From assembly GCA_045626925.1 (NCBI GenBank), contig JAZUQZ010000003.1:18526-82525 (forward strand): a stretch of 64,000 nucleotides of DNA. Reading direction: 5' to 3'. Shown piece after piece: positions 1 to 64,000 of this stretch (its first letter is position 1; every line of letters starts with the position of its first letter). Position numbers and translations under genes: made by a program. The notes below the pieces were generated by a model, which saw only the letters and a list, made by a program, of their open reading frames with translations, was not told the origin of the DNA and ran no database searches. The DNA comes from Candidatus Aphodoplasma sp. (GTDB taxonomy: Bacteria > Bacillota > Clostridia > UBA1381 > UMGS1253).

Positions 1-1
1 C

Positions 2-1555
2 TTCCGTGCTGCAGACCAGTGGTTTGCGTCGGTTGATGCACTAAAGGATGATGCAGTAAAGGCTATAAAGGGTGTAAAATGGCTTCCGCAATGGGGCGAG
101 GAGAGAATTACCTCGATGGTTGTTGACCGAAGCGATTGGTGCATTTCGCGCCAGAGAACATGGGGCGTACCGATTCCGATGTTCTATTGTAGCGAATGTG
201 GCAGGGAGCTTATAAATGACGAAACGATAAAAGCAGTAAGCGAGCTATTTAAGACAAAAGGCCCTGATATGTGGTGGGAGCTTGATGCAGAGCAGATTTT
301 ACCAACGGGCACAAAGTGTTCGTGTGGTTGTGACAAGTTTGAAAAAGAGCACGACATAATGGATGTATGGTTTGATTCGGGCTCGTCACACAAGGCCGTT
401 TGTGGTGTGCGTGAGGATTCGGTTTATCCACCCGACATGTACCTTGAGGGTAATGACCAATACAGAGGATGGTTCCAATCGTCACTTCTCACAAGTATAG
501 CGATAAATAAAACAGCGCCGTACAATACGGTTATTACGCATGGTATGATACAGGATGGCGAAGGCAGAAAAATGTCAAAATCCAAGGGCAATTCGATTTC
601 GCCACAAGAGATTATAAATCAATATGGTGCGGATGTTTTAAGACTTTGGGTTGTTTCGGCAGATTATCGTACAGATATGAGAATGTCAAAGGAAATGCTT
701 AAACAGCTTTCAGAGGGTTATCGTAAGATAAGAAATACTGCGCGCTACATTCTGGGTAATATTTCTGATTTTGACCCGAATAAAGATATGGTTTGCTATG
801 ATGATATGCAAGAGATTGACCGTTGGGCGCTTATGCGCGTAAACGACCTTGTTAAAAAGTCGATTGACGCATATGATTCGTATGAGTACCATGTTCTGTA
901 TCACGGCATACACAATTTCTGCGTTGTTGATATGAGCAGTTTTTATCTTGATATTATCAAAGACAGACTTTATACAGAAAAAGCAGATGGCAAGCTTCGT
1001 CGCAGTGCACAGAGTGCTATGTATATAATTTTAGAAAAGCTTACACTTTTACTTGCGCCGATTTTGGCATACACCACTGAAGAAATATGGTCGTATATGC
1101 CACACTTGTCATCGCACGGTACAGAGAGTGTGTTGTTTAACTCGATGCCGTCTTATGATGAAAAGCTTTATAATGACGAGCTTATGCAGAAATGGGAAAA
1201 AGTAATTGCAGTGCGTAACGATGTGCTCAAGGCACTTGAGGAAGCACGCGCAAACAAGACAATAGGTCAGTCACTTGCAGCGGATATAATTGTCTATGCT
1301 GACAAGGATGCATATGGCTTCCTTGATAAAATTAAAGATGAGCTTGCAGAGATATTTATTGTGTCAAGAGTTGCACTCAAAACGATTGACGAAGCTGATG
1401 AAAAAGCAATTGTGGGAGAAATCGTAAAAACGACGGTTGTGCCTGCTACGGGTGAAAAGTGTGAGCGCTGCTGGATTTATTCTGATTCAGTAGGTTCAAA
1501 CAGTGAACACCCAACGCTTTGTGCTCGTTGTGCAGGAGTGCTTGAAGGAAAGTAA
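2..1555 (+). CDS. ileS: Isoleucyl-tRNA synthetase, C-terminal ~517 aa (5' end outside window)
   Basis: Frame is open from nt 2 (FRAADQWFASVD...) into ORF 116-1555. Class I KMSKS loop (RKMSKSKGN). IleRS-type C-terminal Cys knuckles (CERCW...CARC). Confidence 0.95.
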   Translation, partial: FRAADQWFASVDALKDDAVKAIKGVKWLPQWGEERITSMVVDRSDWCISRQRTWGVPIPMFYCSECGRELINDETIKAVSELFKTKGPDMWWELDAEQILPTGTKCSCGCDKFEKEHDIMDVWFDSGSSHKAVCGVREDSVYPPDMYLEGNDQYRGWFQSSLLTSIAINKTAPYNTVITHGMIQDGEGRKMSKSKGNSISPQEIINQYGADVLRLWVVSADYRTDMRMSKEMLKQLSEGYRKIRNTARYILGNISDFDPNKDMVCYDDMQEIDRWALMRVNDLVKKSIDAYDSYEYHVLYHGIHNFCVVDMSSFYLDIIKDRLYTEKADGKLRRSAQSAMYIILEKLTLLLAPILAYTTEEIWSYMPHLSSHGTESVLFNSMPSYDEKLYNDELMQKWEKVIAVRNDVLKALEEARANKTIGQSLAADIIVYADKDAYGFLDKIKDELAEIFIVSRVALKTIDEADEKAIVGEIVKTTVVPATGEKCERCWIYSDSVGSNSEHPTLCARCAGVLEGK

Positions 1556-1580
1556 GATATAAAAATATCGGCAAATTATT

Positions 1581-1612
1581 TGGGAAGGCAGTAGTTTGCC
1601 TTCCCTTAAATT
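1581..1612 (+). terminator. Intrinsic terminator after ileS
   Basis: GGGAAGGCA (1581-1589) / TGCCTTCCC (1596-1604), 6-nt loop, followed by a T-rich tail TTAAATTTTA. Confidence 0.7.
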
Positions 1613-1658
1613 TTATCTAAAGATGATGTTACATATTGTAGCAGAAACGGAGAAAAAG

Positions 1659-2738
1659 ATGCAAAGATTAAAACTTGATTTTGGGAAAAGAAGTTATGAT
1701 ATTGTTATAAATAATAGCTTTGATGCGCTTTCAAAAGAGCTCACAAATCTATGCAAAGGAAAAATTTTAGTCGTTACAGACACAAATGTTGCACTGCTTT
1801 ATAAAGATGAGCTTTCAAAAGTTATCTGTGCGGCAGGCTTTGATAAGCCAGAATTTGCAGTGTTTAAAGCCGGTGAAAAAAGTAAAAATATTGATACAAT
1901 ACAAAGAATATATAAAAGCGCGATAGAGTCTGGCTTTTCAAGAGAGGGAACAATCATAGCTTTTGGCGGTGGTGTTGTGGGCGATATAGCAGGATTTGTT
2001 GCGTCAACATACATGCGTGGTGTTAATTTTGTACAAATACCGACGACGCTTCTTGCCCAAACTGATAGCAGTGTCGGCGGCAAGGTCGGGTTTGATTTTT
2101 GCGGCGCAAAAAATATCATCGGTGCATTTAAACAACCGTCGCTCGTTTATATAAACACAGCTACACTAAAAACACTTCCAAAACGCGAGTTTTGTTCCGG
2201 AATGGCAGAGGTTATAAAATATGGCATTATAAAAGATGAAGGTTTTTTGACTTATCTTGAAAAAAATAATAGTGCAATTTGTGACTTTGATGATGATGCG
2301 ATTGAAGATGTTATATATAATTGTTGCAAAATAAAAGCAGACATTGTTACAGAAGATGAAACCGAGAGTGGCTTGCGCGCTATATTAAATTTTGGGCACA
2401 CTATCGGGCATGGCATTGAAAGCGCGAAGAATTTTTCGCTTTTGCATGGAGAATGTGTAGCTCTTGGAATGATTTGTGCGCTTGATATTTCGCTTTCTCG
2501 TGGCTACATAAGTGCAGATGAGGCACAAAGATGTAAAAAAATAATTGCTATGTACGAGCTTGACACAAATGTTACAAATATAAACATTAACGCAGTTGCC
2601 ACTTATATGAAAAATGACAAGAAAAAGCTTTGTGATACATTGCGCTTTGTGCTTGTGGATGGCATTGGCAACGCGCAAATAAAAGACGATGTTACAAATG
2701 ATGAAATCGAGCACGCACTAAAGTGCATTATGTGTTAA
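1659..2738 (+). CDS. aroB: 3-dehydroquinate synthase
   Basis: GGGVVGDIAGFVA nucleotide-binding motif; NFGHTIGHGIE and HGECVALGM metal ligands. Start moved to ATG 1659 (GGAGAAAAAG SD), because the ORF-track start at 1596 lies inside the ileS terminator. Confidence 0.85.
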   Translation: MQRLKLDFGKRSYDIVINNSFDALSKELTNLCKGKILVVTDTNVALLYKDELSKVICAAGFDKPEFAVFKAGEKSKNIDTIQRIYKSAIESGFSREGTIIAFGGGVVGDIAGFVASTYMRGVNFVQIPTTLLAQTDSSVGGKVGFDFCGAKNIIGAFKQPSLVYINTATLKTLPKREFCSGMAEVIKYGIIKDEGFLTYLEKNNSAICDFDDDAIEDVIYNCCKIKADIVTEDETESGLRAILNFGHTIGHGIESAKNFSLLHGECVALGMICALDISLSRGYISADEAQRCKKIIAMYELDTNVTNININAVATYMKNDKKKLCDTLRFVLVDGIGNAQIKDDVTNDEIEHALKCIMC

Positions 2739-2752
2739 TTGGCGGTGGAATA

Positions 2753-3217
2753 ATGATATATATAATTGTTGCAGTTTTGCTTATTATAATAGACCAAGTG
2801 GCAAAAGCTCTGGCACGCACATTTCTTGCAGGTGGCTTCGCTGTGGGTTTTATTCCGCATATAATTGACTTTGTATATGTTGAAAACAGGGGTGCGGCAT
2901 TTGGTATAATGCAGGATACGCGCATGCTTCTAATTATTATGACGCTCATAATAATAACTGCGCTTTTTATTTATATAATAAAAACAAAGCAAAGACACCC
3001 TTTGTTTCTGTTTTCGTCAATGCTTATTATAGCGGGCGGTATAGGCAATTTGATTGACAGAATAATTTTTGGATATGTGACCGATTTTATTCACTTTATG
3101 TTTTTTGATTTTCCGTGTTTTAATATTGCCGATATATGCGTCTGCATTGGTGCTGTATTGATTGTTATATATCTTTTATTTATAGATACAAACAAGGGAG
3201 AAACAGATGGAAAATAA
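2753..3217 (+). CDS. lspA: Lipoprotein signal peptidase (signal peptidase II)
   Basis: VENRGAAFG, GNLIDR and VTDFI motifs, four TM segments. Classical position near ileS. Confidence 0.9.
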   Translation: MIYIIVAVLLIIIDQVAKALARTFLAGGFAVGFIPHIIDFVYVENRGAAFGIMQDTRMLLIIMTLIIITALFIYIIKTKQRHPLFLFSSMLIIAGGIGNLIDRIIFGYVTDFIHFMFFDFPCFNIADICVCIGAVLIVIYLLFIDTNKGETDGK

Positions 3218-4130
3218 GCTGATTTTTACAGTTGCAAAAGAAGATAAAGGCACGCGCCTTGATGTATATATATCAAAAAGGGTTGACTCGCTTTCGCGTT
3301 CGCACGCATCGCGCCTTATAGAAGAGGGCTGCGTAACGAAGTCATCAGAGGTACTGGGCAAAAAATATCTTGTGCGCGAGGACGAAATTATAGAGGTGAT
3401 TATACCTGCGGCAAGGGAGTATAGCATAGAGCCACAGGATATTTTGCTTGATATTGTGTACGAGGACGAAGATGTACTTGTTATAAATAAGCCACAGGGA
3501 ATGGTGGTGCACCCTGCACCGGGCAATTATGACGGAACGCTTGTAAATGCTTTGATGAATCATTGCAAGGGGAGTCTTTCCGGCATAAACGGCGTTATGC
3601 GTCCCGGCATTGTGCACAGGATTGATAAGGATACATCGGGGCTTTTGATAGTGGCAAAAAATGATAATGCACATACATTTTTATCGGACCAACTTTCTGA
3701 CAGAAGCTTGTCACGCGAATATAGTGCGCTTGTGAATGGGAATATAAAAGAAGATGAATTTACGCTCAATTTTCCCATTGGACGCAATCCAAATGATAGA
3801 AAAAAGATGTGCGTTACAACAAAAAACGCGCGTGATGCAGTTACACATGTAACGGTGCTGGAGCGGTTTGGGCGTTATACACTTGTAAAATGTAAGCTCC
3901 AAACAGGAAGAACACATCAAATTCGCGTGCATATGGCACATATTGGTCACAGCGTTGTGGGAGACAAAACATACGGCATAAAAAAAGAAAGTTTCAAACT
4001 TGATGGCCAGCTTTTACACGCGCAAAAAATTGAGTTTATTCATCCGACAACAAAAGAAAGAATGCAGTTTTGTGCTCCTTTGCCCGACTATTTTACAAAG
4101 GTTTTAGAAAGATTGCGTACAAATAATTAG
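3207..4130 (+). CDS. rluD: RluA-family 23S rRNA pseudouridine synthase (RluD-like)
   Basis: N-terminal S4 domain, catalytic HRIDKDTSGLLIVAKN, GRTHQIRVH motif. Overlaps the lspA end by 11 nt. Confidence 0.9.
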   Translation: MENKLIFTVAKEDKGTRLDVYISKRVDSLSRSHASRLIEEGCVTKSSEVLGKKYLVREDEIIEVIIPAAREYSIEPQDILLDIVYEDEDVLVINKPQGMVVHPAPGNYDGTLVNALMNHCKGSLSGINGVMRPGIVHRIDKDTSGLLIVAKNDNAHTFLSDQLSDRSLSREYSALVNGNIKEDEFTLNFPIGRNPNDRKKMCVTTKNARDAVTHVTVLERFGRYTLVKCKLQTGRTHQIRVHMAHIGHSVVGDKTYGIKKESFKLDGQLLHAQKIEFIHPTTKERMQFCAPLPDYFTKVLERLRTNN

Positions 4131-4160
4131 GCATAGAGTAAAAATTTTATTATAAAAGTG

Positions 4161-4189
4161 TAGACAAGAACATAAATGTCTGTTATAAT
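4161..4189 (+). promoter_or_regulatory. Sigma-A type promoter of the pyr operon
   Basis: TAGACA (4161-4166), 17-nt spacer, TATAAT (4184-4189). Confidence 0.6.
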
Positions 4190-4194
4190 TTAAC

Positions 4195-4340
4195 CAATAT
4201 AGTTCCTTCGTTTTAACCGCCTTTAAATCGGTACAGAGAGACTGATAAGGCATTTATATTTAGGCCGAGGGGTTTTTGTTTGCTTGAATATATTTTGCTT
4301 ATATTAGCTTTTTGCCGATTTTGTGGCAGAAAGCTTTTTA
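4195..4340 (+). promoter_or_regulatory. PyrR-binding transcription attenuator (pyr leader)
   Basis: Stem GCCUU (4219-4223) / AAGGC (4247-4251) encloses a loop with GGUACAGAGAGACU, resembling the PyrR binding-loop core. Terminator GCTTTTTGCC (4307-4316) / GGCAGAAAGC (4325-4334) plus TTTTT lies just before the pyrR SD. Confidence 0.7.
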
Positions 4341-4362
4341 TATTTTGTAAGGAGGAGAGAAA

Positions 4363-4914
4363 ATGAATAATATGCCTATAAAGGCGCAAATTATGGATTC
4401 GGCGGCGATTACACGCGCGCTTAGTAGAATTGCTCATGAGATAATTGAAAAAAATCAGGGGATGGAAGATGTATATCTTATAGGTATCCAGCGCCGCGGC
4501 GTTACACTTGCAAAAGAAATTGCAAAAAAGATTGGCGAGGTTGAGGGTTGTGACATTGAAATAGGTATACTTGATATAACACTGTATCGCGACGATTTGA
4601 GTATGCTGTCTGAGCATCCGCGCATAAATGGAAGTGATATAGGCTTTTCGATTACAAATAAAAAGCTCGTCATAATTGACGATGTGCTTTATACGGGGCG
4701 CACTGTGCGCGCGGCGATTGACGCACTTATGGACATGGGGCGTCCTGCATCGATACAGCTTGGCGTGCTTATTGACAGAGGCCATAGAGAGCTACCGATA
4801 AGAGCGGATTATGTCGGCAAAAATGTACCGACATCAAAGGGTGAGCTTGTTCATGTTGATATGGATGAGTTTGATGGAAATAGTCGTGTATATATTACAG
4901 ATAAGGCAAAATAA
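4363..4914 (+). CDS. pyrR: Bifunctional pyrimidine operon regulator / uracil phosphoribosyltransferase
   Basis: PRPP-binding motif [16 protein letters not shown], length ~183 aa, first gene of the pyr operon, strong SD AAGGAGGAG. Confidence 0.95.
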
Positions 4915-4938
4915 AAACACAAAGGAGTGTGCAGAGTA

Positions 4939-5880
4939 ATGCTTGGGAAACACAAGGATTTGCTTGGGCTTAAAGACCTTAGCGCCGATGAAATAAAATA
5001 CATTTTAGATAATGCAAAGACGATGAAGTACATACTTCTTCAAAACAACAAAAAGACGCCTCATTTACAAGGCAAGTCTGTTATAACACTTTTTTATGAA
5101 AATTCGACTCGTACAAGATTATCGTTCGAGCTTGCATCAAAATATATGGGGGCAAGTGCAGCAAATGTTTCTGCTAGCTCGTCGAGTGTGCGCAAGGGCG
5201 AAACGCTTATTGATACGGCGCGTACGATTGATGCTATGGGTACGGATATTATAATTTTGCGTCATTCAATGAGCGGCGCACCACATCTTATTGCAAAAAA
5301 TGTCAAGGCGTCTGTTATAAATGCAGGTGACGGAATGAATGAGCATCCCACCCAGGCACTTCTGGATGCATTTACTATACTTGAGCATAAGGGCAGTATT
5401 GAAGGGTTAAAGGTTGCTATTGTGGGCGATATTATGCATAGCAGAGTTGTAAGAAGTAATATATATGCACTCACAAAGCTTGGCGCGCGCGTTGCGATTG
5501 GCGGCCCTGCAACGCTTTTGCCAAAGGGAATTGAAAATCTTGGGATAGAGGTATATGATAACATTAACGAGGCTCTTGCAGATGCCGATGTAGTTATGGG
5601 TCTTCGTATGCAGCTTGAGCGTCAGCATAGTGGACTTGTGCCGAATATACGAGAGTATGCACGCTTTTTCGGTGTAGACGATAAGAGACTTGCGCTTGCA
5701 AAGCCTGATGCACTTTTGATGCATCCAGGTCCTGTAAACAGAGGGTTTGAGCTTACGAGCAGTGTCATTGACGGAGAAAGCTCGGTTATAGATGAGCAGG
5801 TTACAAATGGCGTTGCGGTTCGTATGGCGGTATTATATATTCTTGCAAGAAGGGGTGAAGGCAATGAAAATATTGATTAA
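4939..5880 (+). CDS. pyrB: Aspartate carbamoyltransferase catalytic subunit
   Basis: STRTRLSFE carbamoyl-phosphate motif, HPTQALLD, HPGPVNRG. Start placed at ATG 4939 after SD AAAGGAG (4921-4927). Confidence 0.95.
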   Translation: MLGKHKDLLGLKDLSADEIKYILDNAKTMKYILLQNNKKTPHLQGKSVITLFYENSTRTRLSFELASKYMGASAANVSASSSSVRKGETLIDTARTIDAMGTDIIILRHSMSGAPHLIAKNVKASVINAGDGMNEHPTQALLDAFTILEHKGSIEGLKVAIVGDIMHSRVVRSNIYALTKLGARVAIGGPATLLPKGIENLGIEVYDNINEALADADVVMGLRMQLERQHSGLVPNIREYARFFGVDDKRLALAKPDALLMHPGPVNRGFELTSSVIDGESSVIDEQVTNGVAVRMAVLYILARRGEGNENID

Positions 5881-7153
5881 GGGCGGAAGAGTAGTCGACC
5901 CTGCAAATAACATTGATAAGGTAGCAGATATTTATATAAATGATGGCATTATTGAAAAGCTTGGTACAGGAATTGATATAGATGGTGTTGATGAGATAAT
6001 TGATGCAAATGGTTTTATAGTTGCACCGGGACTTGTTGATATGCATACACACTTGCGTGAGCCGGGCTTTGAATATAAAGAGGATATCGAAACAGGCATA
6101 AGCGCTGCGGCGATGGGCGGTTTTACATCGGTTGCTTGTATGCCGAATACAGAGCCGCCGATTGATAATGCGGCGATTGTTGAGTTCATAAAGTCGCGTT
6201 CAAACGCAGTCGGAAAGGTTAATGTATACCCGATTGGATGTATCTCAAAGGGACAAAAGGGCGAGGAGCTTGCACCGATAGGCGAGCTTAAATATGCAGG
6301 TGCAGTAGCAATTTCGGACGATGGACGACCGGTTGAAAACGCACTTTTGATGAAGCGGGCGCTTCAATATGCGAACACATTTGATATAAGCGTAATATCA
6401 CACTGTGAGGATTTAAGCCTTGTAGATAGCGGCAGTGCAAACGAAGGTTTTATGGCGACGAGTCTTGGTCTTAGACCGATAACGCCTGCAGCCGAGGAAG
6501 TAATGGTAGCGCGCGATGTGCTTCTTGCAGAAAATGAGGGCGTAAGAGTGCATATCGCACATATCAGCACGCGTCGCAGTGTGGAAATTATACGAAATGC
6601 AAAGGCGCGCGGTGTAAAGGTTACATGCGAAACATGTCCGCACTATTTTACTCTTACTGAACAGGCGATAGACGGATTTAATACTAACGCAAAAATGAAT
6701 CCGCCACTTCGCAGCAAAGAAGATGTTGATGCAATAATCGAGGGGCTTCGTGACGGGACGATAGATGTTATTGCGACGGACCACGCACCACACCATATCG
6801 ATGAGAAAAATTGTGAGTTTGCACTTGCGTCAAATGGTATTGTCGGTCTTGAAACATCATTGCCGCTTGGCGTGACATATCTTGTTGATACGGGCGTTTT
6901 GACAATGGGTGAGCTTGTGACAAAAATGAGTTTGAATCCAGCAAAAATACTTGGTCTGTCAAAGGGAAGCCTTGCTGAAAATGCGTTGGCTGATGTAGTG
7001 ATATTTGATGATAAAGAGGAGTTTAAAGTTGATGTAAGCACCTTTAAATCAAAGGGCAAAAACTCGCCATATAACGGTTTTGAGCTAAAAGGCAAGGTTA
7101 AATATACGATTGTGAACGGAAAAATTATTGTGAAAAATGGAGTTTTAATGTAG
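5864..7153 (+). CDS. pyrC: Dihydroorotase
   Basis: DMHTHLREPG, HIAHISTR and ATDHAPH metal-binding motifs. Start at ATG 5864 (MKILIKGGRVVD), overlapping the pyrB end. The ORF-track N-terminal extension is rejected. Confidence 0.95.
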   Translation: MKILIKGGRVVDPANNIDKVADIYINDGIIEKLGTGIDIDGVDEIIDANGFIVAPGLVDMHTHLREPGFEYKEDIETGISAAAMGGFTSVACMPNTEPPIDNAAIVEFIKSRSNAVGKVNVYPIGCISKGQKGEELAPIGELKYAGAVAISDDGRPVENALLMKRALQYANTFDISVISHCEDLSLVDSGSANEGFMATSLGLRPITPAAEEVMVARDVLLAENEGVRVHIAHISTRRSVEIIRNAKARGVKVTCETCPHYFTLTEQAIDGFNTNAKMNPPLRSKEDVDAIIEGLRDGTIDVIATDHAPHHIDEKNCEFALASNGIVGLETSLPLGVTYLVDTGVLTMGELVTKMSLNPAKILGLSKGSLAENALADVVIFDDKEEFKVDVSTFKSKGKNSPYNGFELKGKVKYTIVNGKIIVKNGVLM

Positions 7154-7188
7154 ACTATAAAAAATCAATATGAAAAGGGGAAAAAAGT

Positions 7189-8106
7189 ATGTCTATGGAT
7201 TTGATGATTAAAAAAATAATTGATATGAATTCACCTGTTGTTGCAGGACTTGATCCAAAGCTTGACTATGTGCCGGATTTTTTGGTAAAGGAATGTTTTG
7301 ATAAATATGGTGCAAATGCTGCCGGTGCAGCAGAGGCACTTTTGAGATTTAATATGGCACTTATTGATGAGCTTTGCGAGGTAGTGCCTGCAGTAAAGGT
7401 ACAGGCGGCGTATTATGAGATGTACGGCATAGAGGGTATGGGTGCACTCTATAAAACAGTATCGTATGCAAAATCGCGCGGCATGTATGTGATTCTGGAC
7501 GGCAAACGCGGCGACATTGGTTCTACTGCAGAGGCATATTCGAGCGGCTGGCTTGGTAAAACAACAATCGGCACAAGTGATTATGCGATGAGTGAGGCGG
7601 ACTGTCTTACAGTAAATCCATACCTTGGAAGTGACGGAATTATTCCGTTTGTAAATGATTGTAAAAAGTATGATAAAGGCATTTTTGCCCTTGTAAAAAC
7701 ATCTAACCCGTCATCGGGCGAGCTTCAGGATTTAAAGGTTGGCGATAAAGCAGTGTACGAAATGACGGCACAGCTTGTTGACAAGTGGGGTGCAGATAAT
7801 ATAGGCAAGTATGGTTATAGCGCAGTCGGTGCGGTTGTTGGTGCGACATATCCGGCCCAGGCAAAAAGCCTTCGTGAAAAAATGAAGCACACATATTTTC
7901 TTGTGCCCGGCTATGGCGCGCAAGGTGCAGGTGCAGATGATGTGGCAGTAAGCTTTGACAAAGATGGCCTTGGAGCGATTGTGAACTCGTCGCGTGCGAT
8001 TATGTGCGCATATAAAAAGAGCGGTTCGGATAAAGAATTTGCAAAGGCAGCAAAGGACGAGGCATATAATATGACAAAGGCAATTAACGCTGCAATCGGC
8101 AGATAG
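7189..8106 (+). CDS. pyrF: Orotidine 5'-phosphate decarboxylase (long type 2 form)
   Basis: VAGLDPK and ILDGKRGDIGSTA motifs, ~305 aa, operon context. Confidence 0.9.
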   Translation: MSMDLMIKKIIDMNSPVVAGLDPKLDYVPDFLVKECFDKYGANAAGAAEALLRFNMALIDELCEVVPAVKVQAAYYEMYGIEGMGALYKTVSYAKSRGMYVILDGKRGDIGSTAEAYSSGWLGKTTIGTSDYAMSEADCLTVNPYLGSDGIIPFVNDCKKYDKGIFALVKTSNPSSGELQDLKVGDKAVYEMTAQLVDKWGADNIGKYGYSAVGAVVGATYPAQAKSLREKMKHTYFLVPGYGAQGAGADDVAVSFDKDGLGAIVNSSRAIMCAYKKSGSDKEFAKAAKDEAYNMTKAINAAIGR

Positions 8107-8156
8107 AATATAAAAAATAGTGCATACTAATTAAAATATGATATGGAGGAGAGCTT

Positions 8157-8927
8157 TTGAAAAGTATAAATATATGTGAAATTGTGTCAATAAACGAAAT
8201 AGCACCGGACATATTTGATTTCGTTGTAAAAAGCGAGAAAATTGCATCCGAAGCAAAGCCGGGACAGTTTTTGCACATTGATTGTGGTAACGAGGCCAAC
8301 AATTTGTTGCGTCGTCCGATAAGCATTTGCGATATAGTCGATGATACTGTACGATTTATATTTGAAAAAAAGGGTAGCGGCACAGATGCTCTTTCGAAGA
8401 AAAAAGTCGGCGACACACTTGATATATTAGGGCCTCTTGGCACAGGCTTTACTATTTTGCCGGACAAAAAAAGGCCAATTATAATCGGTGGTGGAATAGG
8501 CGTATTCCCGCTTTATATGCTTGCAAAACAGTATAAAAACCCGACCATACTACTTGGTTTTCGTACAAAGGACAGAGTTTGTATGGAGGATGAGTTTTCA
8601 AAGCTTGGCAAGATGATTGTTGCCACAGATGATGGAAGCTATGGTTATGACGGTTACGCAGTAAACATACTTGAAAAAATGCTTAAAGAAAATGAAGGCG
8701 ACATTGTATACTCATGTGGTCCTATGCCAATGCTTCGTGCTGTGAAAAAAATCGTCGAAAGTTATGGCATAAAGTGCCAGCTTTCTCTTGAACAGCGTAT
8801 GGGATGCGGCATTGGTGCATGTCTTGTGTGCACATGTGAAACGACATCCCCCGGCACGCATAAGCATAAGCGTGTATGCAAAAACGGACCTGTATTCTGG
8901 AGCGAAGAGGTGACACTAAATGGCTGA
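8157..8927 (+). CDS. pyrK: Dihydroorotate dehydrogenase B electron-transfer subunit
   Basis: RRPISI flavin-binding motif. C-terminal 2Fe-2S cluster Cys pattern CGIGACLVCTC...C. TTG start after GGAGGAG. Confidence 0.9.
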   Translation: MKSINICEIVSINEIAPDIFDFVVKSEKIASEAKPGQFLHIDCGNEANNLLRRPISICDIVDDTVRFIFEKKGSGTDALSKKKVGDTLDILGPLGTGFTILPDKKRPIIIGGGIGVFPLYMLAKQYKNPTILLGFRTKDRVCMEDEFSKLGKMIVATDDGSYGYDGYAVNILEKMLKENEGDIVYSCGPMPMLRAVKKIVESYGIKCQLSLEQRMGCGIGACLVCTCETTSPGTHKHKRVCKNGPVFWSEEVTLNG

Positions 8928-9834
8928 TATGAGGGTTAATATTGCAGGAGTAGAGTGGAATAATCCGGTATGTGTTGCGTCTGGCACTTTTGGGTTTGGA
9001 CGCGAGTATGGCGAATATTTTGATTTGAATAGACTCGGCGCAATAAGTGTAAAGGGACTTACACTAAAAGAACGCGAGGGCAACAAAGCGCCTCGTATAG
9101 CACAGACGAGCGGCGGTATTTTAAACAGTGTCGGCTTGCAAAATCCCGGCGTGCAAAACTTTATACGATTTGAACTTCCTGAGCTTAAAAAATATAGCGC
9201 AAAAATTATTGCGAATATGGCGGGTTCAACAATCGATGAATACACTGAAATGGCCGATATTTTATCAGACAGCGATGTTGATATGCTTGAAATGAACATA
9301 TCGTGTCCGAATGTAAAACAGGGGGGCGTCGCATTCGGTACAGATGCTGCTATGGTTGAAAAAATTACGAGTGAGGTAAAAAAGAGAGCGAAAAAACCGC
9401 TTATCGTAAAGCTTTCACCAAATGTTACTGATATTGTGCAAATGGCAAAGGCTGCACAAAGCGGTGGAGCGGATGCGCTTTCTCTTATCAATACACTTCT
9501 GGGGATGAAAATTGATATAAATACAAAGCGCCCGATATTATATAACAATGTCGGCGGTTTGTCGGGGCCGTGTGTAATGCCGGTCGCTGTGCGTATGGTA
9601 TGGCAGGTTGCAAATGCGATTGATTTACCGATTATCGGTATGGGTGGCATTATGAGTGGCGATGATGCGGCAGAATTTATGCTTGCCGGAGCAGATGCAG
9701 TTGCAATCGGAACAGGTATGTTTAAAAACCCAACATTGCCTGTGGAGGTTGCAGAAGGTCTTTGCAAATATGCAGATGAAAATGGTTTTTCCTCTGTGAG
9801 CGAAATTACGGGCAAGGTTATACCAAACAAATAA
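8920..9834 (+). CDS. pyrD: Dihydroorotate dehydrogenase B catalytic subunit
   Basis: ASGTFGFG, NISCPNVK (catalytic Cys) and IIGMGGI motifs. Overlaps the pyrK stop by 8 nt. Confidence 0.95.
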   Translation: MADMRVNIAGVEWNNPVCVASGTFGFGREYGEYFDLNRLGAISVKGLTLKEREGNKAPRIAQTSGGILNSVGLQNPGVQNFIRFELPELKKYSAKIIANMAGSTIDEYTEMADILSDSDVDMLEMNISCPNVKQGGVAFGTDAAMVEKITSEVKKRAKKPLIVKLSPNVTDIVQMAKAAQSGGADALSLINTLLGMKIDINTKRPILYNNVGGLSGPCVMPVAVRMVWQVANAIDLPIIGMGGIMSGDDAAEFMLAGADAVAIGTGMFKNPTLPVEVAEGLCKYADENGFSSVSEITGKVIPNK

Positions 9835-9845
9835 AGATATAAACA

Positions 9846-9876
9846 AAAGCGACAGTTTATACAAGCTGTCGCTTTA
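9846..9876. terminator. Bidirectional terminator between convergent pyrD and galE
   Basis: AGCGACAG (9848-9855) / CTGTCGCT (9865-9872), flanked by an A-run upstream and a T-run downstream. Confidence 0.75.
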
Positions 9877-9888
9877 AAATTTTATATA

Positions 9889-10902
9889 TTAGTCATCGTA
9901 TCCGTTTGGATTATTTTTTTGCCAATTCCACGCATCACGGCACATATCTACGATTGTTCTTTTTGCTTCCCACCCAAGCTCATTTTTAGCTTTTGACGGG
10001 TCAGCATAACAAGTAACGACATCGCCCGGACGACGCGGTGCAAATTTATAATTTATTTTAAGCTCATTTGCCTGCTCAAACGCATTTACCAAATCAAGCA
10101 CACTGTAACCAATACCTGTGCCGAGATTGTGTATCATAACACCCTTTGTATTTTCAAGCTTTCTAAGTGCTTTCAAATGGCCGTCTGCAAGGTCAACAAC
10201 ATGGATATAGTCGCGCACACCGGTACCGTCCTTTGTTGGATAATCGTTTCCAAAAATGCTCAGCGCCTCAAGCTTTCCAAGTGCAACCTGGGTAATATAC
10301 GGCATAAGGTTGTTTGGTATACCCTTTGGATTTTCTCCTATGTTGCCGCTTTCGTGCGCGCCAACGGGGTTAAAGTACCTTAAAATAGATATTGCCCACT
10401 CCTTGTCGCTTGTTGACAAATCGGCAAGAATTTGTTCAATCATAAGTTTTGTCTGGCCATATGGGCTATTTGCCGATGTCGGCAAGTCTTCTGTAAGAGG
10501 CATCTTGTCGGTCATGCCATATACCGTTGCAGATGAGCTGAACACAATTTTTTTAACACCAAACTCCTGCATTACTTCCAAAAGGCACACCGTGCCTGAA
10601 ATATTATTTTCATAATATTTGAGCGGAAAGGCAACTGATTCACCAACTGCCTTCAAACCGGCAAAATGAATTACCGCATCGATTTTATTTTCTTTAAAAA
10701 TAGTACGCATACCTTCTTTATCAAGAATGTCGCACTCATAAAATTTTGTTTTTTTACCTGTAATTTTTTCTACTCTATCAAGTGATTTTGGACTACTGTT
10801 GGATAGATTATCTAAAACAACAACATCGTATCCTGCTTCTAAAAGAAGAACGCATGTGTGTGAACCTATATATCCTGCACCACCGGTAACTAAAATAGAC
10901 AT
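9889..10902 (-). CDS. galE: UDP-glucose 4-epimerase
   Basis: N-terminal [11 protein letters not shown] Rossmann motif, SDR catalytic YGQTK, 337 aa. Confidence 0.9.
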
Positions 10903-11138
10903 AAACTAATCTCCTCTCCTATACATTGCAAATATTATTTTTAATTTGCATTTACTACATTATAATATTTCTCGTGCCAAATATCAATACATAGGGGGCA
11001 AATAATTCTTTTTTCATAAAAATAGTTGCAATAGAAGTGTATATAGATTATAATTATTTTATAAAAATTATTTTATAAAATGATTTAAAATGAGTTGGTT
11101 ATAGCATAATATTGATTTATAAAACAGGGGTGTGTAAT

Positions 11139-12146
11139 ATGAAAATTATAGTAGACGCAATGGGCGGTGATTTTGCACCAAATCCGCAGATAGAGGGTAG
11201 CGTCCGCGCGGCAGAAGAGCTTGGTGTTGAGATTGTTTTAGTAGGAGACAGAGAGCTTATACAAAAAAAGCTTGATAATATGAGTTATACGGGTGATGCG
11301 ATAAGTATAGCTGATGCATCTGAGGTTATCACAAATGACGATGAGCCTGCGCGCGCAATCCGCAGAAAAAAGGACGCGTCGATTGTTGTTGCAGCAAATT
11401 TGCTTAAAAATGGTGAGGGCGATGGCCTTGTATCTACGGGTGCAACAGGCGGTGTCCTTGCAGCAGGGCTTTTAATAGTGGGGCGCATTGATGGTGTGTT
11501 AAGGCCTGCACTTGCACCGGTGCTTCCAACAGATAAGGGGCCTGCGATTTTGCTTGATTCCGGTGCAAACTCTGATTGCAAAGCGGCAAATCTTGTCCAG
11601 TTTGGCATTATGGGAAGCGTATACGCAAACAAAGTGCTTGGCAAAGAGAATCCGCGTGTTGCAATTGTAAACATTGGTGCAGAGGAGCATAAAGGAAATG
11701 AATTGACACGCGAGGCATATAATTTATTAAAAGAAGCACCGATAAACTTTGTCGGCAATATTGAAGGACGAGAGATTATGGATGGCGATGTCGATGTAAT
11801 TGTGTGCGACGGCTTTGTCGGGAATGTGATTTTAAAGCTTACGGAGGGACTTGCGTCGACGCTTTTACGAAACATAAAGTCAATGTTTATGAAAAATATC
11901 ATGACAAAGATTAGTGCACTTATTATGAAGGGCTCGTTTGCAGAGTTTAAAAAGAAGATGGATTATTCAGAGCACGGCGGAGCTTTATTCTTGGGTTTGA
12001 AGCATCCGGTAGTAAAGGGGCATGGTTCATCGGATGCAAAGGCAGTATACTCTGCAATAAAGCAGGCAGTAACATTTGTGTCGACCGGCGTTGTAGACAA
12101 GATTAAAAACGATTTGCAAAAAGAAGAAGAAAATAAAGAGTTTTAA
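11139..12146 (+). CDS. plsX: Phosphate acyltransferase
   Basis: MKIIVDAMGGDFAP N-terminus and GFVGNV motif; followed by acpP. Confidence 0.9.
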   Translation: MKIIVDAMGGDFAPNPQIEGSVRAAEELGVEIVLVGDRELIQKKLDNMSYTGDAISIADASEVITNDDEPARAIRRKKDASIVVAANLLKNGEGDGLVSTGATGGVLAAGLLIVGRIDGVLRPALAPVLPTDKGPAILLDSGANSDCKAANLVQFGIMGSVYANKVLGKENPRVAIVNIGAEEHKGNELTREAYNLLKEAPINFVGNIEGREIMDGDVDVIVCDGFVGNVILKLTEGLASTLLRNIKSMFMKNIMTKISALIMKGSFAEFKKKMDYSEHGGALFLGLKHPVVKGHGSSDAKAVYSAIKQAVTFVSTGVVDKIKNDLQKEEENKEF

Positions 12147-12268
12147 TGTAGATATAGTTGGGTATATAAATATTATATAGGCAAATGCCTACGCTTGTAT
12201 AATTAAAGAGAGTTGTCTTTATTTAAATATTTTTTTATATAGGACAATTGGAAGGGGGGTGACGGCAT

Positions 12269-12493
12269 ATGTTCGAAAAGATTAAAGCGATTATTGTTGA
12301 CCAGCTTGGAGTAGAAGAAAGTGCAGTTACAATGGAGGCGTCGTTTCTAGAGGATTTGGGTGCTGATTCGTTGGATATCGTCGAGCTTATAATGGCTATT
12401 GAGGAGGAGTTTGATATAGAAATTCCTGATGAAGAAGCAGAAAATATTTCTACAGTAGGCGATGCGGTGAATTTTATTTCAAAAATTGCGTAA
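12269..12493 (+). CDS. acpP: Acyl carrier protein
   Basis: [11 protein letters not shown] phosphopantetheine attachment Ser, 74 aa, acidic. Confidence 0.95.
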
Positions 12494-12501
12494 GATACTT
12501 T

Positions 12502-12556
12502 GCACGCGGCGAAAGGGAGATGAATTTCTTTTTCGTCGCGAGAAAGTGCTTTTTTT
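12502..12556 (+). terminator. Intrinsic terminator after acpP
   Basis: CGCGGCGAAA (12505-12514) / TTTCGTCGCG (12531-12540), extended by GCAC/GTGC, followed by a T7 run (12550-12556). Confidence 0.75.
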
Positions 12557-12657
12557 GTTTATTCTGCAATTTTTATCCAAAAACGAATCTATGTGTTGTA
12601 TAGAAAAAGAAAATCAGCGGATAATACAATGTGTTAATAAAGCAGGGAGCGGTTTTT

Positions 12658-13362
12658 ATGGGCATTTCGGGTATAGATTTAAATGGATTTGAAAATAAAA
12701 TAGGGTACGAATTTAAAAATAAGGAGCTGCTTATACGCGCGCTTTCGCACACATCATATATAAATGAGCACAAAATGGCGAAGCACGAGAGCAACGAACG
12801 CCTCGAATTTTTGGGTGATGCAATCGTTGATATGGTTGTTAGTGAGTATTTGTATAAAAACTATTCCACCCAGCCGGAAGGCGTGCTTACAAAATGGAGA
12901 GCGAGCGTAGTTTGTGAGGCTTCTTTTGCACATATTGCAAAGGAGCTTGATTATGGAAAATATCTTCTTTTAGGAAAAGGCGAAGAAACGACGGGTGGAC
13001 GGATGCGTTCGTCGGTACTTGCTGATGCTTTTGAATCGGTTGTTGCGGCAATGTATCTTGACAGTGATATAAAAACTGTTTCAAAATGGATTATATCAAA
13101 AATTGAGGCTGAGATTGTACTTGCCACGCAAGGAAAAACTCAAAAAGATTATAAAACTCTTTTGCAAGAGCATGTCCAAAAGGGCGATCATGGAAAGGTA
13201 GCATATGAAATTGTAAATGAAAACGGCCCGGACCACGCAAAGACATTTAGTGCGGAGGTTTTAATTGATGGCGAGCGAATTGCAGTTGGTGTAGGTACGA
13301 GTAAAAAAGATGCAGAACAAGCCGCCGCAGGAGAAGCCCTAAAGATTATTCTGGCAAAATAG
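12658..13362 (+). CDS. rnc: Ribonuclease III
   Basis: ERLEFLGDA signature; C-terminal dsRBD (GPDHAKTF...GTSKKDAEQAAA). Start at ATG 12658. Confidence 0.95.
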   Translation: MGISGIDLNGFENKIGYEFKNKELLIRALSHTSYINEHKMAKHESNERLEFLGDAIVDMVVSEYLYKNYSTQPEGVLTKWRASVVCEASFAHIAKELDYGKYLLLGKGEETTGGRMRSSVLADAFESVVAAMYLDSDIKTVSKWIISKIEAEIVLATQGKTQKDYKTLLQEHVQKGDHGKVAYEIVNENGPDHAKTFSAEVLIDGERIAVGVGTSKKDAEQAAAGEALKIILAK

Positions 13363-13373
13363 CCTATATATAA

Positions 13374-13411
13374 AAAGACCGTATTACACTTTTTTGTGTG
13401 CTACGGTCTTT
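13374..13411 (+). terminator. Hairpin after rnc (terminator-like)
   Basis: AAAGACCGTA (13374-13383) / TACGGTCTTT (13402-13411). The T tail is interrupted (TGATGCTTTTT). Confidence 0.5.
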
Positions 13412-13502
13412 GATGCTTTTTGTTGAAATCATTGACAAAAAAGGCAATAATTTATATAATTATTTAGGTATAAAAACGCTATTATATAAGGGGGCGAGCC
13501 AT

Positions 13503-14498
13503 GTGAGAAAAGTTAATATTCCAATATTTGTATCGCATAGAGGATGCCCGCACGATTGTGTATTTTGTAACCAAAAACGCATCACGGGTCAAAGCGGCTC
13601 GGTGACGCCCTCTCAGGCAGATGGTACAATAAAAGAAGCGCTGTCTACAATTGATAAAAACAACACCATGGTTGAAATTGCTTTCTTTGGCGGAAGTTTT
13701 ACAGCTATACCGATTTGTGAACAAAGGGCGCTTTTAGAGATTGCATATAAATACATAAAAGACAAAAGTGCAGATGGAATACGCCTTTCGACTCGACCTG
13801 ATTGTATAAACAAAGAGGAGCTTGATATGTTAAAAGGCTATGGGGTTACGAGTATTGAGCTTGGTGTCCAGTCGACTGATGATGAGGTTTTGTTAAAAAG
13901 CAGGCGCGGTCATAGCTTTGAGGATGTAAAAAAAGCATCAAAGCTTATAAACGATTATGGGTTTGAGCTTGGGCTTCAAATGATGCTTGGCTTGCCGGGC
14001 GATACAAAAGAAAAGTCGCTTAAAACAGCAAGCGATATAGTCTCGCTTTGTCCAAAGACAACACGGATATATCCTACGATAGTTATACGCGACAGTGCAC
14101 TTGCACTTATGTATGAGCGTGGAGAATACAGACCGCTTACGCTTGAAGAAGCGGTGGATACTGTTGCTCAGATATATACTCTTTTTAAAAACAACGGGAT
14201 AGAGATTTTGCGTATGGGGCTTATGGCATCGGAGGATATGTGTGAGGGGCGCGGCATTATAGCGGGTCCGTTTCATCCGTCGTTTGGAGAGCTTGTGCTC
14301 TCGAGAATATTTTTAAACAAGATGCGAGAAATTGTGCGCGACAAAAATGAAAATATGATTGTTTTATATGTTAACCCGCACGATTTGTCAAAAGCTATTG
14401 GCAATAAGAGGCAAAACATAAAAATGCTTGAAAAGGAAAAAGGTGTAAAGATTAAGCTAAAGTGTGATGAAAATATTGAATGTGGAAAAATTTTGTGA
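13503..14498 (+). CDS. Radical SAM protein (ELP3-like core, no GNAT domain)
   Basis: CPHDCVFCNQ CxxxCxxC cluster near the N-terminus. GTG start 13503 after AAGGGGG SD. Sits between rnc and smc. Confidence 0.8.
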   Translation: MRKVNIPIFVSHRGCPHDCVFCNQKRITGQSGSVTPSQADGTIKEALSTIDKNNTMVEIAFFGGSFTAIPICEQRALLEIAYKYIKDKSADGIRLSTRPDCINKEELDMLKGYGVTSIELGVQSTDDEVLLKSRRGHSFEDVKKASKLINDYGFELGLQMMLGLPGDTKEKSLKTASDIVSLCPKTTRIYPTIVIRDSALALMYERGEYRPLTLEEAVDTVAQIYTLFKNNGIEILRMGLMASEDMCEGRGIIAGPFHPSFGELVLSRIFLNKMREIVRDKNENMIVLYVNPHDLSKAIGNKRQNIKMLEKEKGVKIKLKCDENIECGKIL

Positions 14499-14554
14499 TA
14501 TAATTGTTGCATGTTAAATTCTGATTTCCAACGAGAAAAAGGAGAAAAAGCTTT

Positions 14555-15436
14555 ATGGTAAAAGAAATTACGAAAGGTGCTCTTTTGATAATTAAAAAGA
14601 TGCAACAAAATGAAATTACAGAAAGTGTTGTGTATAAAAAAATGGCACAATTTGCAAAAGGGGAGGAAAATAAGAGGGTTTTACTTCGCCTTTCGGAAGA
14701 GGAAAAAGCGCATTATGAAATATGGAAAGATTACACTGGCATAGAGATGCAACCCAACAAATTCAAGGTGTTTAAATATGGACTTATTGCCCGCATATTT
14801 GGCTTTACATTTGCGGTCAAGCTTATGGAATCGGGCGAAAAAAATGCACAAAATGAATATGAGCAGCTTGCCAAAGAGATTGAGGAAAGCGTAGCCATAA
14901 AAGCACAGGAAGAAGAACATGAGGAAGCCCTTCTTAATATGCTTGACGAAGAAAGATTACAGTATGTGGGCAGTATGGTTCTTGGCATGAATGATGCTTT
15001 GGTTGAGCTCACAGGCTCGTTGGCAGGGTTTACATTTGCAATGCAGAATACAAGACTGATAGCGTTGTCGGGACTTATTATTGGCATTTCTGCTACTTTT
15101 TCTATGGCGTCGAGCGAGTTTTTAGCGGCAAGAAGCGAGGGTAAAAGCGATGCGATGAAATCCTGTTTATATACAGGTGTTGCATATTTGATAACAGTTG
15201 TTTTGCTGATTGCCCCATATCTTATTTTGGATAAATCGCAATTTATGCTTGCACTTTTGTTTATGATTCTTACAGTCATTTTGATTATTGCAGGCTTTAC
15301 ATATTACATATCGGTGGCACAAGGGCACAAGTTCTGTCCACGATTTTTAGAAATGACAGCAATCAGCGTGTCTGTTGCAGTGTTGTCCTTCTTTGTTGGT
15401 ATTGCAGCAAAGTATTTCTTAGGCGTGGAAATATGA
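14555..15436 (+). CDS. Ferritin-like domain fused to VIT1/CCC1-family metal transporter
   Basis: Two ExxH di-iron-type motifs (EEKAHYEIW, QEEEHEEAL), followed by multi-TM VIT-like C-terminal half. Confidence 0.7.
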   Translation: MVKEITKGALLIIKKMQQNEITESVVYKKMAQFAKGEENKRVLLRLSEEEKAHYEIWKDYTGIEMQPNKFKVFKYGLIARIFGFTFAVKLMESGEKNAQNEYEQLAKEIEESVAIKAQEEEHEEALLNMLDEERLQYVGSMVLGMNDALVELTGSLAGFTFAMQNTRLIALSGLIIGISATFSMASSEFLAARSEGKSDAMKSCLYTGVAYLITVVLLIAPYLILDKSQFMLALLFMILTVILIIAGFTYYISVAQGHKFCPRFLEMTAISVSVAVLSFFVGIAAKYFLGVEI

Positions 15437-15531
15437 TTTGTTGCACTGGGTATCTATATTGTGCATAAAACATAATTGACAAATATATATAAAAAATAAA
15501 AATATAAGTATAAAAAATAAGGAGTCGTAAT

Positions 15532-16620
15532 ATGAAGTACTCAGAACAATTTTTATCAAAAAAAGAAATTATTCAAAACAAAACCGTAAGCATAGGCTTT
15601 GATGGGTTTGTGGACTTGCTTATTCATCCTATCAAAACGAGAATTGATGAGCAAAATTGTACATATTATCCTGACATTAAAGAGTTTGGAGAAAAAATTA
15701 CAAGCCTTGCAGGCAGAAGCGGCAACATAGAGCTTGCTATTGAGAGGACGGACTTTGGCGGATGTGGTCCTCACTATGCAAACGGTCTTGCAAATATGGG
15801 CGTATCATGCACATGCGTAGGAGCTATGGGATATCCTGAAAAGCATCCTGTTTTTGATTTAAACCCAAACTGTAAAACAATAACGATAAGTGAGCCGGGT
15901 TATTCGTATCTTTTCGAGTTTGAAGATGGAAAGGTAATGATGAGTGACCTTGAAAAAATCAGTCGTCTTACATGGAATGATTTAATCGATCGCATAAGTG
16001 TTGATGAGCTTGTGAAGATATTTGATGATGCAGATATTATTACGCTTGTAAACTGGAGCTATTTTGTGCATTTTCATGAGATATATGAAAAGTTTTTAGA
16101 GCTTGTTATGCCGCGTCTTTCAAAGAGAGACAGAAAGATATATATCGATATTGCCGATTGTGCAAAGCGTCAGCCGAGTGAGATTAAAGCAGCACTAAAA
16201 TTGTTCGGCAAATATAACGAGTATGCTCCTACCCATCTTGGTCTAAATAAGAGCGAGGCTATGGTTATGCATTCTGTTTTGGGCGAGGGAGAATATAGTG
16301 GCTCACTACCGATTGCAAGACTTATAAAAGAATATTCGGGCATTGGTACAGTAATTATCCACCCTGTTGACAGCTCGGCGGCAGTATATGATGGTGGAGA
16401 GGTTGAAGTACAGGGTATAGTATGTGAAAAGCCGAAAAAGACGACCGGCGGTGGAGATAATTTTAACAGTGGTTTTTGTGCAGGCCTTTTGGGCGGACTT
16501 GATATAAAGAGTTGTCTTATAAGCGGCATGTCCACTTCATATTTGTATGTTAAAAACGGACATTGCAATAGCTTTGATGAGATAGCCGAAACTATGAAAA
16601 TGTACGATGATAGAGATTGA
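15532..16620 (+). CDS. Ribokinase-superfamily (PfkB / ADP-dependent kinase-like) carbohydrate kinase
   Basis: C-terminal TTGGGDNFNSGF anion-hole/catalytic Asp motif and N-terminal GFDGFVD strand. Substrate not inferable. Confidence 0.6.
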   Translation: MKYSEQFLSKKEIIQNKTVSIGFDGFVDLLIHPIKTRIDEQNCTYYPDIKEFGEKITSLAGRSGNIELAIERTDFGGCGPHYANGLANMGVSCTCVGAMGYPEKHPVFDLNPNCKTITISEPGYSYLFEFEDGKVMMSDLEKISRLTWNDLIDRISVDELVKIFDDADIITLVNWSYFVHFHEIYEKFLELVMPRLSKRDRKIYIDIADCAKRQPSEIKAALKLFGKYNEYAPTHLGLNKSEAMVMHSVLGEGEYSGSLPIARLIKEYSGIGTVIIHPVDSSAAVYDGGEVEVQGIVCEKPKKTTGGGDNFNSGFCAGLLGGLDIKSCLISGMSTSYLYVKNGHCNSFDEIAETMKMYDDRD

Positions 16621-16663
16621 TAAAGCATAGGCATATAATGTTTATGCAAAAGGAGAGAGAAGC

Positions 16664-19600
16664 TTGTATTTAAAAGGGATAGAGCTTAATGGCTTTAAAT
16701 CGTTTGCCGACAAAACACTATTAACATTTGAGCCGGGTATCACATCGGTTGTCGGCCCTAATGGAAGTGGAAAAAGCAATATTTCTGACGCTATACGCTG
16801 GGTTATGGGCGAAATGAGCGCAAAAAGCCTTCGTGGTTCAAACATGCAGGATGTTATTTTTGCGGGCACACAAGCAAGAAAGCCCCTCGGATTTGCGCAG
16901 GTAAGCATTACACTTGATAATACAGACAGGGCACTCGACATAGATTATAGCGAGGTTACAGTAACAAGACGCGTGTATCGCTCAGGCGAGAGTGAATATT
17001 ATATAAATGGTGCGGCATGTCGTTTGCGTGATATACATGAGCTTTTTATGGATACGGGACTTGGGCGCGACGGTTATTCGATTATAGGTCAAGGCAAGGT
17101 AAACGAGATTATATCAGGCAGAGCCGATGACAGACGATACATATTTGATGAAGCGGCAGGCATATCAAAATATCGCCACAGAAAAGATGAGGCAGAACGC
17201 AAGCTTCTTAATACAGAGGATAATCTTGTACGCATAAATGATATTGTGACCGAGCTTTCGGGACAGCTTGAGCCGCTTTTAAAGCAGTCACAAAAGGCGA
17301 AAAAATACCTTGATTTGCGCGAGGAAATGAAAAAGCTTGAAGTGAATGTTTTTATGCAAACAGTCGACAAGCTAAAACGCGATATTGCTGAAACTGATGA
17401 GAAGTTTAAAATAGTTACAGAGCAGTTTTTAAAAATTGAGGCGGAAAATAAAAAGGGCGACGAAGAAATTGACAGATTAAACGAGTTGGCTGATTCGCTC
17501 GACAATGAAATTGAACAAAAAAGACTCGAAGGCTCTGATACAGAGGTTAATATCAAGGGCTTTTTAGGCGATATTGATTTGCTTAAAAATAATATTGCAT
17601 CAAATGAACAGCTTATTGGCCGCATCGAAAATGAAATTGATTCATGGAATAAAAAGATTGAGGAGTTTGATATAGCTACAAAGCTTTTGGACGAGCAAAA
17701 AGCACAAAAGCTTGAGAGTGTTAGTGCGTTGCGTACACAAGCAGACGAGATAAGTGCAAAGAGTGACGAAATGACAGAGCGTGTACGCATGATTAGCGAT
17801 AGTATAAATTCGATAAAGGCAGATATTATAGAGTGCTTAAATGACATATCGACACAAAAATCGCGCATAAGCTCACTTGAGGCATTTAAAAAGAGCTTTG
17901 CAGAGCGTAAAGATGCTATTGAAGTGCAAAAAGAAAGCATGGGGGCAGAGCTTGAACAAATAGAGGCTATGCTTGCAAAGAATATGGCCGATTTTGATGC
18001 TGCGCAAAAGCAGGCAAAAGAGGGCAAAAAAGCTTTTCAAGAGATTGAAACACAGGTTTTTGAGCTTGAAAACAGTGCTTTGAAAATTAAAACAGATACA
18101 GAAAATAAAGCTACACAGCTTTCTCGCCAGATATCCCAGCTCAATATGCTTCGCGAGATGGAGCGTGATTTTGAAGGCTTTGCAAAGAGCGTAAAGAGCA
18201 TTTTGACCGCATACGATAATGGAAAGCTTAAAAGTGCAAAGGTGTATGGCGCACTATCGTCGCTACTTGATGTGCCGACGGAGTATGTGACTGCAATTGA
18301 GGCACTTTTGGGTAATGCGTTGCAAAATGTTGTGGTAGAAGATGAACAGGATGCAAAAACTGCGATTGGGTATTTAAAAGAGAATAATTTGGGACGCGTT
18401 ACATTTATGCCTGTTTCTTCTATAAACGGACGCGAGCTTGAAAATAAAAAAGAGGTCAGCACACAAAAAGGATATATCGGCATAGCAAGCGAGCTTGTAA
18501 AAAACAACTCGCGCTATGACGGAGTTATAAAGAGTCTTCTTGGACGAAGCGTTGTTGTTGAAACGATTGATGATGCGATTTTAATTAGCAAGCACTTTGG
18601 ATATAAGTTTCGCATAGTAACGCTTGAGGGCGAGCTTTTTAACGCAGGCGGTTCGATTACCGGCGGAAGTATGAACAAATCGACAGGCATTTTGAGTCGT
18701 GCATCGCAGATTAAAAAGCTTGAGGCTCAAAGTGCACAGACGAAGAAAGAGCTTGCTGTATTAGAACGCGAGCTGCAATTGACAGATGAAAAGCTTAGTG
18801 CACTTTATGCACAAAGAAAGGGCACAGATATCCTTGTAAGAGGAGCAGAGCAGGAGCTTGTGCGTGCAAATGCAGAGCTTGAACATACACGCCAGATGGC
18901 AGAAGCTAAAAAGCAATCGGGCGAGTCTATGGAAAGCGAGCTTATGCAGCTTGCAGAGCAGATTAGTGATACAAATGAGCAGCTTGCAGAGCTTATAAAC
19001 CAGACTACAAAGGCAGAGCTTGAGATAGACAATAAAAATGCAGAGGCAGCCCAAAAGGAAAAAGAGCTTGAATCAATTGATACAGAGCGTATAAGCCTTG
19101 CAGAAGCACTTAATGAAAAAAATATAGCGCTTGTTGCTGCACAAAAGGATGTTGCAGCGATAGAATACCGCATTGGAGAAAACAAATCGCAAAAAGAAGC
19201 GGCATACGATGAAATTAAAGCAAAGGAAAACGATATAGAAGAAACCAAATCGAAAACTGAGCAGATTCTTTTGCAGATTGGTGAAAAGGAAAAAGAGATT
19301 GAAAACGAAAAGGAAAAAACATCATCAATTTCAAAGATGGTGGAAGAGCTTATAACAAAGAGAGACGATGCACGCAAACGCATACGCGAAAGCCTTGATG
19401 AAGGCAAAGAAACACGCGAGAAGATGTATGCTTTAAAAGAGGAGCAAAACAGAATTGATAATAAGCGTGTAAAAATTGAGTCAGAGCTTGATAATATAAC
19501 CACAAAAATGTGGGAAGAATATGAAGTGACATATATTAGTGCAAAGGAATATGAAGCGGATATCGGACCTATAAGCACGGCAAAATCACGCATAGGTGAG

Positions 19601-20236
19601 CTTCGGGGCAATATACGCGCACTTGGGAATGTTAATGTTGACGCTATTGAAGAATATGCAAGTGTGCGTGAGCGTTATGACTTTTTGTCAAACCAGCAAA
19701 ATGATTTGCAAGAGGCAAAACAAAGCCTTGAAAAGCTGATTGAGTCGATACAAGAGAAGATGAAAAAGCAGTTTAAGGAGCAGTTTGAGATTATTAACAA
19801 AAAATTCTCTGCTACTTTTAGCGAGCTATTTGGTGGTGGCAGGGCGGAACTGCGCCTTACTGATCCGACAGATATACTTGGCAGTGGTGTCGAAATCGAT
19901 GCACAACCACCAGGCAAAAAGCTTCAGAATTTGTCACTCTTGTCGGGTGGAGAGATGGCATTTACTGCGATTGCACTTTTGTTTGCCATATTAAAAGTGC
20001 GCCCTACACCGTTTTGTGTTCTTGATGAGATTGAGGCAGCACTTGACGAATCGAATGTATATCGTTTTGCTGATTATGTAAAAAAGCACAGTGGCAAGAC
20101 ACAGTTTATATTAGTGACACACAGGCGTGGCACAATGGAGTCGGCAGACCTTTTGTATGGGGTAACCATGCAGGAAAAGGGTGTGTCAAAGTTGCTTGCA
20201 TTAAAGCTTGACGAGGCTATAAAAATCAATCGTTAA
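16664..20236 (+). CDS. smc: Chromosome segregation protein SMC
   Basis: Walker A GPNGSGKSN, long coiled coils with central hinge, signature LSGGE, Walker B FCVLDEIEAALD. TTG start. Confidence 0.97.
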   Translation: MYLKGIELNGFKSFADKTLLTFEPGITSVVGPNGSGKSNISDAIRWVMGEMSAKSLRGSNMQDVIFAGTQARKPLGFAQVSITLDNTDRALDIDYSEVTVTRRVYRSGESEYYINGAACRLRDIHELFMDTGLGRDGYSIIGQGKVNEIISGRADDRRYIFDEAAGISKYRHRKDEAERKLLNTEDNLVRINDIVTELSGQLEPLLKQSQKAKKYLDLREEMKKLEVNVFMQTVDKLKRDIAETDEKFKIVTEQFLKIEAENKKGDEEIDRLNELADSLDNEIEQKRLEGSDTEVNIKGFLGDIDLLKNNIASNEQLIGRIENEIDSWNKKIEEFDIATKLLDEQKAQKLESVSALRTQADEISAKSDEMTERVRMISDSINSIKADIIECLNDISTQKSRISSLEAFKKSFAERKDAIEVQKESMGAELEQIEAMLAKNMADFDAAQKQAKEGKKAFQEIETQVFELENSALKIKTDTENKATQLSRQISQLNMLREMERDFEGFAKSVKSILTAYDNGKLKSAKVYGALSSLLDVPTEYVTAIEALLGNALQNVVVEDEQDAKTAIGYLKENNLGRVTFMPVSSINGRELENKKEVSTQKGYIGIASELVKNNSRYDGVIKSLLGRSVVVETIDDAILISKHFGYKFRIVTLEGELFNAGGSITGGSMNKSTGILSRASQIKKLEAQSAQTKKELAVLERELQLTDEKLSALYAQRKGTDILVRGAEQELVRANAELEHTRQMAEAKKQSGESMESELMQLAEQISDTNEQLAELINQTTKAELEIDNKNAEAAQKEKELESIDTERISLAEALNEKNIALVAAQKDVAAIEYRIGENKSQKEAAYDEIKAKENDIEETKSKTEQILLQIGEKEKEIENEKEKTSSISKMVEELITKRDDARKRIRESLDEGKETREKMYALKEEQNRIDNKRVKIESELDNITTKMWEEYEVTYISAKEYEADIGPISTAKSRIGELRGNIRALGNVNVDAIEEYASVRERYDFLSNQQNDLQEAKQSLEKLIESIQEKMKKQFKEQFEIINKKFSATFSELFGGGRAELRLTDPTDILGSGVEIDAQPPGKKLQNLSLLSGGEMAFTAIALLFAILKVRPTPFCVLDEIEAALDESNVYRFADYVKKHSGKTQFILVTHRRGTMESADLLYGVTMQEKGVSKLLALKLDEAIKINR

Positions 20237-20261
20237 ATTATGACCGGAGGAATATGTTTGA

Positions 20262-21167
20262 ATGGGTTTTTTTGATAAGCTTAAAAATGGACTTGAAAAA
20301 ACGCGCAGTGCATTTTCAGAAAAGGTGAACAATGTTTTTGCGGCTTTTACAAAAGTGGATGAGGAGCTTTTTGAAGAGCTTGAGGAGGCGCTTATAACGG
20401 CAGATGTCGGGATGGAAACCTCGATGTATATAATAGATTGTTTGCGTGATATTGTAAAGCGCGAGCATATTAAAGAAAGCGAAGAAGTAAGACAAAAGCT
20501 TCGTGATATAATATGTGACATATTAAAGCAGAGCTTTGATGAATTGTCTATTGATAAAACCCCGGCCATAATACTTATTATAGGTGTAAATGGCGTCGGC
20601 AAAACTACCACAATAGGAAAGCTTGCAGCATATTATAAGGCCGAGGGCAAGCGTGTGATGCTTGCAGCGGCTGATACATTTCGTGCGGCGGCTATTGACC
20701 AATTGCAAATTTGGGCAGACAGAAGTGAATGTGAACTTATAAAACGCGACGAAGGCTCGGACCCGAGCTCAGTTGTATTTGATGCAATAGGCGCAGCAAA
20801 ATCGCGCGGTGTTGATGTGTTGATATGTGATACGGCGGGGCGTCTTCATAATAAGAAAAATCTTATGGAGGAGCTTGGTAAAATCAATAGAATTATTGAA
20901 CGCGAGGCGCCAAATTCGTCAAAACATGTCTTTCTTGTTTTAGACGCTACAACGGGACAAAATGCAATAAGTCAGGCAAAACTGTTTGGTGAGACGGCAG
21001 ATATTGATGGCATTGTGCTTACAAAGCTTGATGGAACAGCAAAGGGCGGAGTTGTTATAGGAATATGCCGCGAACAAAATATCCCTGTAAGATTTGTGGG
21101 AGTGGGCGAAGGCATTGATGATCTGCAGCCATTTGATGCATCCGATTTTGTTGATGCATTGTTTTAA
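20262..21167 (+). CDS. ftsY: Signal recognition particle receptor
   Basis: GVNGVGKTTT, DTAGR and TKLDGTAKGG SRP-GTPase motifs; follows smc. Confidence 0.95.
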   Translation: MGFFDKLKNGLEKTRSAFSEKVNNVFAAFTKVDEELFEELEEALITADVGMETSMYIIDCLRDIVKREHIKESEEVRQKLRDIICDILKQSFDELSIDKTPAIILIIGVNGVGKTTTIGKLAAYYKAEGKRVMLAAADTFRAAAIDQLQIWADRSECELIKRDEGSDPSSVVFDAIGAAKSRGVDVLICDTAGRLHNKKNLMEELGKINRIIEREAPNSSKHVFLVLDATTGQNAISQAKLFGETADIDGIVLTKLDGTAKGGVVIGICREQNIPVRFVGVGEGIDDLQPFDASDFVDALF

Positions 21168-21205
21168 ATACAGCGCACAGGCGCGTTTGAAAGGTGGTAA
21201 CAAAT

Positions 21206-24007
21206 ATGGCATTTGAAAGTGCGGATTTTAAAAATGCAAAAGAAGTACGCACAAAAAAGAGTAAAGCGTCAAAAGCTTTTATTTGGCTTTTATCTGCGGT
21301 GGTGCTGACCTTTATTGTAGGTTTTATCATGTCGATTGTGATAAATTATATAGAGATAAAGGAAATCGGCGCAAATTATGTTGATACATTTTTTATAAAT
21401 ATAAAGGTTCGTTTTATAGCGCAAACAGTGAGCTTTTTTATAGTATTTATCGTGTTTATGATAAACAATCTTGTGCTCAGAGGCATTCTCAAAAAAGAAA
21501 ACGATGACCTTTCGTTTGTATCAAAAATCTGGCCGATGATGATTTTGACATTTGTTATAGCTCTTATTGCAAGCTCATTTATAAGCGACAATGTATACAG
21601 CCGCTTTTTAGCGTTTGCAAATTCGACCGCCTTTAATAAAGTTGACCCTGTATTTATGCAGGATATTGGGTATTATTTATTTATCAGACCATTTATGACA
21701 TCTCTTATTGACAGTATAAAGGTTATTTTAATTATTCAAACGATTTATACTGCCGCTATATATGCATTTTTAAATATGCGAAACGGCATCGATAATTTTG
21801 GTGACATTTTTAAAAACAAAAGTGCGATTACGCACAATATTGTAAATGTATTGCTTGTATTTATAAGCATTGCGATGACTTTTAAATATAACGCAGAGGA
21901 GATTTTGTTTGGCAGTTTTGGGACGCTTGCCGGTGCAGGCTACACCGATATTCATGTGTGGGCTAAATATTACTTTTTTGCGCCATACTTACTTTTGGCG
22001 GTTGTGATTGCAACGATGTTCTTCCTTTTAAGAGGAAAAATAAAAGCCGGCATAATGAGTGTGTTTGTTTTCCCTGCTGCATGGATACTTACAGGATTGA
22101 TTGCGCTTGGGGTGCAGACTTTTGTCGTTGCACCAAATGATGTTGCAGTTGAGGCGGCAAACATTGCAAACAATATTTATATGACGCGTGATGCGTATGG
22201 GCTTGATAAAATAATTGAAGAAGAGTTTTCGATTGATAACACACTAAATAAAACGGACATCGAGCAAAACAGAGAAACGGTCAACAACATAAGAATTATT
22301 GATTATAATGCAAATGTTACGGCGATGAACAAGCTTCAGGGTATAAAACCATACTATACATTTAAAAGCTCGGACATAGTTTCTTACGATATAGGCGGCA
22401 AGCCTGCGCCGGTTGCAATTGGCGCGCGTGAGCTTGATACGGAAAAGCTTGCATCGGAGGCGAGTGACACCTATCTTAATAAAACATACAAATATACACA
22501 TGGTTATGGTATAGCGATGAACCTTATGAATACTGCTACAAAAGAGGGCCAGCCACAGTTTATAGTGCGTGATATTCCTGTCGTATCAGATGAGGGAGTG
22601 GTGGCTATTACACAACCACGCATTTATTATGGGGAGTTTACAAACAATCATGTTATTGTAAACACAAAGCTTAAGGAAATTGATTATTCTGAAGGGCAAA
22701 CAAATGTTGAGTTTTCCTATGACGGAAGTGGGGGCGTGGAGCTTAATTGGTTCAACAAGCTTTTGTTTTCTGTTTTAAAAGGCGATTATAAAATGCTTGT
22801 ATCAAATCAAATTACATCTGAAAGCAAGATTTTGGCAAACAGAAATGTTGTTGCGCGCACACAAAAGGTAGCACCGTTTTTAGAATATGATGAAAACCCA
22901 TATTTGTTAGTTGATGATAGTGGAAAGCTAAAGTGGATAATTGATGCGTATACGACATCGGAGTACTATCCGTATTCGCAAAAATATGGTGAGTACAATT
23001 ATGTAAGAAATAGCATAAAGGTTGTTGTTGATGCATATGACGGAAGTGTAAAGTTTTATATCGTAGACGAAAATGACCCTATTGCTATGACATATAAGAA
23101 AATTTATCCTAATATGTTTGTAAATGAGCCGTTGCCTGATGATTTGAAGCGACACATACGCTATCCTGAAAAGCTATTTAAAATCCAGGCAGAGATGTAT
23201 AAGCAATATCACATAACAGACGCACATGTGTTTTATAACAAAAGCGATATTTGGGATATTGCAAAGGAAAAATATGCTAAAAATGAGAGCCAGTATATTG
23301 AGCCATATTATAACATGATGAAGATTAAGGGCTTTGATGAAAAGGGCGAAAGTCTGCTTTTGACGATGCCTTTTACAATTCAAAACAAAGATTATATTAG
23401 CAGCTGGCTTGCTGCCGGCTCGGATGATAAATATTATGGCAAGCTTGTGCTTTATCGATTCAAAAATGCTGAAAAAAATTCGTATGGAACAATGCAAATG
23501 GAAAACAGAATTGATAATGACCCGACAATATCAAGCCAAATGACGCTTTGGGGCCAGGGTGGTTCATCAGTTGTGCGTGGCAATATGATAGTGATACCGA
23601 TAAAAGATTCACTTTTATATGTTGAGCCGGTATATATCACAACTCAAAATGCTGCATCATTTCCTGAATTAAAGCGCGTTATTGTAGCGTATAAAGAAAA
23701 AATAGTTATGGAGAGTACACTCGAGGAATGCTTTAACAAGCTTTTTGAAAATGGTGTTTCTGATGTGCCGCCTGTGATGGATATTCCACAAGATGAGAAC
23801 AATATCCTAAAGCCGCCTTCGACTGATGTTTATGAGGGAGACGAGGATGCAGGCGCGATTTTGAAAAATATTGTTGATTTGTATGAACAGTATAAAAAGT
23901 TTAATGCTGCAAACGATTATGAGAATGCCGGCAAGGTGATGCGTGATATTGATGCGTATCTTGAGCGCGCAGACGCTTTGCTTAACGGTAAAAAGTCTAT
24001 AAATTAG
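21206..24007 (+). CDS. UPF0182-family large membrane protein
   Basis: ~930 aa. N-terminal ~300 aa has multiple TM helices, followed by a large soluble region. Architecture and recalled motifs fit UPF0182 (COG1615). Start at ATG 21206 after AAAGGTGG. Confidence 0.6.
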   Translation: MAFESADFKNAKEVRTKKSKASKAFIWLLSAVVLTFIVGFIMSIVINYIEIKEIGANYVDTFFINIKVRFIAQTVSFFIVFIVFMINNLVLRGILKKENDDLSFVSKIWPMMILTFVIALIASSFISDNVYSRFLAFANSTAFNKVDPVFMQDIGYYLFIRPFMTSLIDSIKVILIIQTIYTAAIYAFLNMRNGIDNFGDIFKNKSAITHNIVNVLLVFISIAMTFKYNAEEILFGSFGTLAGAGYTDIHVWAKYYFFAPYLLLAVVIATMFFLLRGKIKAGIMSVFVFPAAWILTGLIALGVQTFVVAPNDVAVEAANIANNIYMTRDAYGLDKIIEEEFSIDNTLNKTDIEQNRETVNNIRIIDYNANVTAMNKLQGIKPYYTFKSSDIVSYDIGGKPAPVAIGARELDTEKLASEASDTYLNKTYKYTHGYGIAMNLMNTATKEGQPQFIVRDIPVVSDEGVVAITQPRIYYGEFTNNHVIVNTKLKEIDYSEGQTNVEFSYDGSGGVELNWFNKLLFSVLKGDYKMLVSNQITSESKILANRNVVARTQKVAPFLEYDENPYLLVDDSGKLKWIIDAYTTSEYYPYSQKYGEYNYVRNSIKVVVDAYDGSVKFYIVDENDPIAMTYKKIYPNMFVNEPLPDDLKRHIRYPEKLFKIQAEMYKQYHITDAHVFYNKSDIWDIAKEKYAKNESQYIEPYYNMMKIKGFDEKGESLLLTMPFTIQNKDYISSWLAAGSDDKYYGKLVLYRFKNAEKNSYGTMQMENRIDNDPTISSQMTLWGQGGSSVVRGNMIVIPIKDSLLYVEPVYITTQNAASFPELKRVIVAYKEKIVMESTLEECFNKLFENGVSDVPPVMDIPQDENNILKPPSTDVYEGDEDAGAILKNIVDLYEQYKKFNAANDYENAGKVMRDIDAYLERADALLNGKKSIN

Positions 24008-24056
24008 TAGTGCGTTGAGTAAAACATTTTTTGTTATTTAGTAAAAATGAATAAAA

Positions 24057-24090
24057 AGAGACAATTCGATACAGAATTGCCTCTTTTTTT
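24057..24090 (+). terminator. Intrinsic terminator after the UPF0182 gene
   Basis: AGAGACAATTC (24057-24067) / GAATTGCCTCT (24074-24084), one mismatch, plus a T run (24085-24090). Confidence 0.7.
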
Positions 24091-24101
24091 ATCCTTAATG
24101 C

Positions 24102-24130
24102 TTTACAAATTCCATTTTTTTGTTTATAAT
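24102..24130 (+). promoter_or_regulatory. Sigma-A type promoter of ilvE
   Basis: TTTACA (24102-24107), 17-nt spacer, TATAAT (24125-24130). Confidence 0.6.
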
Positions 24131-24188
24131 GATAAAAGTGGCGTTTTATAATCGATAAGTTTTTTATAAATTAAGGAAAAGAAAGGAA

Positions 24189-25262
24189 ATGAAGAAAATG
24201 AATATCTCAATTACAAGAACAACAAATCCAAAGCAAAAACCGGCAGCGGATGAAGCGCTCGGTTTTGGTAAAATTGCTACGGACCATATGTTTGTTATGA
24301 ATTATACAGAGGGCAAAGGCTGGCATGACGCACGAATTATACCTTATCAAAACTTATCCCTTGCACCTTCTGCAATGGTGTTCCACTATGGTCAGGAGAT
24401 GTTTGAAGGACTTAAGGCATACAAGGGCGTCGATGAAAAGGTCAGACTTTTTAGACCTGATATGAATGCAAAGCGTGCAAATGCATCAAATGAGAGATTG
24501 TGCATACCGCAAATTCCTGAGGAGGACTTTGTTGAGGCTGTAAAGGCAATCGTAAAGGTTGATGAGTCCTGGATTCCGTCAAAGGACGGCGAGTCGCTTT
24601 ACATCAGACCGTTTGTAATTGCAACAGATGAGTTTTTGGGCGTTGCACCGTCAAAGACATATTTGTTTATTATAATTCTTTCACCAAGTGGCGCATATTA
24701 TGAAAGTGGACTTGCTCCGGTTGGTATTTGGATTGAGGATGATTATGTAAGAGCCGTAAAAGGCGGTATGGGTTATGCAAAAACAGGTGGAAACTATGCT
24801 GCAAGCCTTGCTGCACAGGTTAAGGCGCACGATGATGGATATTCCCAGGTGCTCTGGCTTGATGGTGTTGAGAGAAAGTATATTGAAGAAGTTGGAGCGA
24901 TGAACATCTTCTTTAAAATAGATGGAAAGATTGTAACTCCGATGCTTAATGGTAGCATACTTCCAGGTATTACGCGCAATTCGGTAATAAATGTGTGCAA
25001 GAGCCTTGGATATGAGGTTGAAGAGAGAAAAATTTCTGTTGACGAGCTTATTGACGCACAAAAGCGCGGTTCACTTGAGGAATGTTTTGGCACAGGCACC
25101 GCTGCGGTTATTTCGCCTGTTGGAAAATTGCGTTTTAAAGATGATGTAATGACAATCAACAATAACGAAATTGGACCTGTAAGCCAAAAGCTCTATGATA
25201 CGATTACAGGAATCCAGTGGGGTAAATGTGAGGATGCATTCGGCTGGACTATTATACTATAA
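24189..25262 (+). CDS. ilvE: Branched-chain amino acid aminotransferase
   Basis: Fold-type IV aminotransferase pattern (YIRPF, EVGAMNIFF, LPGITR), 357 aa. Confidence 0.9.
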   Translation: MKKMNISITRTTNPKQKPAADEALGFGKIATDHMFVMNYTEGKGWHDARIIPYQNLSLAPSAMVFHYGQEMFEGLKAYKGVDEKVRLFRPDMNAKRANASNERLCIPQIPEEDFVEAVKAIVKVDESWIPSKDGESLYIRPFVIATDEFLGVAPSKTYLFIIILSPSGAYYESGLAPVGIWIEDDYVRAVKGGMGYAKTGGNYAASLAAQVKAHDDGYSQVLWLDGVERKYIEEVGAMNIFFKIDGKIVTPMLNGSILPGITRNSVINVCKSLGYEVEERKISVDELIDAQKRGSLEECFGTGTAAVISPVGKLRFKDDVMTINNNEIGPVSQKLYDTITGIQWGKCEDAFGWTIIL

Positions 25263-25321
25263 GACGAAGTGCTTTGCAAAGACTATATAGCTAAAGCATA
25301 AAAATATGGAGGATGATTTTA

Positions 25322-26713
25322 GTGAACAATACAGAAAAGACAATGGAGAAGATTGTTGCGCTTTGTAAAAGCAGAGGCTTTGTATATCCGGGATCGGAAA
25401 TATATGGTGGCCTTGCAAACTCGTGGGATTATGGGCCTTTGGGTGTTGAGTTTAAAAACAATGTAAAGCGCGCATGGTGGAAAAAGTTTATCCAGGAATC
25501 TCCATATAATGTAGGTCTTGATGCTGCAATTATAATGAACCCGCGCACATGGGTTGCATCGGGACATGTTGGTGGATTTTCGGACCCGCTTATGGACTGT
25601 AAAGAGTGCAAGGCGCGTTTTCGTGCTGACCAGCTTATCGAGGATTTTATGAAGGCAAAGGGTGAGAGCATAAGCGTTGATGGTTGGAGCAATGAAAAAA
25701 TGCTAGAATTTATAAATGAAAACGGCGTTGTATGCCCCGAATGTGGCAAGAAAAACTTTACCGATATTCGCAAGTTTAACCTGATGTTTAAAACCTTCCA
25801 GGGCGTTACAGAAGATGCCCAGTCAGAGCTTTTCTTGCGTCCGGAAACAGCACAGGGTATATTTGTAAACTTTAAAAATGTTGCGCGCACATCGCGCAAG
25901 AAGATTCCTTTTGGAATCGGCCAGGTGGGCAAATCCTTCCGTAACGAAATTACACCGGGAAACTTTGTGTTCAGAACACGCGAATTTGAACAAATGGAGC
26001 TCGAGTTCTTCTGCAAACCGGGAACAGACCTTGAATGGTTTGAATATTGGAAAAAGTACTGTATGGATTTCTTGCTTTCGCTTGGACTTCGTGAAGAAAA
26101 CATTCGTTTCCGCGACCACGAAAAAGAGGAGCTTTCGCACTATTCAAATGCAACGACAGATATTGAGTTTGTGTTCCCATTTGGATGGGGTGAGCTTTGG
26201 GGCATAGCTGACAGGACAGATTTTGACCTAAAACAACACGCTGAGCATTCGGGCGAGTCGATGGAATATCTTGACCCGACAACAAATGAAAAATATATTC
26301 CGTATTGTATAGAGCCTTCACTTGGTGCAGACAGAGTCGCGCTTGCATTTTTAGTTGATGCATATGATGAGGAAGCGCTTGAGGGCGATGATATGAGAGT
26401 TGTGCTTCATTTGCATCCGGCACTTGCACCTATAAAGGCGGCGATTTTACCGCTTTCGAAGAAGCTTTCAGAAAGTGCTCAAAAAGTGTTTGATATGCTT
26501 TCGAAAAAATATCGTATCGAGTTTGATGAAACGGGTTCAATTGGCAAGCGTTATCGTAGACAAGATGAAATTGGAACACCATTTTGTATCACTTATGACT
26601 TTGAAAGTGAAGAGGATGGTTGTGTAACAGTTCGTGAGCGTGACAGCATGGAGCAAATTCGTATGCCTATTGCAGAGCTTGATAAGTATTTGGAAGAAAA
26701 GCTGGAATTTTAA
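25322..26713 (+). CDS. glyQS: Glycyl-tRNA synthetase (homodimeric GlyQS type)
   Basis: Class II motifs ([18 protein letters not shown]); anticodon-binding C-terminus. GTG 25322 is best spaced from GGAGGA (25308-25313). ATG 25313 and ATG 25343 are alternatives. Confidence 0.9.
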
Positions 26714-26772
26714 TTGCCACAATGTAGATAATTTTTAAATACTATATAATTTCTATGAGGAGGAACAGAAAA

Positions 26773-28044
26773 ATGAAAGCAAAAAGTGTAACATTTTTAG
26801 TGCTGACATTGATTTTAGTTGCAGCGATAACATTTTTATCGCTATTTGGCGTAAATCTTTTTGGCAAACAGTATTACACAGGTATTTTACAAGAGGGCGG
26901 TCTTAATCAGGGCATAGACCTTGCAGGAGGTTCGACGATTACTTTTGAGGCAGATAAGGTTGATGTAACGCAAGAAGAGATGGATTCGGTTGAGGCAGTT
27001 ATGCGGGCGCGTCTTGCCGGCGAAGGTTATACCGAGGCAAGAGTTAGCAGAAGCCAATCTACACCAAACAGAATCCGTGTTGAAATTCCATCAATTACAG
27101 ATACAGATGAGGCTATAAAGCTTCTCGGTTCAACAGCAAAGCTTGCATTTGCTGATATGGATGGCAATGTTGTAATGGAAGGTGCCGATGTAAAGAGCGC
27201 TTCTTATAAATTTGGTCCTGTTAATGAACAAGGCACATCTGTGCATTATGTAGAGCTAAACCTTCAGCAGTCCGGCGTTGAAAAGTTTTCACAGGCTACT
27301 GAAAATGCAGCATCATTAAAGGCGGAGCAAAAGAATTATATCGCTATTATGATAGATGATACAATCATTTCTGCTCCGATGGTCGATGAAAAGATTAACA
27401 CAGATACATGTATAATCTCGGGTTCGTTTGACCAGGAATCTGCATCGATGCTTGCAAACCAAATTAAGTCAGGACAGCTTCCTGTTTCGCTTACAGCAAT
27501 TGAAAGCAGTACAGTTGGTGCAGAGCTTGGTGAGAATGCATTGTCCTCAAGTCTTTGGGCAGCACTAATAGGTATTATACTTATTATGCTATTTATGATT
27601 ATATTCTATCGTTTGCCGGGCTTGGTAGCTGATATTGCACTTGTTGGTTATATTGGCGTATTCTGCTTTATTATAGGGGCATTCAAGATAAACCTTAGTC
27701 TTTCGGGAATAGCGGGTATAGTTCTTTCGATAGGTATGGCGGTTGATGCAAATGTAATTATCTTTGAGAGAATAAAAGAAGAAATCAGAAGCGGCAAAAC
27801 AATTCGCGCATCTGTTGATGCAGGCTTCCATAGAGCGCTTAGTGCTATTATGGACGGCAACATTACAACACTTATTGCGGCAGTTGTATTGTGGATGTCG
27901 GGCGTTGCAACGGTTCAGGGCTTTGCAATTACACTATTCATTGGTGTTGTGTTGTCAATGCTTTCAGCAATTACACTTACAAAATTCTTGCTTAAGCAGA
28001 TTATTGGTTTGAATGTAAAGAATACAAAGCTTTATGGTGCATAA
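26773..28044 (+). CDS. secD: Protein translocase subunit SecD
   Basis: N-terminal TM, large periplasmic-type domain, C-terminal 5-TM block with GIVLSIGMAVDANVIIFERIKEE. Confidence 0.9.
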   Translation: MKAKSVTFLVLTLILVAAITFLSLFGVNLFGKQYYTGILQEGGLNQGIDLAGGSTITFEADKVDVTQEEMDSVEAVMRARLAGEGYTEARVSRSQSTPNRIRVEIPSITDTDEAIKLLGSTAKLAFADMDGNVVMEGADVKSASYKFGPVNEQGTSVHYVELNLQQSGVEKFSQATENAASLKAEQKNYIAIMIDDTIISAPMVDEKINTDTCIISGSFDQESASMLANQIKSGQLPVSLTAIESSTVGAELGENALSSSLWAALIGIILIMLFMIIFYRLPGLVADIALVGYIGVFCFIIGAFKINLSLSGIAGIVLSIGMAVDANVIIFERIKEEIRSGKTIRASVDAGFHRALSAIMDGNITTLIAAVVLWMSGVATVQGFAITLFIGVVLSMLSAITLTKFLLKQIIGLNVKNTKLYGA

Positions 28045-28061
28045 GAAAGGGAGGAATAAAA

Positions 28062-28970
28062 ATGTTTAGTGTTACAAAAAATAAAGTTTGGCTGTTGTTA
28101 CTTCCTATTGCACTTATTGTTGCAGGTATAATAGGACTTTTGGTAAACGGCGGCTTCAAAGAGGATATTGATTTTGCAGGCGGTACATCGGTACAGCTTG
28201 ATATGGGCAGAACGATTTCAAGCGCAGAACGCGAAGAAGTTTCAAAACTTTATGCCGAGGCGGCAGCACTTGAGGTAAAACCTATTGTTCAGATAACGGG
28301 TCAGGCTTTTGACCAGATTATCATTAAATCAACAAAAATCAATGAAGAACAAAGAAATCTTGCATTTACTGCAATTAAAGAAAGATTTGCACTTGAGGAT
28401 AGCGCACTTTTGAGTACAGCAAGTCAGGAAGCAAGTTATGGTAACGAGATGAAACGCAATACGCTACTATATTCGTTTATTGCTGCAATATTGATGCTTA
28501 TATACATTTCTATTCGTTTTGAGTGGAAAAAGGCTATTATGGCCGTTGTTGCGCTTATCATAAATGTAGCTGTAATGCTTTCTGTATATGCTCTATTCAA
28601 GATTCCGCTTTCAACAACATTTATTGCAGCTATCTTGACTGTTTTGGGATATTCGATTAACGATACGATTGTTATTTTTGACAGAATAAGAGAAAATACA
28701 AAGCATGCAAAGAGAGAGTCAGCAACAGAAATTACAGAAAAAAGTATTTGGCAGAGTATTCATCGTACAATCAACACATCAATTACAACACTTATCACTA
28801 TTATAGCTCTTTATTTTATGGGAGCTACAGCAATTAAAGATTTTGCATTTCCTATTATAATTGGTGTTATTAGCGGGTCATACACATCGATTTTTGTTGC
28901 AAGTCCGTGGTGGGCAGCATGGAGTGATGTAAATTATAAGGCTCCAAAAACGAAAAAGGCAAATGCATAA
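28062..28970 (+). CDS. secF: Protein translocase subunit SecF
   Basis: GYSINDTIVIFDRIREN motif and 6-TM topology, directly after secD. Confidence 0.9.
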   Translation: MFSVTKNKVWLLLLPIALIVAGIIGLLVNGGFKEDIDFAGGTSVQLDMGRTISSAEREEVSKLYAEAAALEVKPIVQITGQAFDQIIIKSTKINEEQRNLAFTAIKERFALEDSALLSTASQEASYGNEMKRNTLLYSFIAAILMLIYISIRFEWKKAIMAVVALIINVAVMLSVYALFKIPLSTTFIAAILTVLGYSINDTIVIFDRIRENTKHAKRESATEITEKSIWQSIHRTINTSITTLITIIALYFMGATAIKDFAFPIIIGVISGSYTSIFVASPWWAAWSDVNYKAPKTKKANA

Positions 28971-28986
28971 TATATTATGATAATTA

Positions 28987-29021
28987 AAGAGCGGCTTTGG
29001 TTTTTAAGGCTGCTCTTTTTT
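28987..29021 (+). terminator. Intrinsic terminator after secF
   Basis: 12-bp stem 28987-28998 / 29006-29017 (two G-U pairs), followed by a T-run. Confidence 0.75.
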
Positions 29022-29298
29022 GTGCCCGAAAAACAAAAGCGTGCTTATTATAAAGCAAAAAATTAACTAAAAAAATCATACATAATACAACAAATCAATA
29101 TTATATCTAAAGGATATGTATATCTGTTTATAATCAGAAGCTTGTTTTATGTAAAAATTGCACATAAAAAATAGTAAATATTGTTTATATTTTAGGCAGG
29201 AAAAACAAATAAGAAATAGAATATTGCTAATAAGAGCTAAAATACGCTTATTAACATATTTTGTTCTGAGATAAATAGTATTAGGAGGAATGATAAGC

Positions 29299-31359
29299 AT
29301 GGGAAAGTTTAAGGCGGAGAAAATTAGAAATATTTGTTTTGCCGGACATGGAAGGTCGGGTAAAACGACACTGTGTGAGGCTATGTTATTTTATAGTGGC
29401 GGAACAGACCGCTTTGGAAGTGTTGCAGATGGTACTTCTGTTATGGACTATGACCCGGAAGAAATTAAGAGAAATTTCTCCATAAGCACAACGGTTGCTC
29501 CCGTTGAATATAAGGAATACAAAATAAATTTGATAGACACTCCCGGATATTTTGATTTTGTTGGTGGCGTATGCGAGGGTATGAAGGGCGCGGATAGCGT
29601 TGTAATAACCGTAAGTGGAAAAACGGGCGTCGGCGTTGGAACAGAGAATGTATTTCGCAGTGCAGTAAAGGCAAAAAAGCCTATTGCTATGTTTATAACA
29701 AAGCTTGAAAATGAACATTCCGATTATGACGGGATTGTTGAGCAAATTAAGAGCAAGTTTGGTTCGGCCGTTGTTCCGTTTACAATTCCGATTATGAAGG
29801 ATGGTAAGGCGTGGGGTTTTGCAGATGTAATAAGCCAAAAAGCATATAGCTATGACGGTTTCAAGGCTTCCCCTACGGATATGCCTGATGATATTGCGGC
29901 AAAGGTTTCTTCTGCGCGTGATATATTGTTTGAGCAGATTGCTGAAACAGATGAGGCACTTATGGAGAAGTATTTTGATTCGATACCATTTACTGACCAG
30001 GAGATTTGTGAAGGAATTAAAAATGGATTAAAAGAAAGCATTGTTGTGCCTGTTTTTGCGGGCGAGCTTTCGAGTGGTGCAGGTGTAAGCTTGTTTATGG
30101 ATGCAGTTATTTCATATATGCCTGCAGCTGATGAAGTTGAAACGATTTTAGCAACAGATGCAAAAACCGAAGAAATTGTTGAACTTAAAACATCAGCTTC
30201 GGAGGACCTTGTTGCTATTGTATTTAAAACCGTTGCTGACCCATATGTTGGCAAGCTTTCGATTTTCCGTGTAATTTCGGGAACAATGAAGAGTGATACA
30301 ACAGTTTATAATCCGTCAAAGGACGCAAATGAAAAAATTGGTCGTCTATACACAATAAAAGGTAAAAAGCAGATAGAAACAGACAGTGTCGAAGCGGGAG
30401 ATGTTGGTGCAGTTACAAAGCTTGCAGTTACAGCTACGGGCGACACCTTGTGCAAGGCGGGCAAAAATGTTGTTGTTGAGCCGATAGAGTATCCAGCGCC
30501 TGTGATTTCTTTGGCGGTACTTCCTGTTGCAAAGGGCGACGAGGAAAAAATTCATAGCGGTCTTGTAAAGCTTCGTGAGGAGGACCCGACATTTAAAGTA
30601 TCAAACAATCACGAAACGCACCAAATGATTATCGAGGGACAAGGCGAGCAGCACATAGATGTTATTGTTACAAAGCTTAAGACAAAATATGGTGTTGATG
30701 TAAAGCTTGAAGAGCCGATTGTACCATATCGCGAGGCTATTAAAGGCCGTGCAAAGGTTGAAGGCAAACATAAAAAGCAGTCGGGCGGTCATGGGCAATA
30801 TGGTCATGTTGTGATTGAGTTTGAGCCAGGCAGCGGCGAAGGACTTGAGTTTGCTGAAAATGTATTTGGCGGCAGTGTGCCAAAGAATTATTTCCCTGCA
30901 GTTGAAAAAGGTTTGAGCGATTGTATGGAGCATGGTGTTTTGGCAGGGTATCCGGTTGTAAGCCTTAAAGCAACGCTGTTAGATGGCTCGTACCATCCGG
31001 TAGACTCATCAGAAATGGCGTTCAAGGTTGCGGCAGGACTTGCGTTTAAAACGGGACTTGCACAAGCGAATCCAATACTTCTTGAGCCAATAGGTTATTT
31101 AAAGGTAAGTGTACCTGAGATGCTTATGGGTGATATTATAGGCGATATTAACAAGCGCCGTGGACGAATTCTTGGTATGGGCAGCGGTGAGGTTGAGGCA
31201 GAGGTTCCTGTTGCAGAGATGTTTAAGTATGCTACTGACCTTCGCTCTATGACACAGGGTAAGGGAAGCTTTTCGTTCGACTTTGTTCGCTATGAAGAAG
31301 CACCAAAAAATGTGGTAGATAAGGTAGTTCTTGACGCAAAGTCCAAACAAAGTGAATAA
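29299..31359 (+). CDS. Elongation factor G paralogue (EF-G2-like translational GTPase)
   Basis: G1 AGHGRSGKTTL (not the canonical AHIDAGKT), DTPGYFDF, TKLE; full EF-G domain II-V layout. Monocistronic, with its own terminator. Confidence 0.8.
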   Translation: MGKFKAEKIRNICFAGHGRSGKTTLCEAMLFYSGGTDRFGSVADGTSVMDYDPEEIKRNFSISTTVAPVEYKEYKINLIDTPGYFDFVGGVCEGMKGADSVVITVSGKTGVGVGTENVFRSAVKAKKPIAMFITKLENEHSDYDGIVEQIKSKFGSAVVPFTIPIMKDGKAWGFADVISQKAYSYDGFKASPTDMPDDIAAKVSSARDILFEQIAETDEALMEKYFDSIPFTDQEICEGIKNGLKESIVVPVFAGELSSGAGVSLFMDAVISYMPAADEVETILATDAKTEEIVELKTSASEDLVAIVFKTVADPYVGKLSIFRVISGTMKSDTTVYNPSKDANEKIGRLYTIKGKKQIETDSVEAGDVGAVTKLAVTATGDTLCKAGKNVVVEPIEYPAPVISLAVLPVAKGDEEKIHSGLVKLREEDPTFKVSNNHETHQMIIEGQGEQHIDVIVTKLKTKYGVDVKLEEPIVPYREAIKGRAKVEGKHKKQSGGHGQYGHVVIEFEPGSGEGLEFAENVFGGSVPKNYFPAVEKGLSDCMEHGVLAGYPVVSLKATLLDGSYHPVDSSEMAFKVAAGLAFKTGLAQANPILLEPIGYLKVSVPEMLMGDIIGDINKRRGRILGMGSGEVEAEVPVAEMFKYATDLRSMTQGKGSFSFDFVRYEEAPKNVVDKVVLDAKSKQSE

Positions 31360-31409
31360 TTTGTCGGTTTTTTTGGTAAAAATGACGAATATTTTTAGAC
31401 TAAGAAAAA

Positions 31410-31444
31410 GCCTTGTGACACAGCCTATGTGTCACAAGGCTTTT
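31410..31444 (+). terminator. Intrinsic terminator after the EF-G2 gene
   Basis: GCCTTGTGACAC (31410-31421) / GTGTCACAAGGC (31429-31440) plus TTTT. Confidence 0.8.
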
Positions 31445-31577
31445 ATGCATATTATACAAAAACATACTTTTATTTTTGTATAAATAGGTCATACAAAACA
31501 TTTTTTTTATGTGTTATAATTATTCTATCGATAAGGAATAAAAAACTTGTCACAAAGAAGAAAGGGGTATTTTTAAA

Positions 31578-32687
31578 ATGTCAAATCTAAGTTTAAAAGG
31601 TCTTTACAAAAGATATACCGGCGGCGTTGTTGCTGTAAGCGATTTCAATCTTGAAATCGAAGACAAAGAATTTATAATTCTTGTTGGTCCTTCCGGTTGT
31701 GGTAAGTCTACAACACTTCGTATGATTGCCGGTCTTGAAGAAATCAGTGATGGTGAGTTATACATAGATGGCAGACTTGTAAATGAAGTTGCACCTAAAG
31801 ATAGAGATATAGCAATGGTTTTCCAGAACTATGCTCTTTATCCGCATATGACAGTGTTTGAGAACATGGCATTTGGTCTAAAGCTTCGCAAAACACCGAA
31901 GGATGAAATAAAAAGACGCGTACACGAGGCTGCACAAATTCTTGATATAGAGCATCTTCTTGACAGAAAGCCAAAGGCACTTTCCGGTGGTCAGAGACAG
32001 CGTGTTGCTCTTGGTCGTGCAATCGTTCGTGAGCCAAAGGTATTCTTGATGGATGAGCCGCTTTCAAACCTTGATGCAAAGCTTCGTGTTCAGATGAGAA
32101 CAGAGATTGGTAAGCTTCATCAAAAGCTTCAGACAACATTTATTTATGTTACACATGACCAGACAGAAGCTATGACAATGGGTAGCCGTATCGTTGTTAT
32201 GAAGGATGGTATCGTTCAACAGGTTGACTCTCCGTCGAATCTTTATATGAATCCTTGCAATGTATTTGTTGCAGGCTTTATCGGAAGTCCACAAATGAAT
32301 TTTGTAAATGCAACGCTTGTAAAGAAGGACGATGGCATCTGGCTTGAGTTTGGTAAAAATTCTATAAAGCTTCCTGATGGCAAAGCAGCAATTCTTGATA
32401 GCAGCTATATCGGCAAAGAGGTTATTTTGGGCTTGCGTCCTGAGGATTTTCATGATGAAGAGTCTTATATTTCAGCTATGCCGGAGTGTGTTGTTGATTC
32501 AAATGTTGAAATTACAGAAATGATGGGTGCAGAGACATATTTGTATCTAAAAATTGATGATACACCATTTGTTGCAAGAGTTAATCCAAGAACAACTGCA
32601 AAAGCGGGAGATGTTATCAAAATTGCATTTGATAGCAACAAGATTCATCTATTCGATAAGGATACAGAGCTTGCAATTTTACACTAA
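31578..32687 (+). CDS. Sugar ABC transporter ATP-binding protein (MsmK/MsmX/MalK type), stand-alone
   Basis: Walker A GPSGCGKST, signature LSGGQRQR, Walker B FLMDEPLSNLD, C-terminal MalK-like regulatory/TOBE domain. No adjacent permease. Confidence 0.9.
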   Translation: MSNLSLKGLYKRYTGGVVAVSDFNLEIEDKEFIILVGPSGCGKSTTLRMIAGLEEISDGELYIDGRLVNEVAPKDRDIAMVFQNYALYPHMTVFENMAFGLKLRKTPKDEIKRRVHEAAQILDIEHLLDRKPKALSGGQRQRVALGRAIVREPKVFLMDEPLSNLDAKLRVQMRTEIGKLHQKLQTTFIYVTHDQTEAMTMGSRIVVMKDGIVQQVDSPSNLYMNPCNVFVAGFIGSPQMNFVNATLVKKDDGIWLEFGKNSIKLPDGKAAILDSSYIGKEVILGLRPEDFHDEESYISAMPECVVDSNVEITEMMGAETYLYLKIDDTPFVARVNPRTTAKAGDVIKIAFDSNKIHLFDKDTELAILH

Positions 32688-32701
32688 TAATCAAACAAAA
32701 A

Positions 32702-32731
32702 AGCCGTGTCAGGTTGACACGGCTTTTTTTA
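32702..32731. terminator. Bidirectional terminator shared by the ABC ATPase gene and the RHH gene
   Basis: AGCCGTGTCA (32702-32711) / TGACACGGCT (32715-32724), with an A-run before and a T7 run after. The RHH stop codon lies inside the T-run. Confidence 0.85.
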
Positions 32732-32875
32732 TTTTTCTGAAAGTTCAATGTTTCGCCTTAAAACAAGATTTATATACTGCGAAAATGGTCTGTCATCTTC
32801 TTCTGCAAGAATGCGTGTTTTTTCTGCTACATCTTCATCTAATGTGATACTAACTTTAATTTTTAATGGTTTCAT
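32729..32875 (-). CDS. Ribbon-helix-helix (CopG/Arc-like) small DNA-binding protein, 48 aa (absent from the ORF track)
   Basis: Hand translation: MKPLKIKVSITLDEDVAEKTRILAEEDDRPFSQYINLVLRRNIELSEK. N-terminal beta strand, then two helices. SD GAGGTGAG lies 6 nt upstream of the ATG at 32875. Confidence 0.7.
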   Translation of the reverse strand: MKPLKIKVSITLDEDVAEKTRILAEEDDRPFSQYINLVLRRNIELSEK

Positions 32876-32970
32876 ACTTGCTCACCTCGAAACAATAGTA
32901 TCATATATTATTACTTTATATTGACAAATCATACTAAGTAGTATAAAGTATGTATAGGGAGGTGAACAAA

Positions 32971-33195
32971 ATGACTGTAAACAGAGAGAAAATGTATAAG
33001 CATATAGGTAAAAGAATATATGTAGCGCGTCGTATACAGGGCATAACACCAAAAATTATAGAAAAGCGTACAGGCATAACAAGAGAGGAGCTTTATGATA
33101 TAGAAACAGGGAAAAGGGAAATAAGCGTTTATGAGCTTTTTTTGCTTGCCCGTTGTATTCATCTATCGTCGGACACACTTCTTGCACTTATGTAG
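32971..33195 (+). CDS. XRE-family helix-turn-helix transcriptional regulator (74 aa)
   Basis: HTH_3-like core IGKRIYVARRIQGITPKIIEKRTGITREELYDIETGKREISVYELFLLARCI. SD GGGAGGTGA before ATG 32971. Confidence 0.8.
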   Translation: MTVNREKMYKHIGKRIYVARRIQGITPKIIEKRTGITREELYDIETGKREISVYELFLLARCIHLSSDTLLALM

Positions 33196-33270
33196 AGAAT
33201 GTTTTATGTAACCCAAAATAATCCTTTCGCGTATAATATAGTGAAGTTATATACGAAGGGAGGTTATTAA

Positions 33271-33576
33271 ATGGCATATTATAATACAACATCAAACGCT
33301 GTAACATCATCATCTGCTCAAGAAGCGTGTGAAGCAAGAGAAGGCAGATGTGTAAAAACTGTTTGCGCAGGTATAGTGCTTGGCTTTTTGGTTGCCTTGC
33401 TTACACTGACAATCGGAGTTATATTGGGGGCATATTTTTCTACTACATTTCTAAGCTCAATTGCTGCGATAATAGTATTTGCGGTGGTATTACTTGTTCT
33501 TATAGCAGTAATTCTCATATATGCAGGCTGCATTGCATCGAAAAGGTGTCGTTGCAGAAGAGATAATTGTTGTTAA
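33271..33576 (+). CDS. Small Cys-rich membrane protein (2 predicted TM helices), unknown function
   Basis: SD GGGAGG 7 nt before the ATG. Two long hydrophobic segments. N-terminal CEAREGRCVKTVC and C-terminal CIASKRCRCRRDNCC. Has its own terminator. Confidence 0.7.
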   Translation: MAYYNTTSNAVTSSSAQEACEAREGRCVKTVCAGIVLGFLVALLTLTIGVILGAYFSTTFLSSIAAIIVFAVVLLVLIAVILIYAGCIASKRCRCRRDNCC

Positions 33577-33592
33577 GCCATAAAAAAATTAA

Positions 33593-33625
33593 GGGCTATA
33601 GCCGTCATTGCTATAGCTCTTTTTG
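33593..33625. terminator. Bidirectional terminator between the Cys-rich protein gene and fprA
   Basis: GGGCTATAGC (33593-33602) / GCTATAGCTC (33610-33619), with an A-run upstream and a T-run downstream. Confidence 0.8.
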
Positions 33626-33627
33626 TA

Positions 33628-34821
33628 TTATTTTGTAGAGGTTAAAAACTTGCGTACATTTTCATCAAAGCTTGATAAATCGTCATCCGATGGTTTAAAG
33701 TTTACTCTAAATCCCTCTCCATACACATCAAAGCGCATTTGTGAAAGACGCTGGCACAATGCGCCCACCGCCTCGCCGCTCCAACCGTACGAACCGAATA
33801 CAAACACAGGCTTTTTCGCACAGTTTATAGCATCAATAGCGCTTATCGTATCCCATACAGGTTTTAGCGCGTCGCGATTTATTGTTGGTGAGCCAATCAT
33901 CAGTATGTCACATTCATTTGCGAGTGCGTTGATTTTGGTATTGTCGTGCTTTATGATATCGCACATCTGCACATCAAAACCCATCTCGCATGCAAGCTCG
34001 TACGCCTTTTGAGCAAGTATTCTAGTATATCCGTATGCCGAAACATATAATATCGCGACAGTAGGCTTTTCTTTCTTTGCGCTCTGTGACCACGATTTAT
34101 ATTGTTCGATTACGGTATCAATCGAGTGCTTTGTGAGTATTGGGCCGTGGCTTGTGCACACAAAATCCTTTTCAAGTTCTGCTACTTTTTCAATCCCGTT
34201 TAAAACATGTGTTTTAAATGGGGAAAAGATTGCATCATAATAAAATTTTAGTGAATATTCATATGCGTCTTCTCTTGCGATAAGATTGTCAAACATACGC
34301 GGCTCACAGTAGTGGCATCCAAACATATCGCACGAAAACAGCGTCTTATCCTCGTTTATATATGTGAACATAGAGTCAGGCCAATGCAAAAACGGAGCAA
34401 TTATAAACTTTAGTGTTTTCCCACCAAGCTCAAGTGTGTCGCCATCTTTTACAATTTTTGATTTAAAGGTGGTGTTTGAAATGGACGATGCATACTTAAT
34501 ACCGGCAGTCGTCGCTACAAGCTCAATATTCGGATTTAGTGCCAAAAGCTTCTCAAGGCTTCCCGTATGGTCAGGCTCGGTATGATTTAGTATAAGATAA
34601 TCTATTTTTGAAACATCTGTTATTGATAAAATATTTTCAAGATATTCGTCAAAATATTTTGCGTGTACTGTTTCAATAAGTGCACATTTGTCGTTACCTT
34701 TTACAAGGTATGCATTATATGATGTGCCGTATTTTGTCTCCATAATAATGTCAAAAACGCGCAGTGACGGATTTAATACACCGACGGAATATATATTTTC
34801 ACAAACCTTTATGACTGCCAT
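33628..34821 (-). CDS. fprA: Flavodiiron protein (FprA-type A flavoprotein; metallo-beta-lactamase-like plus flavodoxin domains)
   Basis: Di-iron motif LNHTEPDHTG; C-terminal flavodoxin-like domain (VAILYVSAYGYT...GSPTINRD). Start at ATG 34821 after GGAGGA. The ORF-track N-extension is rejected. Confidence 0.9.
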   Translation of the reverse strand: MAVIKVCENIYSVGVLNPSLRVFDIIMETKYGTSYNAYLVKGNDKCALIETVHAKYFDEYLENILSITDVSKIDYLILNHTEPDHTGSLEKLLALNPNIELVATTAGIKYASSISNTTFKSKIVKDGDTLELGGKTLKFIIAPFLHWPDSMFTYINEDKTLFSCDMFGCHYCEPRMFDNLIAREDAYEYSLKFYYDAIFSPFKTHVLNGIEKVAELEKDFVCTSHGPILTKHSIDTVIEQYKSWSQSAKKEKPTVAILYVSAYGYTRILAQKAYELACEMGFDVQMCDIIKHDNTKINALANECDILMIGSPTINRDALKPVWDTISAIDAINCAKKPVFVFGSYGWSGEAVGALCQRLSQMRFDVYGEGFRVNFKPSDDDLSSFDENVRKFLTSTK

Positions 34822-34878
34822 AATAATCCTCCAAAAAGTAAAATTTATATTAAACTCAAAATCGATAACACACAAACG

Positions 34879-34906
34879 GCAGCAGATGGTATATACCATC
34901 TGCTGC
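34879..34906 (-). promoter_or_regulatory. Perfect 28-nt palindrome / intercistronic hairpin between rubredoxin and fprA
   Basis: GCAGCAGATGGTATATACCATCTGCTGC is fully self-complementary (12-bp stem). Only a weak U-rich tail (CGUUUGUGUGUU) follows on the minus strand. Confidence 0.5.
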
Positions 34907-34912
34907 TAAAGT

Positions 34913-35071
34913 TTAGGCTTTTTCGAAAGCGTCTTTTCCAAGACCGCATACAGGACATGTCCAATCCTCTGGGATATCCTCAAAAGCCGTTCCAGGCGCA
35001 ATATCACTATCAGCATCGCCAATCTCTGGGTCATAGATATATCCACAAGCACTGCATACATATTTATCCAT
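34913..35071 (-). CDS. Rubredoxin (52 aa; absent from the ORF track)
   Basis: Hand translation: [52 protein letters not shown]. Two CxxCG knuckles. SD GGGAGGTGA. Confidence 0.92.
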
Positions 35072-35094
35072 AAATTCACCTCCCAAAATAAAAA

Positions 35095-35141
35095 TTACAA
35101 ATATTTGTGATTCTATTTTTTATTATACCACAAATATTTAT
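35095..35141. promoter_or_regulatory. Two copies of an ACAAATATTTGT-type palindromic operator in the rubredoxin promoter
   Basis: Perfect palindrome ACAAATATTTGT (35097-35108) and degenerate copy ACAAATATTTAT (35130-35141), centres ~33 bp apart. They bracket a minus-strand extended -10 (TGGTATAAT). Confidence 0.45.
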
Positions 35142-35223
35142 AAAAGAAACTAAAAAATGAAAAAAATACAAAATATGTTTGCTTGAATATGACATCCTCG
35201 TTTGTGATATTATAACAAAGGTC

Positions 35224-35252
35224 TTTACAAAATAAGATTTTTATGATATATT
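35224..35252 (+). promoter_or_regulatory. Candidate promoter for the OLE-oapA-dxs-tlyA transcript
   Basis: TTTACA (35224-35229), 17-nt spacer, extended -10 TGaTATATT (35244-35252). Confidence 0.5.
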
Positions 35253-35298
35253 TTAGTTGAATATGATAGTGTTTTATAAAGTAGGCGGCATATAAAAT

Positions 35299-35907
35299 AC
35301 GGTGGCGCAGTATTCTAGTCAGTTCTATCTATTCCCAAGACGGGCCTAAAAATCCGTTTAAGGGCATATCGATGAAGTTTCTGGTGCTTGCTTTGAACGC
35401 CCAGTTCGGGGTTGGTGCTGGAAGTTAAGGTTTCGGGGCGGTCCGCAATGGCATGTGGGTGCCGAACCCTGTTACCGTGGAGACCTATACTTGTGGTTGC
35501 CAATGGATGTGGCAGAAGTCACATCTAAGTAGCTACGACTTAGGATAAAACCTGCATATCGGTGCTTTTTGTGCTGGGTGTAGAGTAGCCTGCCTTGAGT
35601 GGGAAAAGTCGGGATAACGGACAGACAGATGCGTGTTGGCCAATATGCGTTTGTTATTGCTGTTTGAAATTCGTTCTGCAAAAGAGGCTAAGAATAGATG
35701 TGACTGTAGAGGAAACCTCCTAGACTGTTGCTTCGCTGGCTTGCAAGGGATTGAAATACGGACTAAGTGGCAATCAGGTCATATATATGGCAACATATGT
35801 ATAAGGTGCTTTAAAGGGAAACCGCCGTTTTGGCGACAATTCGGCAGCACTTTGGGAAAACCTACCTGACCTAAAGCCGTAAAATTTACTTTGTGGGTTG
35901 CCACCGT
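35299..35907 (+). ncRNA. ole: OLE (ornate, large, extremophilic) RNA
   Basis: A ~609-nt stretch with no SD-led ORF, visibly G+C-richer than the AT-rich flanks. A closing helix pairs ACGGTGGC (35299-35306) with GCCACCGT (35900-35907). Several local hairpins are present, e.g. CTAAGT/ACTTAG at 35525-35543. The stretch is followed by a small multi-TM protein, then dxs and tlyA, which is the conserved OLE locus order. Confidence 0.8.
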
Positions 35908-35951
35908 AAGTTATATGCTGCTTACATATAGTTTTTGGAGTTGATTTTAAA

Positions 35952-36557
35952 TTGGGAAAGCGTCAAAACCTAAAGGTAAAGGCTGCAGGACAAAATATAA
36001 AGGTTAGTAATAAATGGACATTATTTGTAACAGCGCTGGCATTTGTTCTTACGGTTGCGATGAGTGTAATTTCGACAGGAGCGGAAGGGCTTGGGCTTTT
36101 TAGTGCCATTTGTGTGCTGCTTTTAATCGTAATCCTTGGCATTTTATTTGATATAATAGGTATGGCTGTATCGACGGCGAGCGAGGAACCATTTCATGCG
36201 ATGGCGGCAAAAAAAATCCATGGTGCAAAGGAAAGCGTGACAATTATTCGCAGTGCCCAACAGATTTCAAGCGTATGTAACGATGTAATAGGTGATATAG
36301 CGGGTATTATAAGTGGTGCAATGACAACGGCAATTGTTGTTGCTATATGTTCAAATACAAAGCAGAATGCTACACTTTTAAACCTTGTTTTTGCCGGCGT
36401 TGTCGCAGCACTTATGATTGGCGGCAAAGCTGCGGGCAAGGGCATAGCTATGAAAAACAATAACACTATTGTGTTTATAATAGGCAAGCTTGTTTATGTA
36501 TTTAAAAAGCTATTTTTTATTAAAGCTAAAACAAAGAAAAACAAAAGACAGGTGTAA
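35952..36557 (+). CDS. oapA: OLE-associated membrane protein OapA-like (small multi-TM protein)
   Basis: ~200 aa with about four hydrophobic helices and a basic C-terminal tail. Located immediately 3' of the OLE-like RNA and 5' of dxs. TTG start. Confidence 0.7.
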   Translation: MGKRQNLKVKAAGQNIKVSNKWTLFVTALAFVLTVAMSVISTGAEGLGLFSAICVLLLIVILGILFDIIGMAVSTASEEPFHAMAAKKIHGAKESVTIIRSAQQISSVCNDVIGDIAGIISGAMTTAIVVAICSNTKQNATLLNLVFAGVVAALMIGGKAAGKGIAMKNNNTIVFIIGKLVYVFKKLFFIKAKTKKNKRQV

Positions 36558-36559
36558 CG

Positions 36560-38449
36560 ATGAATAGCATACTTGATGAGTATAATTTTCCAATAGATTT
36601 AAAAGCGATGAATGCAGACGAGCTTTCTGCATTGTGTGGTAAAATACGCGCTTTTTTAATTGAAGCGGTGTCAAAAACAGGGGGTCACCTTGCATCAAAT
36701 CTCGGTGTAGTAGAGCTTACAGTAGCACTTCACCGAGTTTTTAATATGCCTACCGACAAGATTGTGTTTGATGTAGGACACCAATCATATGTGCATAAAA
36801 TCTTATCAGGTCGCAAGGATATGTTCGATACATTGCGTCAGGAAAATGGTCTTTCAGGCTTTCCGAAAACACAAGAAAGCAAGTACGATTCATTTAATAC
36901 AGGACATAGCTCGACCTCTGTATCAGCGGCGCTTGGTCTTGCTCGTGCAAGGGATTTAAAGGGTCAGAAGCATAAAGTGATTGCGCTTATTGGTGATGGT
37001 GCACTTACGGGCGGTCTTGCATATGAGGCTATATGTGATGCCGGAAATGCAAAAAATGATTTGATTGTTATACTAAATGATAATGAGATGAGCGTAAGTA
37101 AAAATGTTGGCGGTATGAGTGAGTATCTTTCAAAAATTCGTACACGCCCGTCATATTTTAAGATAAAATCAGTTACAGAGCGCACGCTTGGCAAGGTTCC
37201 TTTTGGTAAGACAATAAGCTCGTTTTTAAAATGGTTTAAAGAAGGCATCAAGCAGATGCTTATGCAACAAAATATATTTGAAGACCTCGGCTTTACTTAT
37301 CTTGGGCCAGTAAATGGACACGACATACACAAGGTATCGGCGATGCTTGAATATGCAAAAAACACAAAGGGCCCTGTACTTGTGCATGTATGCACAAAAA
37401 AAGGACATGGCTATAAGCCTGCAGAAACAAGGCCACAGGCATTTCATGGGATATCGCGTTTTGATACTGTGTCAGGTAATTTGTTAAAAAAGAAGCTTAC
37501 GGCCGATTATTCGGCGATTATGGGGCGCCATTTGGTGCGCATTGCAAAAGAAAATGAAAGCGTTGTTGCGATAAGTCCGGCAATGACTCTTGGAAGTGGA
37601 CTAAAAACATATGCACGCACACTACCGAAACGCTTTTTCGATGTTGGAATATGCGAAGGGCATGCTGTGACGAGCGCTGCAGGTCTTGCAATAAGTGGGT
37701 TTGTACCTGTTGTTTGTATATATTCCTCGTTTTTACAGAGGGCATATGACCAGATAGTGCACGATGTCGCTATGCAAAATCTTCATGTTGTTTTTTGTAT
37801 AGATAGGGCAGGGGTTGTTGGTGAGGACGGCGAAACACACCAGGGCGTATTTGATATTGCATTTATGCGCCAGATTCCTAATATGTCGATTTTGGCACCA
37901 TCGTGTTTTTATGAGCTTGAGCATATGTTAAAGTATGCTATAAATGAGCATCGCGGACCGATATGCATACGATATCCGCGCGGCGCAATGCAGTATACAG
38001 GCGAAAGGTTTGATTTTAGTTTTGGCAAGAGTCATATTGTGCACGAGGGAAACGATGTTACAATTATTGCAGTAGGAAACCTTTTAGAAGCGGCAACAAA
38101 CGCAGCAAAACAGCTTGAACAAAAGGGTGTAAATGCAGAGGTAATAAACCTTGGGACAATAAAGCCGCTTGATGAAGAAACGATTATAAAATCTGTTAAA
38201 AAGACAAATGCAGTTTTGACACTTGAGGACGGTATAATAGAGGGCGGTATAGGAGAGCAAATCGGTGCAATTTTGCAGAAAAACAATATAGATGCGGTTG
38301 TTGAAAATCGTGGATATGATAAATTTGTAGCACAAGCAAAGGTCAGTTCGATACATCAAAAATATGGTCTTGATGATAGGGGTATATTTGATTGGGCTGT
38401 ATCTGCTGTTGAAAAAAAGAGAGGTTATAACTTTGGCGAAAAAGCTTAG
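36560..38449 (+). CDS. dxs: 1-deoxy-D-xylulose-5-phosphate synthase
   Basis: GHSSTS, ThDP motif GDGALTGGLAYEA...NDN, transketolase-like pyrimidine-binding and C-terminal domains, 629 aa. Confidence 0.95.
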   Translation: MNSILDEYNFPIDLKAMNADELSALCGKIRAFLIEAVSKTGGHLASNLGVVELTVALHRVFNMPTDKIVFDVGHQSYVHKILSGRKDMFDTLRQENGLSGFPKTQESKYDSFNTGHSSTSVSAALGLARARDLKGQKHKVIALIGDGALTGGLAYEAICDAGNAKNDLIVILNDNEMSVSKNVGGMSEYLSKIRTRPSYFKIKSVTERTLGKVPFGKTISSFLKWFKEGIKQMLMQQNIFEDLGFTYLGPVNGHDIHKVSAMLEYAKNTKGPVLVHVCTKKGHGYKPAETRPQAFHGISRFDTVSGNLLKKKLTADYSAIMGRHLVRIAKENESVVAISPAMTLGSGLKTYARTLPKRFFDVGICEGHAVTSAAGLAISGFVPVVCIYSSFLQRAYDQIVHDVAMQNLHVVFCIDRAGVVGEDGETHQGVFDIAFMRQIPNMSILAPSCFYELEHMLKYAINEHRGPICIRYPRGAMQYTGERFDFSFGKSHIVHEGNDVTIIAVGNLLEAATNAAKQLEQKGVNAEVINLGTIKPLDEETIIKSVKKTNAVLTLEDGIIEGGIGEQIGAILQKNNIDAVVENRGYDKFVAQAKVSSIHQKYGLDDRGIFDWAVSAVEKKRGYNFGEKA

Positions 38450-39248
38450 AGCTGATGAATTTTTAGTGCGTCACGCGCTTGCTGATGATATAGTTCATGC
38501 GCGAGCACTTATTATGAGTGGAGTCGTGTATATAGGTGAGCAAAGATGTGATACATCGGGACAGATGCTCGACGAAGGCACATATGTAGAGGTGCGTGAT
38601 AAAAACAGAAAATATGTGAGTCGCGGCGGATTAAAGCTTGAAAAAGCGCTTAGTGAATTTGGGCTTGATTTAAATGGTGTAGTCGCGATGGATATTGGTG
38701 CATCAACGGGTGGCTTTACCGATTGCATGCTCATAAATGGAGCAAAAAAGGTATATAGCGTCGATGTCGGTTATGGCCAGCTTGCGTGGAAATTGCGCAG
38801 TGATAGCCGTGTTGTGAATATGGAAAGGACGAATGTTCGCTTTTTGAGTGCTGAGAATCTTGATGAGATGATTGATTTTATATCTGTGGATGTTTCATTT
38901 ATTTCGCTTGCACTCATTTTGCCGGTTATGCGCGACATTATGTCACAGAACGGTGAAGCAGTAGTTCTTGTGAAGCCACAGTTTGAAGCAAAACGCGACC
39001 AAGTAGGTGACAAAGGGGTTGTAACTGATAGAGATGTTCATACAGAGGTTATAAAAAATTGTATTGATTATGCTACTAAAAACAACTTTGATGTGTGTGC
39101 GTTGACATATTCGCCGATAAAAGGGCCGGAGGGCAATATAGAGTATCTTATGCATTTGCAGCGCGGAGATGGCAGTGTAAAAATAAATGAGGATGAAATT
39201 TTAAAAGCTGTAAATGAGTCGCACGAAGCGGTGCTTACGCGCCATTAG
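38433..39248 (+). CDS. tlyA: TlyA-family rRNA 2'-O-methyltransferase (hemolysin A-like)
   Basis: N-terminal S4 domain (RADEFLVRHALADD), FtsJ-type SAM motif DIGASTGGFTD. TTG 38433 after AGAGAGG overlaps the dxs end by 17 nt. Confidence 0.85.
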   Translation: MAKKLRADEFLVRHALADDIVHARALIMSGVVYIGEQRCDTSGQMLDEGTYVEVRDKNRKYVSRGGLKLEKALSEFGLDLNGVVAMDIGASTGGFTDCMLINGAKKVYSVDVGYGQLAWKLRSDSRVVNMERTNVRFLSAENLDEMIDFISVDVSFISLALILPVMRDIMSQNGEAVVLVKPQFEAKRDQVGDKGVVTDRDVHTEVIKNCIDYATKNNFDVCALTYSPIKGPEGNIEYLMHLQRGDGSVKINEDEILKAVNESHEAVLTRH

Positions 39249-39289
39249 GAGCGGACAATATATTAAAATATCAAGGGGCGGGAGATTAT

Positions 39290-39499
39290 ATGTATTCACC
39301 GGATATTGAACCAAAATGCGCATTATGTCAAATGGGGGAGCCACTTCCGGGCAATAAAGAGGTTGTGTGCGACAAATATGGCGTTGTGCCATATGATTAT
39401 GTGTGTAAAAAATATAAATATGATATATTTAAAAAGAAGGTAAGAAGGAAAAACGGACTTGATGGACAATTCAGTGATGACGATTTTTCGATTGAATAG
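39290..39499 (+). CDS. Small conserved-looking Cys-containing hypothetical protein (69 aa)
   Basis: SD GGGGCGGGAG. Four Cys (CALC...C...C), basic middle, acidic tail. No family recognised. Confidence 0.55.
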   Translation: MYSPDIEPKCALCQMGEPLPGNKEVVCDKYGVVPYDYVCKKYKYDIFKKKVRRKNGLDGQFSDDDFSIE

Positions 39500-39518
39500 A
39501 AATATTATAAGAAAAATA

Positions 39519-39555
39519 AAAAGCCGAGTACAAATATAAAAGTACTCGGCTTTAA
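39519..39555. terminator. Bidirectional terminator between the small ORF and abrB
   Basis: GCCGAGTAC (39523-39531) / GTACTCGGC (39542-39550), flanked by A-rich and T-rich runs. Confidence 0.8.
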
Positions 39556-39556
39556 T

Positions 39557-39796
39557 TTATTTTTGAAGCTCTTTTACACATTCGGGGCATATGTTTTTGC
39601 CTTTGTAAATGAAGATATCTTTTGAACTACCACAAAATATACAACATAGCTCGTGTTTTTTGAGCATTATCATATCGTTGTCAACATATATCTCAAGTTC
39701 GTCTTTTTCTTCAATGTCAAATGTGCGACGAAGCTCTATCGGAAGTACAATTCGTCCAAGCTCGTCAACTTTTCTAATGATGCCTGTCGATTTCAT
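39557..39796 (-). CDS. abrB: AbrB/SpoVT-family transition-state regulator with C-terminal CxxC...CxxC extension
   Basis: MKSTGIIRKVDELGRIVLPIELRRTF matches the swapped-hairpin AbrB N-domain almost exactly. C-terminal CIFCG...CPEC. Confidence 0.9.
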   Translation of the reverse strand: MKSTGIIRKVDELGRIVLPIELRRTFDIEEKDELEIYVDNDMIMLKKHELCCIFCGSSKDIFIYKGKNICPECVKELQK

Positions 39797-39865
39797 TATT
39801 AACCACTCCTCACAAAATTTATTGCAAAATATAAATTATGTTAAAAAAATGATGATGAAAACATT

Positions 39866-40237
39866 TTAGCATAGTTTGTATACTAAGTCAAGCAACGATT
39901 TGGAAAAAATTTGAAAATAATTTTTATGTTCGTCAAGCATAGCAAGATAGGATTTCTGATTCCCGGGATGGCATGCGGTATATACCTTATCAATAGAAAA
40001 GGTTTGCCTGAGCGTATCCACAGCCTCCATCTCCTGAGATATAACTCTACGGTGCGCCTCATCAAAATCATCAATATCGGTATATTCATTTATAGTGGGA
40101 TGAAGCGTGTGTCCATACATAGGAAATACAGAAAAACAAGCGTAAACAGACTTGGATAACTGCAAATCAAAATGGCAGGAAAAATACCCGTATTCATTTA
40201 AACCATGGGAAGATAATTGGAATGAGGTATGTAGCAT
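39866..40237 (-). CDS. Hypothetical protein or gene remnant (123-aa ORF)
   Basis: The ORF exists, but neither ATG 40237 nor internal ATG 40120 has a recognisable SD. The N-terminal 40 aa look non-protein-like; the C-terminal 80 aa look protein-like. Confidence 0.3.
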   Translation of the reverse strand: MLHTSFQLSSHGLNEYGYFSCHFDLQLSKSVYACFSVFPMYGHTLHPTINEYTDIDDFDEAHRRVISQEMEAVDTLRQTFSIDKVYTACHPGNQKSYLAMLDEHKNYFQIFSKSLLDLVYKLC

Positions 40238-40374
40238 GTTTAACTATGTTCCTGAACTTAGAAAAATAATGTATACAACAAAATATACTAATACTATATT
40301 TGTTATATTTTGGAACAACACACAGGTTGCTCCCTACTTTTTGCGGTCTGGGGTTTTTACATACCCATTATTTT

Positions 40375-41361
40375 TTATAAAGGCATATAATATGTAATCA
40401 TAGGCACCGGATGTGCAAATCCTGTTCTTTCGTATGCTCTTCTTGCAGGAGCATGACCGTCATCAAGGCCTGTATGAACTCTTGCATACTGACAGCCTTT
40501 TTTCAGTAATTCACCCTTTAAGAAGCCGTACATTCTCGATGCAATTCTTAAGCCTCTTGAGCTTAAGGATACACCGTTATAACCGAATATACCAAGTTTT
40601 CCGTCCTTTTCGTATCTCAGAGAACAAAAACCGTGAATTTCACCATTCAGTATTGCAACATAAAAATCTGCTGCTTTAAATGATTTTAAAAGAGACTCTT
40701 TAAAAACTTTTTTCCAGTCAGGCTTAACAAGATAATAAAGTTCTTCGCCCAGACAATCTTTATATGCAGCGTGAATTGCCTCCCAGGAAGCATATGCAAT
40801 TTCCAGAACCTTGTCAGTGTGTTCTTCTTTCATCGGTATGATTATAAGGTCGCCAGGATTTTCTTCTTTATATGTTTCTTCAAGCTTCATATAGTATTCA
40901 ACCTGAGGCAATCCTCTTGAAAAACCAAGCTTTTCATATGCTTTTCTTGCAGGAGCGTGACCGTCATCAAGGCCGGTTGAAACTTGTGCCGCAACACATT
41001 TCTTTTCTTTAAAAAGATTTAGAACTGTATTGTTTAATTTTCCTGCAATCCCCAAACCTCTTGCATCAGGGGATACTGCGTTATTAAGGATTTCACCGAT
41101 TTGGTTTTTTTCATCTATGTTGTAAGTTGTAAATCCCATAACTTTATTGTCGCAAAGAGCAATAAAGCCTTTTCCTGCGTTAAGGAAATTATGTACAGCC
41201 TGTTTTTTTGCTTCCTGCCAGTTTTCGTATAAAAAATTATATATTTCTTCCCCTAAGATTTCCTTGTCGACTTCTCTTATAGGAATCCATGCTTTTGCCG
41301 CAATTTCAGCAGCCGCTTCTATGTAATCACTGTGTGGTGCAACAATTTTTATTTCTTTCAT
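40375..41361 (-). CDS. Tandem-domain GNAT N-acetyltransferase
   Basis: Two internally duplicated GNAT halves. Each ends in (V)xTGLDDGHAPAR(K/R)AYE(K/R)xGF and contains (A/S)RGLGIA-type acetyl-CoA loops. Confidence 0.8.
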   Translation of the reverse strand: MKEIKIVAPHSDYIEAAAEIAAKAWIPIREVDKEILGEEIYNFLYENWQEAKKQAVHNFLNAGKGFIALCDNKVMGFTTYNIDEKNQIGEILNNAVSPDARGLGIAGKLNNTVLNLFKEKKCVAAQVSTGLDDGHAPARKAYEKLGFSRGLPQVEYYMKLEETYKEENPGDLIIIPMKEEHTDKVLEIAYASWEAIHAAYKDCLGEELYYLVKPDWKKVFKESLLKSFKAADFYVAILNGEIHGFCSLRYEKDGKLGIFGYNGVSLSSRGLRIASRMYGFLKGELLKKGCQYARVHTGLDDGHAPARRAYERTGFAHPVPMITYYMPL

Positions 41362-41570
41362 TTAAAATCGCCTCATAATTGTATGTTGTTTTTGTAAAAT
41401 ATTTTATTGTTATATTATTTTATAAAATATTCTTTATTTAAAAGGAGAAATTATATGGCAAAAAATTTAACCCCTTTTTCAGATATTTTTATTACCTTCC
41501 GAAATATTTTATCAAAGTTCTTTCACAAGTGCCAAAAAAGTCCCTAAAATAGGGGCTTTTGAAATGCATT

Positions 41571-42551
41571 TTATTCCCACTCGATGGTTGCCGGAGCTTT
41601 TGGGCTAAGGTCATAAAGCACACGACATACACCGCCAACTTCGTTTAAAATTCTGTCCGCAATTTTCTTTAAAATTGCCCAGTCAATTTCCGGCACAGTA
41701 GCGCTCATAGCGTCAACAGTATTGACCGCACGGATAATTACAGGCCAATCAAATACGCGCTTTCCGTCGCGCACACCTGTCGAACGAAAATCAGGCACAA
41801 CAGTAAAGAATTGCCAAACCTTGTCCGTAAGACCTGCTATATCAAACTCTTCGCGCAAAATTGCATCCGATTCACGAAGTGCCTCCAAACGCTCGCGAGT
41901 AATTGCCCCAAGGCAACGCACCCCAAGACCTGGTCCCGGGAATGGCTGACGGTCGACCATTTCGACCGGCAAACCCAACGCCTTGCCGACTACTCTTACT
42001 TCGTCTTTGTATAAAAGCTTTACCGGTTCAACAAGTTCAAACTGCATATCTTCCGGCAAACCGCCGACATTGTGATGTGCTTTTACGCCGTCACTTTCAA
42101 GTATGTCGGGATAAATCGTGCCTTGTGCAAGAAAAGATATCCCCTCAAGTTTGCTTGCTTCTTCGTCGAATACTTTTATAAATTCTCCGCCTATAATTTT
42201 GCGTTTTGTTTCAGGCTCTTCAACATCTTTTAAAAGCTCTAAAAATCGGTCTGTTGCATCGATATAAATAAGATTTGCATCAAGCTTGTTTCTAAAAACT
42301 TCTACAACATTTTCACTTTCGCCTTTGCGCATCAAGCCGTGGTTTACATGCACACAAACGAGCTGTTTTCCAATTGCTTTAATCAAAAGAGCAGCAACAA
42401 CAGACGAATCGACGCCACCCGATAGGGCCAAAAGCACCTTTTTGTCGCCGACCTGGTCACGAACAATTTTGACCTGCTCATCAATAAACTGATTTGCAAG
42501 TGCTTCTGTGGTAATGCGTTGCATACTTTCTGGACGGATATTTGAATTCAT
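41571..42551 (-). CDS. guaA: GMP synthase ATP-pyrophosphatase/dimerisation subunit only (no glutamine amidotransferase domain)
   Basis: PP-loop SGGVDSSV near residue 45. Canonical GuaA C-terminus ...PATIEWE. Only 326 aa. The upstream neighbour is ddh, 31 nt away, leaving no room for a GATase domain. Confidence 0.85.
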   Translation of the reverse strand: MNSNIRPESMQRITTEALANQFIDEQVKIVRDQVGDKKVLLALSGGVDSSVVAALLIKAIGKQLVCVHVNHGLMRKGESENVVEVFRNKLDANLIYIDATDRFLELLKDVEEPETKRKIIGGEFIKVFDEEASKLEGISFLAQGTIYPDILESDGVKAHHNVGGLPEDMQFELVEPVKLLYKDEVRVVGKALGLPVEMVDRQPFPGPGLGVRCLGAITRERLEALRESDAILREEFDIAGLTDKVWQFFTVVPDFRSTGVRDGKRVFDWPVIIRAVNTVDAMSATVPEIDWAILKKIADRILNEVGGVCRVLYDLSPKAPATIEWE

Positions 42552-42582
42552 ATTACTTCATCCTTTCTAAATTTTGTATATA

Positions 42583-43560
42583 TTATAATAAATTTTTTCT
42601 AAGTGTATCGGCATCATCGGGATGCATATATGCAGGAGCAATATCAAAAATCGTTTTGGCACCGTATGACTTATCCAAATACAAACGATAGGCTGCCCTT
42701 GCATATGCAACAAGCACGCTTGATGTGAACTCTGGATTTGAATCAAGAGTAAGATTAAACTCAATCAAATGCTTGTTTTCGCCTGTTTTTCCACTTCTCA
42801 TTACGCTACCGCCATGCGGAATGCCGGCGTGCTCACGCACAAGCTCTTCCTCGCTTATAAAATGCACAGTCGTATCATAATCAGCAAAATAATTTGGCAT
42901 CTCTTTGATAGTTTTTTCAATAAGCGCCTTATCAGCGTTATCATAAGCAACAACAAAACACTCTCGTGTGTGTTTTTGCCTTGTTGAAAGCTCGGGATTC
43001 TCGCCATTGCGCACGCTGTTGAGTGATGCTTCAACAGGAATTGTGTATTGACGGGCATCCTTTACGCCGTCGATGCGTCTTATTGCATCTGAATGTCCCT
43101 GGCTTACGCCTTTGCCCCAAAAGGTATAGGCACGACCGTTTGGAAGAATTGCCTCACCCATAAGACGATTGAGCGAAAACAATCCGGGGTCCCAACCGAT
43201 AGAAATTATGCTGACTTTTCTTCCTTCTTTACTTGCTTTGTCAACATTTTCAAAATGCTCGGGTATTTTTGCGTGTGTATCAAAGCTATCCACAACATTA
43301 AAATAACGAGCAAGCTCGGGTGTTTGTTGTGGCAAATCCTTTGCACTGCCACCACACAATATTATCACATCGATTTTATCTTGCATTGAAATTGCATCCT
43401 GCATCGAATATACAGGCACACCGGTAATAGTTTTAAGCGTATCGGGCGCGCGTCTTGTAAAAACGCCCACAAGCTCCATATCCTTTGATTGTGATATAGC
43501 AAGCTCTGTCCCTTTGCCAAGGTTTCCATATCCGGCGATTGCAACCCTGATAGTATTCAT
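42583..43560 (-). CDS. ddh: meso-Diaminopimelate D-dehydrogenase
   Basis: N-terminal IRVAIAGYGNLGKG Rossmann motif, ~325 aa, Ddh-like body (WDPGLFS, GVSQGHSDA). Start at ATG 43560 after AAGGAG. Confidence 0.85.
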   Translation of the reverse strand: MNTIRVAIAGYGNLGKGTELAISQSKDMELVGVFTRRAPDTLKTITGVPVYSMQDAISMQDKIDVIILCGGSAKDLPQQTPELARYFNVVDSFDTHAKIPEHFENVDKASKEGRKVSIISIGWDPGLFSLNRLMGEAILPNGRAYTFWGKGVSQGHSDAIRRIDGVKDARQYTIPVEASLNSVRNGENPELSTRQKHTRECFVVAYDNADKALIEKTIKEMPNYFADYDTTVHFISEEELVREHAGIPHGGSVMRSGKTGENKHLIEFNLTLDSNPEFTSSVLVAYARAAYRLYLDKSYGAKTIFDIAPAYMHPDDADTLRKNLL

Positions 43561-43701
43561 GTATAACTCGACTCCTTTGTGAGAAAGTAAAAATAACATT
43601 TTAACATTCTATAGTATATCATTTTGGGCGTTTTCTTGCAATAAAAAATTACAAAAACGCAATAAAAAATATTTTTATTTACTATATTTGATGTAATTTT
43701 A

Positions 43702-43730
43702 TTGTAATTGCGTCGGAGTTGTGGTATAAT
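43702..43730 (+). promoter_or_regulatory. Promoter of the murT-gatD-hisH-hisF operon
   Basis: TTGTAA (43702-43707), 17-nt spacer, extended -10 TGgTATAAT (43722-43730). Confidence 0.65.
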
Positions 43731-43804
43731 TTATGATAATTGTTGAGTAATATCGCCCAGTGTTGTTTTGGCGATAAAAGCTATTGTGAAATGAGGAATG
43801 ACAA

Positions 43805-45169
43805 ATGAACAGAATAAAATTTGTTTTATCTGTTGTCGTGTCAAAAATATTATATTTTGCGTGTAAAATGCTTGGTTCGCGTGCGTCTACGGCACCCGGA
43901 AAATATGCGCGCAAAATTTGTCCGGACATAATAAGCATACTTTCAAAGAAGATAAAAAAACAAATTATTGTTGTTTGTGGAACAAACGGCAAAACAACTA
44001 CAAATAACCTTATAAACACTACACTTTTGCGTGCGGGCTATAAGACGGTATGCAACAATGTCGGAGCAAATATGTTAGATGGTGTTGCAGCGGCTTTTTG
44101 CAAGAGCGCGGGCTTTTTTGGCACGCTTAATGCAGATTATGCATGTCTTGAGGTAGATGAGGCAAATTTAAAGCTATTATTTAAACAGATGAGTCCATCA
44201 ATCATAGTGGTGACAAATCTTTTCCGCGACCAGCTTGACAGATATGGCGAGGTCGATACAACATCAAAGCTTTTAAAAACGGCATTTGATTTGGCACCTG
44301 ATGCAAAACTTATATTAAATGCAGATGACCCGACGACATCGGCTTTTGGCGATGGGAGAGAGGCAATCTATTATTCCATAGATGGCAAGGTCGATATGCT
44401 TTCGTGCAACGAAATGCGTGATGGAGCGGTTTGTCAAAAATGTGGGGAGCCACTTGTTTATGAATATTATCTTTATGGTCGGCTTGGTCGTTATAAATGT
44501 CAAAAATGTGGTGACGAGAATAAGACGGCAACATATAAAGCAAGTGGCATAGCTGTAAAAGACGGGATACTTCATTTTGATATTACAAGAGGCGACTTTG
44601 CCGCCCATGCAGAATCGGAGGTTACGGGTCTTTACAATGTATATAATATGCTTATGGCATATGCGGCTGCAGACATAGTTGGAATTGATAACAAGTCGGT
44701 TTTATCTGTTTTGTGCTCGCAAAAACCGGAGCCGGGCCGTATGAGCCGTTTTGAGATAAATTCAAAAACTATCTATCTTTTATTATCGAAAAATCCAATT
44801 GGCTTTAACCAATCTGTGAGCACTGTTATAAATGACAACAGAGAAAAAAATGTTCTTCTTGGGCTAAATGACCTGCCACAAGATGGCGAGGATATATCGT
44901 GGATTTGGGATGTTGATTTTGAAACACTTTTAAAGGGAGATGCAAAACATTATTATATTGTAGGCGAAAGACGATTTGATATGTATTTGCGCCTAAAATA
45001 TAGTGGCTATGATGAATCAAAAATAAAGATTTTTGATTCAATTGATGATGCTATTGAAGCTATGCTGTCTGATGAGCAGACAATAAACTATCTTCTTGTG
45101 AATTATTCGGTTATGTATCCTATGTATCTAAAGCTTAAAGCGCTTGAGGGAGGGAAAACAAATGAGTAA
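43805..45169 (+). CDS. murT: Lipid II isoglutaminyl synthase, Mur-ligase-like subunit MurT
   Basis: Mur ligase P-loop GTNGKTTT. Cys4 ribbon CQKCG...CQKCG. C-terminal DUF1727-type NDLPQDGEDISWIWDVDFE. Confidence 0.85.
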   Translation: MNRIKFVLSVVVSKILYFACKMLGSRASTAPGKYARKICPDIISILSKKIKKQIIVVCGTNGKTTTNNLINTTLLRAGYKTVCNNVGANMLDGVAAAFCKSAGFFGTLNADYACLEVDEANLKLLFKQMSPSIIVVTNLFRDQLDRYGEVDTTSKLLKTAFDLAPDAKLILNADDPTTSAFGDGREAIYYSIDGKVDMLSCNEMRDGAVCQKCGEPLVYEYYLYGRLGRYKCQKCGDENKTATYKASGIAVKDGILHFDITRGDFAAHAESEVTGLYNVYNMLMAYAAADIVGIDNKSVLSVLCSQKPEPGRMSRFEINSKTIYLLLSKNPIGFNQSVSTVINDNREKNVLLGLNDLPQDGEDISWIWDVDFETLLKGDAKHYYIVGERRFDMYLRLKYSGYDESKIKIFDSIDDAIEAMLSDEQTINYLLVNYSVMYPMYLKLKALEGGKTNE

Positions 45170-45908
45170 AAAAACAATCACACTCTATCATTTATATCCG
45201 GACCTCTTAAATTTACATGCAGATTTTGGTAATGTTGCAGTAATAAAAATGCGATGCGAAAAGCGTGGTATAGAGTTTATATTAAAAACGCTTGCCATAG
45301 ATGAAAGTGCTGACTTTTGTGATGCAGATATTATTATGCTTGGCGGTGGCTCGCCAAAGGAGCTGCGCAAAGTAAGTGAGCAAAAAAGAGTTATTGCCGA
45401 TGCGCTTAAAAATTATGTCCAAAGCGATGGTATTGTGTTTGCAAGCTGTGAAGGATATCAGCTTTTGGGCAATTTTTATGAGTCTGATGGGGAGAAAATT
45501 GAAGGATTTGGAATACTTGATATTGAAACTGCTTACTCTGAAGAAAGGCTTATGTCGAATGCTATAATAGAAACAACGCTTGGCGATAGAAGTGTTATAA
45601 TAACAGGCTTTGAAAACCATACGGGAAGAACGAACATCAAAAATCATAAGCCGTTTGGCCGTGTGTTATCGGGATATGGAAATGACGGCAGCAGGGAATT
45701 TGAGGGAGTTATTTATAAAAATACAATAGCGACATATCTTTGCGGCCCACTTTTACCCCAAAATCCTGAATTTGCTGATTATTTAATTGAAACGGCGCTT
45801 AAAAGAAAGGGCGCTATGGGAGAACAAGGGCTTGATATACTTGATGATACAATTGAAATGCGTGCGAAAAACTTTATGATTGAGCGCGAAAATAAACAAA
45901 AGAATTGA
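45162..45908 (+). CDS. gatD: Lipid II isoglutaminyl synthase glutaminase subunit GatD (CobB/CobQ-like GATase)
   Basis: Catalytic Cys context SCEGYQLLG. Overlaps the murT stop (ATGAGTAA). ~248 aa. Confidence 0.85.
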   Translation: MSKKTITLYHLYPDLLNLHADFGNVAVIKMRCEKRGIEFILKTLAIDESADFCDADIIMLGGGSPKELRKVSEQKRVIADALKNYVQSDGIVFASCEGYQLLGNFYESDGEKIEGFGILDIETAYSEERLMSNAIIETTLGDRSVIITGFENHTGRTNIKNHKPFGRVLSGYGNDGSREFEGVIYKNTIATYLCGPLLPQNPEFADYLIETALKRKGAMGEQGLDILDDTIEMRAKNFMIERENKQKN

Positions 45909-45926
45909 TCCGGGAGGGCAGACAAT

Positions 45927-46541
45927 ATGGTTGGTGTAATTGATTATAAAGCGGGCAACGGTCCAAGTGTAAAAAGTGCGCTTTCACATATGGGGATTGA
46001 GGTTGTGCTTACATGCGATAAAGAGATTTTAAAACAATGTTCACATATTATTCTTCCGGGGGTGGGCTCTGCGGGCGCGACAATGGAGTCACTACGCGAG
46101 CTTGACCTTGTTGATATGTTATATGAGCATGCGATTGTAAAAAAGAAATATTTTATGGGGATTTGTGTAGGTTTACAGGTACTTTTTGAAAAAAGCGAAG
46201 AGGACAATGCGACTTGTCTTGGGTGGTTTTGTGGCGATGTTGTCCGCTTTGATGAAAAGGATGTGCGCGTGCCACAGATTGGATGGAACAGTGCAAAATT
46301 TACATCCGATGATGCAATTTTAAAAGGTATATCAGACGAGGAATATTTTTATTTTGTAAACTCGTATTATGTACGCCCAAAGGATGAAGATATTGCGTTT
46401 GCATATACGAATTATGGCGAAAAATTTTGCTCTATGATACATAAAGACAATATATATGCATCACAGTTTCACCTTGAAAAAAGCGGCGAGATAGGCTTAA
46501 AGCTTTTGAAAAATTTTGCACTTTTGGAGGCGGAGAAGTAA
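45927..46541 (+). CDS. hisH: HisH-type class I glutamine amidotransferase
   Basis: PGVGSAG, catalytic GICVGLQ Cys, PQIGWN, YFVNSY, QFHLEKS (His/Glu of the triad). Confidence 0.85.
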   Translation: MVGVIDYKAGNGPSVKSALSHMGIEVVLTCDKEILKQCSHIILPGVGSAGATMESLRELDLVDMLYEHAIVKKKYFMGICVGLQVLFEKSEEDNATCLGWFCGDVVRFDEKDVRVPQIGWNSAKFTSDDAILKGISDEEYFYFVNSYYVRPKDEDIAFAYTNYGEKFCSMIHKDNIYASQFHLEKSGEIGLKLLKNFALLEAEK

Positions 46542-46542
46542 T

Positions 46543-47337
46543 ATGCTTACAAAAAGACTTATTGCGTGCTTTGACATACGCGACAAAATGGTAACAAAGG
46601 CACACAAATTTCAAAACAATATTGACATCGATAAAGCAGAGGTAATTGCAAAAAGAATTTATGCTGACCAAATTGATGAGATTATATTTTTTGATATATT
46701 GGCAAGTGCGGAAAAACGAAAAATTGATATCGATACAGTAAAAATGGTGGCTGAAAATGTTTTTGTGCCGTTTACGGTAGGCGGTGGCATACGAAATCTT
46801 GATGATATGTATGAGGTTTTAAAGGCGGGTGCAGAAAAAATCAGCATTGACTCTATGGCGGTACGCAATCCACAGATTATAAATGATGGAGCGCGTGCTT
46901 TTGGCAGACAGTGTATCGTGCTTAGTATGCAGGTAAAAAAGGTCGAAAAAAGCGAAAAAATACCAAGCGGATATGAAATTGCGATAGATGGTGCAAGAGT
47001 GTTTACAGGTATGGACGCAGTAGAGTGGGCAAAGCGTGGCGAAGCACTTGGTGCGGGCGAAATTTGTGTAAATTCAATTGACAATGACGGCACTCATCAG
47101 GGCTATGATATTGAAATCACAAAGATGATTTCCGATGCGGTAAATATTCCCGTAATTGCATCCGGAGGAGCAGGCAAACCGGAACATTTGCTTGATGTGT
47201 TTTCACAGACGGGCGCATCTGCAGGCATAATTTCGTCTATGCTGTATTCGCCAAAAATGGAGCGAAATTACAGTGTACGCGAGATAAAAGACTATCTTAT
47301 TAAAAACGGTCAACCGATAAGACCATATATACTTTAA
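46543..47337 (+). CDS. hisF: HisF-like (beta/alpha)8 barrel cyclase subunit homologue with Asp130 replaced by Gln
   Basis: Aligns without gaps to T. maritima HisF over residues 1-130 (KRLIACFDI, PFTVGGGI, later ASGGAG). Asp11 is conserved. The codon at 46930-46932 is CAG (Gln) where HisF has the catalytic Asp130. Confidence 0.8.
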   Translation: MLTKRLIACFDIRDKMVTKAHKFQNNIDIDKAEVIAKRIYADQIDEIIFFDILASAEKRKIDIDTVKMVAENVFVPFTVGGGIRNLDDMYEVLKAGAEKISIDSMAVRNPQIINDGARAFGRQCIVLSMQVKKVEKSEKIPSGYEIAIDGARVFTGMDAVEWAKRGEALGAGEICVNSIDNDGTHQGYDIEITKMISDAVNIPVIASGGAGKPEHLLDVFSQTGASAGIISSMLYSPKMERNYSVREIKDYLIKNGQPIRPYIL

Positions 47338-47343
47338 AATTAG

Positions 47344-47372
47344 AATGTGCAAAGTTTCTTTGCACATTTTTT
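47344..47372 (+). terminator. Intrinsic terminator after hisF
   Basis: AATGTGCAAAG (47344-47354) / CTTTGCACATT (47358-47368) plus TTTT. Confidence 0.8.
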
Positions 47373-47381
47373 ATGAGAAAA

Positions 47382-47408
47382 AAACGGTGGACAATTTGTC
47401 CACCGTTT
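47382..47408. terminator. Second, bidirectional terminator (serves PFOR on the minus strand)
   Basis: AAACGGTGGACAA / TTGTCCACCGTTT palindrome, with an A7 run upstream and a T-rich run downstream. Confidence 0.8.
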
Positions 47409-47430
47409 AATTTTTATTTTAGCTTAAAGA

Positions 47431-50400
47431 TTACTCAAAAAGCTTGCTGTACTTTGTCCAATGCTCATAGCGTTCTTTAGCCTGCTTTTCAGCAATTGTA
47501 AACAATTCCTCTGCTTTTTCAGGGAACTTGCGAGCCAATGAACTGTAACGAACTTCGTTCATGATAAAGTCTCTGTACGAAGCTGATGGATCTTTTGAAT
47601 CCATTGTAAATGGAACCTTGCCCTCAGCAGCAAGTCTTGGGTCAAATCTAAATGTCTGCCAATAACCTGCCATAACAGCATTTTTAATAATCTTCTGAGT
47701 ATCTGTCATACCGCCCTTGATACCGTGGTTGATACAAGGAGCATAACCGATAATAAGTGAAGGACCATTGTAGCTTACAGCCTCTTTGATTGCCTTAACA
47801 GTTTGAGCCATATCATAACCAAGAGCAACCTGTGCAACATATACATAGCCATAAGACATTGCAATTTCTGCAAGATTCTTCTTCTTAATCGGTTTACCAC
47901 CTGCAGCAAACTGTGCAACAGCACCTGTAGGAGTAGATTTTGAAGCCTGACCACCTGTGTTCGAGTAAACCTCTGTATCAAATACCATTACATTGATATC
48001 CTCGCCTGAAGCAAGTACATGGTCAAGGCCACCGAAACCGATATCATATGCCCAACCGTCACCACCGAAAATCCAAACTGCTTTCTTTGAAAGGAAGTCC
48101 TTGAAATCAAGAACAGCCTTTGCAGCAGCACTGCCGTCTTTTTCGAGTGCAGCAACAAGCTTAACTGTGTCAGCAGCATTTGCCTCACCATCATCATATG
48201 TTGCCTTCCATGCGTCATAAGCAGCCTTTACATCGGCGTTGTCTATAGCAGCAATTTCGTTTGAAAGTCTTTCACGAAGTTGTTTTGCAGCAATTTCCAT
48301 ACCAAGACCATGCTCAGCATTATCCTCGAATAACGAGTTTGCCCAAGCAGGACCAAAGCCCTTGTGGTTTGTTGTGTATGGTGTCGAAGGAGCACTACCG
48401 CCCCAAATTGACGAACAACCTGTTGCGTTTGAAATGTATGAACGCTCACCACAAATCTGTGTAATAAGCTTTGCATAAGGTGTCTCACCACAACCAGCAC
48501 ATGCGCCCGAGAACTCGAGAAGTGGCTGACGGAATTGTGAGTTTTTAACATTAAGCGGAAGTGCAAGCAAATCCTCTTTTACAGAAAGTGTGCGACCATA
48601 GTCAAAGCCCTTCTGTGCATCAAGCTGAGTATCAATCGGCTTCATAACAAGAGCCTTTTCCTTTGCAGGACAAACCTTTGCACAGTTACCACAACCTGTA
48701 CAGTCAAGTGTGCTTACTGTCATAGAGAACTTGTAGTTTTCCATGCCCTTGCCGTTCATCTTAACCGACATCATTTCAGCAGGAGCTTTTGCGGCCTCTT
48801 CTTCGTTCATAACTGCAGGACGGATAACAGCGTGCGGACATACAAGTGAGCACTGGTTACATTGGATACAGTTTTCCGGAATCCATTCAGGAACATCAAC
48901 TGCGATACCGCGCTTCTCATATGCTGCCATACCCTGTGGAAGATGACCATCAACCATATCCATAAATGTAGATACAGGAAGCTTGTCACCTCTTTGAGCA
49001 TTACATGGCTCAAGAATGTCTTGTACATATTTTGGAGTATCTGATGCCTTTTTTGTAGATGCATCTGTTGCATTTTTCCAATCAGCAGGAACATCAATCT
49101 TCTTAATGTTCTTTTCGCCTTCTGTAATTGCAGCATGGTTCATGCTTACAATCTTTTCACCTTTTGCACCGAAAGACTTAACAACAGCAGCCTTCATGTA
49201 CTCAACAGCGTCTGCGAACGGAATAACATCAGCAATCTTGAAGAATGCGGACTGCAAAACGATTGATGTCTTGTTGCCAAGGCCAAGCTCTTTTGCAATA
49301 CCGATAGCATCAATTGTGTAAAGTGAAATGTTGTTATCTGCGATATATTTTTTCATCTTTGCAGGCAATCTGTTTGAAAGCTCCTCTGTATCCCAAGCAC
49401 AGTTTAGAAGGAAGCTGCCACCTGGAACAAGGTCTTCTACCATATCATATTTATCAACATATGATGGGTTGTGACAAGCTACAAAGTTTGCCTTATTGAT
49501 GAGGTATGTTGATTTAATAGGTGTTTTACCAAAACGCAAGTGCGAAACAGTAATACCGCCAGACTTTTTCGAGTCATATGCAAAGTAAGCCTGTGCATAC
49601 AAGTCTGTGTGGTCACCTATAATCTTGATCGAGTTCTTGTTTGCACCAACAGTACCGTCAGAACCAAGACCCCAGAATTTACAAGCTGTGTTACCCTCTG
49701 CACTTGTGTCTGCATGGTCCTCTCTTGGAAGTGAAAGGTTTGTAACATCGTCTTCAATAGCAAGTGTAAAGCCTTTGATAGGCTCTTTTGCATCAAGATT
49801 TTTATAAGTTGCAATAATATCAGCCGGAACAGTATCCTTTGAACCAAGACCATAACGACCGCCAATAATTGTCGGAGCGTCGTTTTTGCCTGCATAGCAA
49901 GCGCAAACATCAAGGTAAAGCGGCTCACCGATTGAACCAGGCTCTTTTGTTCTGTCAAGAACGGCAATGCTCTTACATGTAGCAGGAACAGCCTTCAAGA
50001 AAGCATCAACCGGGAAAGGTCTGTAAAGACGGATTTTGATAAGACCAACCTTCTCGCCTTTAGCGTTTAGGTAATCAATTGTCTCTTCAATAGTTTCACA
50101 TATGCTGCCCATAGCAACGATAACCTTTGTTGCATCCGGTGCACCATAGTAATCAACAAGGTGATAGTTTGTGCCGATTTTAGCATTAACCTTATCCATA
50201 TATTCTTCTACAACAGCAGGAATGTTGTTGTAATATGTGTTACATGCCTCTCTGTTCTGGAAGAATATATCAGGGTTCTGAGCGCTACCGCGAAGAACAG
50301 GATGCTCAGGATTTAGCGAGCCGTTGCGGTATGCCTTTACAGCATCCATATCAACCATTTCTTTAAGATCTTCATAATCCCAAACTTCAATCTTGTCGAT

Positions 50401-50937
50401 TTCGTGTGATGTTCTAAAACCGTCAAAGAAATGTAGGAAAGGAACGCGTCCCTTAATTGTTGAAAGATGTGCTATTGCACCAAGGTCCATAACTTCTTGT
50501 GGACTGTTTGAGCAAAGCATCGCATAGCCTGTCTGACGACAAGCCATAACATCCGAATGGTCACCAAAAATGTTAAGTGCGTGTGAAGCTACACAACGAG
50601 CACTTACATGAATAACAGAAGGCAAAAGTTCACCTGCTATTTTGTACATATTCGGTATCATCAACAAAAGACCCTGCGAAGCAGTATAAGTAGTAGTAAG
50701 AGCACCAGCTGCCAACGAGCCGTGAACGGCACCTGCAGCACCGGCCTCTGACTGCATTTCAACAACTTTTACAGGCTGACCGAAAATGTTTTCTCTTTTT
50801 TCAACTGCCCACTCATCAGTAACCTCGGCCATAACTGATGAAGGGGTGATTGGGTATATCGCTGCTACATCTGTAAAAGCGTATGAAGCCCAAGCGGCGG
50901 CGTTGTTACCGTCCATAGTTTTCATTTTTCTTGCCAT
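47431..50937 (-). CDS. nifJ: Pyruvate:ferredoxin (flavodoxin) oxidoreductase, single-polypeptide form
   Basis: ~1168 aa. Two ferredoxin-type clusters CIQCNQCSLVCP and CTGCGNCAKVCP. ThDP motif GGDGWAYDIG. Start at ATG 50937 after GAGGAGGA. The ORF-track N-extension is rejected. Confidence 0.95.
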   Translation of the reverse strand: MARKMKTMDGNNAAAWASYAFTDVAAIYPITPSSVMAEVTDEWAVEKRENIFGQPVKVVEMQSEAGAAGAVHGSLAAGALTTTYTASQGLLLMIPNMYKIAGELLPSVIHVSARCVASHALNIFGDHSDVMACRQTGYAMLCSNSPQEVMDLGAIAHLSTIKGRVPFLHFFDGFRTSHEIDKIEVWDYEDLKEMVDMDAVKAYRNGSLNPEHPVLRGSAQNPDIFFQNREACNTYYNNIPAVVEEYMDKVNAKIGTNYHLVDYYGAPDATKVIVAMGSICETIEETIDYLNAKGEKVGLIKIRLYRPFPVDAFLKAVPATCKSIAVLDRTKEPGSIGEPLYLDVCACYAGKNDAPTIIGGRYGLGSKDTVPADIIATYKNLDAKEPIKGFTLAIEDDVTNLSLPREDHADTSAEGNTACKFWGLGSDGTVGANKNSIKIIGDHTDLYAQAYFAYDSKKSGGITVSHLRFGKTPIKSTYLINKANFVACHNPSYVDKYDMVEDLVPGGSFLLNCAWDTEELSNRLPAKMKKYIADNNISLYTIDAIGIAKELGLGNKTSIVLQSAFFKIADVIPFADAVEYMKAAVVKSFGAKGEKIVSMNHAAITEGEKNIKKIDVPADWKNATDASTKKASDTPKYVQDILEPCNAQRGDKLPVSTFMDMVDGHLPQGMAAYEKRGIAVDVPEWIPENCIQCNQCSLVCPHAVIRPAVMNEEEAAKAPAEMMSVKMNGKGMENYKFSMTVSTLDCTGCGNCAKVCPAKEKALVMKPIDTQLDAQKGFDYGRTLSVKEDLLALPLNVKNSQFRQPLLEFSGACAGCGETPYAKLITQICGERSYISNATGCSSIWGGSAPSTPYTTNHKGFGPAWANSLFEDNAEHGLGMEIAAKQLRERLSNEIAAIDNADVKAAYDAWKATYDDGEANAADTVKLVAALEKDGSAAAKAVLDFKDFLSKKAVWIFGGDGWAYDIGFGGLDHVLASGEDINVMVFDTEVYSNTGGQASKSTPTGAVAQFAAGGKPIKKKNLAEIAMSYGYVYVAQVALGYDMAQTVKAIKEAVSYNGPSLIIGYAPCINHGIKGGMTDTQKIIKNAVMAGYWQTFRFDPRLAAEGKVPFTMDSKDPSASYRDFIMNEVRYSSLARKFPEKAEELFTIAEKQAKERYEHWTKYSKLFE

Positions 50938-50998
50938 GAAAAATTCCTCCTCTATTGTAATTTTAATGTAAAAGCTTATAATATTTACACCAAACTTC

Positions 50999-51027
50999 AT
51001 TATAACAATAAAAACAAAGCTTGTCAA
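50999..51027 (-). promoter_or_regulatory. Consensus sigma-A promoter of PFOR
   Basis: On the minus strand: TTGACA (51027-51022), 17-nt spacer, TATAAT (51004-50999). Confidence 0.7.
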
Positions 51028-51123
51028 GCAAATACCAGATGCTTTTTAAGCTTTGTTTATTATTTAAAAAATATGATATAAATGTTTTGCAATGTATGTA
51101 CAATTTAGATATAAGACAAATAT

Positions 51124-52386
51124 TTATGCGTCAATTTTTGGAGATGGAAGCATTACAGAGCCCCAGATACGCGACCGCCATAGCGTTTCTGATTTTTTTA
51201 GGTTTTCACTTTTATAAAAGCCGAGTCCCATAAAGCTTTCGATATCATCCTTTGTGCCCGAGCGTTTGAAAAATGTATAACGCGTTTCATATCTTCCGGG
51301 AGCAAGCATGCTCATATCAAAAATGAAATTACAGCTTTTGCCTGTGCCTGCCTTGCCCGAATAAAAATCGTACACAACCGATGTTGCAACACTTTTTAAA
51401 GTGGCATCATATACGGTAAGTCTAAAGCATAAATCGTCTATATCACTAATGGTTTCCCAATTAAGCGTCAAACAGAGCGCACCGTTTTCGTCTATTGTAC
51501 TTGAATCAGATGGGTATGATGCCGAAACGAGTTTTAAAACTCTTTGCTTATTTGTAAAATAGCGTGGCATATCCTTGTTTGAAAACTCCATATATGTGCT
51601 TTGCTCGTCTTTTGCACCAAGATATAACTCTATCGCACGGTCAGTTTCGCCATCAAATATAATATGACCATCCTGTAGCACAATTGTGCGTGTGCACAGA
51701 CTTTTTACTGTGTCCATATTATGACTTACATATAATATTGTGCGGTTTTCATTTTGCGCAACCTGACGCATTTTTTCGATACATTTGCGTACAAACGGAA
51801 CATCGCCGACCGAAAGCACCTCATCCATAATCAAAATTTCTGAATCAAGATGTGCCGCAACAGCAAACGCAAGCTTTACATACATACCTGATGAATAACG
51901 CTTTATTGGTGTGTCAATAAATTTTTCACATTCAGAAAATTCTATTATGTCGTTTATCTTTGCGTCGACCTCATTTTTTTGCATGCCAAGAATTGCACCA
52001 TTAAGATATATGTTTTCGCGCCCTGTAAGCTCTGGATGAAAGCCTGTTCCGATTTCGAGCATACTTGATACGCGCCCGTTTATATATGCTATTCCAGATG
52101 TAGGAGCAGTAATGCGTGACAAAACCTTTAAAAGTGTAGATTTGCCCGCGCCATTACGACCGATAATGCCGACGGTTTCACCCTTGTTTACTTTAAAAGA
52201 TATATCATCAAGCGCACAAAATATTTCATTTTTGCCATGCTTGTGAGCGCCTATTTTTGCGTTTGGGTCCTCTTTGTGAAAAATGTGCGCAAAAAAGCTT
52301 TGCAAATCGGCACGAAGCGTACCCGAACCAATTTCGCCGAGGCGATATATTTTGCTTAAATTTTCGACTTTAATAATTTCGCCCAT
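51124..52386 (-). CDS. Glycopolymer-export ABC transporter ATP-binding protein (TagH/Wzt-like) with C-terminal substrate-binding-type domain
   Basis: Walker A GRNGAGKST, signature YSSGM, Walker B LIMDE. Extra ~170-aa beta-rich C-terminal domain, as in Wzt. Confidence 0.8.
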   Translation of the reverse strand: MGEIIKVENLSKIYRLGEIGSGTLRADLQSFFAHIFHKEDPNAKIGAHKHGKNEIFCALDDISFKVNKGETVGIIGRNGAGKSTLLKVLSRITAPTSGIAYINGRVSSMLEIGTGFHPELTGRENIYLNGAILGMQKNEVDAKINDIIEFSECEKFIDTPIKRYSSGMYVKLAFAVAAHLDSEILIMDEVLSVGDVPFVRKCIEKMRQVAQNENRTILYVSHNMDTVKSLCTRTIVLQDGHIIFDGETDRAIELYLGAKDEQSTYMEFSNKDMPRYFTNKQRVLKLVSASYPSDSSTIDENGALCLTLNWETISDIDDLCFRLTVYDATLKSVATSVVYDFYSGKAGTGKSCNFIFDMSMLAPGRYETRYTFFKRSGTKDDIESFMGLGFYKSENLKKSETLWRSRIWGSVMLPSPKIDA

Positions 52387-52397
52387 TTCGCGCCTCC

Positions 52398-53255
52398 TTA
52401 TATTGTATCCATAAAGGTTTTTTCGACTTTGTTAAAGATAATAAGTCCTATTGCAAACAGGAGTATTATGATTAAAGCACTTATGCCAAGATATGCCCAC
52501 GAAAACATTCCCATGCCCAAAAACGCATAACGAAAAGCTTCAATAATGGGTGCTATAGGGTTTAGCATAAAAAGATTTATATAGCGCGGACTTATCTGTG
52601 AGGCGGGGTAGACTATAGGTGAAAGATACATCCAAAGCTGGACCCCAAAGGTTACAAGAACGGACAAGTCGCGATATTTTGTTGTAAGAGATGATACAAT
52701 TGCACCGATTCCAATACTTAAAAGAGCACACATAATTATCAAAACAGGAGTCAGTAAAACATAAATATTTGGCGCAATCGCACCGACTGATGTATAGTAT
52801 ATCACAAAGCATATGTACATCAAAAACTGCACAGCGAGGTTAATCATAGCTGAAATGCTTGTAGATATCGGCATAATAAGGCGTGGGAAATATACTTTGC
52901 CAAAAAGGTGTGCATTTGATGAAAAAGTATTCGAATTTTTTGTAAGGCAGGATGAAAAATATGTCCATAAAATATTTGAAGACATATAAAAAAGAAATTG
53001 TGGCATGCCGTCTGTTGAAAGCTTTGCAATATTTCCAAACACAATTGTAAAAATAAGAGTCGTGATAAGCGGGCTTATCAGATACCACAAAGGACCGAGA
53101 ATGGTCTGCTTATATGTTGTCAAAAAGTTTCTCTTTACAAACAGCCAAACAAGCTCGCGCGATGCAAAAAGCTCGCCGAGATTCAAATCAAAAATATTAT
53201 TTTTTGGGCGTATTACGGTTTGAAAATACTTTTTCACTTTATTTAATCCTTCCAA
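52398..53255 (-). CDS. ABC-2 type glycopolymer-export permease (TagG/Wzm-like)
   Basis: Six TM segments; ABC-2 pattern; directly upstream of the TagH-like ATPase. Confidence 0.8.
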   Translation of the reverse strand: MEGLNKVKKYFQTVIRPKNNIFDLNLGELFASRELVWLFVKRNFLTTYKQTILGPLWYLISPLITTLIFTIVFGNIAKLSTDGMPQFLFYMSSNILWTYFSSCLTKNSNTFSSNAHLFGKVYFPRLIMPISTSISAMINLAVQFLMYICFVIYYTSVGAIAPNIYVLLTPVLIIMCALLSIGIGAIVSSLTTKYRDLSVLVTFGVQLWMYLSPIVYPASQISPRYINLFMLNPIAPIIEAFRYAFLGMGMFSWAYLGISALIIILLFAIGLIIFNKVEKTFMDTI

Positions 53256-53330
53256 ATATGTTTTAAACTTGCCTTTTTACTTAATTATAACACAAATAAT
53301 TTTGAAATCAACAGTATTTTAAAATGCAAA

Positions 53331-53357
53331 AAAGCAGACAGCTTTTCTGTCTGCTTT
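53331..53357 (-). terminator. Intrinsic terminator after the M14 peptidase gene
   Basis: AAAGCAGACAG (53331-53341) / CTGTCTGCTTT (53347-53357). The T-run is on the minus strand. Confidence 0.75.
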
Positions 53358-53367
53358 AAAACGAAAG

Positions 53368-54234
53368 TTATGCATTTGCCGCCGCATATATCATGATACA
53401 GGTGTTTTCTTTTAAGACTTGTTCGAGCTGGTCTTTGCCGATTGGATTTTTGCCGGTGCCTATTTCGATTGTAAAGCCGGGTTTGTTAAACTCTTTTATA
53501 AACCAATCCTTGTATCCGCCAAATGCCGCACTTCCATTAGGTGTGGTAGGGGTATAGCCCGATATCCGTCCAAATTCTTGTGCAAGCCTTTCGGCGTTTG
53601 GGGGCACTTGGCCTTCGAAATCATAATATATCTCCCGTCCTTGTGAATGGAACGCAATTACAAGGTCGGGACGCAAAGCGCGTGTAAGCTCTGCAAGGGC
53701 GCGACTTTCGGGCTCTGTTTCGGGAGCGGTTCCGCCGTAACGCGTCGGTGCAGGCCTGTTAAGTATCGGCGAAAAGCTTGCATCATAATTATGATTTAGG
53801 TCAACACCATTTATATTTGCCTGCCATACATTTGCAAAGTCAATATCGCCAAACATTTCGCGAAGACGCATCATAAAAGGGTTATCTTCGGGCAGTTTGC
53901 CCGCTACGACATCGACCCCGTCGGGGTTTAGCATAGGAATTATATACATAGTTGTTTGCTCTGTAAGCTCGCGCGCGTTATAGCCACAAATTACTTTGTC
54001 ATTTTTTATGGCGTCGCCATATATACTTGCAAAATTCATTATCATTTCACTTGTAAGCCATTCGAGCGAATGATGTGCAGAAACATACAAGACCTTTTTT
54101 GGTCCTGTGCCGATTTTTATAGCATATAGCGGTCTGCCAAGGACACTTTCGCCGAATTTGAAAAAACGCATAAAAGGATATTGATTATAAAGCTCTGAAA
54201 TATCTGTAAGAACATCTGCATAAGTGTATACCAT
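53368..54234 (-). CDS. M14-family zinc carboxypeptidase, gamma-D-glutamyl-meso-diaminopimelate peptidase-like
   Basis: HxxE zinc motif (HHSLEW), NPDGV, second His in IAFHSQG, no signal peptide. Sporulation-gene neighbourhood. Confidence 0.7.
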   Translation of the reverse strand: MVYTYADVLTDISELYNQYPFMRFFKFGESVLGRPLYAIKIGTGPKKVLYVSAHHSLEWLTSEMIMNFASIYGDAIKNDKVICGYNARELTEQTTMYIIPMLNPDGVDVVAGKLPEDNPFMMRLREMFGDIDFANVWQANINGVDLNHNYDASFSPILNRPAPTRYGGTAPETEPESRALAELTRALRPDLVIAFHSQGREIYYDFEGQVPPNAERLAQEFGRISGYTPTTPNGSAAFGGYKDWFIKEFNKPGFTIEIGTGKNPIGKDQLEQVLKENTCIMIYAAANA

Positions 54235-54275
54235 TTTTTATTCCTCCTTAAAATTATATATAACAGAAGCATCTG

Positions 54276-54809
54276 TTACAAACCAAAAAACATAGTGCAC
54301 ACAATAAGGCACACAATAACGCTTACGCAATCTGCAAAAAGTGCCGCCGCTACAGAGTGACGCGTTTTTTTTATCCCAATAGAGCCAAAATAAAGTGCAA
54401 GCGTGTAAAATGTTGTTTCGGTAGAGCCGCTCATAACACACGCAGTTTTCGCAATTGCACTGTCGGGGCCAAAACGCGACACAATATCCGATACGATCCC
54501 AATAGAGCCGCTGCCGGATATAGGACGCAAAAGTGCAAGCGGCAAAAGATTTTCATCAAGGCCGATTAGATTTGTAAGAGGGCGTATTATGCTTGCAAGC
54601 ATTTCAATCGCTCCTGATGCACGAAGCATTGATATTCCGCTCATAAGGGCAATAATAGGCGTAATTATAGAAATGGCGGTTTTAAGGCCGTCTTTTGCTC
54701 CGTCACAAAAGCAATCAAATACATTCACTCTTTTAAAAAGAGCGCGTGCAATTATAAAAAATATTACAAATGGAATTGTTGCCGAGCTTATAAATGCTGT
54801 GCCACTCAT
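54276..54809 (-). CDS. spmB: Spore maturation protein B
   Basis: Nucleoside-recognition (Gate) type membrane protein, 177 aa. Overlaps the spmA stop by 4 nt. Confidence 0.8.
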   Translation of the reverse strand: MSGTAFISSATIPFVIFFIIARALFKRVNVFDCFCDGAKDGLKTAISIITPIIALMSGISMLRASGAIEMLASIIRPLTNLIGLDENLLPLALLRPISGSGSIGIVSDIVSRFGPDSAIAKTACVMSGSTETTFYTLALYFGSIGIKKTRHSVAAALFADCVSVIVCLIVCTMFFGL

Positions 54810-55411
54810 AGCTTTTTACTGCTTTCTTTTTGTCTGCCTGTCGTTTTTGCAAGAGCAGAACACATCAAAACTCCAAAAATGAGCGCAATAAAAGAGCAAA
54901 TAATTGTTGGGAAAATTATATCAAAAGGATTTGTTGCGCCTGCAGAGCTTAAAACGCCAATCATTGTTGTTGGGATAAGCTGTATAGATGCTGTGTTGAT
55001 AACCACAAACATACACATGGCGTTTGATGCGTACATACTGTGATTGTTAAGCTCATCAAGCTCCTGCATTGCCTTTATTCCGAATGGCGTTGCGGCATTT
55101 CCCATACCGAGCATATTTGCGCTCATATTTGATATGATTGCGTCTGCTGCCTTTCCATTTGGTACAAGCGTGGGAAACAGCGCTCGTATAATTGGCGACA
55201 GCAGGCGTGAAAGCGCTCGTATAATGCCGCCTTGCTCTGCGATTTTGAGCATGCCACTCCAAAAGCACATTACACCCACAAGAGAGATTACCGTATTTAC
55301 GGCATCTTTTGCAGCAACAAGTGCCTGGGTTGCTACTATATCAAGTCGACCATTTATCAAGCCGAATATAACTGAAAATAATATCATAAACGCCCATATG
55401 TAATTTAGCAC
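54806..55411 (-). CDS. spmA: Spore maturation protein A
   Basis: MLNYIWAFMILFS N-terminus and Gate-domain pattern, paired with spmB. Confidence 0.8.
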   Translation of the reverse strand: MLNYIWAFMILFSVIFGLINGRLDIVATQALVAAKDAVNTVISLVGVMCFWSGMLKIAEQGGIIRALSRLLSPIIRALFPTLVPNGKAADAIISNMSANMLGMGNAATPFGIKAMQELDELNNHSMYASNAMCMFVVINTASIQLIPTTMIGVLSSAGATNPFDIIFPTIICSFIALIFGVLMCSALAKTTGRQKESSKKL

Positions 55412-55430
55412 AAACTCACCACCTGAAAAA

Positions 55431-56978
55431 TTATCTTTTTAAATACTTTGCAAGCAGAGCTATATCGTTTTTAGTTATACATTTTAATAAAAGGATAAAA
55501 CTTGTGTATATAACGCCCATTACAAGCAGGCCCATTAGAAGTGATAAAGCAGTGCCGAAACTATACAAAATGCCTTTTATGGCGTATGCACAAAACATTG
55601 CAGGCACTATTGCACAAAGTGGTTTTGCAACAATGGACGCTATATCAAGACGCATATTTGTTACAGTTAAAAGTTGTTTTATATTAAGACAAGAAGTAAA
55701 CAAGTTGCTCAAAATCATAATTGCCAAAAACGCATAAATACCAAATTGTGGCAGGAAAATAGTTATAAGCACTATGCGTATAGCCGAATTATAGACATTA
55801 TAGCGAAGGGCGGCCACCTGTTGATTAAGCCCGCTCAAAATGCCCGCAATAATGCTTTCTGTATACATAAAGGGTATTATCGGTGCAAGTGATAAGATAT
55901 AGAGCCCGACATCGTTGCTTTTGTACACAAGCGCACCTATTTCATAAGCATACATGCTAAAAAATGCACCAATAAAAACAGAACTTAGTGATGTAATCAA
56001 AAGTGTGTAGCTTATAACATTTTTTAGCGCTTTGTTCTGCTTGCTGGCGCTATACTCTGTTATTTCCGGTATGAGCAAAGCACTCAATGCACCAAGAAAA
56101 GATGCAGGGAAAAACAATAAGGGCAATGCCATACCCTTAAGAGCGCCAAATTGTGAAAGAGACATCTCGCGTGAGTGGTTATAACGCGTAAGCGCATCAG
56201 GCACCATGACATTTTCTATTGTATGAAGTATAGTGTTTAAATATGAACTAAAAGCTATCGGAACAAATATGTATACAAGCCTGCGCATTATATGATGTGT
56301 GGGGGCGGTGCCGCCTTTGACAAGACGCTTGTCACGAAGATAGCCAACAAAGATGTACACACATGCACCAAGCTCTGAAAGAGCATTGCCTAAAACGACT
56401 GCTGCACATGCTTTTTCAAGGTTGTCATGTTCGACTCTGCTAAGGCAAAGCAATACAACAAAAATTCGTACAAGCTGTTCGAAAAGCTGGGAATTTGATG
56501 GGGTGGATGCCTTGCGGCGCGCCATAAAATACCCCTTCAGGCATGATGAAACTGCCATAAAAGGCAGGCCAAAGGATAAAATCTTGAGTGATAGTGCGAC
56601 GCGTGTGTCGCACAACCATTTTTGTGACACAAAGTCGGCACAAAAAAATAATAACGCATATGCACAAAGGCCAAGAAGAAGGCTTAATAAAAGTGAGCGG
56701 AAAAGAATTTTGTTTACTGCTTGTTTTCCGCCTGTAACGACATCCTCTGTTACAAGTCTTGTCACGGCGATGTTTATGCCTGATGACGCGATAGCACTTG
56801 CAAAGGTGTATATCGAAAAAATGAGCTGATGAAGGCCCATACCTTCGTCGCCTATCGTGTTTGAAACATAAATTCTTAAAAAAATGCCTGCTGCACGAAG
56901 AATAATAGATGTTGCAGTAAGTATCAAAGCATTTTTAATAAAAAGCCGTTTTTTCAAGGTTACACATCCGTTTCTCAC
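55431..56978 (-). CDS. spoVB: Stage V sporulation protein B-like MOP-superfamily flippase
   Basis: ~14 TM segments, MurJ/Wzx-like. Adjacent to spmAB. Start uncertain: no clear SD at ATG 56978, and TTG 56957 is possible. Confidence 0.65.
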   Translation of the reverse strand: MRNGCVTLKKRLFIKNALILTATSIILRAAGIFLRIYVSNTIGDEGMGLHQLIFSIYTFASAIASSGINIAVTRLVTEDVVTGGKQAVNKILFRSLLLSLLLGLCAYALLFFCADFVSQKWLCDTRVALSLKILSFGLPFMAVSSCLKGYFMARRKASTPSNSQLFEQLVRIFVVLLCLSRVEHDNLEKACAAVVLGNALSELGACVYIFVGYLRDKRLVKGGTAPTHHIMRRLVYIFVPIAFSSYLNTILHTIENVMVPDALTRYNHSREMSLSQFGALKGMALPLLFFPASFLGALSALLIPEITEYSASKQNKALKNVISYTLLITSLSSVFIGAFFSMYAYEIGALVYKSNDVGLYILSLAPIIPFMYTESIIAGILSGLNQQVAALRYNVYNSAIRIVLITIFLPQFGIYAFLAIMILSNLFTSCLNIKQLLTVTNMRLDIASIVAKPLCAIVPAMFCAYAIKGILYSFGTALSLLMGLLVMGVIYTSFILLLKCITKNDIALLAKYLKR

Positions 56979-57051
56979 ATTATTTAGTTATATATATTCT
57001 TGAGATGTAATAAAATATTTCAAAAATAAAAACAAAACTCTTAATTAGGTC

Positions 57052-57080
57052 TTTACATATTAAAAATGTTGTTATATAAT
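57052..57080 (+). promoter_or_regulatory. Promoter P1 upstream of the polysaccharide genes
   Basis: TTTACA (57052-57057), 17-nt spacer, TATAAT (57075-57080). Confidence 0.55.
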
Positions 57081-57151
57081 ACATAAGGAGAAATTATGTG
57101 TGGATGCGTTCTGTTTTGTATAAATTAAACAAATATGGCATATAAGATTAT

Positions 57152-57180
57152 TTGACACAGAAGTGTTTTTGTGCTATATT
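57152..57180 (+). promoter_or_regulatory. Promoter P2 upstream of the Wzz-like gene
   Basis: TTGACA (57152-57157), 17-nt spacer, extended -10 TGcTATATT (57172-57180). Confidence 0.6.
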
Positions 57181-57238
57181 CATAATTAGGATGATAGGCG
57201 TGTTTTCCACTGAGAAATAAAAGCAGGAGGCAAAATAT

Positions 57239-57928
57239 ATGAGTGAAAACCTGAGTTTAATAGATATAATAAAAATAATTGCAAAATGGTGGTGGCTTGT
57301 AGCTATTGTCTCCATTTTGTGCGCAAGCGGAATGTATGTGTATTCTGAATATTTTGAAGACGATATATATGTTTCAAAGGGTAGCTTTTACATACGCTCA
57401 GCTACTACAAATATAGAAAACATCACTATCGCAACACTTAATGCAAACACTCGTTTTAGTGAAACATATATTGAACTTGCAAAGAGTGATAGTGTGCTTG
57501 AAAAGGTATCGCAGGAACTTGTAAACAAGGGATATCAGCCTGCTTCAGCTGTTGCACTTCGCAGTGTTTTGAGATTTTCTGTACTTAACGAAACAGAAGT
57601 ATTAGAAGTAAGCGCCGAAAATCGTGACCCCCAAAAAGCGCAGGATATAACTAATGCAGTTTTAAAAGTTGCACCGCAAGAAATTAAAAACATTGTAAAA
57701 GCCGGCGGGGCGGAAGTGGTGGATGAGGCAAAGCTTCCAACACAACCAACATATCCAAATGTTTTAAAGAAAACACTTGTTGGATTTTTTGTGGGGTTTG
57801 TTATAGGATGTGTCATCATATTCATACTAGAATTTTTTGATTTAAGAATTAAACCCGATAATAATCTTGAAGAAATGTATGGGATTCCGGTAATTGGTAA
57901 TATTCCGGAAATAAAAAATAAGCTATAA
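57239..57928 (+). CDS. Polysaccharide chain-length determinant / tyrosine-kinase modulator (Wzz, CpsC/EpsA-like)
   Basis: N- and C-terminal TM helices flank an extracytoplasmic domain. Immediately precedes the BY-kinase. Confidence 0.85.
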   Translation: MSENLSLIDIIKIIAKWWWLVAIVSILCASGMYVYSEYFEDDIYVSKGSFYIRSATTNIENITIATLNANTRFSETYIELAKSDSVLEKVSQELVNKGYQPASAVALRSVLRFSVLNETEVLEVSAENRDPQKAQDITNAVLKVAPQEIKNIVKAGGAEVVDEAKLPTQPTYPNVLKKTLVGFFVGFVIGCVIIFILEFFDLRIKPDNNLEEMYGIPVIGNIPEIKNKL

Positions 57929-57967
57929 ATCAGGGCTTATTTGATTTTTTATAAGGAGTATGTACAT

Positions 57968-58996
57968 ATGTTTGATTTACTAAAAGGTAGCAGCAAAAAG
58001 AAAATCAGAAAATATAATTATGAGTCAAGTGCAGCAAACATACTTCACGAGGATTCGGAATTTGTCGTAAATGAAGCGTATAAAGCTATGAGAACGAATA
58101 TAATGTTTTCATTCCATGATGATGATTCATGTAAGACTATTGTGTGTACGAGTGCTATGCCGGGCGAGGGTAAGACAACGACATGTATAAATATGGCTAT
58201 TTCGTTTGCTCAAACAGGTAGCCGTGTACTACTTGTTGATGCTGACCTTCGAAAACCTAAAATAGACAGATATCTTGATATAGAATCCGGACAGGGAGTA
58301 TCTGATTATTTAGGAGGCTTTGTAAAAGACATTGATAGCATCATAGTGCATCTTGAAGACAGGGGTATTGATTGCGTCGTTGCAGGTAGTATACCACCAA
58401 ATCCTTCGGAGCTTTTAGGCTCTGAAACTATGGAAAAGTTCATTAAAACTATGGAAGGAAAATATGATTATATATTTGTAGATGCGCCACCTGTAAATAT
58501 TGTTACAGATGCTATTGTACTTGCAAAATTTTGTTCAGGTATAGTGGTTGTTGTAAAAGAGAACAATACAACGCACGATATGCTTAAAAATGCAATTGGC
58601 GCAATACAATTTGCAAATATTAAGATATATGGCTTTATAGTAAACGGAAGTGAAATAAAAAGGCGTGGCAAGTATCGTTATAAGAAAAAGCGGTATGGCT
58701 ACGGCAGTTATGGCTATGGCTACGGCTATGGTTACGGCTATGGCGAGGGTTATGGAAGCAATCCGGATAGAAGGAAAAAAGCAGAGGAAATTGCAGAAAA
58801 GGATGAAAATAAAAAAGCAGAGAAAGAGGAAAATCCAAATCTTGAGGATGTGCTTGGAGATACACCATTAGACAATGACACAAGAGAAAAAACAGAAGAA
58901 ATTGTTGAGGAAGTTGTTGAAAAAAAGACAGAAGATGAAATGCAAGAAGTAGAGATTGCACCGGAAAATTCAGAAGATACAATAGAAGACAAATAG
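57968..58996 (+). CDS. Bacterial tyrosine (BY) kinase, CpsD/EpsB-like, with long acidic C-terminal extension
   Basis: Walker A GEGKTT, A' VLLVDADLRKP, B IFVDAPP. Tyr cluster YRYKKKRYGYGSYGYGYGYGYGYGEGYG, followed by ~80 aa of E/K/D-rich tail. Confidence 0.85.
   Translation: MFDLLKGSSKKKIRKYNYESSAANILHEDSEFVVNEAYKAMRTNIMFSFHDDDSCKTIVCTSAMPGEGKTTTCINMAISFAQTGSRVLLVDADLRKPKIDRYLDIESGQGVSDYLGGFVKDIDSIIVHLEDRGIDCVVAGSIPPNPSELLGSETMEKFIKTMEGKYDYIFVDAPPVNIVTDAIVLAKFCSGIVVVVKENNTTHDMLKNAIGAIQFANIKIYGFIVNGSEIKRRGKYRYKKKRYGYGSYGYGYGYGYGYGEGYGSNPDRRKKAEEIAEKDENKKAEKEENPNLEDVLGDTPLDNDTREKTEEIVEEVVEKKTEDEMQEVEIAPENSEDTIEDK
58673..58756 (+). repeat. Tandem (TAT/TAC-GGN)n repeat encoding the YG tyrosine cluster
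   Basis: tatggctacggc / tatggctatggc / tacggctatggt / tacggctatggc units are seen directly in the sequence. Confidence 0.8.
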
Positions 58997-59052
58997 TGGA
59001 TTTGTTATAAAAGAATATATCGAGTATCTTTTTTTGAAAGGAAAGATAGCAA

Positions 59053-60951
59053 TTGAAAATAAGGGGAAAATTATTTAAACTCTTATGGGGAGTAGCAGAT
59101 ATCTTAATAGTTGCAGCCGCATATTTACTTGCAATGTATTTTATAAAAGACAAGCTTCCGTCAAATGCAGAAGAATTGTTAAATTTTGAATATACTGTTG
59201 CAAGTGCCGCAGGCGTGTATGTAATTGCATTGTGCACGGTGGGTGGTTATAGCACATTGTGGAGATATGCAGGCCTAAGGGAATATTTAATGTGTGCTGG
59301 CGCGTGCTTTGTATCCTTTGTGATATTATCTGTTGCATCGCTATTTGCAAGGAATATTTTGTATGCACTTGGTTTTCATGTTTTTGCATTTGCAATCATT
59401 GTGCTTGGATGTATATCTGTTCGCATATTACCGCGTATCAACCTTCATATTTCAAGAAAAAGAGAAGATGCAAAAAGTGGAAACAAAATAGCAAAGAGAG
59501 TTAATTTGCTTGTTATCGGAGCAGGAGCTGCTGCAAAAAAGGTTATAGATGATATTCGTATAACAGAGCCAAAGTATAGGATTATCGGTGTGATAGATGA
59601 TGACAAATCAAAAATAGGCAAAAAGGTATTTGGTACAAGAGTATTGGGTACAAGAGATGATATTATAACGATTTGCAGAGAAAATAAAGTAAGGGAAATA
59701 TTGCTTGCGATTCCTTCGATAAGTTCTGCGGACAAAAAGATTATCCTTGATATATGCAATAAAACCTCGTGCAAGGTTCGTATGTTGCCGAGCCTTTCGG
59801 AAATGATTAACACAGATAATTTCAACAAAGTTGTAAGAGATATACAAATCGAAGATTTGCTTGAGCGCGAACCGATTTCACTTGATACGACAAAAATTTC
59901 GGATTATATACAAGATAAGGTGATTTTGGTAACAGGCGGCGGTGGTTCGATTGGGTCAGAGCTTTGCAGACAAATTGCACGCTTTAAACCTAAAAAGCTT
60001 TATATACTTGATGTATATGAAAATAATGCATATGATTTAGAAAATGAACTTAAGACAAAATATCCTGATTTGCCGTTTGAAATAATTATTGCAAGCGTGC
60101 GCGATATGGATAGAATGGATAGCATATTTGAAAAGTTCCGTCCGGAGATTGTCTTTCATGCGGCGGCCCATAAGCATGTTCCTCTTATGGAGATAAACCC
60201 GTCAGAAGCTATAAAAAATAATGTTCTTGGAACATTTAAGACTGCGATTTGTGCACATAAATATCGTGCAAAAAGATTTGTTTTGATTTCTACTGACAAA
60301 GCGGTAAACCCAACAAATATTATGGGCGCGACAAAGCGTGTTGCTGAGATGATTATTCAGTCGATGGACCGCATGAGCAAGACAGAGTTTGTGGCGGTTC
60401 GTTTTGGAAATGTTTTGGGTTCAAATGGTTCTGTTGTTCCTTTATTTAAAAAGCAAATCGAGAATGGCGGGCCGGTTACACTTACACACAAAGAGATAAC
60501 GAGATTTTTTATGACTATTCCGGAAGCATCGTTGCTTGTGCTTGAGGCGGCATCGTTTGCAAAAGGCGGAGAAATATTTGTTCTTGATATGGGCGAGCCT
60601 GTAAAAATATATGATTTGGCAGTTAATTTAATAAGATTGTCTGGGCTTGAACCTGATGTTGACATAAAGATTGAAACGATAGGACTTCGAGATGGAGAAA
60701 AGCTTTATGAGGAGCTTTTGCTTGCAGAGGAGGGTCTTCGAGAAACCTTTAATAAGAAAATATTTGTTGCAGCACCGATGAGTTTTGATTGGAACGAGTT
60801 AAATGCGCGTCTTGAGTCGCTCTATGATGCGGCGGCAAATCTTGATGAAGATGAAATAAAAAGCATATTAAAACAGATTGTTCCGACATATCATAGCCCT
60901 GACATGGAACAAAATGACGACGATGAATGTGATGAGGAAACGGATATATAA
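59053..60951 (+). CDS. Membrane-anchored polysaccharide biosynthesis protein CapD/EpsC-like (UDP-sugar 4,6-dehydratase family)
   Basis: Four N-terminal TM helices. Two Rossmann segments (VIGAGAAAK; VTGGGGSIGSEL). SDR-like core. TTG start. Confidence 0.85.
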   Translation: MKIRGKLFKLLWGVADILIVAAAYLLAMYFIKDKLPSNAEELLNFEYTVASAAGVYVIALCTVGGYSTLWRYAGLREYLMCAGACFVSFVILSVASLFARNILYALGFHVFAFAIIVLGCISVRILPRINLHISRKREDAKSGNKIAKRVNLLVIGAGAAAKKVIDDIRITEPKYRIIGVIDDDKSKIGKKVFGTRVLGTRDDIITICRENKVREILLAIPSISSADKKIILDICNKTSCKVRMLPSLSEMINTDNFNKVVRDIQIEDLLEREPISLDTTKISDYIQDKVILVTGGGGSIGSELCRQIARFKPKKLYILDVYENNAYDLENELKTKYPDLPFEIIIASVRDMDRMDSIFEKFRPEIVFHAAAHKHVPLMEINPSEAIKNNVLGTFKTAICAHKYRAKRFVLISTDKAVNPTNIMGATKRVAEMIIQSMDRMSKTEFVAVRFGNVLGSNGSVVPLFKKQIENGGPVTLTHKEITRFFMTIPEASLLVLEAASFAKGGEIFVLDMGEPVKIYDLAVNLIRLSGLEPDVDIKIETIGLRDGEKLYEELLLAEEGLRETFNKKIFVAAPMSFDWNELNARLESLYDAAANLDEDEIKSILKQIVPTYHSPDMEQNDDDECDEETDI

Positions 60952-61002
60952 CAAATATGAAAAACTTTAGATAAAAAAATTTAAAAAAATTTTAAAAAAC
61001 TG

Positions 61003-61031
61003 TTGACTTTGAAAAAATTAAGTGGTATGAT
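61003..61031 (+). promoter_or_regulatory. Near-consensus promoter of the 37-aa peptide gene
   Basis: TTGACT (61003-61008), 17-nt spacer, extended -10 TGgTATGAT (61023-61031). Confidence 0.7.
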
Positions 61032-61064
61032 GTAATTAATGAGTATTGGAAGGAGTGTATTATT

Positions 61065-61178
61065 ATGAAAAAGACATACGAGAGACCAGAACTTGAAGAG
61101 GTTCTTTTTGACACACAGAACATAATGGCAGCTAGCCGTATTGAGGAAGGCGACGAAGATAGTTGGGAAAACATTTAA
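61065..61178 (+). CDS. 37-aa acidic peptide with RiPP-leader-like YxxPxL motif (absent from the ORF track)
   Basis: Hand translation: MKKTYERPELEEVLFDTQNIMAASRIEEGDEDSWENI. SD GGAAGGAG 8 nt upstream. Has its own strong promoter and is followed by a hairpin. Confidence 0.6.
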   Translation: MKKTYERPELEEVLFDTQNIMAASRIEEGDEDSWENI

Positions 61179-61213
61179 TCGCTTGATACTTGATAAATGT
61201 TTATAATCAAAAG

Positions 61214-61243
61214 ATAGGCAGACGGATGTTTCCGTTTGCCTAT
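61214..61243 (+). terminator. Hairpin between the peptide gene and the SLH gene (weak/leaky terminator)
   Basis: ATAGGCAGACGG (61214-61225) / CCGTTTGCCTAT (61232-61243), 12 bp with one G-U pair. Only a short T tail (TTTAA). Confidence 0.5.
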
Positions 61244-61272
61244 TTAACTCTAAAGAAAAGGAAGGTAATATT

Positions 61273-62232
61273 ATGAAAAAGCTACAAATGAGCAGGATTG
61301 TTTCTTTAGTATTGGCACTTTGCATGATGTTTTCTGTAATGCAGATTACGGTGTTTGCTGATGAAGTGACATTTAGTGATATGCCTGATAACTGGGCAAC
61401 AGCTGCATTAAAGAAGGCTGTTGAGAATAATCTTCTTGCTGGTTCTGATGGAAAGATTATGCCTGATGCTAGTCTTACTCGCGCACAAATGGCGACTATT
61501 ATGTCGCGCGCATTTGGTGCAACAGAGCTAGCGGACATTTCATCGTTTAGCGATGTAAAAGAAGATGCTTGGTATTATGAATATATGTCAAAAGCGGTTG
61601 AAATGGGAGTTTTTAAGGGCGATGGTGCAAGTCTGAACCCTGAAAATAATATTACTCGCGAAGAGGCCTTTACAGTATTGGCGCGTGCGTTTGCACTTGA
61701 AAATGCAGGTGCAGATGTTCTTGTTGATTTTGTTGATAAGGATAGCGTTTCAAGCTGGGCAGTTCCTACGGTTGCTGCTATTGTTAAAAACAATTATGCA
61801 AAGGGCTCTGACGGATATCTTAATCCAAACAGCAACATTACCCGTGCAGAATTTGCAGTGCTTATGAATAATATTGTAAAAGTATATATTACTTCGCCTG
61901 GTGTATGCAATTCAGTTGAAAAGGGAAATGTTGTTGTTCGTACGAATGGCGTTACATTTTCTGGGGTTAAAATTGATGGTGATTTGATTGTTGGACCATC
62001 AATAACTGCTAAAGGCGTTATATTGAAGAATTCTTCTGTAACGGGACGCATCGTTGGTGATGATGAGCAAAATAAGATTGAAAAAATAACAACCGAAGTC
62101 GGTGGCGGTTCGGGCGGTGGTCCAAGTGGCGGCTCAAACAACGGCTCGGGGAATAACACCGGTACAGACGATACAAGTGATGAACATTTTGGTTTGGATG
62201 GCGGAATAGAAGATGGCGGAGAATTTGAATAA
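61273..62232 (+). CDS. Secreted S-layer-homology (3x SLH) domain cell-wall protein with Gly-rich acidic tail
   Basis: Signal peptide ending VFA-DE. Three SLH repeats (TRAQMATIMSRAF, TREEAFTVLARAF, TRAEFAVLMNNIV). C-terminal GGGSGGGPSGGSNNGSGNN. Confidence 0.85.
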   Translation: MKKLQMSRIVSLVLALCMMFSVMQITVFADEVTFSDMPDNWATAALKKAVENNLLAGSDGKIMPDASLTRAQMATIMSRAFGATELADISSFSDVKEDAWYYEYMSKAVEMGVFKGDGASLNPENNITREEAFTVLARAFALENAGADVLVDFVDKDSVSSWAVPTVAAIVKNNYAKGSDGYLNPNSNITRAEFAVLMNNIVKVYITSPGVCNSVEKGNVVVRTNGVTFSGVKIDGDLIVGPSITAKGVILKNSSVTGRIVGDDEQNKIEKITTEVGGGSGGGPSGGSNNGSGNNTGTDDTSDEHFGLDGGIEDGGEFE

Positions 62233-62950
62233 AAATCAAAAAGAAAGAAAACTTCGCATTGCCGATTTAAAGGTCAGACTAAAATATAGTGGCGCAAGGC
62301 TTGACAAACAGTCATTGGGCTATGTAGATGACTGGACAGGAGAAGCGGATGTTGATGTCTTTGTTGACGATGAACGATTGAAAAAGTTTTGTGATAAAGA
62401 AAAGAATGTAAGTATGAATTTGGCGGAATATATACTTACAGGCACACAGTTTTATTCAAAACTAATTGATTATTCGGGTGTTATGCTTCATTCTTCTGCA
62501 GTTGTATATGAGGGTAAGGCGTACTTGTTTTCGGCTTCGTGTGGAACGGGCAAATCGACGCACACATCGCTTTGGATCAAGCGGTTTGGCGATGCTGCGG
62601 TTATTTTAAATGATGACAAGCCCGCAATACGCCTCGTAAATGATAAGTTTTATGCGTATGGTACACCGTGGAGCGGGAAGACTGACAAACAGACAAATAT
62701 GTGTGTGCCTATTGCGGCTATAGCATTTATCGAGCAATCAGAAAATAATAGCATAACACGAATGGATACAAAGACAGCAATTACGAGCATATTATCACAA
62801 ACATTAAAATTGAGAAATATTTCTATGATAGATTTTGCTTTGCCTACAATTGAAAAGCTTGTAAAATCGATAAATGTATATAAACTTCGCTGCAATATGG
62901 AGCTTGATGCTGTTGATGTTGCGTATGAAGCAATGAGCAAAAATTTATAA
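62213..62950 (+). CDS. HPr-kinase/PEPCK-fold P-loop protein (HprK-related kinase-like)
   Basis: LHSSAVVYEGKAYLFSASCGTGKSTHTSLWIKRFGDAAVILNDDKPAIRL aligns with the HprK core GxSGxGKS-x(15-20)-(I/V)xDD. Overlaps the SLH gene end by 20 nt. Confidence 0.65.
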   Translation: MAENLNKNQKERKLRIADLKVRLKYSGARLDKQSLGYVDDWTGEADVDVFVDDERLKKFCDKEKNVSMNLAEYILTGTQFYSKLIDYSGVMLHSSAVVYEGKAYLFSASCGTGKSTHTSLWIKRFGDAAVILNDDKPAIRLVNDKFYAYGTPWSGKTDKQTNMCVPIAAIAFIEQSENNSITRMDTKTAITSILSQTLKLRNISMIDFALPTIEKLVKSINVYKLRCNMELDAVDVAYEAMSKNL

Positions 62951-62958
62951 AAATCTAA

Positions 62959-62990
62959 AAAACTGTTTTCGTTTTGAAAACAGTTTTTTG
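62959..62990 (+). terminator. Intrinsic terminator after the HprK-like gene
   Basis: AAAACTGTTTTC (62959-62970) / GAAAACAGTTTT (62976-62987) plus a T-run. Confidence 0.8.
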
Positions 62991-63135
62991 TTTGATGATA
63001 TTTACAAGCATTAAATGAAGCCACAAAAGGTGCTCGTGCTTGACAAAGGGGTGTCTTTTGTGATAAGATATATAATGCTATTATTGTAAATAAAATTTAT
63101 AAAAATGCTTGTATTTGTCAGTGGGGTGATATGTG

Positions 63136-64000
63136 TTGTATAGCGTGAATAAAAAAACAAGCACAAAGGAATATATAATAGCCAATATTGTTTTAGGTGC
63201 ACTTTGCGCATGCTTGATTATAGATGGTATGGCAGAAATTGCATTACTTGTGCTAATACCTGCATGCCTTACATATATATTTACATATTTTAACTTGAAA
63301 CACGCTGTTTTGCCATTGGTGCTTACGGTGCTTGTTTCATCGGTTGTTAGTGGAAATGTAAACCTGTCGGTGCTTATGCTTGATGTGCCGATTGCATTTA
63401 TGTTGCGATATGCAATTATAAAGAAGAAAAGCTTTTTGTTTACTATGTCTTTTGGTGTGTTTGGCGAGCTTATATCGTTTGCTATAATAGCATTTGTTGT
63501 TTATATGGCGGCGTCTTCCGGGGTTGCTGCGTTTGATATATCTCAGTTTCAAACGATGTTTGATAAATCAATAAACGCAGCTACTGAATTGTATCAGTTT
63601 CCGCCTGAAAGCGTGCTTGTGATTCGTGAAATGATTATAGCACTTTTGCCATCTATGCTGGTGAGCATAATGGCGGCTATTTCATATGTTATCTTTTACA
63701 TAACGACTTTTGTTTTAAAAAAATGTGATAGTTCGTATCAACATATACATAAACCGTTTAGCGAGATAAAAGCAGATAAGAGCTGTGTGTTTGCATTTGT
63801 TATTTTCTTTATAGCAAGCTTGTTTACAGATGGTGTTATTTCGTCGACACTTGTGAATATTGTTATGATACTTGGATTTTTTTTGTTTGTATGCGGTGCT
63901 AGTGCCATAACATTTTTTGCAAAAAGGGTAAAAAATCGTGTGGCGAGAATTTTTGTATATGTATTGATAGCATTTAGTATGGCATTTACATCGACAATGT
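63136..64000 (+). CDS. DUF2232 (YybS-like) polytopic membrane protein, 3' end outside window (absent from the ORF track)
   Basis: Frame is open from 63133 to the window end. Hand translation: ...NKKTSTKEYIIANIVLGALCACLIIDG...LVIREMIIALLPSMLVSIMAAISYVIFY..., with multiple TM helices. Start is TTG 63136 or GTG 63133/63145, after GGGGTGA. Confidence 0.6.
   Translation, partial: MYSVNKKTSTKEYIIANIVLGALCACLIIDGMAEIALLVLIPACLTYIFTYFNLKHAVLPLVLTVLVSSVVSGNVNLSVLMLDVPIAFMLRYAIIKKKSFLFTMSFGVFGELISFAIIAFVVYMAASSGVAAFDISQFQTMFDKSINAATELYQFPPESVLVIREMIIALLPSMLVSIMAAISYVIFYITTFVLKKCDSSYQHIHKPFSEIKADKSCVFAFVIFFIASLFTDGVISSTLVNIVMILGFFLFVCGASAITFFAKRVKNRVARIFVYVLIAFSMAFTSTM

Follow-up and report, generated by a model that had tools for sequence, protein, structure and literature searches.

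A probable full-length OLE RNA gene with a bulge-less P13 hairpin upstream of oapA, dxs and tlyA in an uncultured Bacillota lineage

Identity of the RNA in the rubredoxin-oapA gap

What occupies the 880-bp gap between a rubredoxin gene and the gene for a ~200-aa membrane protein in an uncultured anaerobic Clostridia-like Bacillota? No long ORF is present between positions 35071 and 35952 of the window, by which we mean the whole 64-kb stretch of DNA analyzed here, and the initial annotation had read the gap as a ~610-nt structured non-coding RNA, namely OLE (ornate, large, extremophilic) RNA. A search with the Rfam covariance model for OLE (RF01071), which had been suggested as a check, bore out this identification. 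The model aligned untruncated over its entire length (1-616 of 616) to the plus strand with a score of 476 bits (E 1.4e-136), compared to a gathering score of 50 bits, and OLE was the sole Rfam family matched in the whole 64 kb. Judging from sequence, we put the probability at roughly 95% that the plus-strand core at 35299-35907 is a functional full-length OLE RNA gene heading an ole-oapA-dxs-tlyA cluster (Table 1).

OLE RNAs are defined by a length of ~600 nt, ~25 helices, ~25% of nucleotides conserved above 97%, and an anaerobic or extremophilic Bacillota host. In an alignment with 71 other OLEs, 170 columns are conserved at 97% or more, and the window sequence matches 168 of these, along with 218 of the 225 columns conserved at 90% or more. 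Position 35756 is an A, compared to G in 71/71 other aligned OLEs. The host fits the expected range of anaerobic or extremophilic Bacillota, and genes for PFOR, rubredoxin, a flavodiiron protein, MurT/GatD and an SLH protein are present in the window. The G+C enrichment that had been pointed out for the central ~609 nt was also evident, with values of 0.42-0.58 within 35300-35900 versus 0.19-0.22 in the upstream spacer and ~0.36 downstream.

OLE RNA itself is already known, having been described in 2006. Rfam curates a model of it, and over 2,800 representatives have been reported from Bacillota (PMC11332333); the copy here is a textbook full-length one. As a discovery the locus is minor for this reason, and its value lies in annotation, where it would otherwise appear as a blank intergenic stretch with the gene for a hypothetical membrane protein downstream. 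Six independent metagenome copies, 99.8-100% identical across the region, carry public gene calls that leave this stretch blank, just as the initial annotation had anticipated for protein-centric pipelines. Within OLE, these copies are polymorphic at one position only, 35445 (G/A), where the pair with U35456 is preserved as either G-U or A-U.

The gap does contain three small ORFs of 62, 69 and 78 aa, at 35315-35503 (minus strand), 35472-35681 (minus) and 35633-35869 (plus). Translated searches with these gave partial similarity in related loci, which could mean that one of them encodes a small protein and that the conservation of the gap is that of a coding sequence. The translated matches covered only parts of each ORF (47/62, 33/69 and 44/78 residues) and coincided with the most conserved RNA blocks, and the ORFs lie on both strands, overlap each other and are ignored by gene callers. 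Reading the sequence upstream of the three ORFs revealed no GGAGG-like site, in agreement with the earlier statement that the gap holds no Shine-Dalgarno-led ORF, and substitutions across the region preserve pairs rather than codons. We consider the chance of a coding gene here negligible, leaving OLE RNA as the occupant of the gap.

Relatives of this OLE were found in genome collections and metagenomes. The closest among the matches listed was a fragment from a "Clostridia bacterium" MAG (L010; 92% over 198 nt), and the best full-length OLE among the genome-collection matches listed had ~72% identity. A metagenome locus, L127, carries an OLE that is 79% identical to that of the window and scores 485 bits. 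When metagenomes were scanned for OapA, one relative had 68% identity and the others at most 48%.

Table 1. Features of the ole-oapA-dxs-tlyA region, in window coordinates.
Feature	Position	Strand	Description and basis
Rubredoxin	34913-35071	-	ORF bounding the gap
Candidate sigma-70-type promoter	35224-35252	+	TTTACA-17-TATATT, TG before the -10; consensus scan, 10/12
OLE RNA gene	35286-35920	+	Extent of RF01071 match, 635 nt
OLE structured core, P1 to P1	35299-35907	+	609 nt
P1, 5' strand	35299-35306	+	ACGGUGGC; exact complement of 35900-35907
Invariant 5' block	35307-35322	+	GCAGUAUUCUAGUCAG; exact 16-mer search of genome contigs, at least 120 OLE loci
P3/P3.1 long-range helix, 5' strand	35320-35334	+	MFE; 5 + 9 bp with 35692-35706 around a 1-nt mismatch
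P4 hairpin	35339-35358	+	GACGGG-CCUAAAAA-UCCGUU; model pairs, 96% paired; A-rich loop
J4a/5 joining strand	35366-35377	+	AUAUCGAUGAAG; family consensus; palindrome AUCGAU
P5/P5.1 20-bp hairpin	35378-35424	+	Loop GCCCA at 35399-35403; covariation
P6/P6.1	35429-35476	+	Inner hairpin CCGCA-AUGGCA-UGUGG; covariation; loop invariant in A1
P7 17-bp stem	35484-35544	+	Model pairs; both-sided changes in 16/17 pairs
P8 13-bp hairpin	35552-35583	+	91% paired; both-sided changes in 11/13 pairs
P9 long three-part arm	35592-35688	+	Loop UGGCCA; model pairs; proximal helices 88-95% paired
P3/P3.1 long-range helix, 3' strand	35692-35706	+	MFE and covariation
Hairpin GAGG-AAA-CCUC	35709-35719	+	100% paired; 3/3 pairs changed on both sides
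3' domain ("domain 2")	35738-35899	+	Helices 86-99% paired, most pairs changed on both sides
Outer helices of 3' domain	35738-35748/35889-35899, 35757-35761/35877-35881	+	Covariation
P12.2	35774-35779/35864-35869	+	Covariation
P13	35781-35802	+	AUAUAUAUG-GCAA-CAUAUGUAU; GNRA loop; 9 bp unbroken, without the 1-nt 5' bulge
P14	35803-35810/35846-35853	+	Covariation
P14.1	35824-35832/35837-35845	+	Loop GCGA; covariation
P1, 3' strand	35900-35907	+	GCCACCGU; exact complement of 35299-35306
oapA ribosome-binding site	35938-35941	+	GGAG; read from sequence, 10 nt before the start codon
oapA	35952-36557	+	201 aa, TTG start, 45 nt after P1
dxs	36560-38449	+	1-deoxy-D-xylulose-5-phosphate synthase; TIGR00204, 763 bits
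tlyA family	38388-39248	+	rRNA 2'-O-methyltransferase; TIGR00478, 235 bits; start per public gene calls

Conserved helices of the 5' and central domains

The window sequence forms standard pairs at 144 of the 158 pairs of the RF01071 model. Analysis of covariation across related genomes, which the initial annotation had also proposed, gave a score of 0.515 for 22 helices in 72 OLE sequences, compared to 0.207 after shuffling (0/500 shuffles as high) and 0.05-0.15 in slid controls (0.115-0.146 for the 22-helix set). Across the same 72 sequences, 87.1% of cells were paired, versus 69.8% when shuffled. The minimum free energy (MFE) of the plus strand was -222.1 kcal/mol against -187.4 +/- 6.0 kcal/mol for shuffles (z -5.78; 0/20 shuffles as good), and the minus strand had a z of -0.82. 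Compared to L127, the nearest relative, the window differs at 58 pairs, of which 41 are still paired, 20 of these through double-sided changes.

The two ends of the RNA are closed by P1, the 8-bp terminal helix that had been claimed from exact complementarity. It is 93.2% paired in the 72 sequences, with both-sided changes in 7/8 pairs, showing that P1 is a selected helix rather than a chance match. The Rfam consensus structure does not draw P1. Directly downstream is the 5' block GCAGUAUUCUAGUCAG, whose invariance in our OLE alignment A1 is circular because A1 was seeded with the same 16-mer. We take UCUAG within this block (35314-35318) to pair with CUAGA (35720-35724) as a putative P2. This pairing occurs in the MFE structure and is 88% paired in the alignment, but both strands are invariant in sequence, so covariation neither supports nor opposes it. 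In the long-range P3/P3.1 helix, all nine pairs of 35326-35334/35692-35700 have changed on both sides across the 72 sequences. The name P3 and the proposal that this helix spans the membrane come from PMC12265935, and the numbering given to it here is a presumed one, after the descriptions in the text of the papers.

Several loops and joining strands correspond to elements with assigned contacts in studied OLEs. The A-rich loop of P4 (CCUAAAAA, 35345-35352) has a UAAAA core that is invariant in A1, and the P4 A-rich loop is a dimer contact in cryo-EM structures (PMC12265935). P5/P5.1 is 96.4% paired with both-sided changes in 13/20 pairs, and the CCCA of its loop is invariant. The AUGGCA loop of P6.1 (35448-35453) contains a GGC complementary to the GCC of the P5.1 loop, the kissing contact in the dimer. 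A third loop, that of P9, has the palindrome GGCC at 35638-35641, described as a symmetric kissing loop of the dimer (PMC12286853). The putative dimerization loops of P4, P5.1/P6.1 and P9 match the family consensus, with most positions invariant in A1. The distal parts of P9 were only 47-74% paired, in a region that was poorly aligned by MAFFT.

The joining strand J4a/5 has two reported functions, since its AUCGAU lies near the mapped OapA site and it contributes a kink-turn strand bound by OapC (PMC9723947, PMC12265935, PMC12286853). Kink-turn strands AUCGAUGAAG (35368-35377), GUUAAGG (35424-35430) and CCGUGGAGACC all match the consensus, and a pair is possible between C35370 and G35429, which correspond to C85-G144 of studied species. 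At the level of sequence the putative OapC kink-turn strands, J4a/5 with J5/6 or J6/7, are intact, and so is the GCGA loop of P14.1.

Two local hairpins had been singled out in the initial annotation. The GAGG-AAA-CCUC hairpin stood up well, being fully paired in the family and covarying (Table 1). For the other, at 35525-35543 (CUAAG...CUUAG), the complementarity is real but its place in the conserved fold is not, as its bases form the 3' strand of 35484-35501/35528-35544 in P7. Both the family model and the MFE structure pair these bases elsewhere, and we dropped this hairpin as a structural element. Within the OLE family the length of distal P7 varies greatly, and its extension in the window (35502-35527) is lineage-specific, with a GAUGUG/CACAUC hairpin in the MFE structure.

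This architecture is that of the studied full-length OLEs. The RNAs of Halalkalibacterium halodurans, Clostridium acetobutylicum and Clostridium botulinum, with cryo-EM structures for both Clostridium species, share P1-P9, P12.2, P13, P14 and P14.1 with the window. They have the same invariant blocks, kink-turn strands and dimer loops (A-rich P4, GCCCA, AUGGCA and GGCC), and likewise an anaerobic Bacillota host with oapA directly downstream followed by dxs and tlyA. The OLE of the window differs from them in its bulge-less P13, the A at 35756 and the lineage-specific extension of P7.

The 3' domain and an unbroken P13

Helix names in the 3' domain are after PMC7936274, and the nested helices of the domain enclose P13, P14, P14.1 and the GGGAAAACC element. 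To survey P13, 129 OLE hairpins were anchored on their loops and folded under constraint. A single 5' bulge was present in 108/129, and only three hairpins had no bulge, namely those of the window, L127 and L177. The bulge-less sequence was the same in six independent metagenome assemblies.

The P13 bulge has been reported as critical for binding of the protein OapB. The window retains the GCAA loop of the OapB site and lacks the single-nucleotide bulge, and since this canonical determinant is missing, OapB is probably not bound in the known way, or is unused, in this lineage. Such a site is not universal, as published OLE variants are without it and OapB is found in only ~60% of OLE species (PMC11332333). 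No genes for OapB, OapC (L7Ae family), bS21 or MpfA were found in the 64-kb window, where 47 small intergenic ORFs were inspected by eye and ~55 larger ones were searched with Pfam.

Published OLE variants show that neither OapB nor OapC is indispensable for an OLE particle (PMC11332333). Variant 1 resembles the window in having no canonical OapB determinant in P13, but its P7-P9 are shortened and the end of P13 is often truncated, whereas in the window P7, P8 and P9 are of full size and P13 is complete, GNRA loop included. Variant 2 is without P7 and P8, both of which are present here. Assignment to either variant is ruled out by the full-size P7, P8 and P9, and because P7 and P8 are present the RNA is of the "full-length" type as defined in PMC11332333, with the bulge alone removed.

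A less favorable reading of the same features is that the locus is a decaying OLE pseudogene no longer under selection. The missing bulge, the A at 35756 where all others have G, and the 14 of 158 model pairs that are non-standard could each be taken as damage. The bulge loss and the 35756 A are both common to L127, whose OLE scores higher than that of the window, and are therefore fixed traits of the lineage; most stem differences from L127 still pair, and the P13 change itself yields a perfect helix. Retention of nearly all near-invariant columns and an intact oapA with every invariant residue further argue against decay, and we see only a very slight chance that the gene has lost its function.

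With the gene taken as functional, the missing P13 bulge and the A at 35756 together suggest that the particle may differ from the one that has been studied. A specific form of this idea is that the full-length OLEs of the window and L127, and independently that of L177, have dispensed with canonical OapB recognition and have a 3' domain that is folded or recognized differently. We regard this as rather unlikely as it stands, but if true, these RNAs would be natural "bulge-minus" full-length OLEs for dissecting the roles of OapB and domain 2. The locus in any case adds a data point on the biochemical role of OLE, namely a full-length RNA with a bulge-less P13 from a lineage represented solely in metagenomes.

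OapA, the gene cluster and a possible role

The ~200-aa multi-transmembrane protein encoded downstream had been proposed to be the OLE partner OapA, and the evidence agrees with this. In 65/67 other loci, including cultured Bacillaceae, the ORF that comes first downstream of OLE encodes a homologue (phmmer E 1e-28 to 1e-48), and the OLE 5' motif was found upstream of 54/65 metagenome OapA homologues. The DxxxD motif, called distinctive of OapA (PMC11332333), is present as D111-V-I-G-D115. Hydropathy peaks at residues 23-41, 47-65, 116-134 and 140-158 correspond to four hydrophobic helices, and are followed by an amphipathic stretch at 172-190 and a basic C-terminal tail, with 6 K/R in residues 1-21 and 11 in 160-201. 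Identity to homologues in alignment A2 was 29-41%, and seven residues were invariant in 56 OapA sequences (D67, D111, G114, D115, G122, K159 and K163), including both Asp of the motif, the two positions that are altered in the PM1 mutant (PMC7936274). The identical protein is encoded on 8 public contigs.

In line with published work (PMC11332333), OapA also has a weak likeness to the transmembrane domain of the MpfA/CorB/CNNM (DUF21) family of Mg2+ exporters. Pfam CNNM (PF01595), which has a cut-off of 28.4 bits, gave it a score of 20.6 bits, and 40/56 OapA homologues matched the same model with a best E of 6e-9. No NCBIfam model matched OapA, and since the Pfam match is sub-threshold the protein would be annotated as hypothetical. 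A profile of 56 sequences detected no related PDB chain, even at E 10. In published structure predictions OapA superimposes on CorB (PDB 7M1U), and the occurrence of MpfA in genomes is anticorrelated with that of OLE (PMC11332333). In contrast to the exporters, OapA consists of the membrane domain only (~200 aa), where it has four helices instead of three. CBS and CorC domains are absent from it, and it carries the DxxxD motif, which CNNM domains are without.

The genes dxs and tlyA follow oapA in the same orientation, as the initial annotation had stated, with dxs starting 2 nt past the oapA stop codon. At least 120 OLE loci were recovered in total; among the 120 listed, a dxs homologue was present in the fetched segment of 70 and tlyA was present in 55. 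The longest ORF for tlyA starts at 38364. Upstream of OLE the window has a divergent rubredoxin gene and a flavodiiron protein gene, and none of the 120 loci listed has rubredoxin and flavodiiron genes near OLE. The cluster is therefore probably short, consisting of ole-oapA-dxs-tlyA with its own promoter. The candidate promoter in Table 1 lies ~47 nt upstream of P1 and is a pattern match only, as the region contained fewer promoter-like sites than shuffles did. By eye, L127 has a TTGACA-17-TATTAT upstream of its OLE.

This arrangement would also suit a cis-acting 5' leader, such as a riboswitch or attenuator of the oapA-dxs-tlyA mRNA, in place of a separate RNA particle. The RNA lies directly 5' of oapA on the same strand, downstream of a promoter-like site and with no plus-strand terminator-like site between 35907 and 35952, and the H. 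halodurans cluster is one polycistronic transcript (PMC12265935). Co-transcription is equally compatible with a role in trans, and members of the OLE family are documented to be abundant, processed, protein-bound and membrane-localized (PMC12265935, PMC7936274). At 609 nt, with ~25 helices and conserved loops for intermolecular dimer contacts, the RNA by far exceeds any known leader, and the region matches no Rfam family besides OLE. We give the leader a slight chance, and favor an RNA that acts as its own particle.

By analogy with the family, this OLE likely functions in a dimeric, membrane-bound RNA-protein particle for stress and Mg2+ tolerance. The initial annotation had stated that cells losing the OLE particle become sensitive to short-chain alcohols, cold and Mg2+, and that the biochemical role is unresolved, both of which agree with PMC7936274 and PMC12265935. 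Later literature describes the RNA as a dimer, proposes that one of its helices spans the membrane, and names OapC and bS21 as further partners. Carrying over results from H. halodurans and two Clostridium species, the RNA would be transcribed with oapA and then processed, and would dimerize through the A-rich loop of P4, the kissing loops of P5.1 and P6.1, and the palindromic GGCC loop of P9. OapA dimers would bind palindromic sites near P2 and P4a and tether OLE to the membrane, with the cooperative 2:1 OapA binding again transferred from other species. The P3 helix may cross the bilayer, in a model that was proposed from partial cryo-EM maps. Expression, processing, dimerization, membrane location and OapA binding in this organism are thus all predicted by extension from other species.

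A more speculative mechanism, drawn from PMC12265935, PMC12286853, PMC11332333, PMC9723947 and PMC7936274, is that OLE is the regulatory and scaffolding part of a particle for divalent-cation (Mg2+) transport and stress sensing. OapA would form a CNNM-like pore, and the RNA would replace the cytoplasmic CBS and CorC domains of MpfA/CorB-type exporters, tying the particle to its other partners, among them OapC (at the kink-turn) and the ribosomal protein bS21. We think this the likeliest mechanism but hold it tentatively, at somewhat less than even odds; other proposed roles for OLE are as a ribozyme or a c-di-AMP synthase (PMC11332333).

Among other RNAs, GOLLD, ROOL and raiA resemble OLE in being large, highly structured, found by comparative genomics and of unresolved function, and GOLLD, ROOL and OLE all form homo-oligomers (PMC12286853). 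None of the three has a sequence or structure relationship to OLE, and only OLE was matched in the window. GOLLD and ROOL are phage-associated nanocages, with no protein partner reported for ROOL, whereas OLE is chromosomal and forms a membrane-associated dimer that has a membrane protein dedicated to it.

Identity of the structured RNA

OLE (ornate, large, extremophilic) RNA was the only Rfam family above threshold in the 64-kb window. The RF01071 covariance model matched over all 616 of its positions at 476 bits (E-value 1.4e-136; gathering score 50), and 144 of the 158 pairs in the mapped structure are standard. The initial annotation had proposed a ~610-nt OLE RNA and named an Rfam search and covariation across related genomes as checks; both supported it, and its observation and its interpretation were correct. 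The locus pairs an OLE RNA gene with its oapA gene in the operon setting typical of the family. The RNA is already known, a standard representative of a class described long ago.

Long ORFs are absent between the rubredoxin gene and the next coding sequence. The only three ORFs there (62-78 aa) overlap on both strands and have no ribosome-binding sites in the sequence as read, in line with the earlier claim that no Shine-Dalgarno-led ORF occupies this gap. The G+C enrichment reported for its centre was also seen (0.42-0.58 vs 0.19-0.22 in the upstream spacer). Folded as RNA, the plus strand of 35299-35907 reached -222.1 kcal/mol, compared to -187.4 +/- 6.0 for dinucleotide shuffles (z -5.78), whereas the minus strand gave z -0.82, so the predicted structure is real and strand-specific.

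Searching one genome per species for the exact 16-mer GCAGTATTCTAGTCAG found at least 120 loci, mostly in Bacillota (Clostridia, Bacilli) with a few metagenome-assembled genomes (MAGs) labelled as other phyla. We aligned 71 complete OLEs extracted from related loci with that of the window and counted pairs from the Rfam structure plus the terminal helix of the initial annotation. Standard pairs filled 87.1% of cells vs 69.8% after shuffling, and in 135 of 166 pairs both partners had changed. Covariation scored 0.515 vs 0.207 for shuffles (0/500 as high), and sliding partners by 1-3 columns gave 0.115-0.146. The 8-bp terminal helix, P1, is absent from the drawn Rfam consensus structure; its pairing reaches 93% in the alignment, and 7/8 pairs change on both sides. 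The minimum-energy fold also predicted a long-range helix whose main part covaries at 9/9 pairs and which, by the text descriptions in PMC12265935 from which the numbering is taken, is P3/P3.1. Two local hairpins had been given as examples: GAGG-AAA-CCUC at 35709-35719 stands as a conserved element, while 35525-35543 was rejected, its bases forming the 3' strand of a longer helix. Of 170 columns with conservation of 97% or more across the other OLEs, the window agrees with 168.

The exact 5' motif also occurs in MAGs labelled Actinomycetota, Deltaproteobacteria, Woesearchaeota and Fibrobacter (loci L057, L073, L076, L093, L104, L062), which is consistent with a published remark that non-Bacillota hits are probably binning errors or gene transfer.

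Features of the OLE locus and other genes in the window
Feature	Position	Strand	Description
UPF0182-family protein	21194-24007	+	937 aa, membrane protein, 730 bits
EF-G-family protein	29290-31359	+	five domains
Small cluster	32729-33576		48-aa CopG-like ribbon-helix-helix ORF (-), 81-aa HTH_3 regulator (+), 101-aa hydrophobic protein (+)
Rubredoxin + flavodiiron protein	33628-35071	-	rubredoxin at 34913-35071
Promoter-like site	35224-35252		TTTACA-17-TATATT with TG; consensus match only
RF01071 match	35286-35920	+	OLE RNA
P1	35299-35306 / 35900-35907	+	ACGGUGGC complements GCCACCGU exactly
P3/P3.1 (by descriptions)	35320-35334 / 35692-35706	+	long-range helix
P13	35781-35802 (L127:2800-2819)	+	AUAUAUAUG-GCAA-CAUAUGUAU, nine uninterrupted pairs, GNRA loop
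oapA	35952-36557	+	201 aa, TTG start, GGAG 10 nt upstream
Cys-rich ORF	39290-39499	+	69 aa, no Pfam match
GMP synthase protein	41571-42551	-	326 aa

OapA and conservation of the locus

The ~200-aa multi-transmembrane protein previously named as OapA, the membrane partner of OLE, proved to be a homologue of the ORF that comes first after OLE in 65/67 loci (E 1e-28 to 1e-48). Its hydropathy profile has four segments of transmembrane length, and its termini are basic; D67, D111, G114, D115, G122, K159 and K163 are invariant in a 56-sequence alignment. D111-x-x-x-D115 is the DxxxD motif described as distinctive of OapA; the two aspartates of this motif are altered in the PM1 mutant (PMC11332333, PMC7936274). 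Pfam CNNM scored 20.6 bits, under its threshold of 28.4, and is matched by 40 of the 56 homologues, which is the published pattern; NCBIfam models and PDB searched by sequence gave no match. Conversely, of 65 metagenome loci encoding an OapA relative, 54 have the OLE 5' motif no more than 1.1 kb upstream, and five of the motif-less loci checked contain all or part of an OLE by Rfam.

The gene order OLE-oapA-dxs-tlyA also held: dxs starts 2 nt past oapA and tlyA follows, with no terminator-like site on the plus strand between OLE and oapA. Among the at least 120 matches listed, dxs lies beside OLE in 70/120 loci and tlyA in 55/120.

Eight public metagenome contigs encode an identical OapA, and the six retrieved are 99.5-100% identical to the window. 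Public gene calls leave the OLE region of all six empty, as expected from the earlier remark that protein-centric annotation normally misses OLE; the practical value here is proper annotation of such a blank locus. The sole OLE polymorphism among these copies, at 35445 in P6.1 (G in the window, A in two contigs, L122 and L125), changes the pairing with U35456 from G-U to A-U. The nearest relative found, metagenome locus L127, has a 79% identical OLE (485 bits) and a 68% identical OapA. Fifty-eight pairs differ between the two RNAs; 41 still pair, 20 of them via changes on both sides. These retained pairs and the pair-preserving polymorphism therefore show that OLE RNA is under structural selection in this lineage, and we rejected the reading that the locus is a remnant.

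Structural departures and proposed role

At the sequence level, the A-rich P4 loop, the GCCCA loop of P5.1, the AUGGCA loop of P6.1 and the GCGA loop of P14.1 are intact, as are the GGCC palindrome of the P9 loop, a dimer contact in cryo-EM structures (PMC12286853, PMC12265935), and the three strands (J4a/5, J5/6 and J6/7) of the kink-turn that OapC binds (PMC9723947). P7, P8 and P9 are full size, which places the RNA in the 'full-length' type and excludes variants 1 and 2 of PMC11332333.

The departures lie in the 3' domain. In the literature, the P13 stem carries a single-nucleotide bulge whose conservation is high and which is critical to the binding of OapB (PMC7936274). When P13 was folded from a loop anchor in all 129 OLEs collected, 108 had exactly one 5' bulge, and only three (the window, L127 and a third locus, L177) had none. 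This minor variation adds to the record a rare full-length OLE whose P13 has no bulge. In addition, 35756, a single-stranded, invariant position, is A in the window and L127 and G in all 71 other aligned OLEs; nearby, G to A at 35758 is matched by a compensatory C to U change at 35880. Genes for OapB, OapC and MpfA are absent from the 64-kb window, and OapB is present in only ~60% of OLE-bearing species (PMC11332333). The simplest reading of these sequences is that this lineage may not use OapB in the known way.

By analogy with other species, OLE RNA would be co-transcribed, then processed, and form a homodimer; OapA dimers would bind it and hold it at the membrane, with P3 possibly crossing the bilayer. 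In those species OLE helps cells to tolerate short-chain alcohols, cold and excess Mg2+ and to manage on poor carbon sources (PMC7936274, PMC10898510, PMC12265935), and the RNA described here may share this role. The mechanism we favour, at about one chance in three, is that a CNNM-like divalent-cation transporter has OLE RNA as its regulatory and scaffolding component. In this model the RNA would take the place of the CBS and CorC domains found in MpfA-type proteins; across genomes, these proteins anticorrelate with OLE (PMC11332333). Roles as a ribozyme or in signalling have also been proposed.

Genomic surroundings

The rubredoxin and flavodiiron protein genes, which function in oxygen or NO detoxification, and OLE point away from each other on either side of a 227-nt AT-rich spacer, a neighbourhood seen in none of the 120 other OLE loci among the matches listed. 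In the adjacent small cluster, the hydrophobic protein has a Cys-rich tail and a faint MgtE-like match. The Cys-rich ORF after tlyA has a 57%-identical copy directly after dxs in L127 (5507-5716), where the fetched segment gave no tlyA match, and occurs in 0/120 genome OLE loci among the matches listed. Its product may be a small protein that is specific to this lineage and associated with the OLE cluster.

The remainder of the window (G+C 39.3%) is an ordinary anaerobic Bacillota chromosome, with pyr genes, plsX-acpP-rnc, smc-ftsY, secDF, PFOR, MurT/GatD and an SLH protein. The GMP synthase protein has only the ATP-pyrophosphatase and C-terminal domains; the missing glutamine amidotransferase domain suggests an enzyme split into two subunits. 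The EF-G-family protein, encoded directly after secD/secF and away from ribosomal-protein operons, is probably an EF-G paralogue. The UPF0182 gene lies just downstream of smc and ftsY, ahead of an aminotransferase gene.

Follow-up and report, generated by a model that had tools for sequence, protein, structure and literature searches.

Organization and conservation of the operon

We analysed a 64-kb stretch of DNA (the window), in which four tightly packed genes lie on the plus strand. These are murT (43805-45169, 454 aa), encoding the Mur-ligase-type subunit of lipid II isoglutaminyl synthase; a gatD homologue (45162-45908, 248 aa, ATG start at 45162), whose product is without the catalytic His189; hisH (45927-46541, 204 aa), encoding a class I glutaminase subunit; and hisF (46543-47337, 264 aa), encoding a TIM barrel with N103D, D130Q and A224S, the mark of the clade termed 'DQ' here. 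The packing given in the preliminary description was reproduced in full: murT and gatD overlap by 8 nt, and gaps of 18 nt and 1 nt separate gatD from hisH and hisH from hisF, respectively. A GGAGG-like ribosome-binding site precedes each of the four genes.

The 205-nt divergent intergenic region between ddh and murT contains a promoter-like site (43702-43730, plus strand) with TTGTAA, a 17-nt spacer and a TG-extended TATAAT. Its earlier designation as a strong promoter stood as far as the site itself is concerned (10/12 consensus matches, TG), but promoter-like matches were no commoner in the stretch than in shuffled sequence (23 vs 19.6 ± 3.8), so that a promoter here is plausible and unproven. 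Another promoter-like site (45853-45880, plus strand; TTGAAA, 16-nt spacer, TATGAT; 10/12, a consensus match only) is located within the gatD 3' end, 47 nt 5' of hisH, and could allow expression of hisHF independently of murT-gatD. The double terminator reported after hisF was found as two GC-rich hairpins (47344-47368 and 47382-47408) in the gap where hisF and the PFOR gene converge; read from either strand, the second hairpin is scored as a terminator.

The divergent neighbour was confirmed as ddh, the gene for meso-diaminopimelate dehydrogenase (42583-43560, minus strand; TIGR01921 446 bits, DAPDH_C). Just downstream of ddh is a guaA gene (41571-42551, minus strand, 326 aa) that consists of the ATP-pyrophosphatase half only; it aligns to the GMP synthase model (512 positions) over 192-512 with 441 bits and has no glutaminase domain, and no trace of a GATase domain for it was detected within the 64-kb window. 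A tblastn search with HisZ, G, D, C, B, A and I upheld the statement that the window holds no further his gene, and the 10-kb flanks of the operon in 12 relatives contained none either. The window also encodes aroB, a pyr operon and an ilvE-like gene besides ddh, so the organism is no stripped-down auxotroph.

Twelve or more related genomes at species level, all belonging to a single lineage of uncultured gut Clostridia, retained the four-gene order. The adjacency expected to be conserved thus recurs in L006-L013, L063, L171 and L172, where MurT is 54-68% identical to the window protein. The gatD-hisH junction is a 4-nt overlap in L172, and ddh occupies the equivalent place in L006, L007, L011, L063 and L172. 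L090 is the sole relative without hisHF after gatD. In the papers covered by a literature search, MurT/GatD and HisH/HisF were not linked functionally, in keeping with the earlier remark that such a module is apparently undescribed.

MurT and its GatD partner

MurT contained the Mur ligase middle domain (PF08245, 54 bits) and MurT_C (PF08353, DUF1727, 116 bits), its best NCBIfam matches were the MurT equivalogs, and it matched S. aureus MurT (7Q8E, 6GS2) with E=1e-66. The GTNGKT P-loop, the E108 motif (Mg site) and the Cys4 zinc ribbon were intact in the window and in 12/12 relatives examined, as was Asp349 (GEDISW context), which completes the inter-subunit triad. In domains, P-loop, zinc ribbon and Asp349 the protein therefore resembles the MurT of S. 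aureus (6GS2/7Q8E), S. pneumoniae (6FQB) and M. tuberculosis. The second protein carried GATase_3 (PF07685, 115 bits), had the GatD equivalog as its best match and aligned to S. aureus GatD 5N9M with E=4e-46, which bears out the previous naming of both subunits. Two overlapping genes are also the arrangement of the known MurT/GatD lipid II isoglutaminyl synthase; unlike the known systems, the window operon runs straight on into hisH-hisF. By analogy, MurT/GatD most likely amidates the D-iso-glutamate (alpha-carboxylate) of lipid II.

The GatD homologue shares with known GatD a CobB/CobQ-type GATase fold, Cys94 ('SCEGYQ') and the glutamine-binding Arg128 ('EERL'), but it differs in having Cys for His189: S. 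aureus 'TYLHGP' aligns with 'TYLCGP' (codon TGC, 45741-45743, plus strand). The same Cys189 was present in the independent assemblies L001 and L003, and a His-to-Cys codon needs two base changes, so that this is no simple sequencing error. Related GatDs have Asn, Tyr or Ser at position 189, some of them additionally without Cys94, and Gly94 is found throughout one whole clade. Within the hisHF-linked clade, catalytic residues of GatD disappeared on two or more independent occasions, in the subclade of the window with L006/L007/L063 and in that of L011/L013/L172. In the dead-GatD pair compared, dN/dS was ~0.15, showing that purifying selection still acts on the dead protein.

These natural GatDs, with Gly94 in one clade and a residue other than His at 189 in the window, mirror laboratory mutants of the S. 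aureus enzyme. There, C94A, H189A and R128A totally abolished glutaminase activity (Leisico 2018, PMC5871853), and C94G lost glutamine-dependent activity and retained ammonia-dependent lipid II amidation, while MurT by itself was inactive (Muench 2012, PMC3266927). The mutants predict a complex unable to use glutamine, able to use ammonia and needing GatD structurally; in contrast to them, the proteins considered here are natural and under selection, and their activity is predicted only. By this analogy the window protein, although homologous to GatD, probably does not work as a glutaminase. Cys at the catalytic His189 most likely leaves GatD glutaminase-dead, with a structural role as the partner of MurT, which in turn would most likely draw on ammonia in place of glutamine. 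The S. aureus complex used ammonia at pH 8.5 only and not at pH 7.5 (Muench 2012, PMC3266927), so that with a dead GatD the origin of the ammonia becomes a real issue.

HisH and a variant HisF clade

HisH scored 224 bits on TIGR01855 (cutoff 105), and its triad Cys84/His178/Glu180 (T. maritima numbering) was intact in the window, in 10/10 linked relatives examined (L171 and L172 left out) and in 137/139 sequences overall. HisF matched solved HisFs with E=1e-53 to 1e-64 and reached 283.8 bits on TIGR00735, under the curated equivalog cutoff of 294.55. The DQ HisFs of his operons, at 270-282 bits, also fell under this cutoff, which makes the miss a property of the clade. R5, D11, K19, E46, D51, G82, K99, E167, D176, G177, G203 and S225 were all kept; the ammonia gate (R5, E46, K99, E167) and the two phosphate-binding sites are thereby conserved, with the changes T104S and A224S. 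The pair thus resembles imidazole glycerol phosphate synthase (IGPS; T. maritima 1GPW/1THF, T. thermophilus 1KA9) in its HisH triad and in the (beta-alpha)8 barrel, gate residues, D11, K19 and glycine-rich phosphate sites of HisF. Unlike those HisFs, it has D130Q, N103D and A224S, always together, as well as two short insertions (264 aa vs 253), and unlike known IGPS it is co-operonic with murT-gatD and has no other his gene nearby.

The catalytic Asp11 is present, whereas the catalytic Asp130, reported as essential in T. maritima (PMC5919458), is replaced by Gln (codon 46930-46932, plus strand), and Asp stands in for Asn at position 103 (codon 46849-46851, plus strand). D103/Q130/S224 occurred in every HisF at least 60% identical to the window protein, with the other key residues unchanged, whereas most matches of at most 57% identity had the canonical N103/D130/A224 (exceptions with D103/Q130: L067, L069 and L126, 54-55%). 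In this clade the function of the absent Asp130 is plausibly assumed by Asp103, which sits on the adjacent beta-strand; if so, a catalytic aspartate would have shifted naturally from one strand to the next.

At seven loci (L022, L023, L026, L047, L098, L099 and L118) a DQ-type HisF, 62-77% identical to that of the window, was the only hisF of a his operon. In L023 the operon reads hisZ-G-D-C-B-A-H-F-I, each gene being confirmed against NCBIfam, and the order hisB-hisA-hisH-hisF-hisI, or its visible part, was present at 6/7 loci, L118 differing. Since hisA precedes hisH in these operons, with one exception, direct hisH-hisF adjacency is normal. The operon-embedded members fell at two or more separate places of the clade in a neighbour-joining tree. 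These results indicate that the HisH/HisF pair is most likely the organism's ordinary IGPS, of a variant clade; for the clade as a whole this activity is predicted from genomic context.

Two systems on one putative transcript

Taken together, the data favour, at a probability of about 0.6, one lineage-specific operon that joins two biochemically separate systems, a glutaminase-dead MurT/GatD and an ordinary IGPS of a variant clade, linked by gene order. Two features of it were unexpected, namely a GatD without His189 beside an intact MurT and an intact HisH, and a HisF clade without an "essential" Asp130. Some observations count against this main reading. On the HisF side these are the absent Asp130, the score below the curated cutoff, the lack of a his gene in the window and in the 10-kb flanks of 12 relatives, and the DQ pair of Vallitalea pronyensis, which adjoins a DegT aminotransferase and a second HisA/F-like gene, not his genes. 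On the GatD side they are the restriction of S. aureus ammonia use to pH 8.5 (PMC3266927) and the repeated inactivation of GatD in the 12-species clade, always with hisHF downstream, which could be meaningful.

The preliminary description took direct hisH-hisF adjacency as a mark of glycan-type (WbuY/WbuZ-like) paralogues and proposed that they channel ammonia so that the stem peptide is amidated a second time, for example at the meso-DAP epsilon-carboxylate, or a wall polymer is amidated. The locus does share with WbuX/WbuY/WbuZ systems (WbpG/HisH2/HisF2, AglZ-type) an adjacent HisH-like and HisF-like pair outside a his operon and in a cell-envelope neighbourhood: ddh and murT are part of the operon context, a polysaccharide locus (Wzz, CpsD-like kinase, CapD/PglF-like dehydratase, SLH protein) begins ~10 kb away, and HisF misses the HisF equivalog cutoff. 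However, both glycan family cutoffs were failed as well. HisF scored 230 bits on WbuZ TIGR03572 (cutoff 299.7) and 190 bits on AglZ/HisF2 NF038364 (cutoff 310), a background comparable to the 226 and 201 bits of the canonical HisF of L080, and the WbuZ scores of operon-embedded DQ members likewise matched canonical HisF. A WbuX-type N-acetyl sugar amidotransferase, a PP-loop protein whose gene belongs to the three-gene signature of the acetamidino system (PMC11340318), was not seen in the window, nor was an unassigned ORF of fitting size; among seven neighbourhood proteins scanned, TIGR03573 (cutoff 203 bits) matched only the PP-loop in the shortened guaA product, at 20.7 bits. The operon is also without an AsnB/LtsA-type mDAP amidotransferase, PFOR, ABC transporter and spore-maturation genes part it from the glycan locus, and the same HisF clade serves his operons. 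With no evidence pointing to either mDAP or a wall polymer, we consider this proposal hardly tenable. An orphan pair, in a genome without a histidine pathway and with another nitrogen- or purine-linked role unrelated to MurT, would fit the missing Asp130, the Vallitalea context, the ~85 of ~92 DQ-type loci that had no his gene within the flanks examined, and the recurrent neighbours gatCAB, type III glutamine synthetase with an ANTAR regulator, and guaA. Yet isolation from other his genes within 10 kb was the rule for canonical HisF pairs in other phyla too, at the loci examined, the phosphate-binding sites, D11, K19 and ammonia gate were identical to those of his-operon members, and the very low dN/dS of HisF (0.004-0.03), no different from that of the members embedded in operons, speaks for one function common to all. 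We know of no alternative substrate for the pair, and this role appears unlikely.

On the MurT side, a Cys189 GatD that remains an active glutaminase by a non-standard mechanism, making the operon a normal MurT/GatD plus a normal IGPS, would agree with the retained Cys94, Arg128 and MurT D349 and with purifying selection on GatD. It is nevertheless very improbable: S. aureus H189A was totally inactive (PMC5871853), the Asn or Tyr of sister proteins and the additional loss of Cys94 in others form the pattern of a site freed from catalytic constraint, and the dead branch had 29 fixed differences in GatD vs 11 in its intact sister, compared with 36 vs 33 in MurT. A different possibility is that HisH/HisF was recruited as the glutaminase and ammonia source, GatD being kept only as a structural partner; HisH would hydrolyse glutamine, and ammonia would reach MurT by way of the HisF barrel or after local release as NH3. 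Such a route would make a histidine-pathway amidotransferase moonlight as a nitrogen donor for peptidoglycan amidation. Consistent with it are the missing His189 of the window GatD, a new finding that favours a weaker form of the ammonia-supply proposal, the repeated losses of GatD residues in the hisHF-linked clade, the strictly kept MurT motifs and HisH triad, the tight gatD-hisH coupling, the intact GatD of L090, the lack of ammonium use by S. aureus MurT/GatD at neutral pH (PMC3266927), and a distant murT-gatD locus with a dead GatD (L176) that diverges from hisZ-hisG-hisA. However, dead GatD also occurred without hisHF nearby (L088/L089, L174, L177), with Mem_trans, a FemAB-like gene or CitMHS downstream instead, which makes ammonia supply from HisH/HisF to MurT an unsupported possibility. 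About 17/150 GatD cluster representatives were dead, marking catalytic loss as a general trend of the family, and five hisHF-linked species had an intact GatD. The active-site and channel residues of HisF in linked species were the same as in his-operon members, no HisF column tracked GatD state, and the co-variation of HisH with it (7 columns) was matched by phylogeny-aware control partitions (up to 8). A docking surface or a precedent for HisF-MurT contact is, to our knowledge, lacking. We therefore regard recruitment as doubtful, and its combination with the move of the catalytic Asp of HisF to the neighbouring beta-strand is equally doubtful.

Under the main reading, the shared transcript reflects gene order, probably a wider linkage of hisHF to amidotransferase genes of purine and pyrimidine synthesis (guaA, purB and pyrG) that placed it beside murT-gatD, and not work of HisH/HisF in the cell wall. 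Full-length guaA lies on the ddh side of murT in L009, L010, L090 and L171, the L171 operon diverges from pyrG-purB-guaA, the distant murT-gatD locus of L176 lies beside his genes, and guaA adjoins hisHF in many loci with either HisF type, DQ or canonical.

Layout and conservation of the four-gene operon

The murT-gatD-hisH-hisF operon most likely encodes an ordinary, though variant, imidazole glycerol phosphate synthase (IGPS) alongside MurT and a pseudo-GatD. The ORF list placed murT at 43805-45169 (+; Mur_ligase_M and MurT_C in family scans). It is overlapped by 8 nt by gatD (+; ATG at 45162, end at 45908; GATase_3) and followed after an 18-nt gap by hisH (45927-46541, +) and after 1 nt more by hisF (46543-47337, +), identified by family scan as HisH and a HisF-like barrel, respectively. 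All four genes (4/4) are preceded by GGAGG-type ribosome-binding sites, and two hairpins (47344-47408) lie between hisF and a convergent PFOR gene. The ORF list, sequence reads and consensus scans reproduced all operon coordinates of the preliminary description, family scans confirmed the divergent neighbour as Ddh, and no his gene besides hisH and hisF was found in the window, as had been reported. The same description had assigned a strong promoter to 43702-43730 (+), in the 205-nt gap to ddh. This site is the best in the region (10/12 matches, TG-extended), but promoter-like sites were not enriched compared to shuffled sequence, so the site is plausible only. Sequence matches of HisF, MurT and GatD to their solved counterparts were unambiguous. 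A second promoter-like site (45853-45880, +) lies just ahead of hisH, and an Rfam scan of the window revealed no riboswitch or T-box near the operon.

The four-gene unit, first noticed in the window alone, is real and conserved. Among the homologous loci retrieved for comparison (numbered with the prefix L), its order is kept in relatives L006-L013, L063, L171 and L172, with identities to the window proteins of 54-68% (MurT), 35-57% (GatD), 66-84% (HisH) and 83-96% (HisF). The four gene trees are mutually congruent, indicating vertical inheritance of the whole block within a single lineage. The operon proteins are also present on several metagenome contigs, and the closest genomes come from uncultured Clostridia of the gut ('Candidatus Aphodoplasma sp.', 'Oscillospiraceae bacterium SIG449', UMGS1253 and MGYG-HGUT-04085). 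One relative (L090) carries murT-gatD without hisHF, and HisF homologues of at most 80% identity showed no murT linkage in the loci examined.

A HisF clade lacking Asp130

The window HisF matched solved HisF structures with E=1e-53 to 1e-64, scored just short of the curated HisF cutoff (283.8 vs 294.55 bits) and fell far under the WbuZ and AglZ/HisF2 cutoffs. We aligned it with HisF of T. maritima and with the first set of relatives retrieved; L126 was added later. In the alignment, every HisF at least 60% identical to the window protein carried Asp103, Gln130 and Ser224 (T. maritima numbering; hereafter the DQ type), and all of them kept R5, D11, K19, E46, D51, G82, K99, E167, D176, G177, G203 and S225. 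Most HisFs of at most 57% identity carried the canonical Asn103, Asp130 and Ala224, the D103/Q130 exceptions being L067 and L069 (54%) and L126 (55%). Asp11 and Asp130 have been reported as essential for cyclase activity (PMC5919458). The window HisF fails two formal HisF tests, the curated cutoff and Asp130. In a neighbour-joining tree the DQ clade was monophyletic, with L069 as the sole outlier, and it spanned Clostridia, Cellulomonas, other Actinomycetes, and MAGs labelled Spirochaetota and Alphaproteobacteria. When JGI metagenomes were scanned with HisF, only further DQ-type and canonical loci came up, none of them closely related to the murT-linked clade.

The genomic context of this clade points to the HisF function. 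Locus L023 encodes hisZ-hisG-hisD-hisC-hisB-hisA-hisH-hisF-hisI, each gene above or near its NCBIfam cutoff, with a DQ-type gene as the only hisF; the same holds for the his operons of L022, L026, L047, L098, L099 and L118, the last with a different gene order. These operon-embedded DQ HisFs reached only 270-282 bits on the HisF model, and their WbuZ scores equalled those of a canonical HisF. The preliminary description had read the direct hisH-hisF adjacency without hisA as a glycan-type mark, which does not hold: in the DQ his operons hisA precedes hisH (except in L118) and hisH-hisF are directly adjacent, so that a missing intervening hisA is no sign of a glycan paralogue. Nor is isolation from other his genes, since canonical hisH-hisF pairs (Kiritimatiellia, Verrucomicrobia and other groups) were equally isolated in the loci examined. 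The HisH triad is intact in 10/10 linked species examined, and purifying selection on HisF is extreme (dN/dS 0.004-0.03). The window also encodes aroB, a pyr operon, ddh and an ilvE-like aminotransferase, which indicates that the organism is no minimal auxotroph.

Together, these results suggest that the window HisH/HisF is most likely a genuine, variant IGP synthase and that the DQ clade, judged by its genomic context, performs the HisF job. Asp103, at the end of strand beta-4, would then take over from Asp130, which is lost from the end of the adjacent strand beta-5; N103D and D130Q are perfectly coupled, as expected for such a compensated swap. Literature searches found no study describing natural N103/D130 variation in HisF. 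A large multi-phylum HisF clade that lacks the textbook Asp130 yet sits in his operons offers the chance to test active-site rewiring in a model enzyme that ranks among the best studied, and explains inconsistent labels from annotation pipelines.

The pair was also compared with the WbuX/Y/Z acetamidino system and rejected as a member, as the scores of the window HisF did not rise above background and no defining WbuX-type gene was seen in the window. The mechanism proposed in the preliminary description, ammonia channelling by HisH/HisF to a second amidation of meso-DAP or a wall polymer, is largely unsupported. If the pair is indeed an ordinary, variant IGPS, the operon places two known enzymes side by side in one particular lineage, and the second-amidation idea can go.

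Loss of catalytic residues in GatD

Alignment of the window GatD with S. aureus GatD showed that Cys94 and Arg128 are kept, whereas His189 is replaced by Cys ('TYLHGP' to 'TYLCGP'; codon TGC, 45741-45743, +), so that one defining catalytic feature of the known MurT/GatD system is missing. Cys189 was seen in two independent assemblies. Among the order-sharing relatives, His189 is changed to Asn in L006 and to Tyr in L007 and L063; L011 has lost C94, R128 and H189, L013 has lost C94 and H189 with R128 changed to Lys, and L172 combines R128 to Lys with H189 to Tyr. All three residues are fully intact in L008, L009, L010 and L171, and L012 keeps C94 and H189 with R128 changed to Lys. Placed on the congruent gene trees, these losses represent at least two independent GatD inactivations. 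None of the MurT motifs is altered, and Asp349, which completes the inter-subunit triad as its third residue, is among those retained. GatDs lacking Cys94 and/or His189 (dead GatDs) remain under purifying selection (dN/dS 0.146 vs 0.095 in an intact pair), with 29 fixed differences on the dead branch vs 11 on the intact sister branch, while the corresponding MurT counts are 36 vs 33.

The catalytic triad consists of C94, H189 and MurT D349 (PMC6113224), and glutaminase activity is entirely abolished in the GatD variants C94A, H189A and R128A (PMC5871853). GatD C94G abolished glutamine-dependent lipid II amidation and retained the ammonia-dependent reaction at pH 8.5, and MurT without GatD is inactive (PMC3266927). 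By fit to these mutants, glutamine use is predicted to be lost in the window complex, where GatD would be kept as a structural partner. Our functional assignments for both the DQ HisF and the Cys189 GatD draw on sequence, on genomic context and on mutants published for other species.

Of the 120 nearest GatD homologues, 108 were intact, and the dead ones came either from the window lineage or from a Gly94 clade, which carries the change of the laboratory mutant. Among 150 representatives clustered at 50% identity, 124 were intact and about 17 lacked Cys94 and/or His189. Natural GatDs without the catalytic Cys or His are thus common (roughly one in nine of the closest cluster representatives), which implies that many anaerobes amidate peptidoglycan with ammonia or with nitrogen supplied in another way. 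MurT/GatD has been pursued as an antibiotic target on the assumption of a conserved catalytic triad. The Gly94 clade comprises the proteins P0133, P0135, P0138, P0148, P0149, P0156, P0157, P0160, P0162, P0163 and P0174 and the loci L088 8001-8723 and L089 8001-8723; its members sit in murT-gatD-Mem_trans operons, the last gene coding for an AEC-type permease. Other GatD homologues of 700-900 aa, with the GatD region in the C-terminal 230 residues (P0247, P0248, P0268, P0277, P0292, P0299, P0301, P0322, P0331, P0349 and P0360), are probably single-chain MurT-GatD fusions.

Recruitment of HisH/HisF as a replacement ammonia source for MurT/pseudo-GatD is possible but unsupported, and we consider it unlikely. 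One further dead GatD is hisHF-linked (L172) and another adjoins his genes (L176), but dead GatDs also occur without hisHF, followed by the Mem_trans permease in L088/L089, a FemAB-like gene in L174, a CitMHS transporter in L177 and no co-directional gene in L178. Inactivation is therefore a recurrent trend that needs no hisHF nearby. Seven HisH columns split dead from intact species, compared to 0-2 in naive control partitions; however, phylogeny-aware control partitions reached 8, leaving no co-evolution signal, and no HisF column separated the two groups. We accordingly rejected the idea that HisH, HisF or MurT co-evolved with the state of GatD, and literature searches found no study linking MurT/GatD to HisH/HisF. 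Direct use of ammonia by MurT/pseudo-GatD would be the simpler alternative to recruitment, although ammonium did not serve the S. aureus enzyme as a substrate at neutral pH.

Neighbouring genes and other features of the window

In many loci guaA adjoins hisH-hisF of both HisF types, beside DQ pairs in L035, L038, L100, L101 and L109 and beside canonical pairs in L068, L071, L072, L077, L080, L083, L085, L129, L141, L155 and L160. IGPS releases AICAR, a purine intermediate, and the adjacency in many unrelated genomes fits this purine link. In L171 the operon diverges from pyrG-purB-guaA, a left flank shared with L090, and guaA is full-length on the same side of murT in L009, L010, L090 and L171. 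The left flank of the window subclade consists of ddh and a guaA cut to its ATP-pyrophosphatase half (41571-42551, -; 326 aa, model positions 192-512), with the glutaminase domain absent and no remnant nearby. The guaA truncation and the His189-less GatD occur in the same subclade, two glutaminase functions thus missing from one neighbourhood. The fragment was rejected as a conserved third partner of HisH/HisF, since most hisHF-adjoining guaA genes are full-length and also accompany canonical HisF.

Other DQ pairs lie ahead of gatCAB, with genes for a type III glutamine synthetase and an ANTAR regulator upstream of them. In L087 (5968-14038) the order is type III glutamine synthetase, ANTAR response regulator, an unknown gene, hisH, hisF (DQ) and gatC-gatA-gatB; L021, L025 and L027 share this arrangement, a nitrogen-regulated context for the DQ clade. 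Cellulomonas DQ pairs have unrelated neighbours (two-component system, ABC transporter, GH9 cellulase). The glutamine-using and purine-related theme among the neighbours suggests shared regulation or plain synteny, not a shared reaction. In Vallitalea pronyensis (CP058649; L086, 9387-20122) DQ hisH-hisF are followed by a 443-aa protein without a Pfam match and, further on, by a divergent 237-aa HisA/HisF-like barrel, a DegT-type aminotransferase, three unknown genes and a HAD hydrolase; this non-his context may represent a second use of the clade. In the distant L176 (3-4818; MurT 41% identical), murT-gatD diverges from hisZ-hisG-hisA, making his genes and murT-gatD neighbours in a second lineage. 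The GatD of L176 also carries Cys189, and the contig ends 26 nt past gatD.

Elsewhere in the window, a surface-polysaccharide region (55431-62232), ~8-10 kb from the operon, encodes a Polysacc_synt flippase, Wzz, a CpsD-like P-loop kinase, a CapD/PglF-like 4,6-dehydratase (632 aa) and an SLH-domain protein; PFOR, an ABC transporter, an M14 peptidase and two Gate-domain genes lie between it and hisF. Downstream of the guaA fragment, a 328-aa protein with two tandem GNAT acetyltransferase domains (40375-41361, -) is conserved in L001 and L003. A full-length OLE (ornate large extremophilic) RNA was detected at 35286-35920 (+; 476 bits vs a gathering score of 50, model positions 1-616), followed by a 201-aa ORF without a Pfam match (35952-36557), dxs and an FtsJ/TlyA-like methyltransferase.

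Follow-up and report, generated by a model that had tools for sequence, protein, structure and literature searches.

A reduced clostridial operon with a candidate LppA-like precursor peptide gene and an HprK-like kinase gene in Candidatus Aphodoplasma sp.

Ordinary gene calling misses the 37-aa peptide gene that we present here. It is located in a 64,000-nt window (the whole stretch of DNA that was analyzed) of Candidatus Aphodoplasma sp. (GCA_045626925.1, JAZUQZ010000003.1:18526-82525), between capsule/EPS genes and the genes for a secreted S-layer homology (SLH) protein and a ScmC-family, HprK-like P-loop protein. The features of the locus are listed in Table 1.

Table 1. Features of the peptide-SLH-kinase locus, in window positions
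Feature	Position	Strand	Remarks
Capsule/EPS genes upstream (Wzz-like, CpsD-like BY-kinase, CapD-like)	57239-60951	+	Genomic context only
Sigma-70-type promoter, TTGACT-17-TG.TATGAT	61003-61031	+	10/12 matches plus TG extension
Shine-Dalgarno sequence GGAAGGAG	61048-61055	+	Spacing to ATG, 9 nt
Candidate LppA-like precursor peptide gene, 37 aa	61065-61178	+	Stop codon included; family profile searches
Conserved leader, codons 1-21, with Y5xxP8xL10 and F15-D-T17	61065-61127	+	Strain alleles, pN/pS
Hypervariable acidic core region, codons 22-37	61128-61175	+	Contains Ser24 (family-conserved junction Ser) and Ser33
Hairpin, perfect 15-bp stem, 4-nt loop, weak U-tail	61212-61245	+	Leaky terminator or mRNA stabilizer
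Secreted SLH protein gene	61273-62232	+	Pfam SLH 4.9e-30, 3 repeats
ScmC-family HprK-like P-loop protein gene (LppK-like kinase), 245 aa	62213-62950	+	Overlaps SLH gene by 20 nt
Bidirectional intrinsic terminator at operon end	62957-62989	.	14-bp stem, A/T runs on both sides

The peptide gene and its operon

The open reading frame (ORF) encodes MKKTYERPELEEVLFDTQNIMAASRIEEGDEDSWENI, exactly the translation given in the original prediction, which had been made from the sequence alone. As also predicted, residues YERPEL fit the motif YxxPxL, Thr is present at position 17, and Cys is absent. Ser33 sits in a DSW motif, and the C-terminal residue is Ile, at a position that varies across the family. 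The promoter with an extended -10 element and the Shine-Dalgarno sequence that had been placed ahead of the ORF were both recovered. TTGACT (61003-61008) is followed by 17 nt and TGgTATGAT, with the -10 hexamer at 61026-61031. This is the best promoter-like site of the region, which is AT rich and shows no enrichment of promoter-like matches (11 seen versus 13.6 expected). The hairpin had been described as a 12-bp stem at 61214-61243 with a poor U-tail; the U-tail is indeed poor, and the stem is longer. A 101-nt segment containing it folds at -24.8 kcal/mol (z = -3.75 versus shuffles), and a simple terminator scan missed it. Searching the peptide gene region against Rfam gave no family match, and an RNA element in place of the gene was rejected on this basis. 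Pfam and NCBIfam searches of the peptide gave no match; the sole StsA leader match was to a relative and at chance level.

Strain-level relatives (loci L081 to L087) were found via the protein database (P0129 and P0177). Their flanking DNA is approximately 98 to 99% identical, and the differences gather in codons 22 to 37. Between the window and L081, 7 of 48 nt differ in the core versus 2 of 503 elsewhere (Fisher p = 8e-7), and other strain pairs give p values of 5e-8 and 3e-6 for core versus rest. Codons 1 to 21 carry a single synonymous change among the strain alleles, and the L085 allele has an in-frame 3-nt deletion in the core that keeps the reading frame. Two distant syntenic loci, L125 and L126, have a peptide gene in the same position, encoding MKKIYEKPVVDEVIFDTQNILETSGIEQDEIGGN and MKELYERPMIDEIIFDTKAVMSGDIAEGSDREIEEEIM, respectively; their kinases share 54% and 59% identity with the window kinase. 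The promoter position is kept in L081, L085, L125, and L126, and the Shine-Dalgarno core GGAGTGT is invariant in the latter two. In comparisons of the window leader with those of L125 and L126, pS is 0.54 to 0.80 and pN is 0.14 to 0.26, values that indicate purifying selection on the leader. Because the promoter, Shine-Dalgarno sequence, ORF, and hairpin are conserved, the leader has a pN/pS of 0.26 to 0.40, the indel is in frame, and the substitutions cluster in the core, we conclude that the 37-codon ORF is a real, conserved gene. Lack of conservation or of purifying selection, which the original prediction had named as grounds against it, was thus not found.

Stable hairpins (z = -3.2 to -7) are also present directly 3′ of the peptide gene in L125, L126, L100, L109, and L093. 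The stem and the following UAUUUAACUCU are near-invariant (window 61212-61254, L125 5906-5950, and L126 1928-1970). Their preservation despite diverged cores and kinases suggests a sequence-specific role beyond termination, such as a protein or RNase site.

The SLH protein has a Gly-rich, acidic tail ending in ...GGIEDGGEFE. Resemblance between the peptide core (IEEGDE) and this tail (IEDGGE) was considered as mimicry and rejected, since the alignment scores did not exceed those of shuffled cores or of cross-locus pairs (p = 0.07 to 0.69); as judged from these scores, the likeness is compositional only. A linker rich in Gly and the conserved C-terminal motif GGI(E/D)DGG are common to the SLH proteins whose genes immediately precede the kinase gene (window 61273-62232, L035 4809-6011, L043 4999-5979, L125 6013-7017, and L126 1992-3011); the L035 and L043 loci have no peptide gene ahead of the SLH gene. 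The terminator at the operon end is a near-perfect palindrome of 14 pairs, AAAAAACTGTTTTC...GAAAACAGTTTTTT, and separates the operon from a DUF2232 gene.

Beyond the upstream capsule genes are a flippase and an ABC-2 exporter gene, and Pfam searches of the window neighbors returned EPS, ABC-2, PFOR, and similar genes only. In the CpsD-like P-loop protein (57941-58996), a Tyr-Gly repeat of unusual length (YGYGSYGYGYGYGYGYGEGYG) precedes a long tail rich in Glu and Lys; in the L126 homologue, the YG run is longer still. HMM searches in all six frames found no PqqD, S26/SipW-like peptidase, or NTP_transf_5 protein in the 64-kb window, and the peptide-SLH-kinase operon contains no MsbA-like exporter gene; the pathway is therefore incomplete in the window. 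The HMM and Pfam searches likewise agree with the prediction that no RRE, protease, or cyclase gene is nearby. The same reduced operon of peptide, SLH, and ScmC genes is located between EPS genes and DUF2232-gdpP-rplI-dnaB in L081/82, where ScmC is 96% identical to that of the window, and in L125 and L126. It is therefore a maintained arrangement and no fresh deletion.

The kinase, its related loci, and the peptide family

The window kinase matches the NCBIfam models for ScmC (TIGR04249; E = 1.5e-11, 44.1 bits versus an equivalog cutoff of 125) and HprK-related kinase A (TIGR04352; E = 0.0035, 16.5 versus 200 bits). Pfam Hpr_kinase_C does not match it even at an E value of 10, and a PDB sequence search found no relative. 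Its family has more than 6,000 matches, and homologues carry the precomputed Pfam assignment PF27840 ("ScmC"). An AF2 model (pLDDT 92, pTM 0.89) was compared using Foldseek, which returned ATP-dependent PEP carboxykinases (PEPCK; E of ~2e-6, TM of ~0.5 over the query) and HPr kinase/phosphorylases (HprK/P; E of 4e-5 to 2e-4, TM of ~0.4 to 0.6 over the target for the C-domain), with 11 to 14% identity to these fold relatives. The predicted structure is that of a PEPCK-like P-loop protein. The fold is shared with HPr kinase/phosphorylase and ATP-dependent PEPCK; the window protein belongs to a different family with a different substrate. Among 34 homologues, including the window protein, there is no variation in the GTGKSTH P-loop or in the NDDKP and GTPWSGK motifs, and the kinase, as modeled, looks intact. 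The best sequence family matches of the enzyme, the ScmC (TIGR04249/PF27840) and HprK-related kinase A (TIGR04352/TIGR04353) systems, are predicted peptide modification cassettes in which the enzyme is paired with a PqqD homologue and for which the precursor is not identified. No radical SAM/SPASM partners (ScmE/F) were present in the neighborhood clusters, and searches of the literature on ScmC and SynChlorMet found nothing relevant.

Two samples of loci were compared, 80 genome loci seeded with the kinase and 44 further related loci. Among the kinase-seeded loci, PqqD is encoded immediately downstream of the kinase in 33, an S24/S26 peptidase of ~155 aa in about 35 (best NCBIfam match TIGR02228, archaeal-type signal peptidase I, 1.7e-9), and an MsbA-like ABC exporter in about 20; NTP_transf_5 is also recurrent. 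The peptide is present in 11 of the 80, almost always just upstream of ScmC. Among peptide-seeded metagenome loci with enough flanking sequence (~11), 7 carry the cassette. Six of these have the order peptide-[SLH]-ScmC-PqqD-S26, plus ABC and NTP_transf_5 where the contig allows, and the seventh (L114) is on a contig that stops just past ScmC. Database look-up gave the same arrangement in L093 to L095 and L088. The order extends to peptide-[SLH]-ScmC-PqqD-S26-ABC-NTP_transf_5 in L004, L024, L076, L093, L097, L100 to L102, L104, and L109. An SLH gene is located between peptide and kinase in L024, L081, L100, L101, L109, L125, and L126, and full-length cassettes with an SLH gene in this slot are those of L024, L100, L101, L102, and L109. 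Next to many of the related cassettes are EPS genes (clusters c7, c9, and c22), and SLH proteins are often nearby. The original prediction had made linkage to the HprK-like gene a test of itself, and the counts of 11/80 and 7/~11 loci with the peptide gene directly upstream leave no ground for rejection there. In roughly half of the 80 ScmC loci, cassette genes and the peptide are both absent from the neighborhood, so that ScmC may act on other substrates. The only conserved small ORFs near ScmC are the peptide family and PqqD, and other apparent small-ORF families were discarded as PqqD or its antisense shadows. In two Acutalibacteraceae metagenome-assembled genomes (L066 4536-6681 and L074 3545-5753), PqqD and ScmC directly follow three type IV pilin-like genes with the N-terminal sequence KGFTLVELMIVV, and no peptide of this family is nearby.

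A family HMM was seeded from small ORFs adjoining homologues of the P-loop gene and used in a profile search of 5.8 billion proteins, which gave 202 peptides with E values down to 1e-12, ~120 of them below 2e-5. None of the 202 has a name or Pfam domain. A profile search of 1.84 billion 50%-identity cluster representatives gave 4,938 matches at E ≤ 1e-3, and by these searches, the family is very large and so far unnamed. Its consensus is MKKxYxxPE(L/I/M)E(I/V)xxFxxEDV(I/L)TxS, followed by a hypervariable tail. Among 133 members analyzed, the tail is net acidic in 132, W, F, or Y occurs among the last six residues in 117, Cys is present in the tail of 2, and the junction residue is Ser in 116 (87%). 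The clade of the window lacks the EF..EDVIT part of the leader, and the EDVITxS segment reads QNIMAAS in the window peptide.

Several variants were observed. A subfamily with the same leader and a 28-aa non-acidic tail ending in ...NSLGQ (L091 4668-6596 and L092 1101-3029) has no ScmC linkage and is located after an HtrA-like trypsin-PDZ protease gene and a 56-aa ORF. Tandem pairs of a long and a short family member recur beside a solitary ScmC gene (L051 426-769, L084 7571-7915, and L047 702-1003); the long member (MISKAYEKADF...TTTLPATT...DYSDFFQQ) is Thr/Pro rich and 58 to 78 aa long, and the short member ends in ...GGQWY. The peptide gene is downstream of a gene for a large secreted protein in many loci, among them L004 (3488-5692), L093 (6580-8985), L097 (213-1337), and L125 (3933-5651), with gaps of 15 to 25 nt, or ~120 nt in L097 and L125. 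Several of these large proteins contain Flg_new repeats and share the end motif ARxYVxYKDxxGxxxTxYSxxV.

Comparison with linear polyphosphorylated and lasso peptides

Linear polyphosphorylated peptides (LPP) were first described by Popov et al. (Nat Commun 2026;17:6633; PMC13381572), in Bacilli only. Their clusters are embedded in capsule loci and encode the LppA precursor, LppK HprK-like kinase, LppB RRE, LppS SipW-like SpI, LppD MsbA-like protein, and LppN NTP transferase (PMC13381572). LppA has the motif YxxPxVLxHQxIxFETxxS and a variable C terminus; in heterologous expression, LppK added 1 to 4 phosphates to core Ser3, LppS cut after Thr-1 of FET and required LppB, and LppN was inactive (PMC13381572). 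The final product and function of LPP are not yet known (PMC13381572). The "HprK kinase" class of that study was defined by TIGR04249 and TIGR04352 matches (PMC13381572, Supplementary Data 2), and its table lists clostridial SpI clusters (Dehalobacter, Anaerocolumna, and Ruminococcus) with "other" RREs and precursors marked "ND" (PMC13381572).

The window shares with LPP a kinase of the same class adjoining a precursor gene, a likeness based on the two TIGR models and the PEPCK/HprK fold. A capsule locus setting is also shared, with Wzz-like, CpsD-like, and CapD-like genes immediately upstream. The short candidate precursor resembles LppA in outline, with a leader of the form MKKxYxxPx(V/L)...F(E/D)T and a variable core. 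The related clostridial loci additionally have the PqqD RRE, archaeal-type SpI, MsbA-like exporter, and NTP_transf_5, in the same order. The cassette S26 HMM matches the published clostridial SpI entries best (1e-52 and 4e-39), followed by LppS (2.5e-20), and the cassette PqqD HMM matches the published clostridial RRE entries best (1e-36 and 4e-32), followed by LppB (2e-15). Aligned using hhalign with 11 published LppA sequences, the family profile pairs MKKTYERPEL---EEVLFDT with KKVYEAPQVLAHQMIQFET (E = 6e-4, probability 28%); this is a weak and short alignment of 17 columns (residues 1 to 17) with a 3-residue gap, in which FDT falls on FET (-3 to -1). From the shared kinase models, the cassette HMM matches, and the leader alignment, we infer that the clostridial cassette is a sister branch of LPP and that the peptide family is its previously unassigned precursor.

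The two branches differ in several respects. The clostridial leader has 3 residues fewer between YxxP and F(E/D)T, lacks HQxI, and has an extra EDVITxS segment. The conserved Ser of the window peptide comes 7 residues after FDT, whereas that of LPP is at +3 after Thr, so that the published LPP site is not directly transferable. Clostridial cores have a uniformly acidic character and a C-terminal aromatic residue; in Bacilli, the cores are often basic or Gly/Pro rich. The window keeps only the precursor and kinase of the LPP set, with the SLH gene between them, and lacks counterparts of the RRE, SpI, exporter, and NTP_transf_5 genes. The feature is a reduced clostridial variant of a recently published RiPP family and no new kind of system.

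Phosphorylated lasso peptides (paeninodin, and pseudomycoidin with phospho-hexose) also have an HprK-like kinase acting on a precursor Ser, as well as a PqqD-type RRE for a [Y/W]xxP leader, an NTP_transf_5 partner, and an ABC exporter (PMC8498205). The clostridial loci differ from them in having neither a macrolactam cyclase nor a B2 cysteine peptidase. Lasso kinases target a C-terminal Ser, whereas the window peptide ends in Ile. To recognize its Ser, the paeninodin kinase relies little on other parts of the peptide (PMC8498205).

Interpretation of the reduced operon

The reading that we prefer, with a probability of about 0.65, is that the ORF encodes an LppA-like precursor, that this precursor belongs to a clostridial branch sister to LPP, and that it is modified by the ScmC-type HprK-like kinase encoded next to it. 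The strong promoter and Shine-Dalgarno sequence would yield abundant precursor, and the hairpin may stop some transcripts before they reach the SLH and kinase genes; it probably sets the ratio of precursor to enzyme. The peptide is most likely the substrate of the neighboring kinase. By homology with LppK, the P-loop kinase would use ATP to phosphorylate the peptide, once or several times, on a Ser hydroxyl. The best acceptor candidate is Ser24, because of its conservation in the family and its place at the leader/core border, like Ser3 of LPP; the alternative is Ser33. Kinase action without an RRE is plausible given the behavior of the paeninodin kinase.

In complete cassettes, the PqqD RRE would bind the YxxPxL leader, the SipW-like peptidase would remove the leader, the MsbA-like pump would export the core, and the NTP_transf_5 enzyme may decorate the phosphate. 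Without these four genes in the window, either the maturation genes are unlinked or a phosphorylated, leader-bearing acidic peptide remains. Cleavage could occur after Thr17, as in the FET alignment, or nearer residues 22 to 24, where hypervariability begins. The -3/-1 small-residue rule would place the cut after Ser24, and the published FET site aligns with FDT17.

These relatives also bear on the broader claims of the original prediction. Its reading of the peptide as a RiPP-type precursor gains support from the conserved leader and variable core, the kinase linkage, and the presence of PqqD in complete relatives. Its reading of YxxPxL as an RRE recognition motif is likewise favored, since complete relatives encode a PqqD RRE right after the kinase and the same motif binds the RRE in the LPP family (PMC13381572). 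Of the two mass shifts that it put forward, +80 Da (phosphorylation) is the one that the homologous LPP kinase would lead us to expect, and -18 Da (lactam) is not supported, with no cyclase or B2 peptidase in any related cassette.

Other explanations were weighed. The peptide may be a genuine small acidic protein or signal that is not modified, with the ScmC-like protein acting on the Gly/Asp-rich SLH tail, a capsule intermediate, or an unlinked peptide. ScmC is solitary in housekeeping contexts in many loci (beside dinB, thyA-dfrA, or polA), SLH-ScmC pairs without the peptide occur in L003, L007, L017, L035, and L043, and the RRE that normally mediates leader recognition is absent from the window. 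We nevertheless consider this explanation unlikely: the peptide adjoins ScmC in many unrelated contexts, including pairs without other cassette genes (L008, L071, L084, and L114), the homologous LppK acts on a linked precursor, related lasso kinases need no RRE (PMC8498205), and cores and SLH tails are alike in composition only. Very unlikely is decay of a complete LPP-like cluster, which would have left the peptide and kinase as nonfunctional remnants. The genes for PqqD, peptidase, exporter, and NTase are missing here and come after the kinase in the most similar full-length loci (L100, L101, L109, and L024), yet the operon of three genes is retained, promoter and hairpin included, where the kinase is only 54 to 59% identical, the leader is under purifying selection, the invariant kinase residues are all intact, and the reading frame is kept across the indel.

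The layout of promoter, short ORF, hairpin, and downstream genes, together with a hairpin sequence better conserved than the peptide C terminus, could also describe a cis-acting leader peptide, the translation of which controls the hairpin and thereby attenuates the SLH and kinase genes. The stop codon is 33 nt ahead of the stem, which a terminating ribosome would therefore not reach, and no competing anti-terminator is predicted at the hairpin. Homologues occur in tandem, behind genes for large surface proteins, or kilobases from ScmC (L088, L084, L051, and L075), and a conserved N terminus with a hypervariable C terminus is the reverse of the pattern of stalling peptides, which makes attenuation highly improbable. 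Least credible, with only a slight chance of being right, is a lasso peptide precursor with its cyclase and protease encoded elsewhere. The YxxPxL leader and the acidic residues 7 to 9 positions past Ser24 would suit a lasso peptide, and kinase, PqqD, NTP_transf_5, and ABC pump genes all occur in paeninodin-type lasso clusters. Neither an Asn-synthetase-like cyclase nor a transglutaminase-like B/B2 protein is recurrent in the 80 and 44 related loci or present in the window, however; the SipW-like peptidase occupies the protease slot, as in linear LPPs, and Bacillota paeninodin-type leaders use WxxP (PMC13381572).

A bolder extension of the preferred reading, an LppA-like precursor with its own kinase, is that the clostridial peptides form a distinct and very large class of acidic phosphopeptides (~5,000 clusters at 50% identity), that the kinase of the reduced operon phosphorylates alone, without RRE, peptidase, or exporter, and that the product works with the SLH protein and the capsule locus. 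We regard this extension as possible and rather doubtful. Were it true, the hypervariable core would provide strain-specific surface or signaling identity (for example as a pherotype, in kin recognition, or by altering recognition by phages or antibodies).

A strain-specific function at the cell envelope or between cells is suggested by the hypervariability of the core and by its gene's linkage with capsule and SLH genes, and core diversification at the strain level, together with this linkage, bears on what the peptide does. The peptide family supplies a precursor for clostridial SpI/RRE clusters previously listed as "not determined" (PMC13381572). The conserved precursor-plus-kinase operon offers a simple setting for questions about the RRE dependence of the kinase. 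With distinct cores numbering in the thousands, the system seems to be widespread among Clostridia from gut, rumen, and digester samples.
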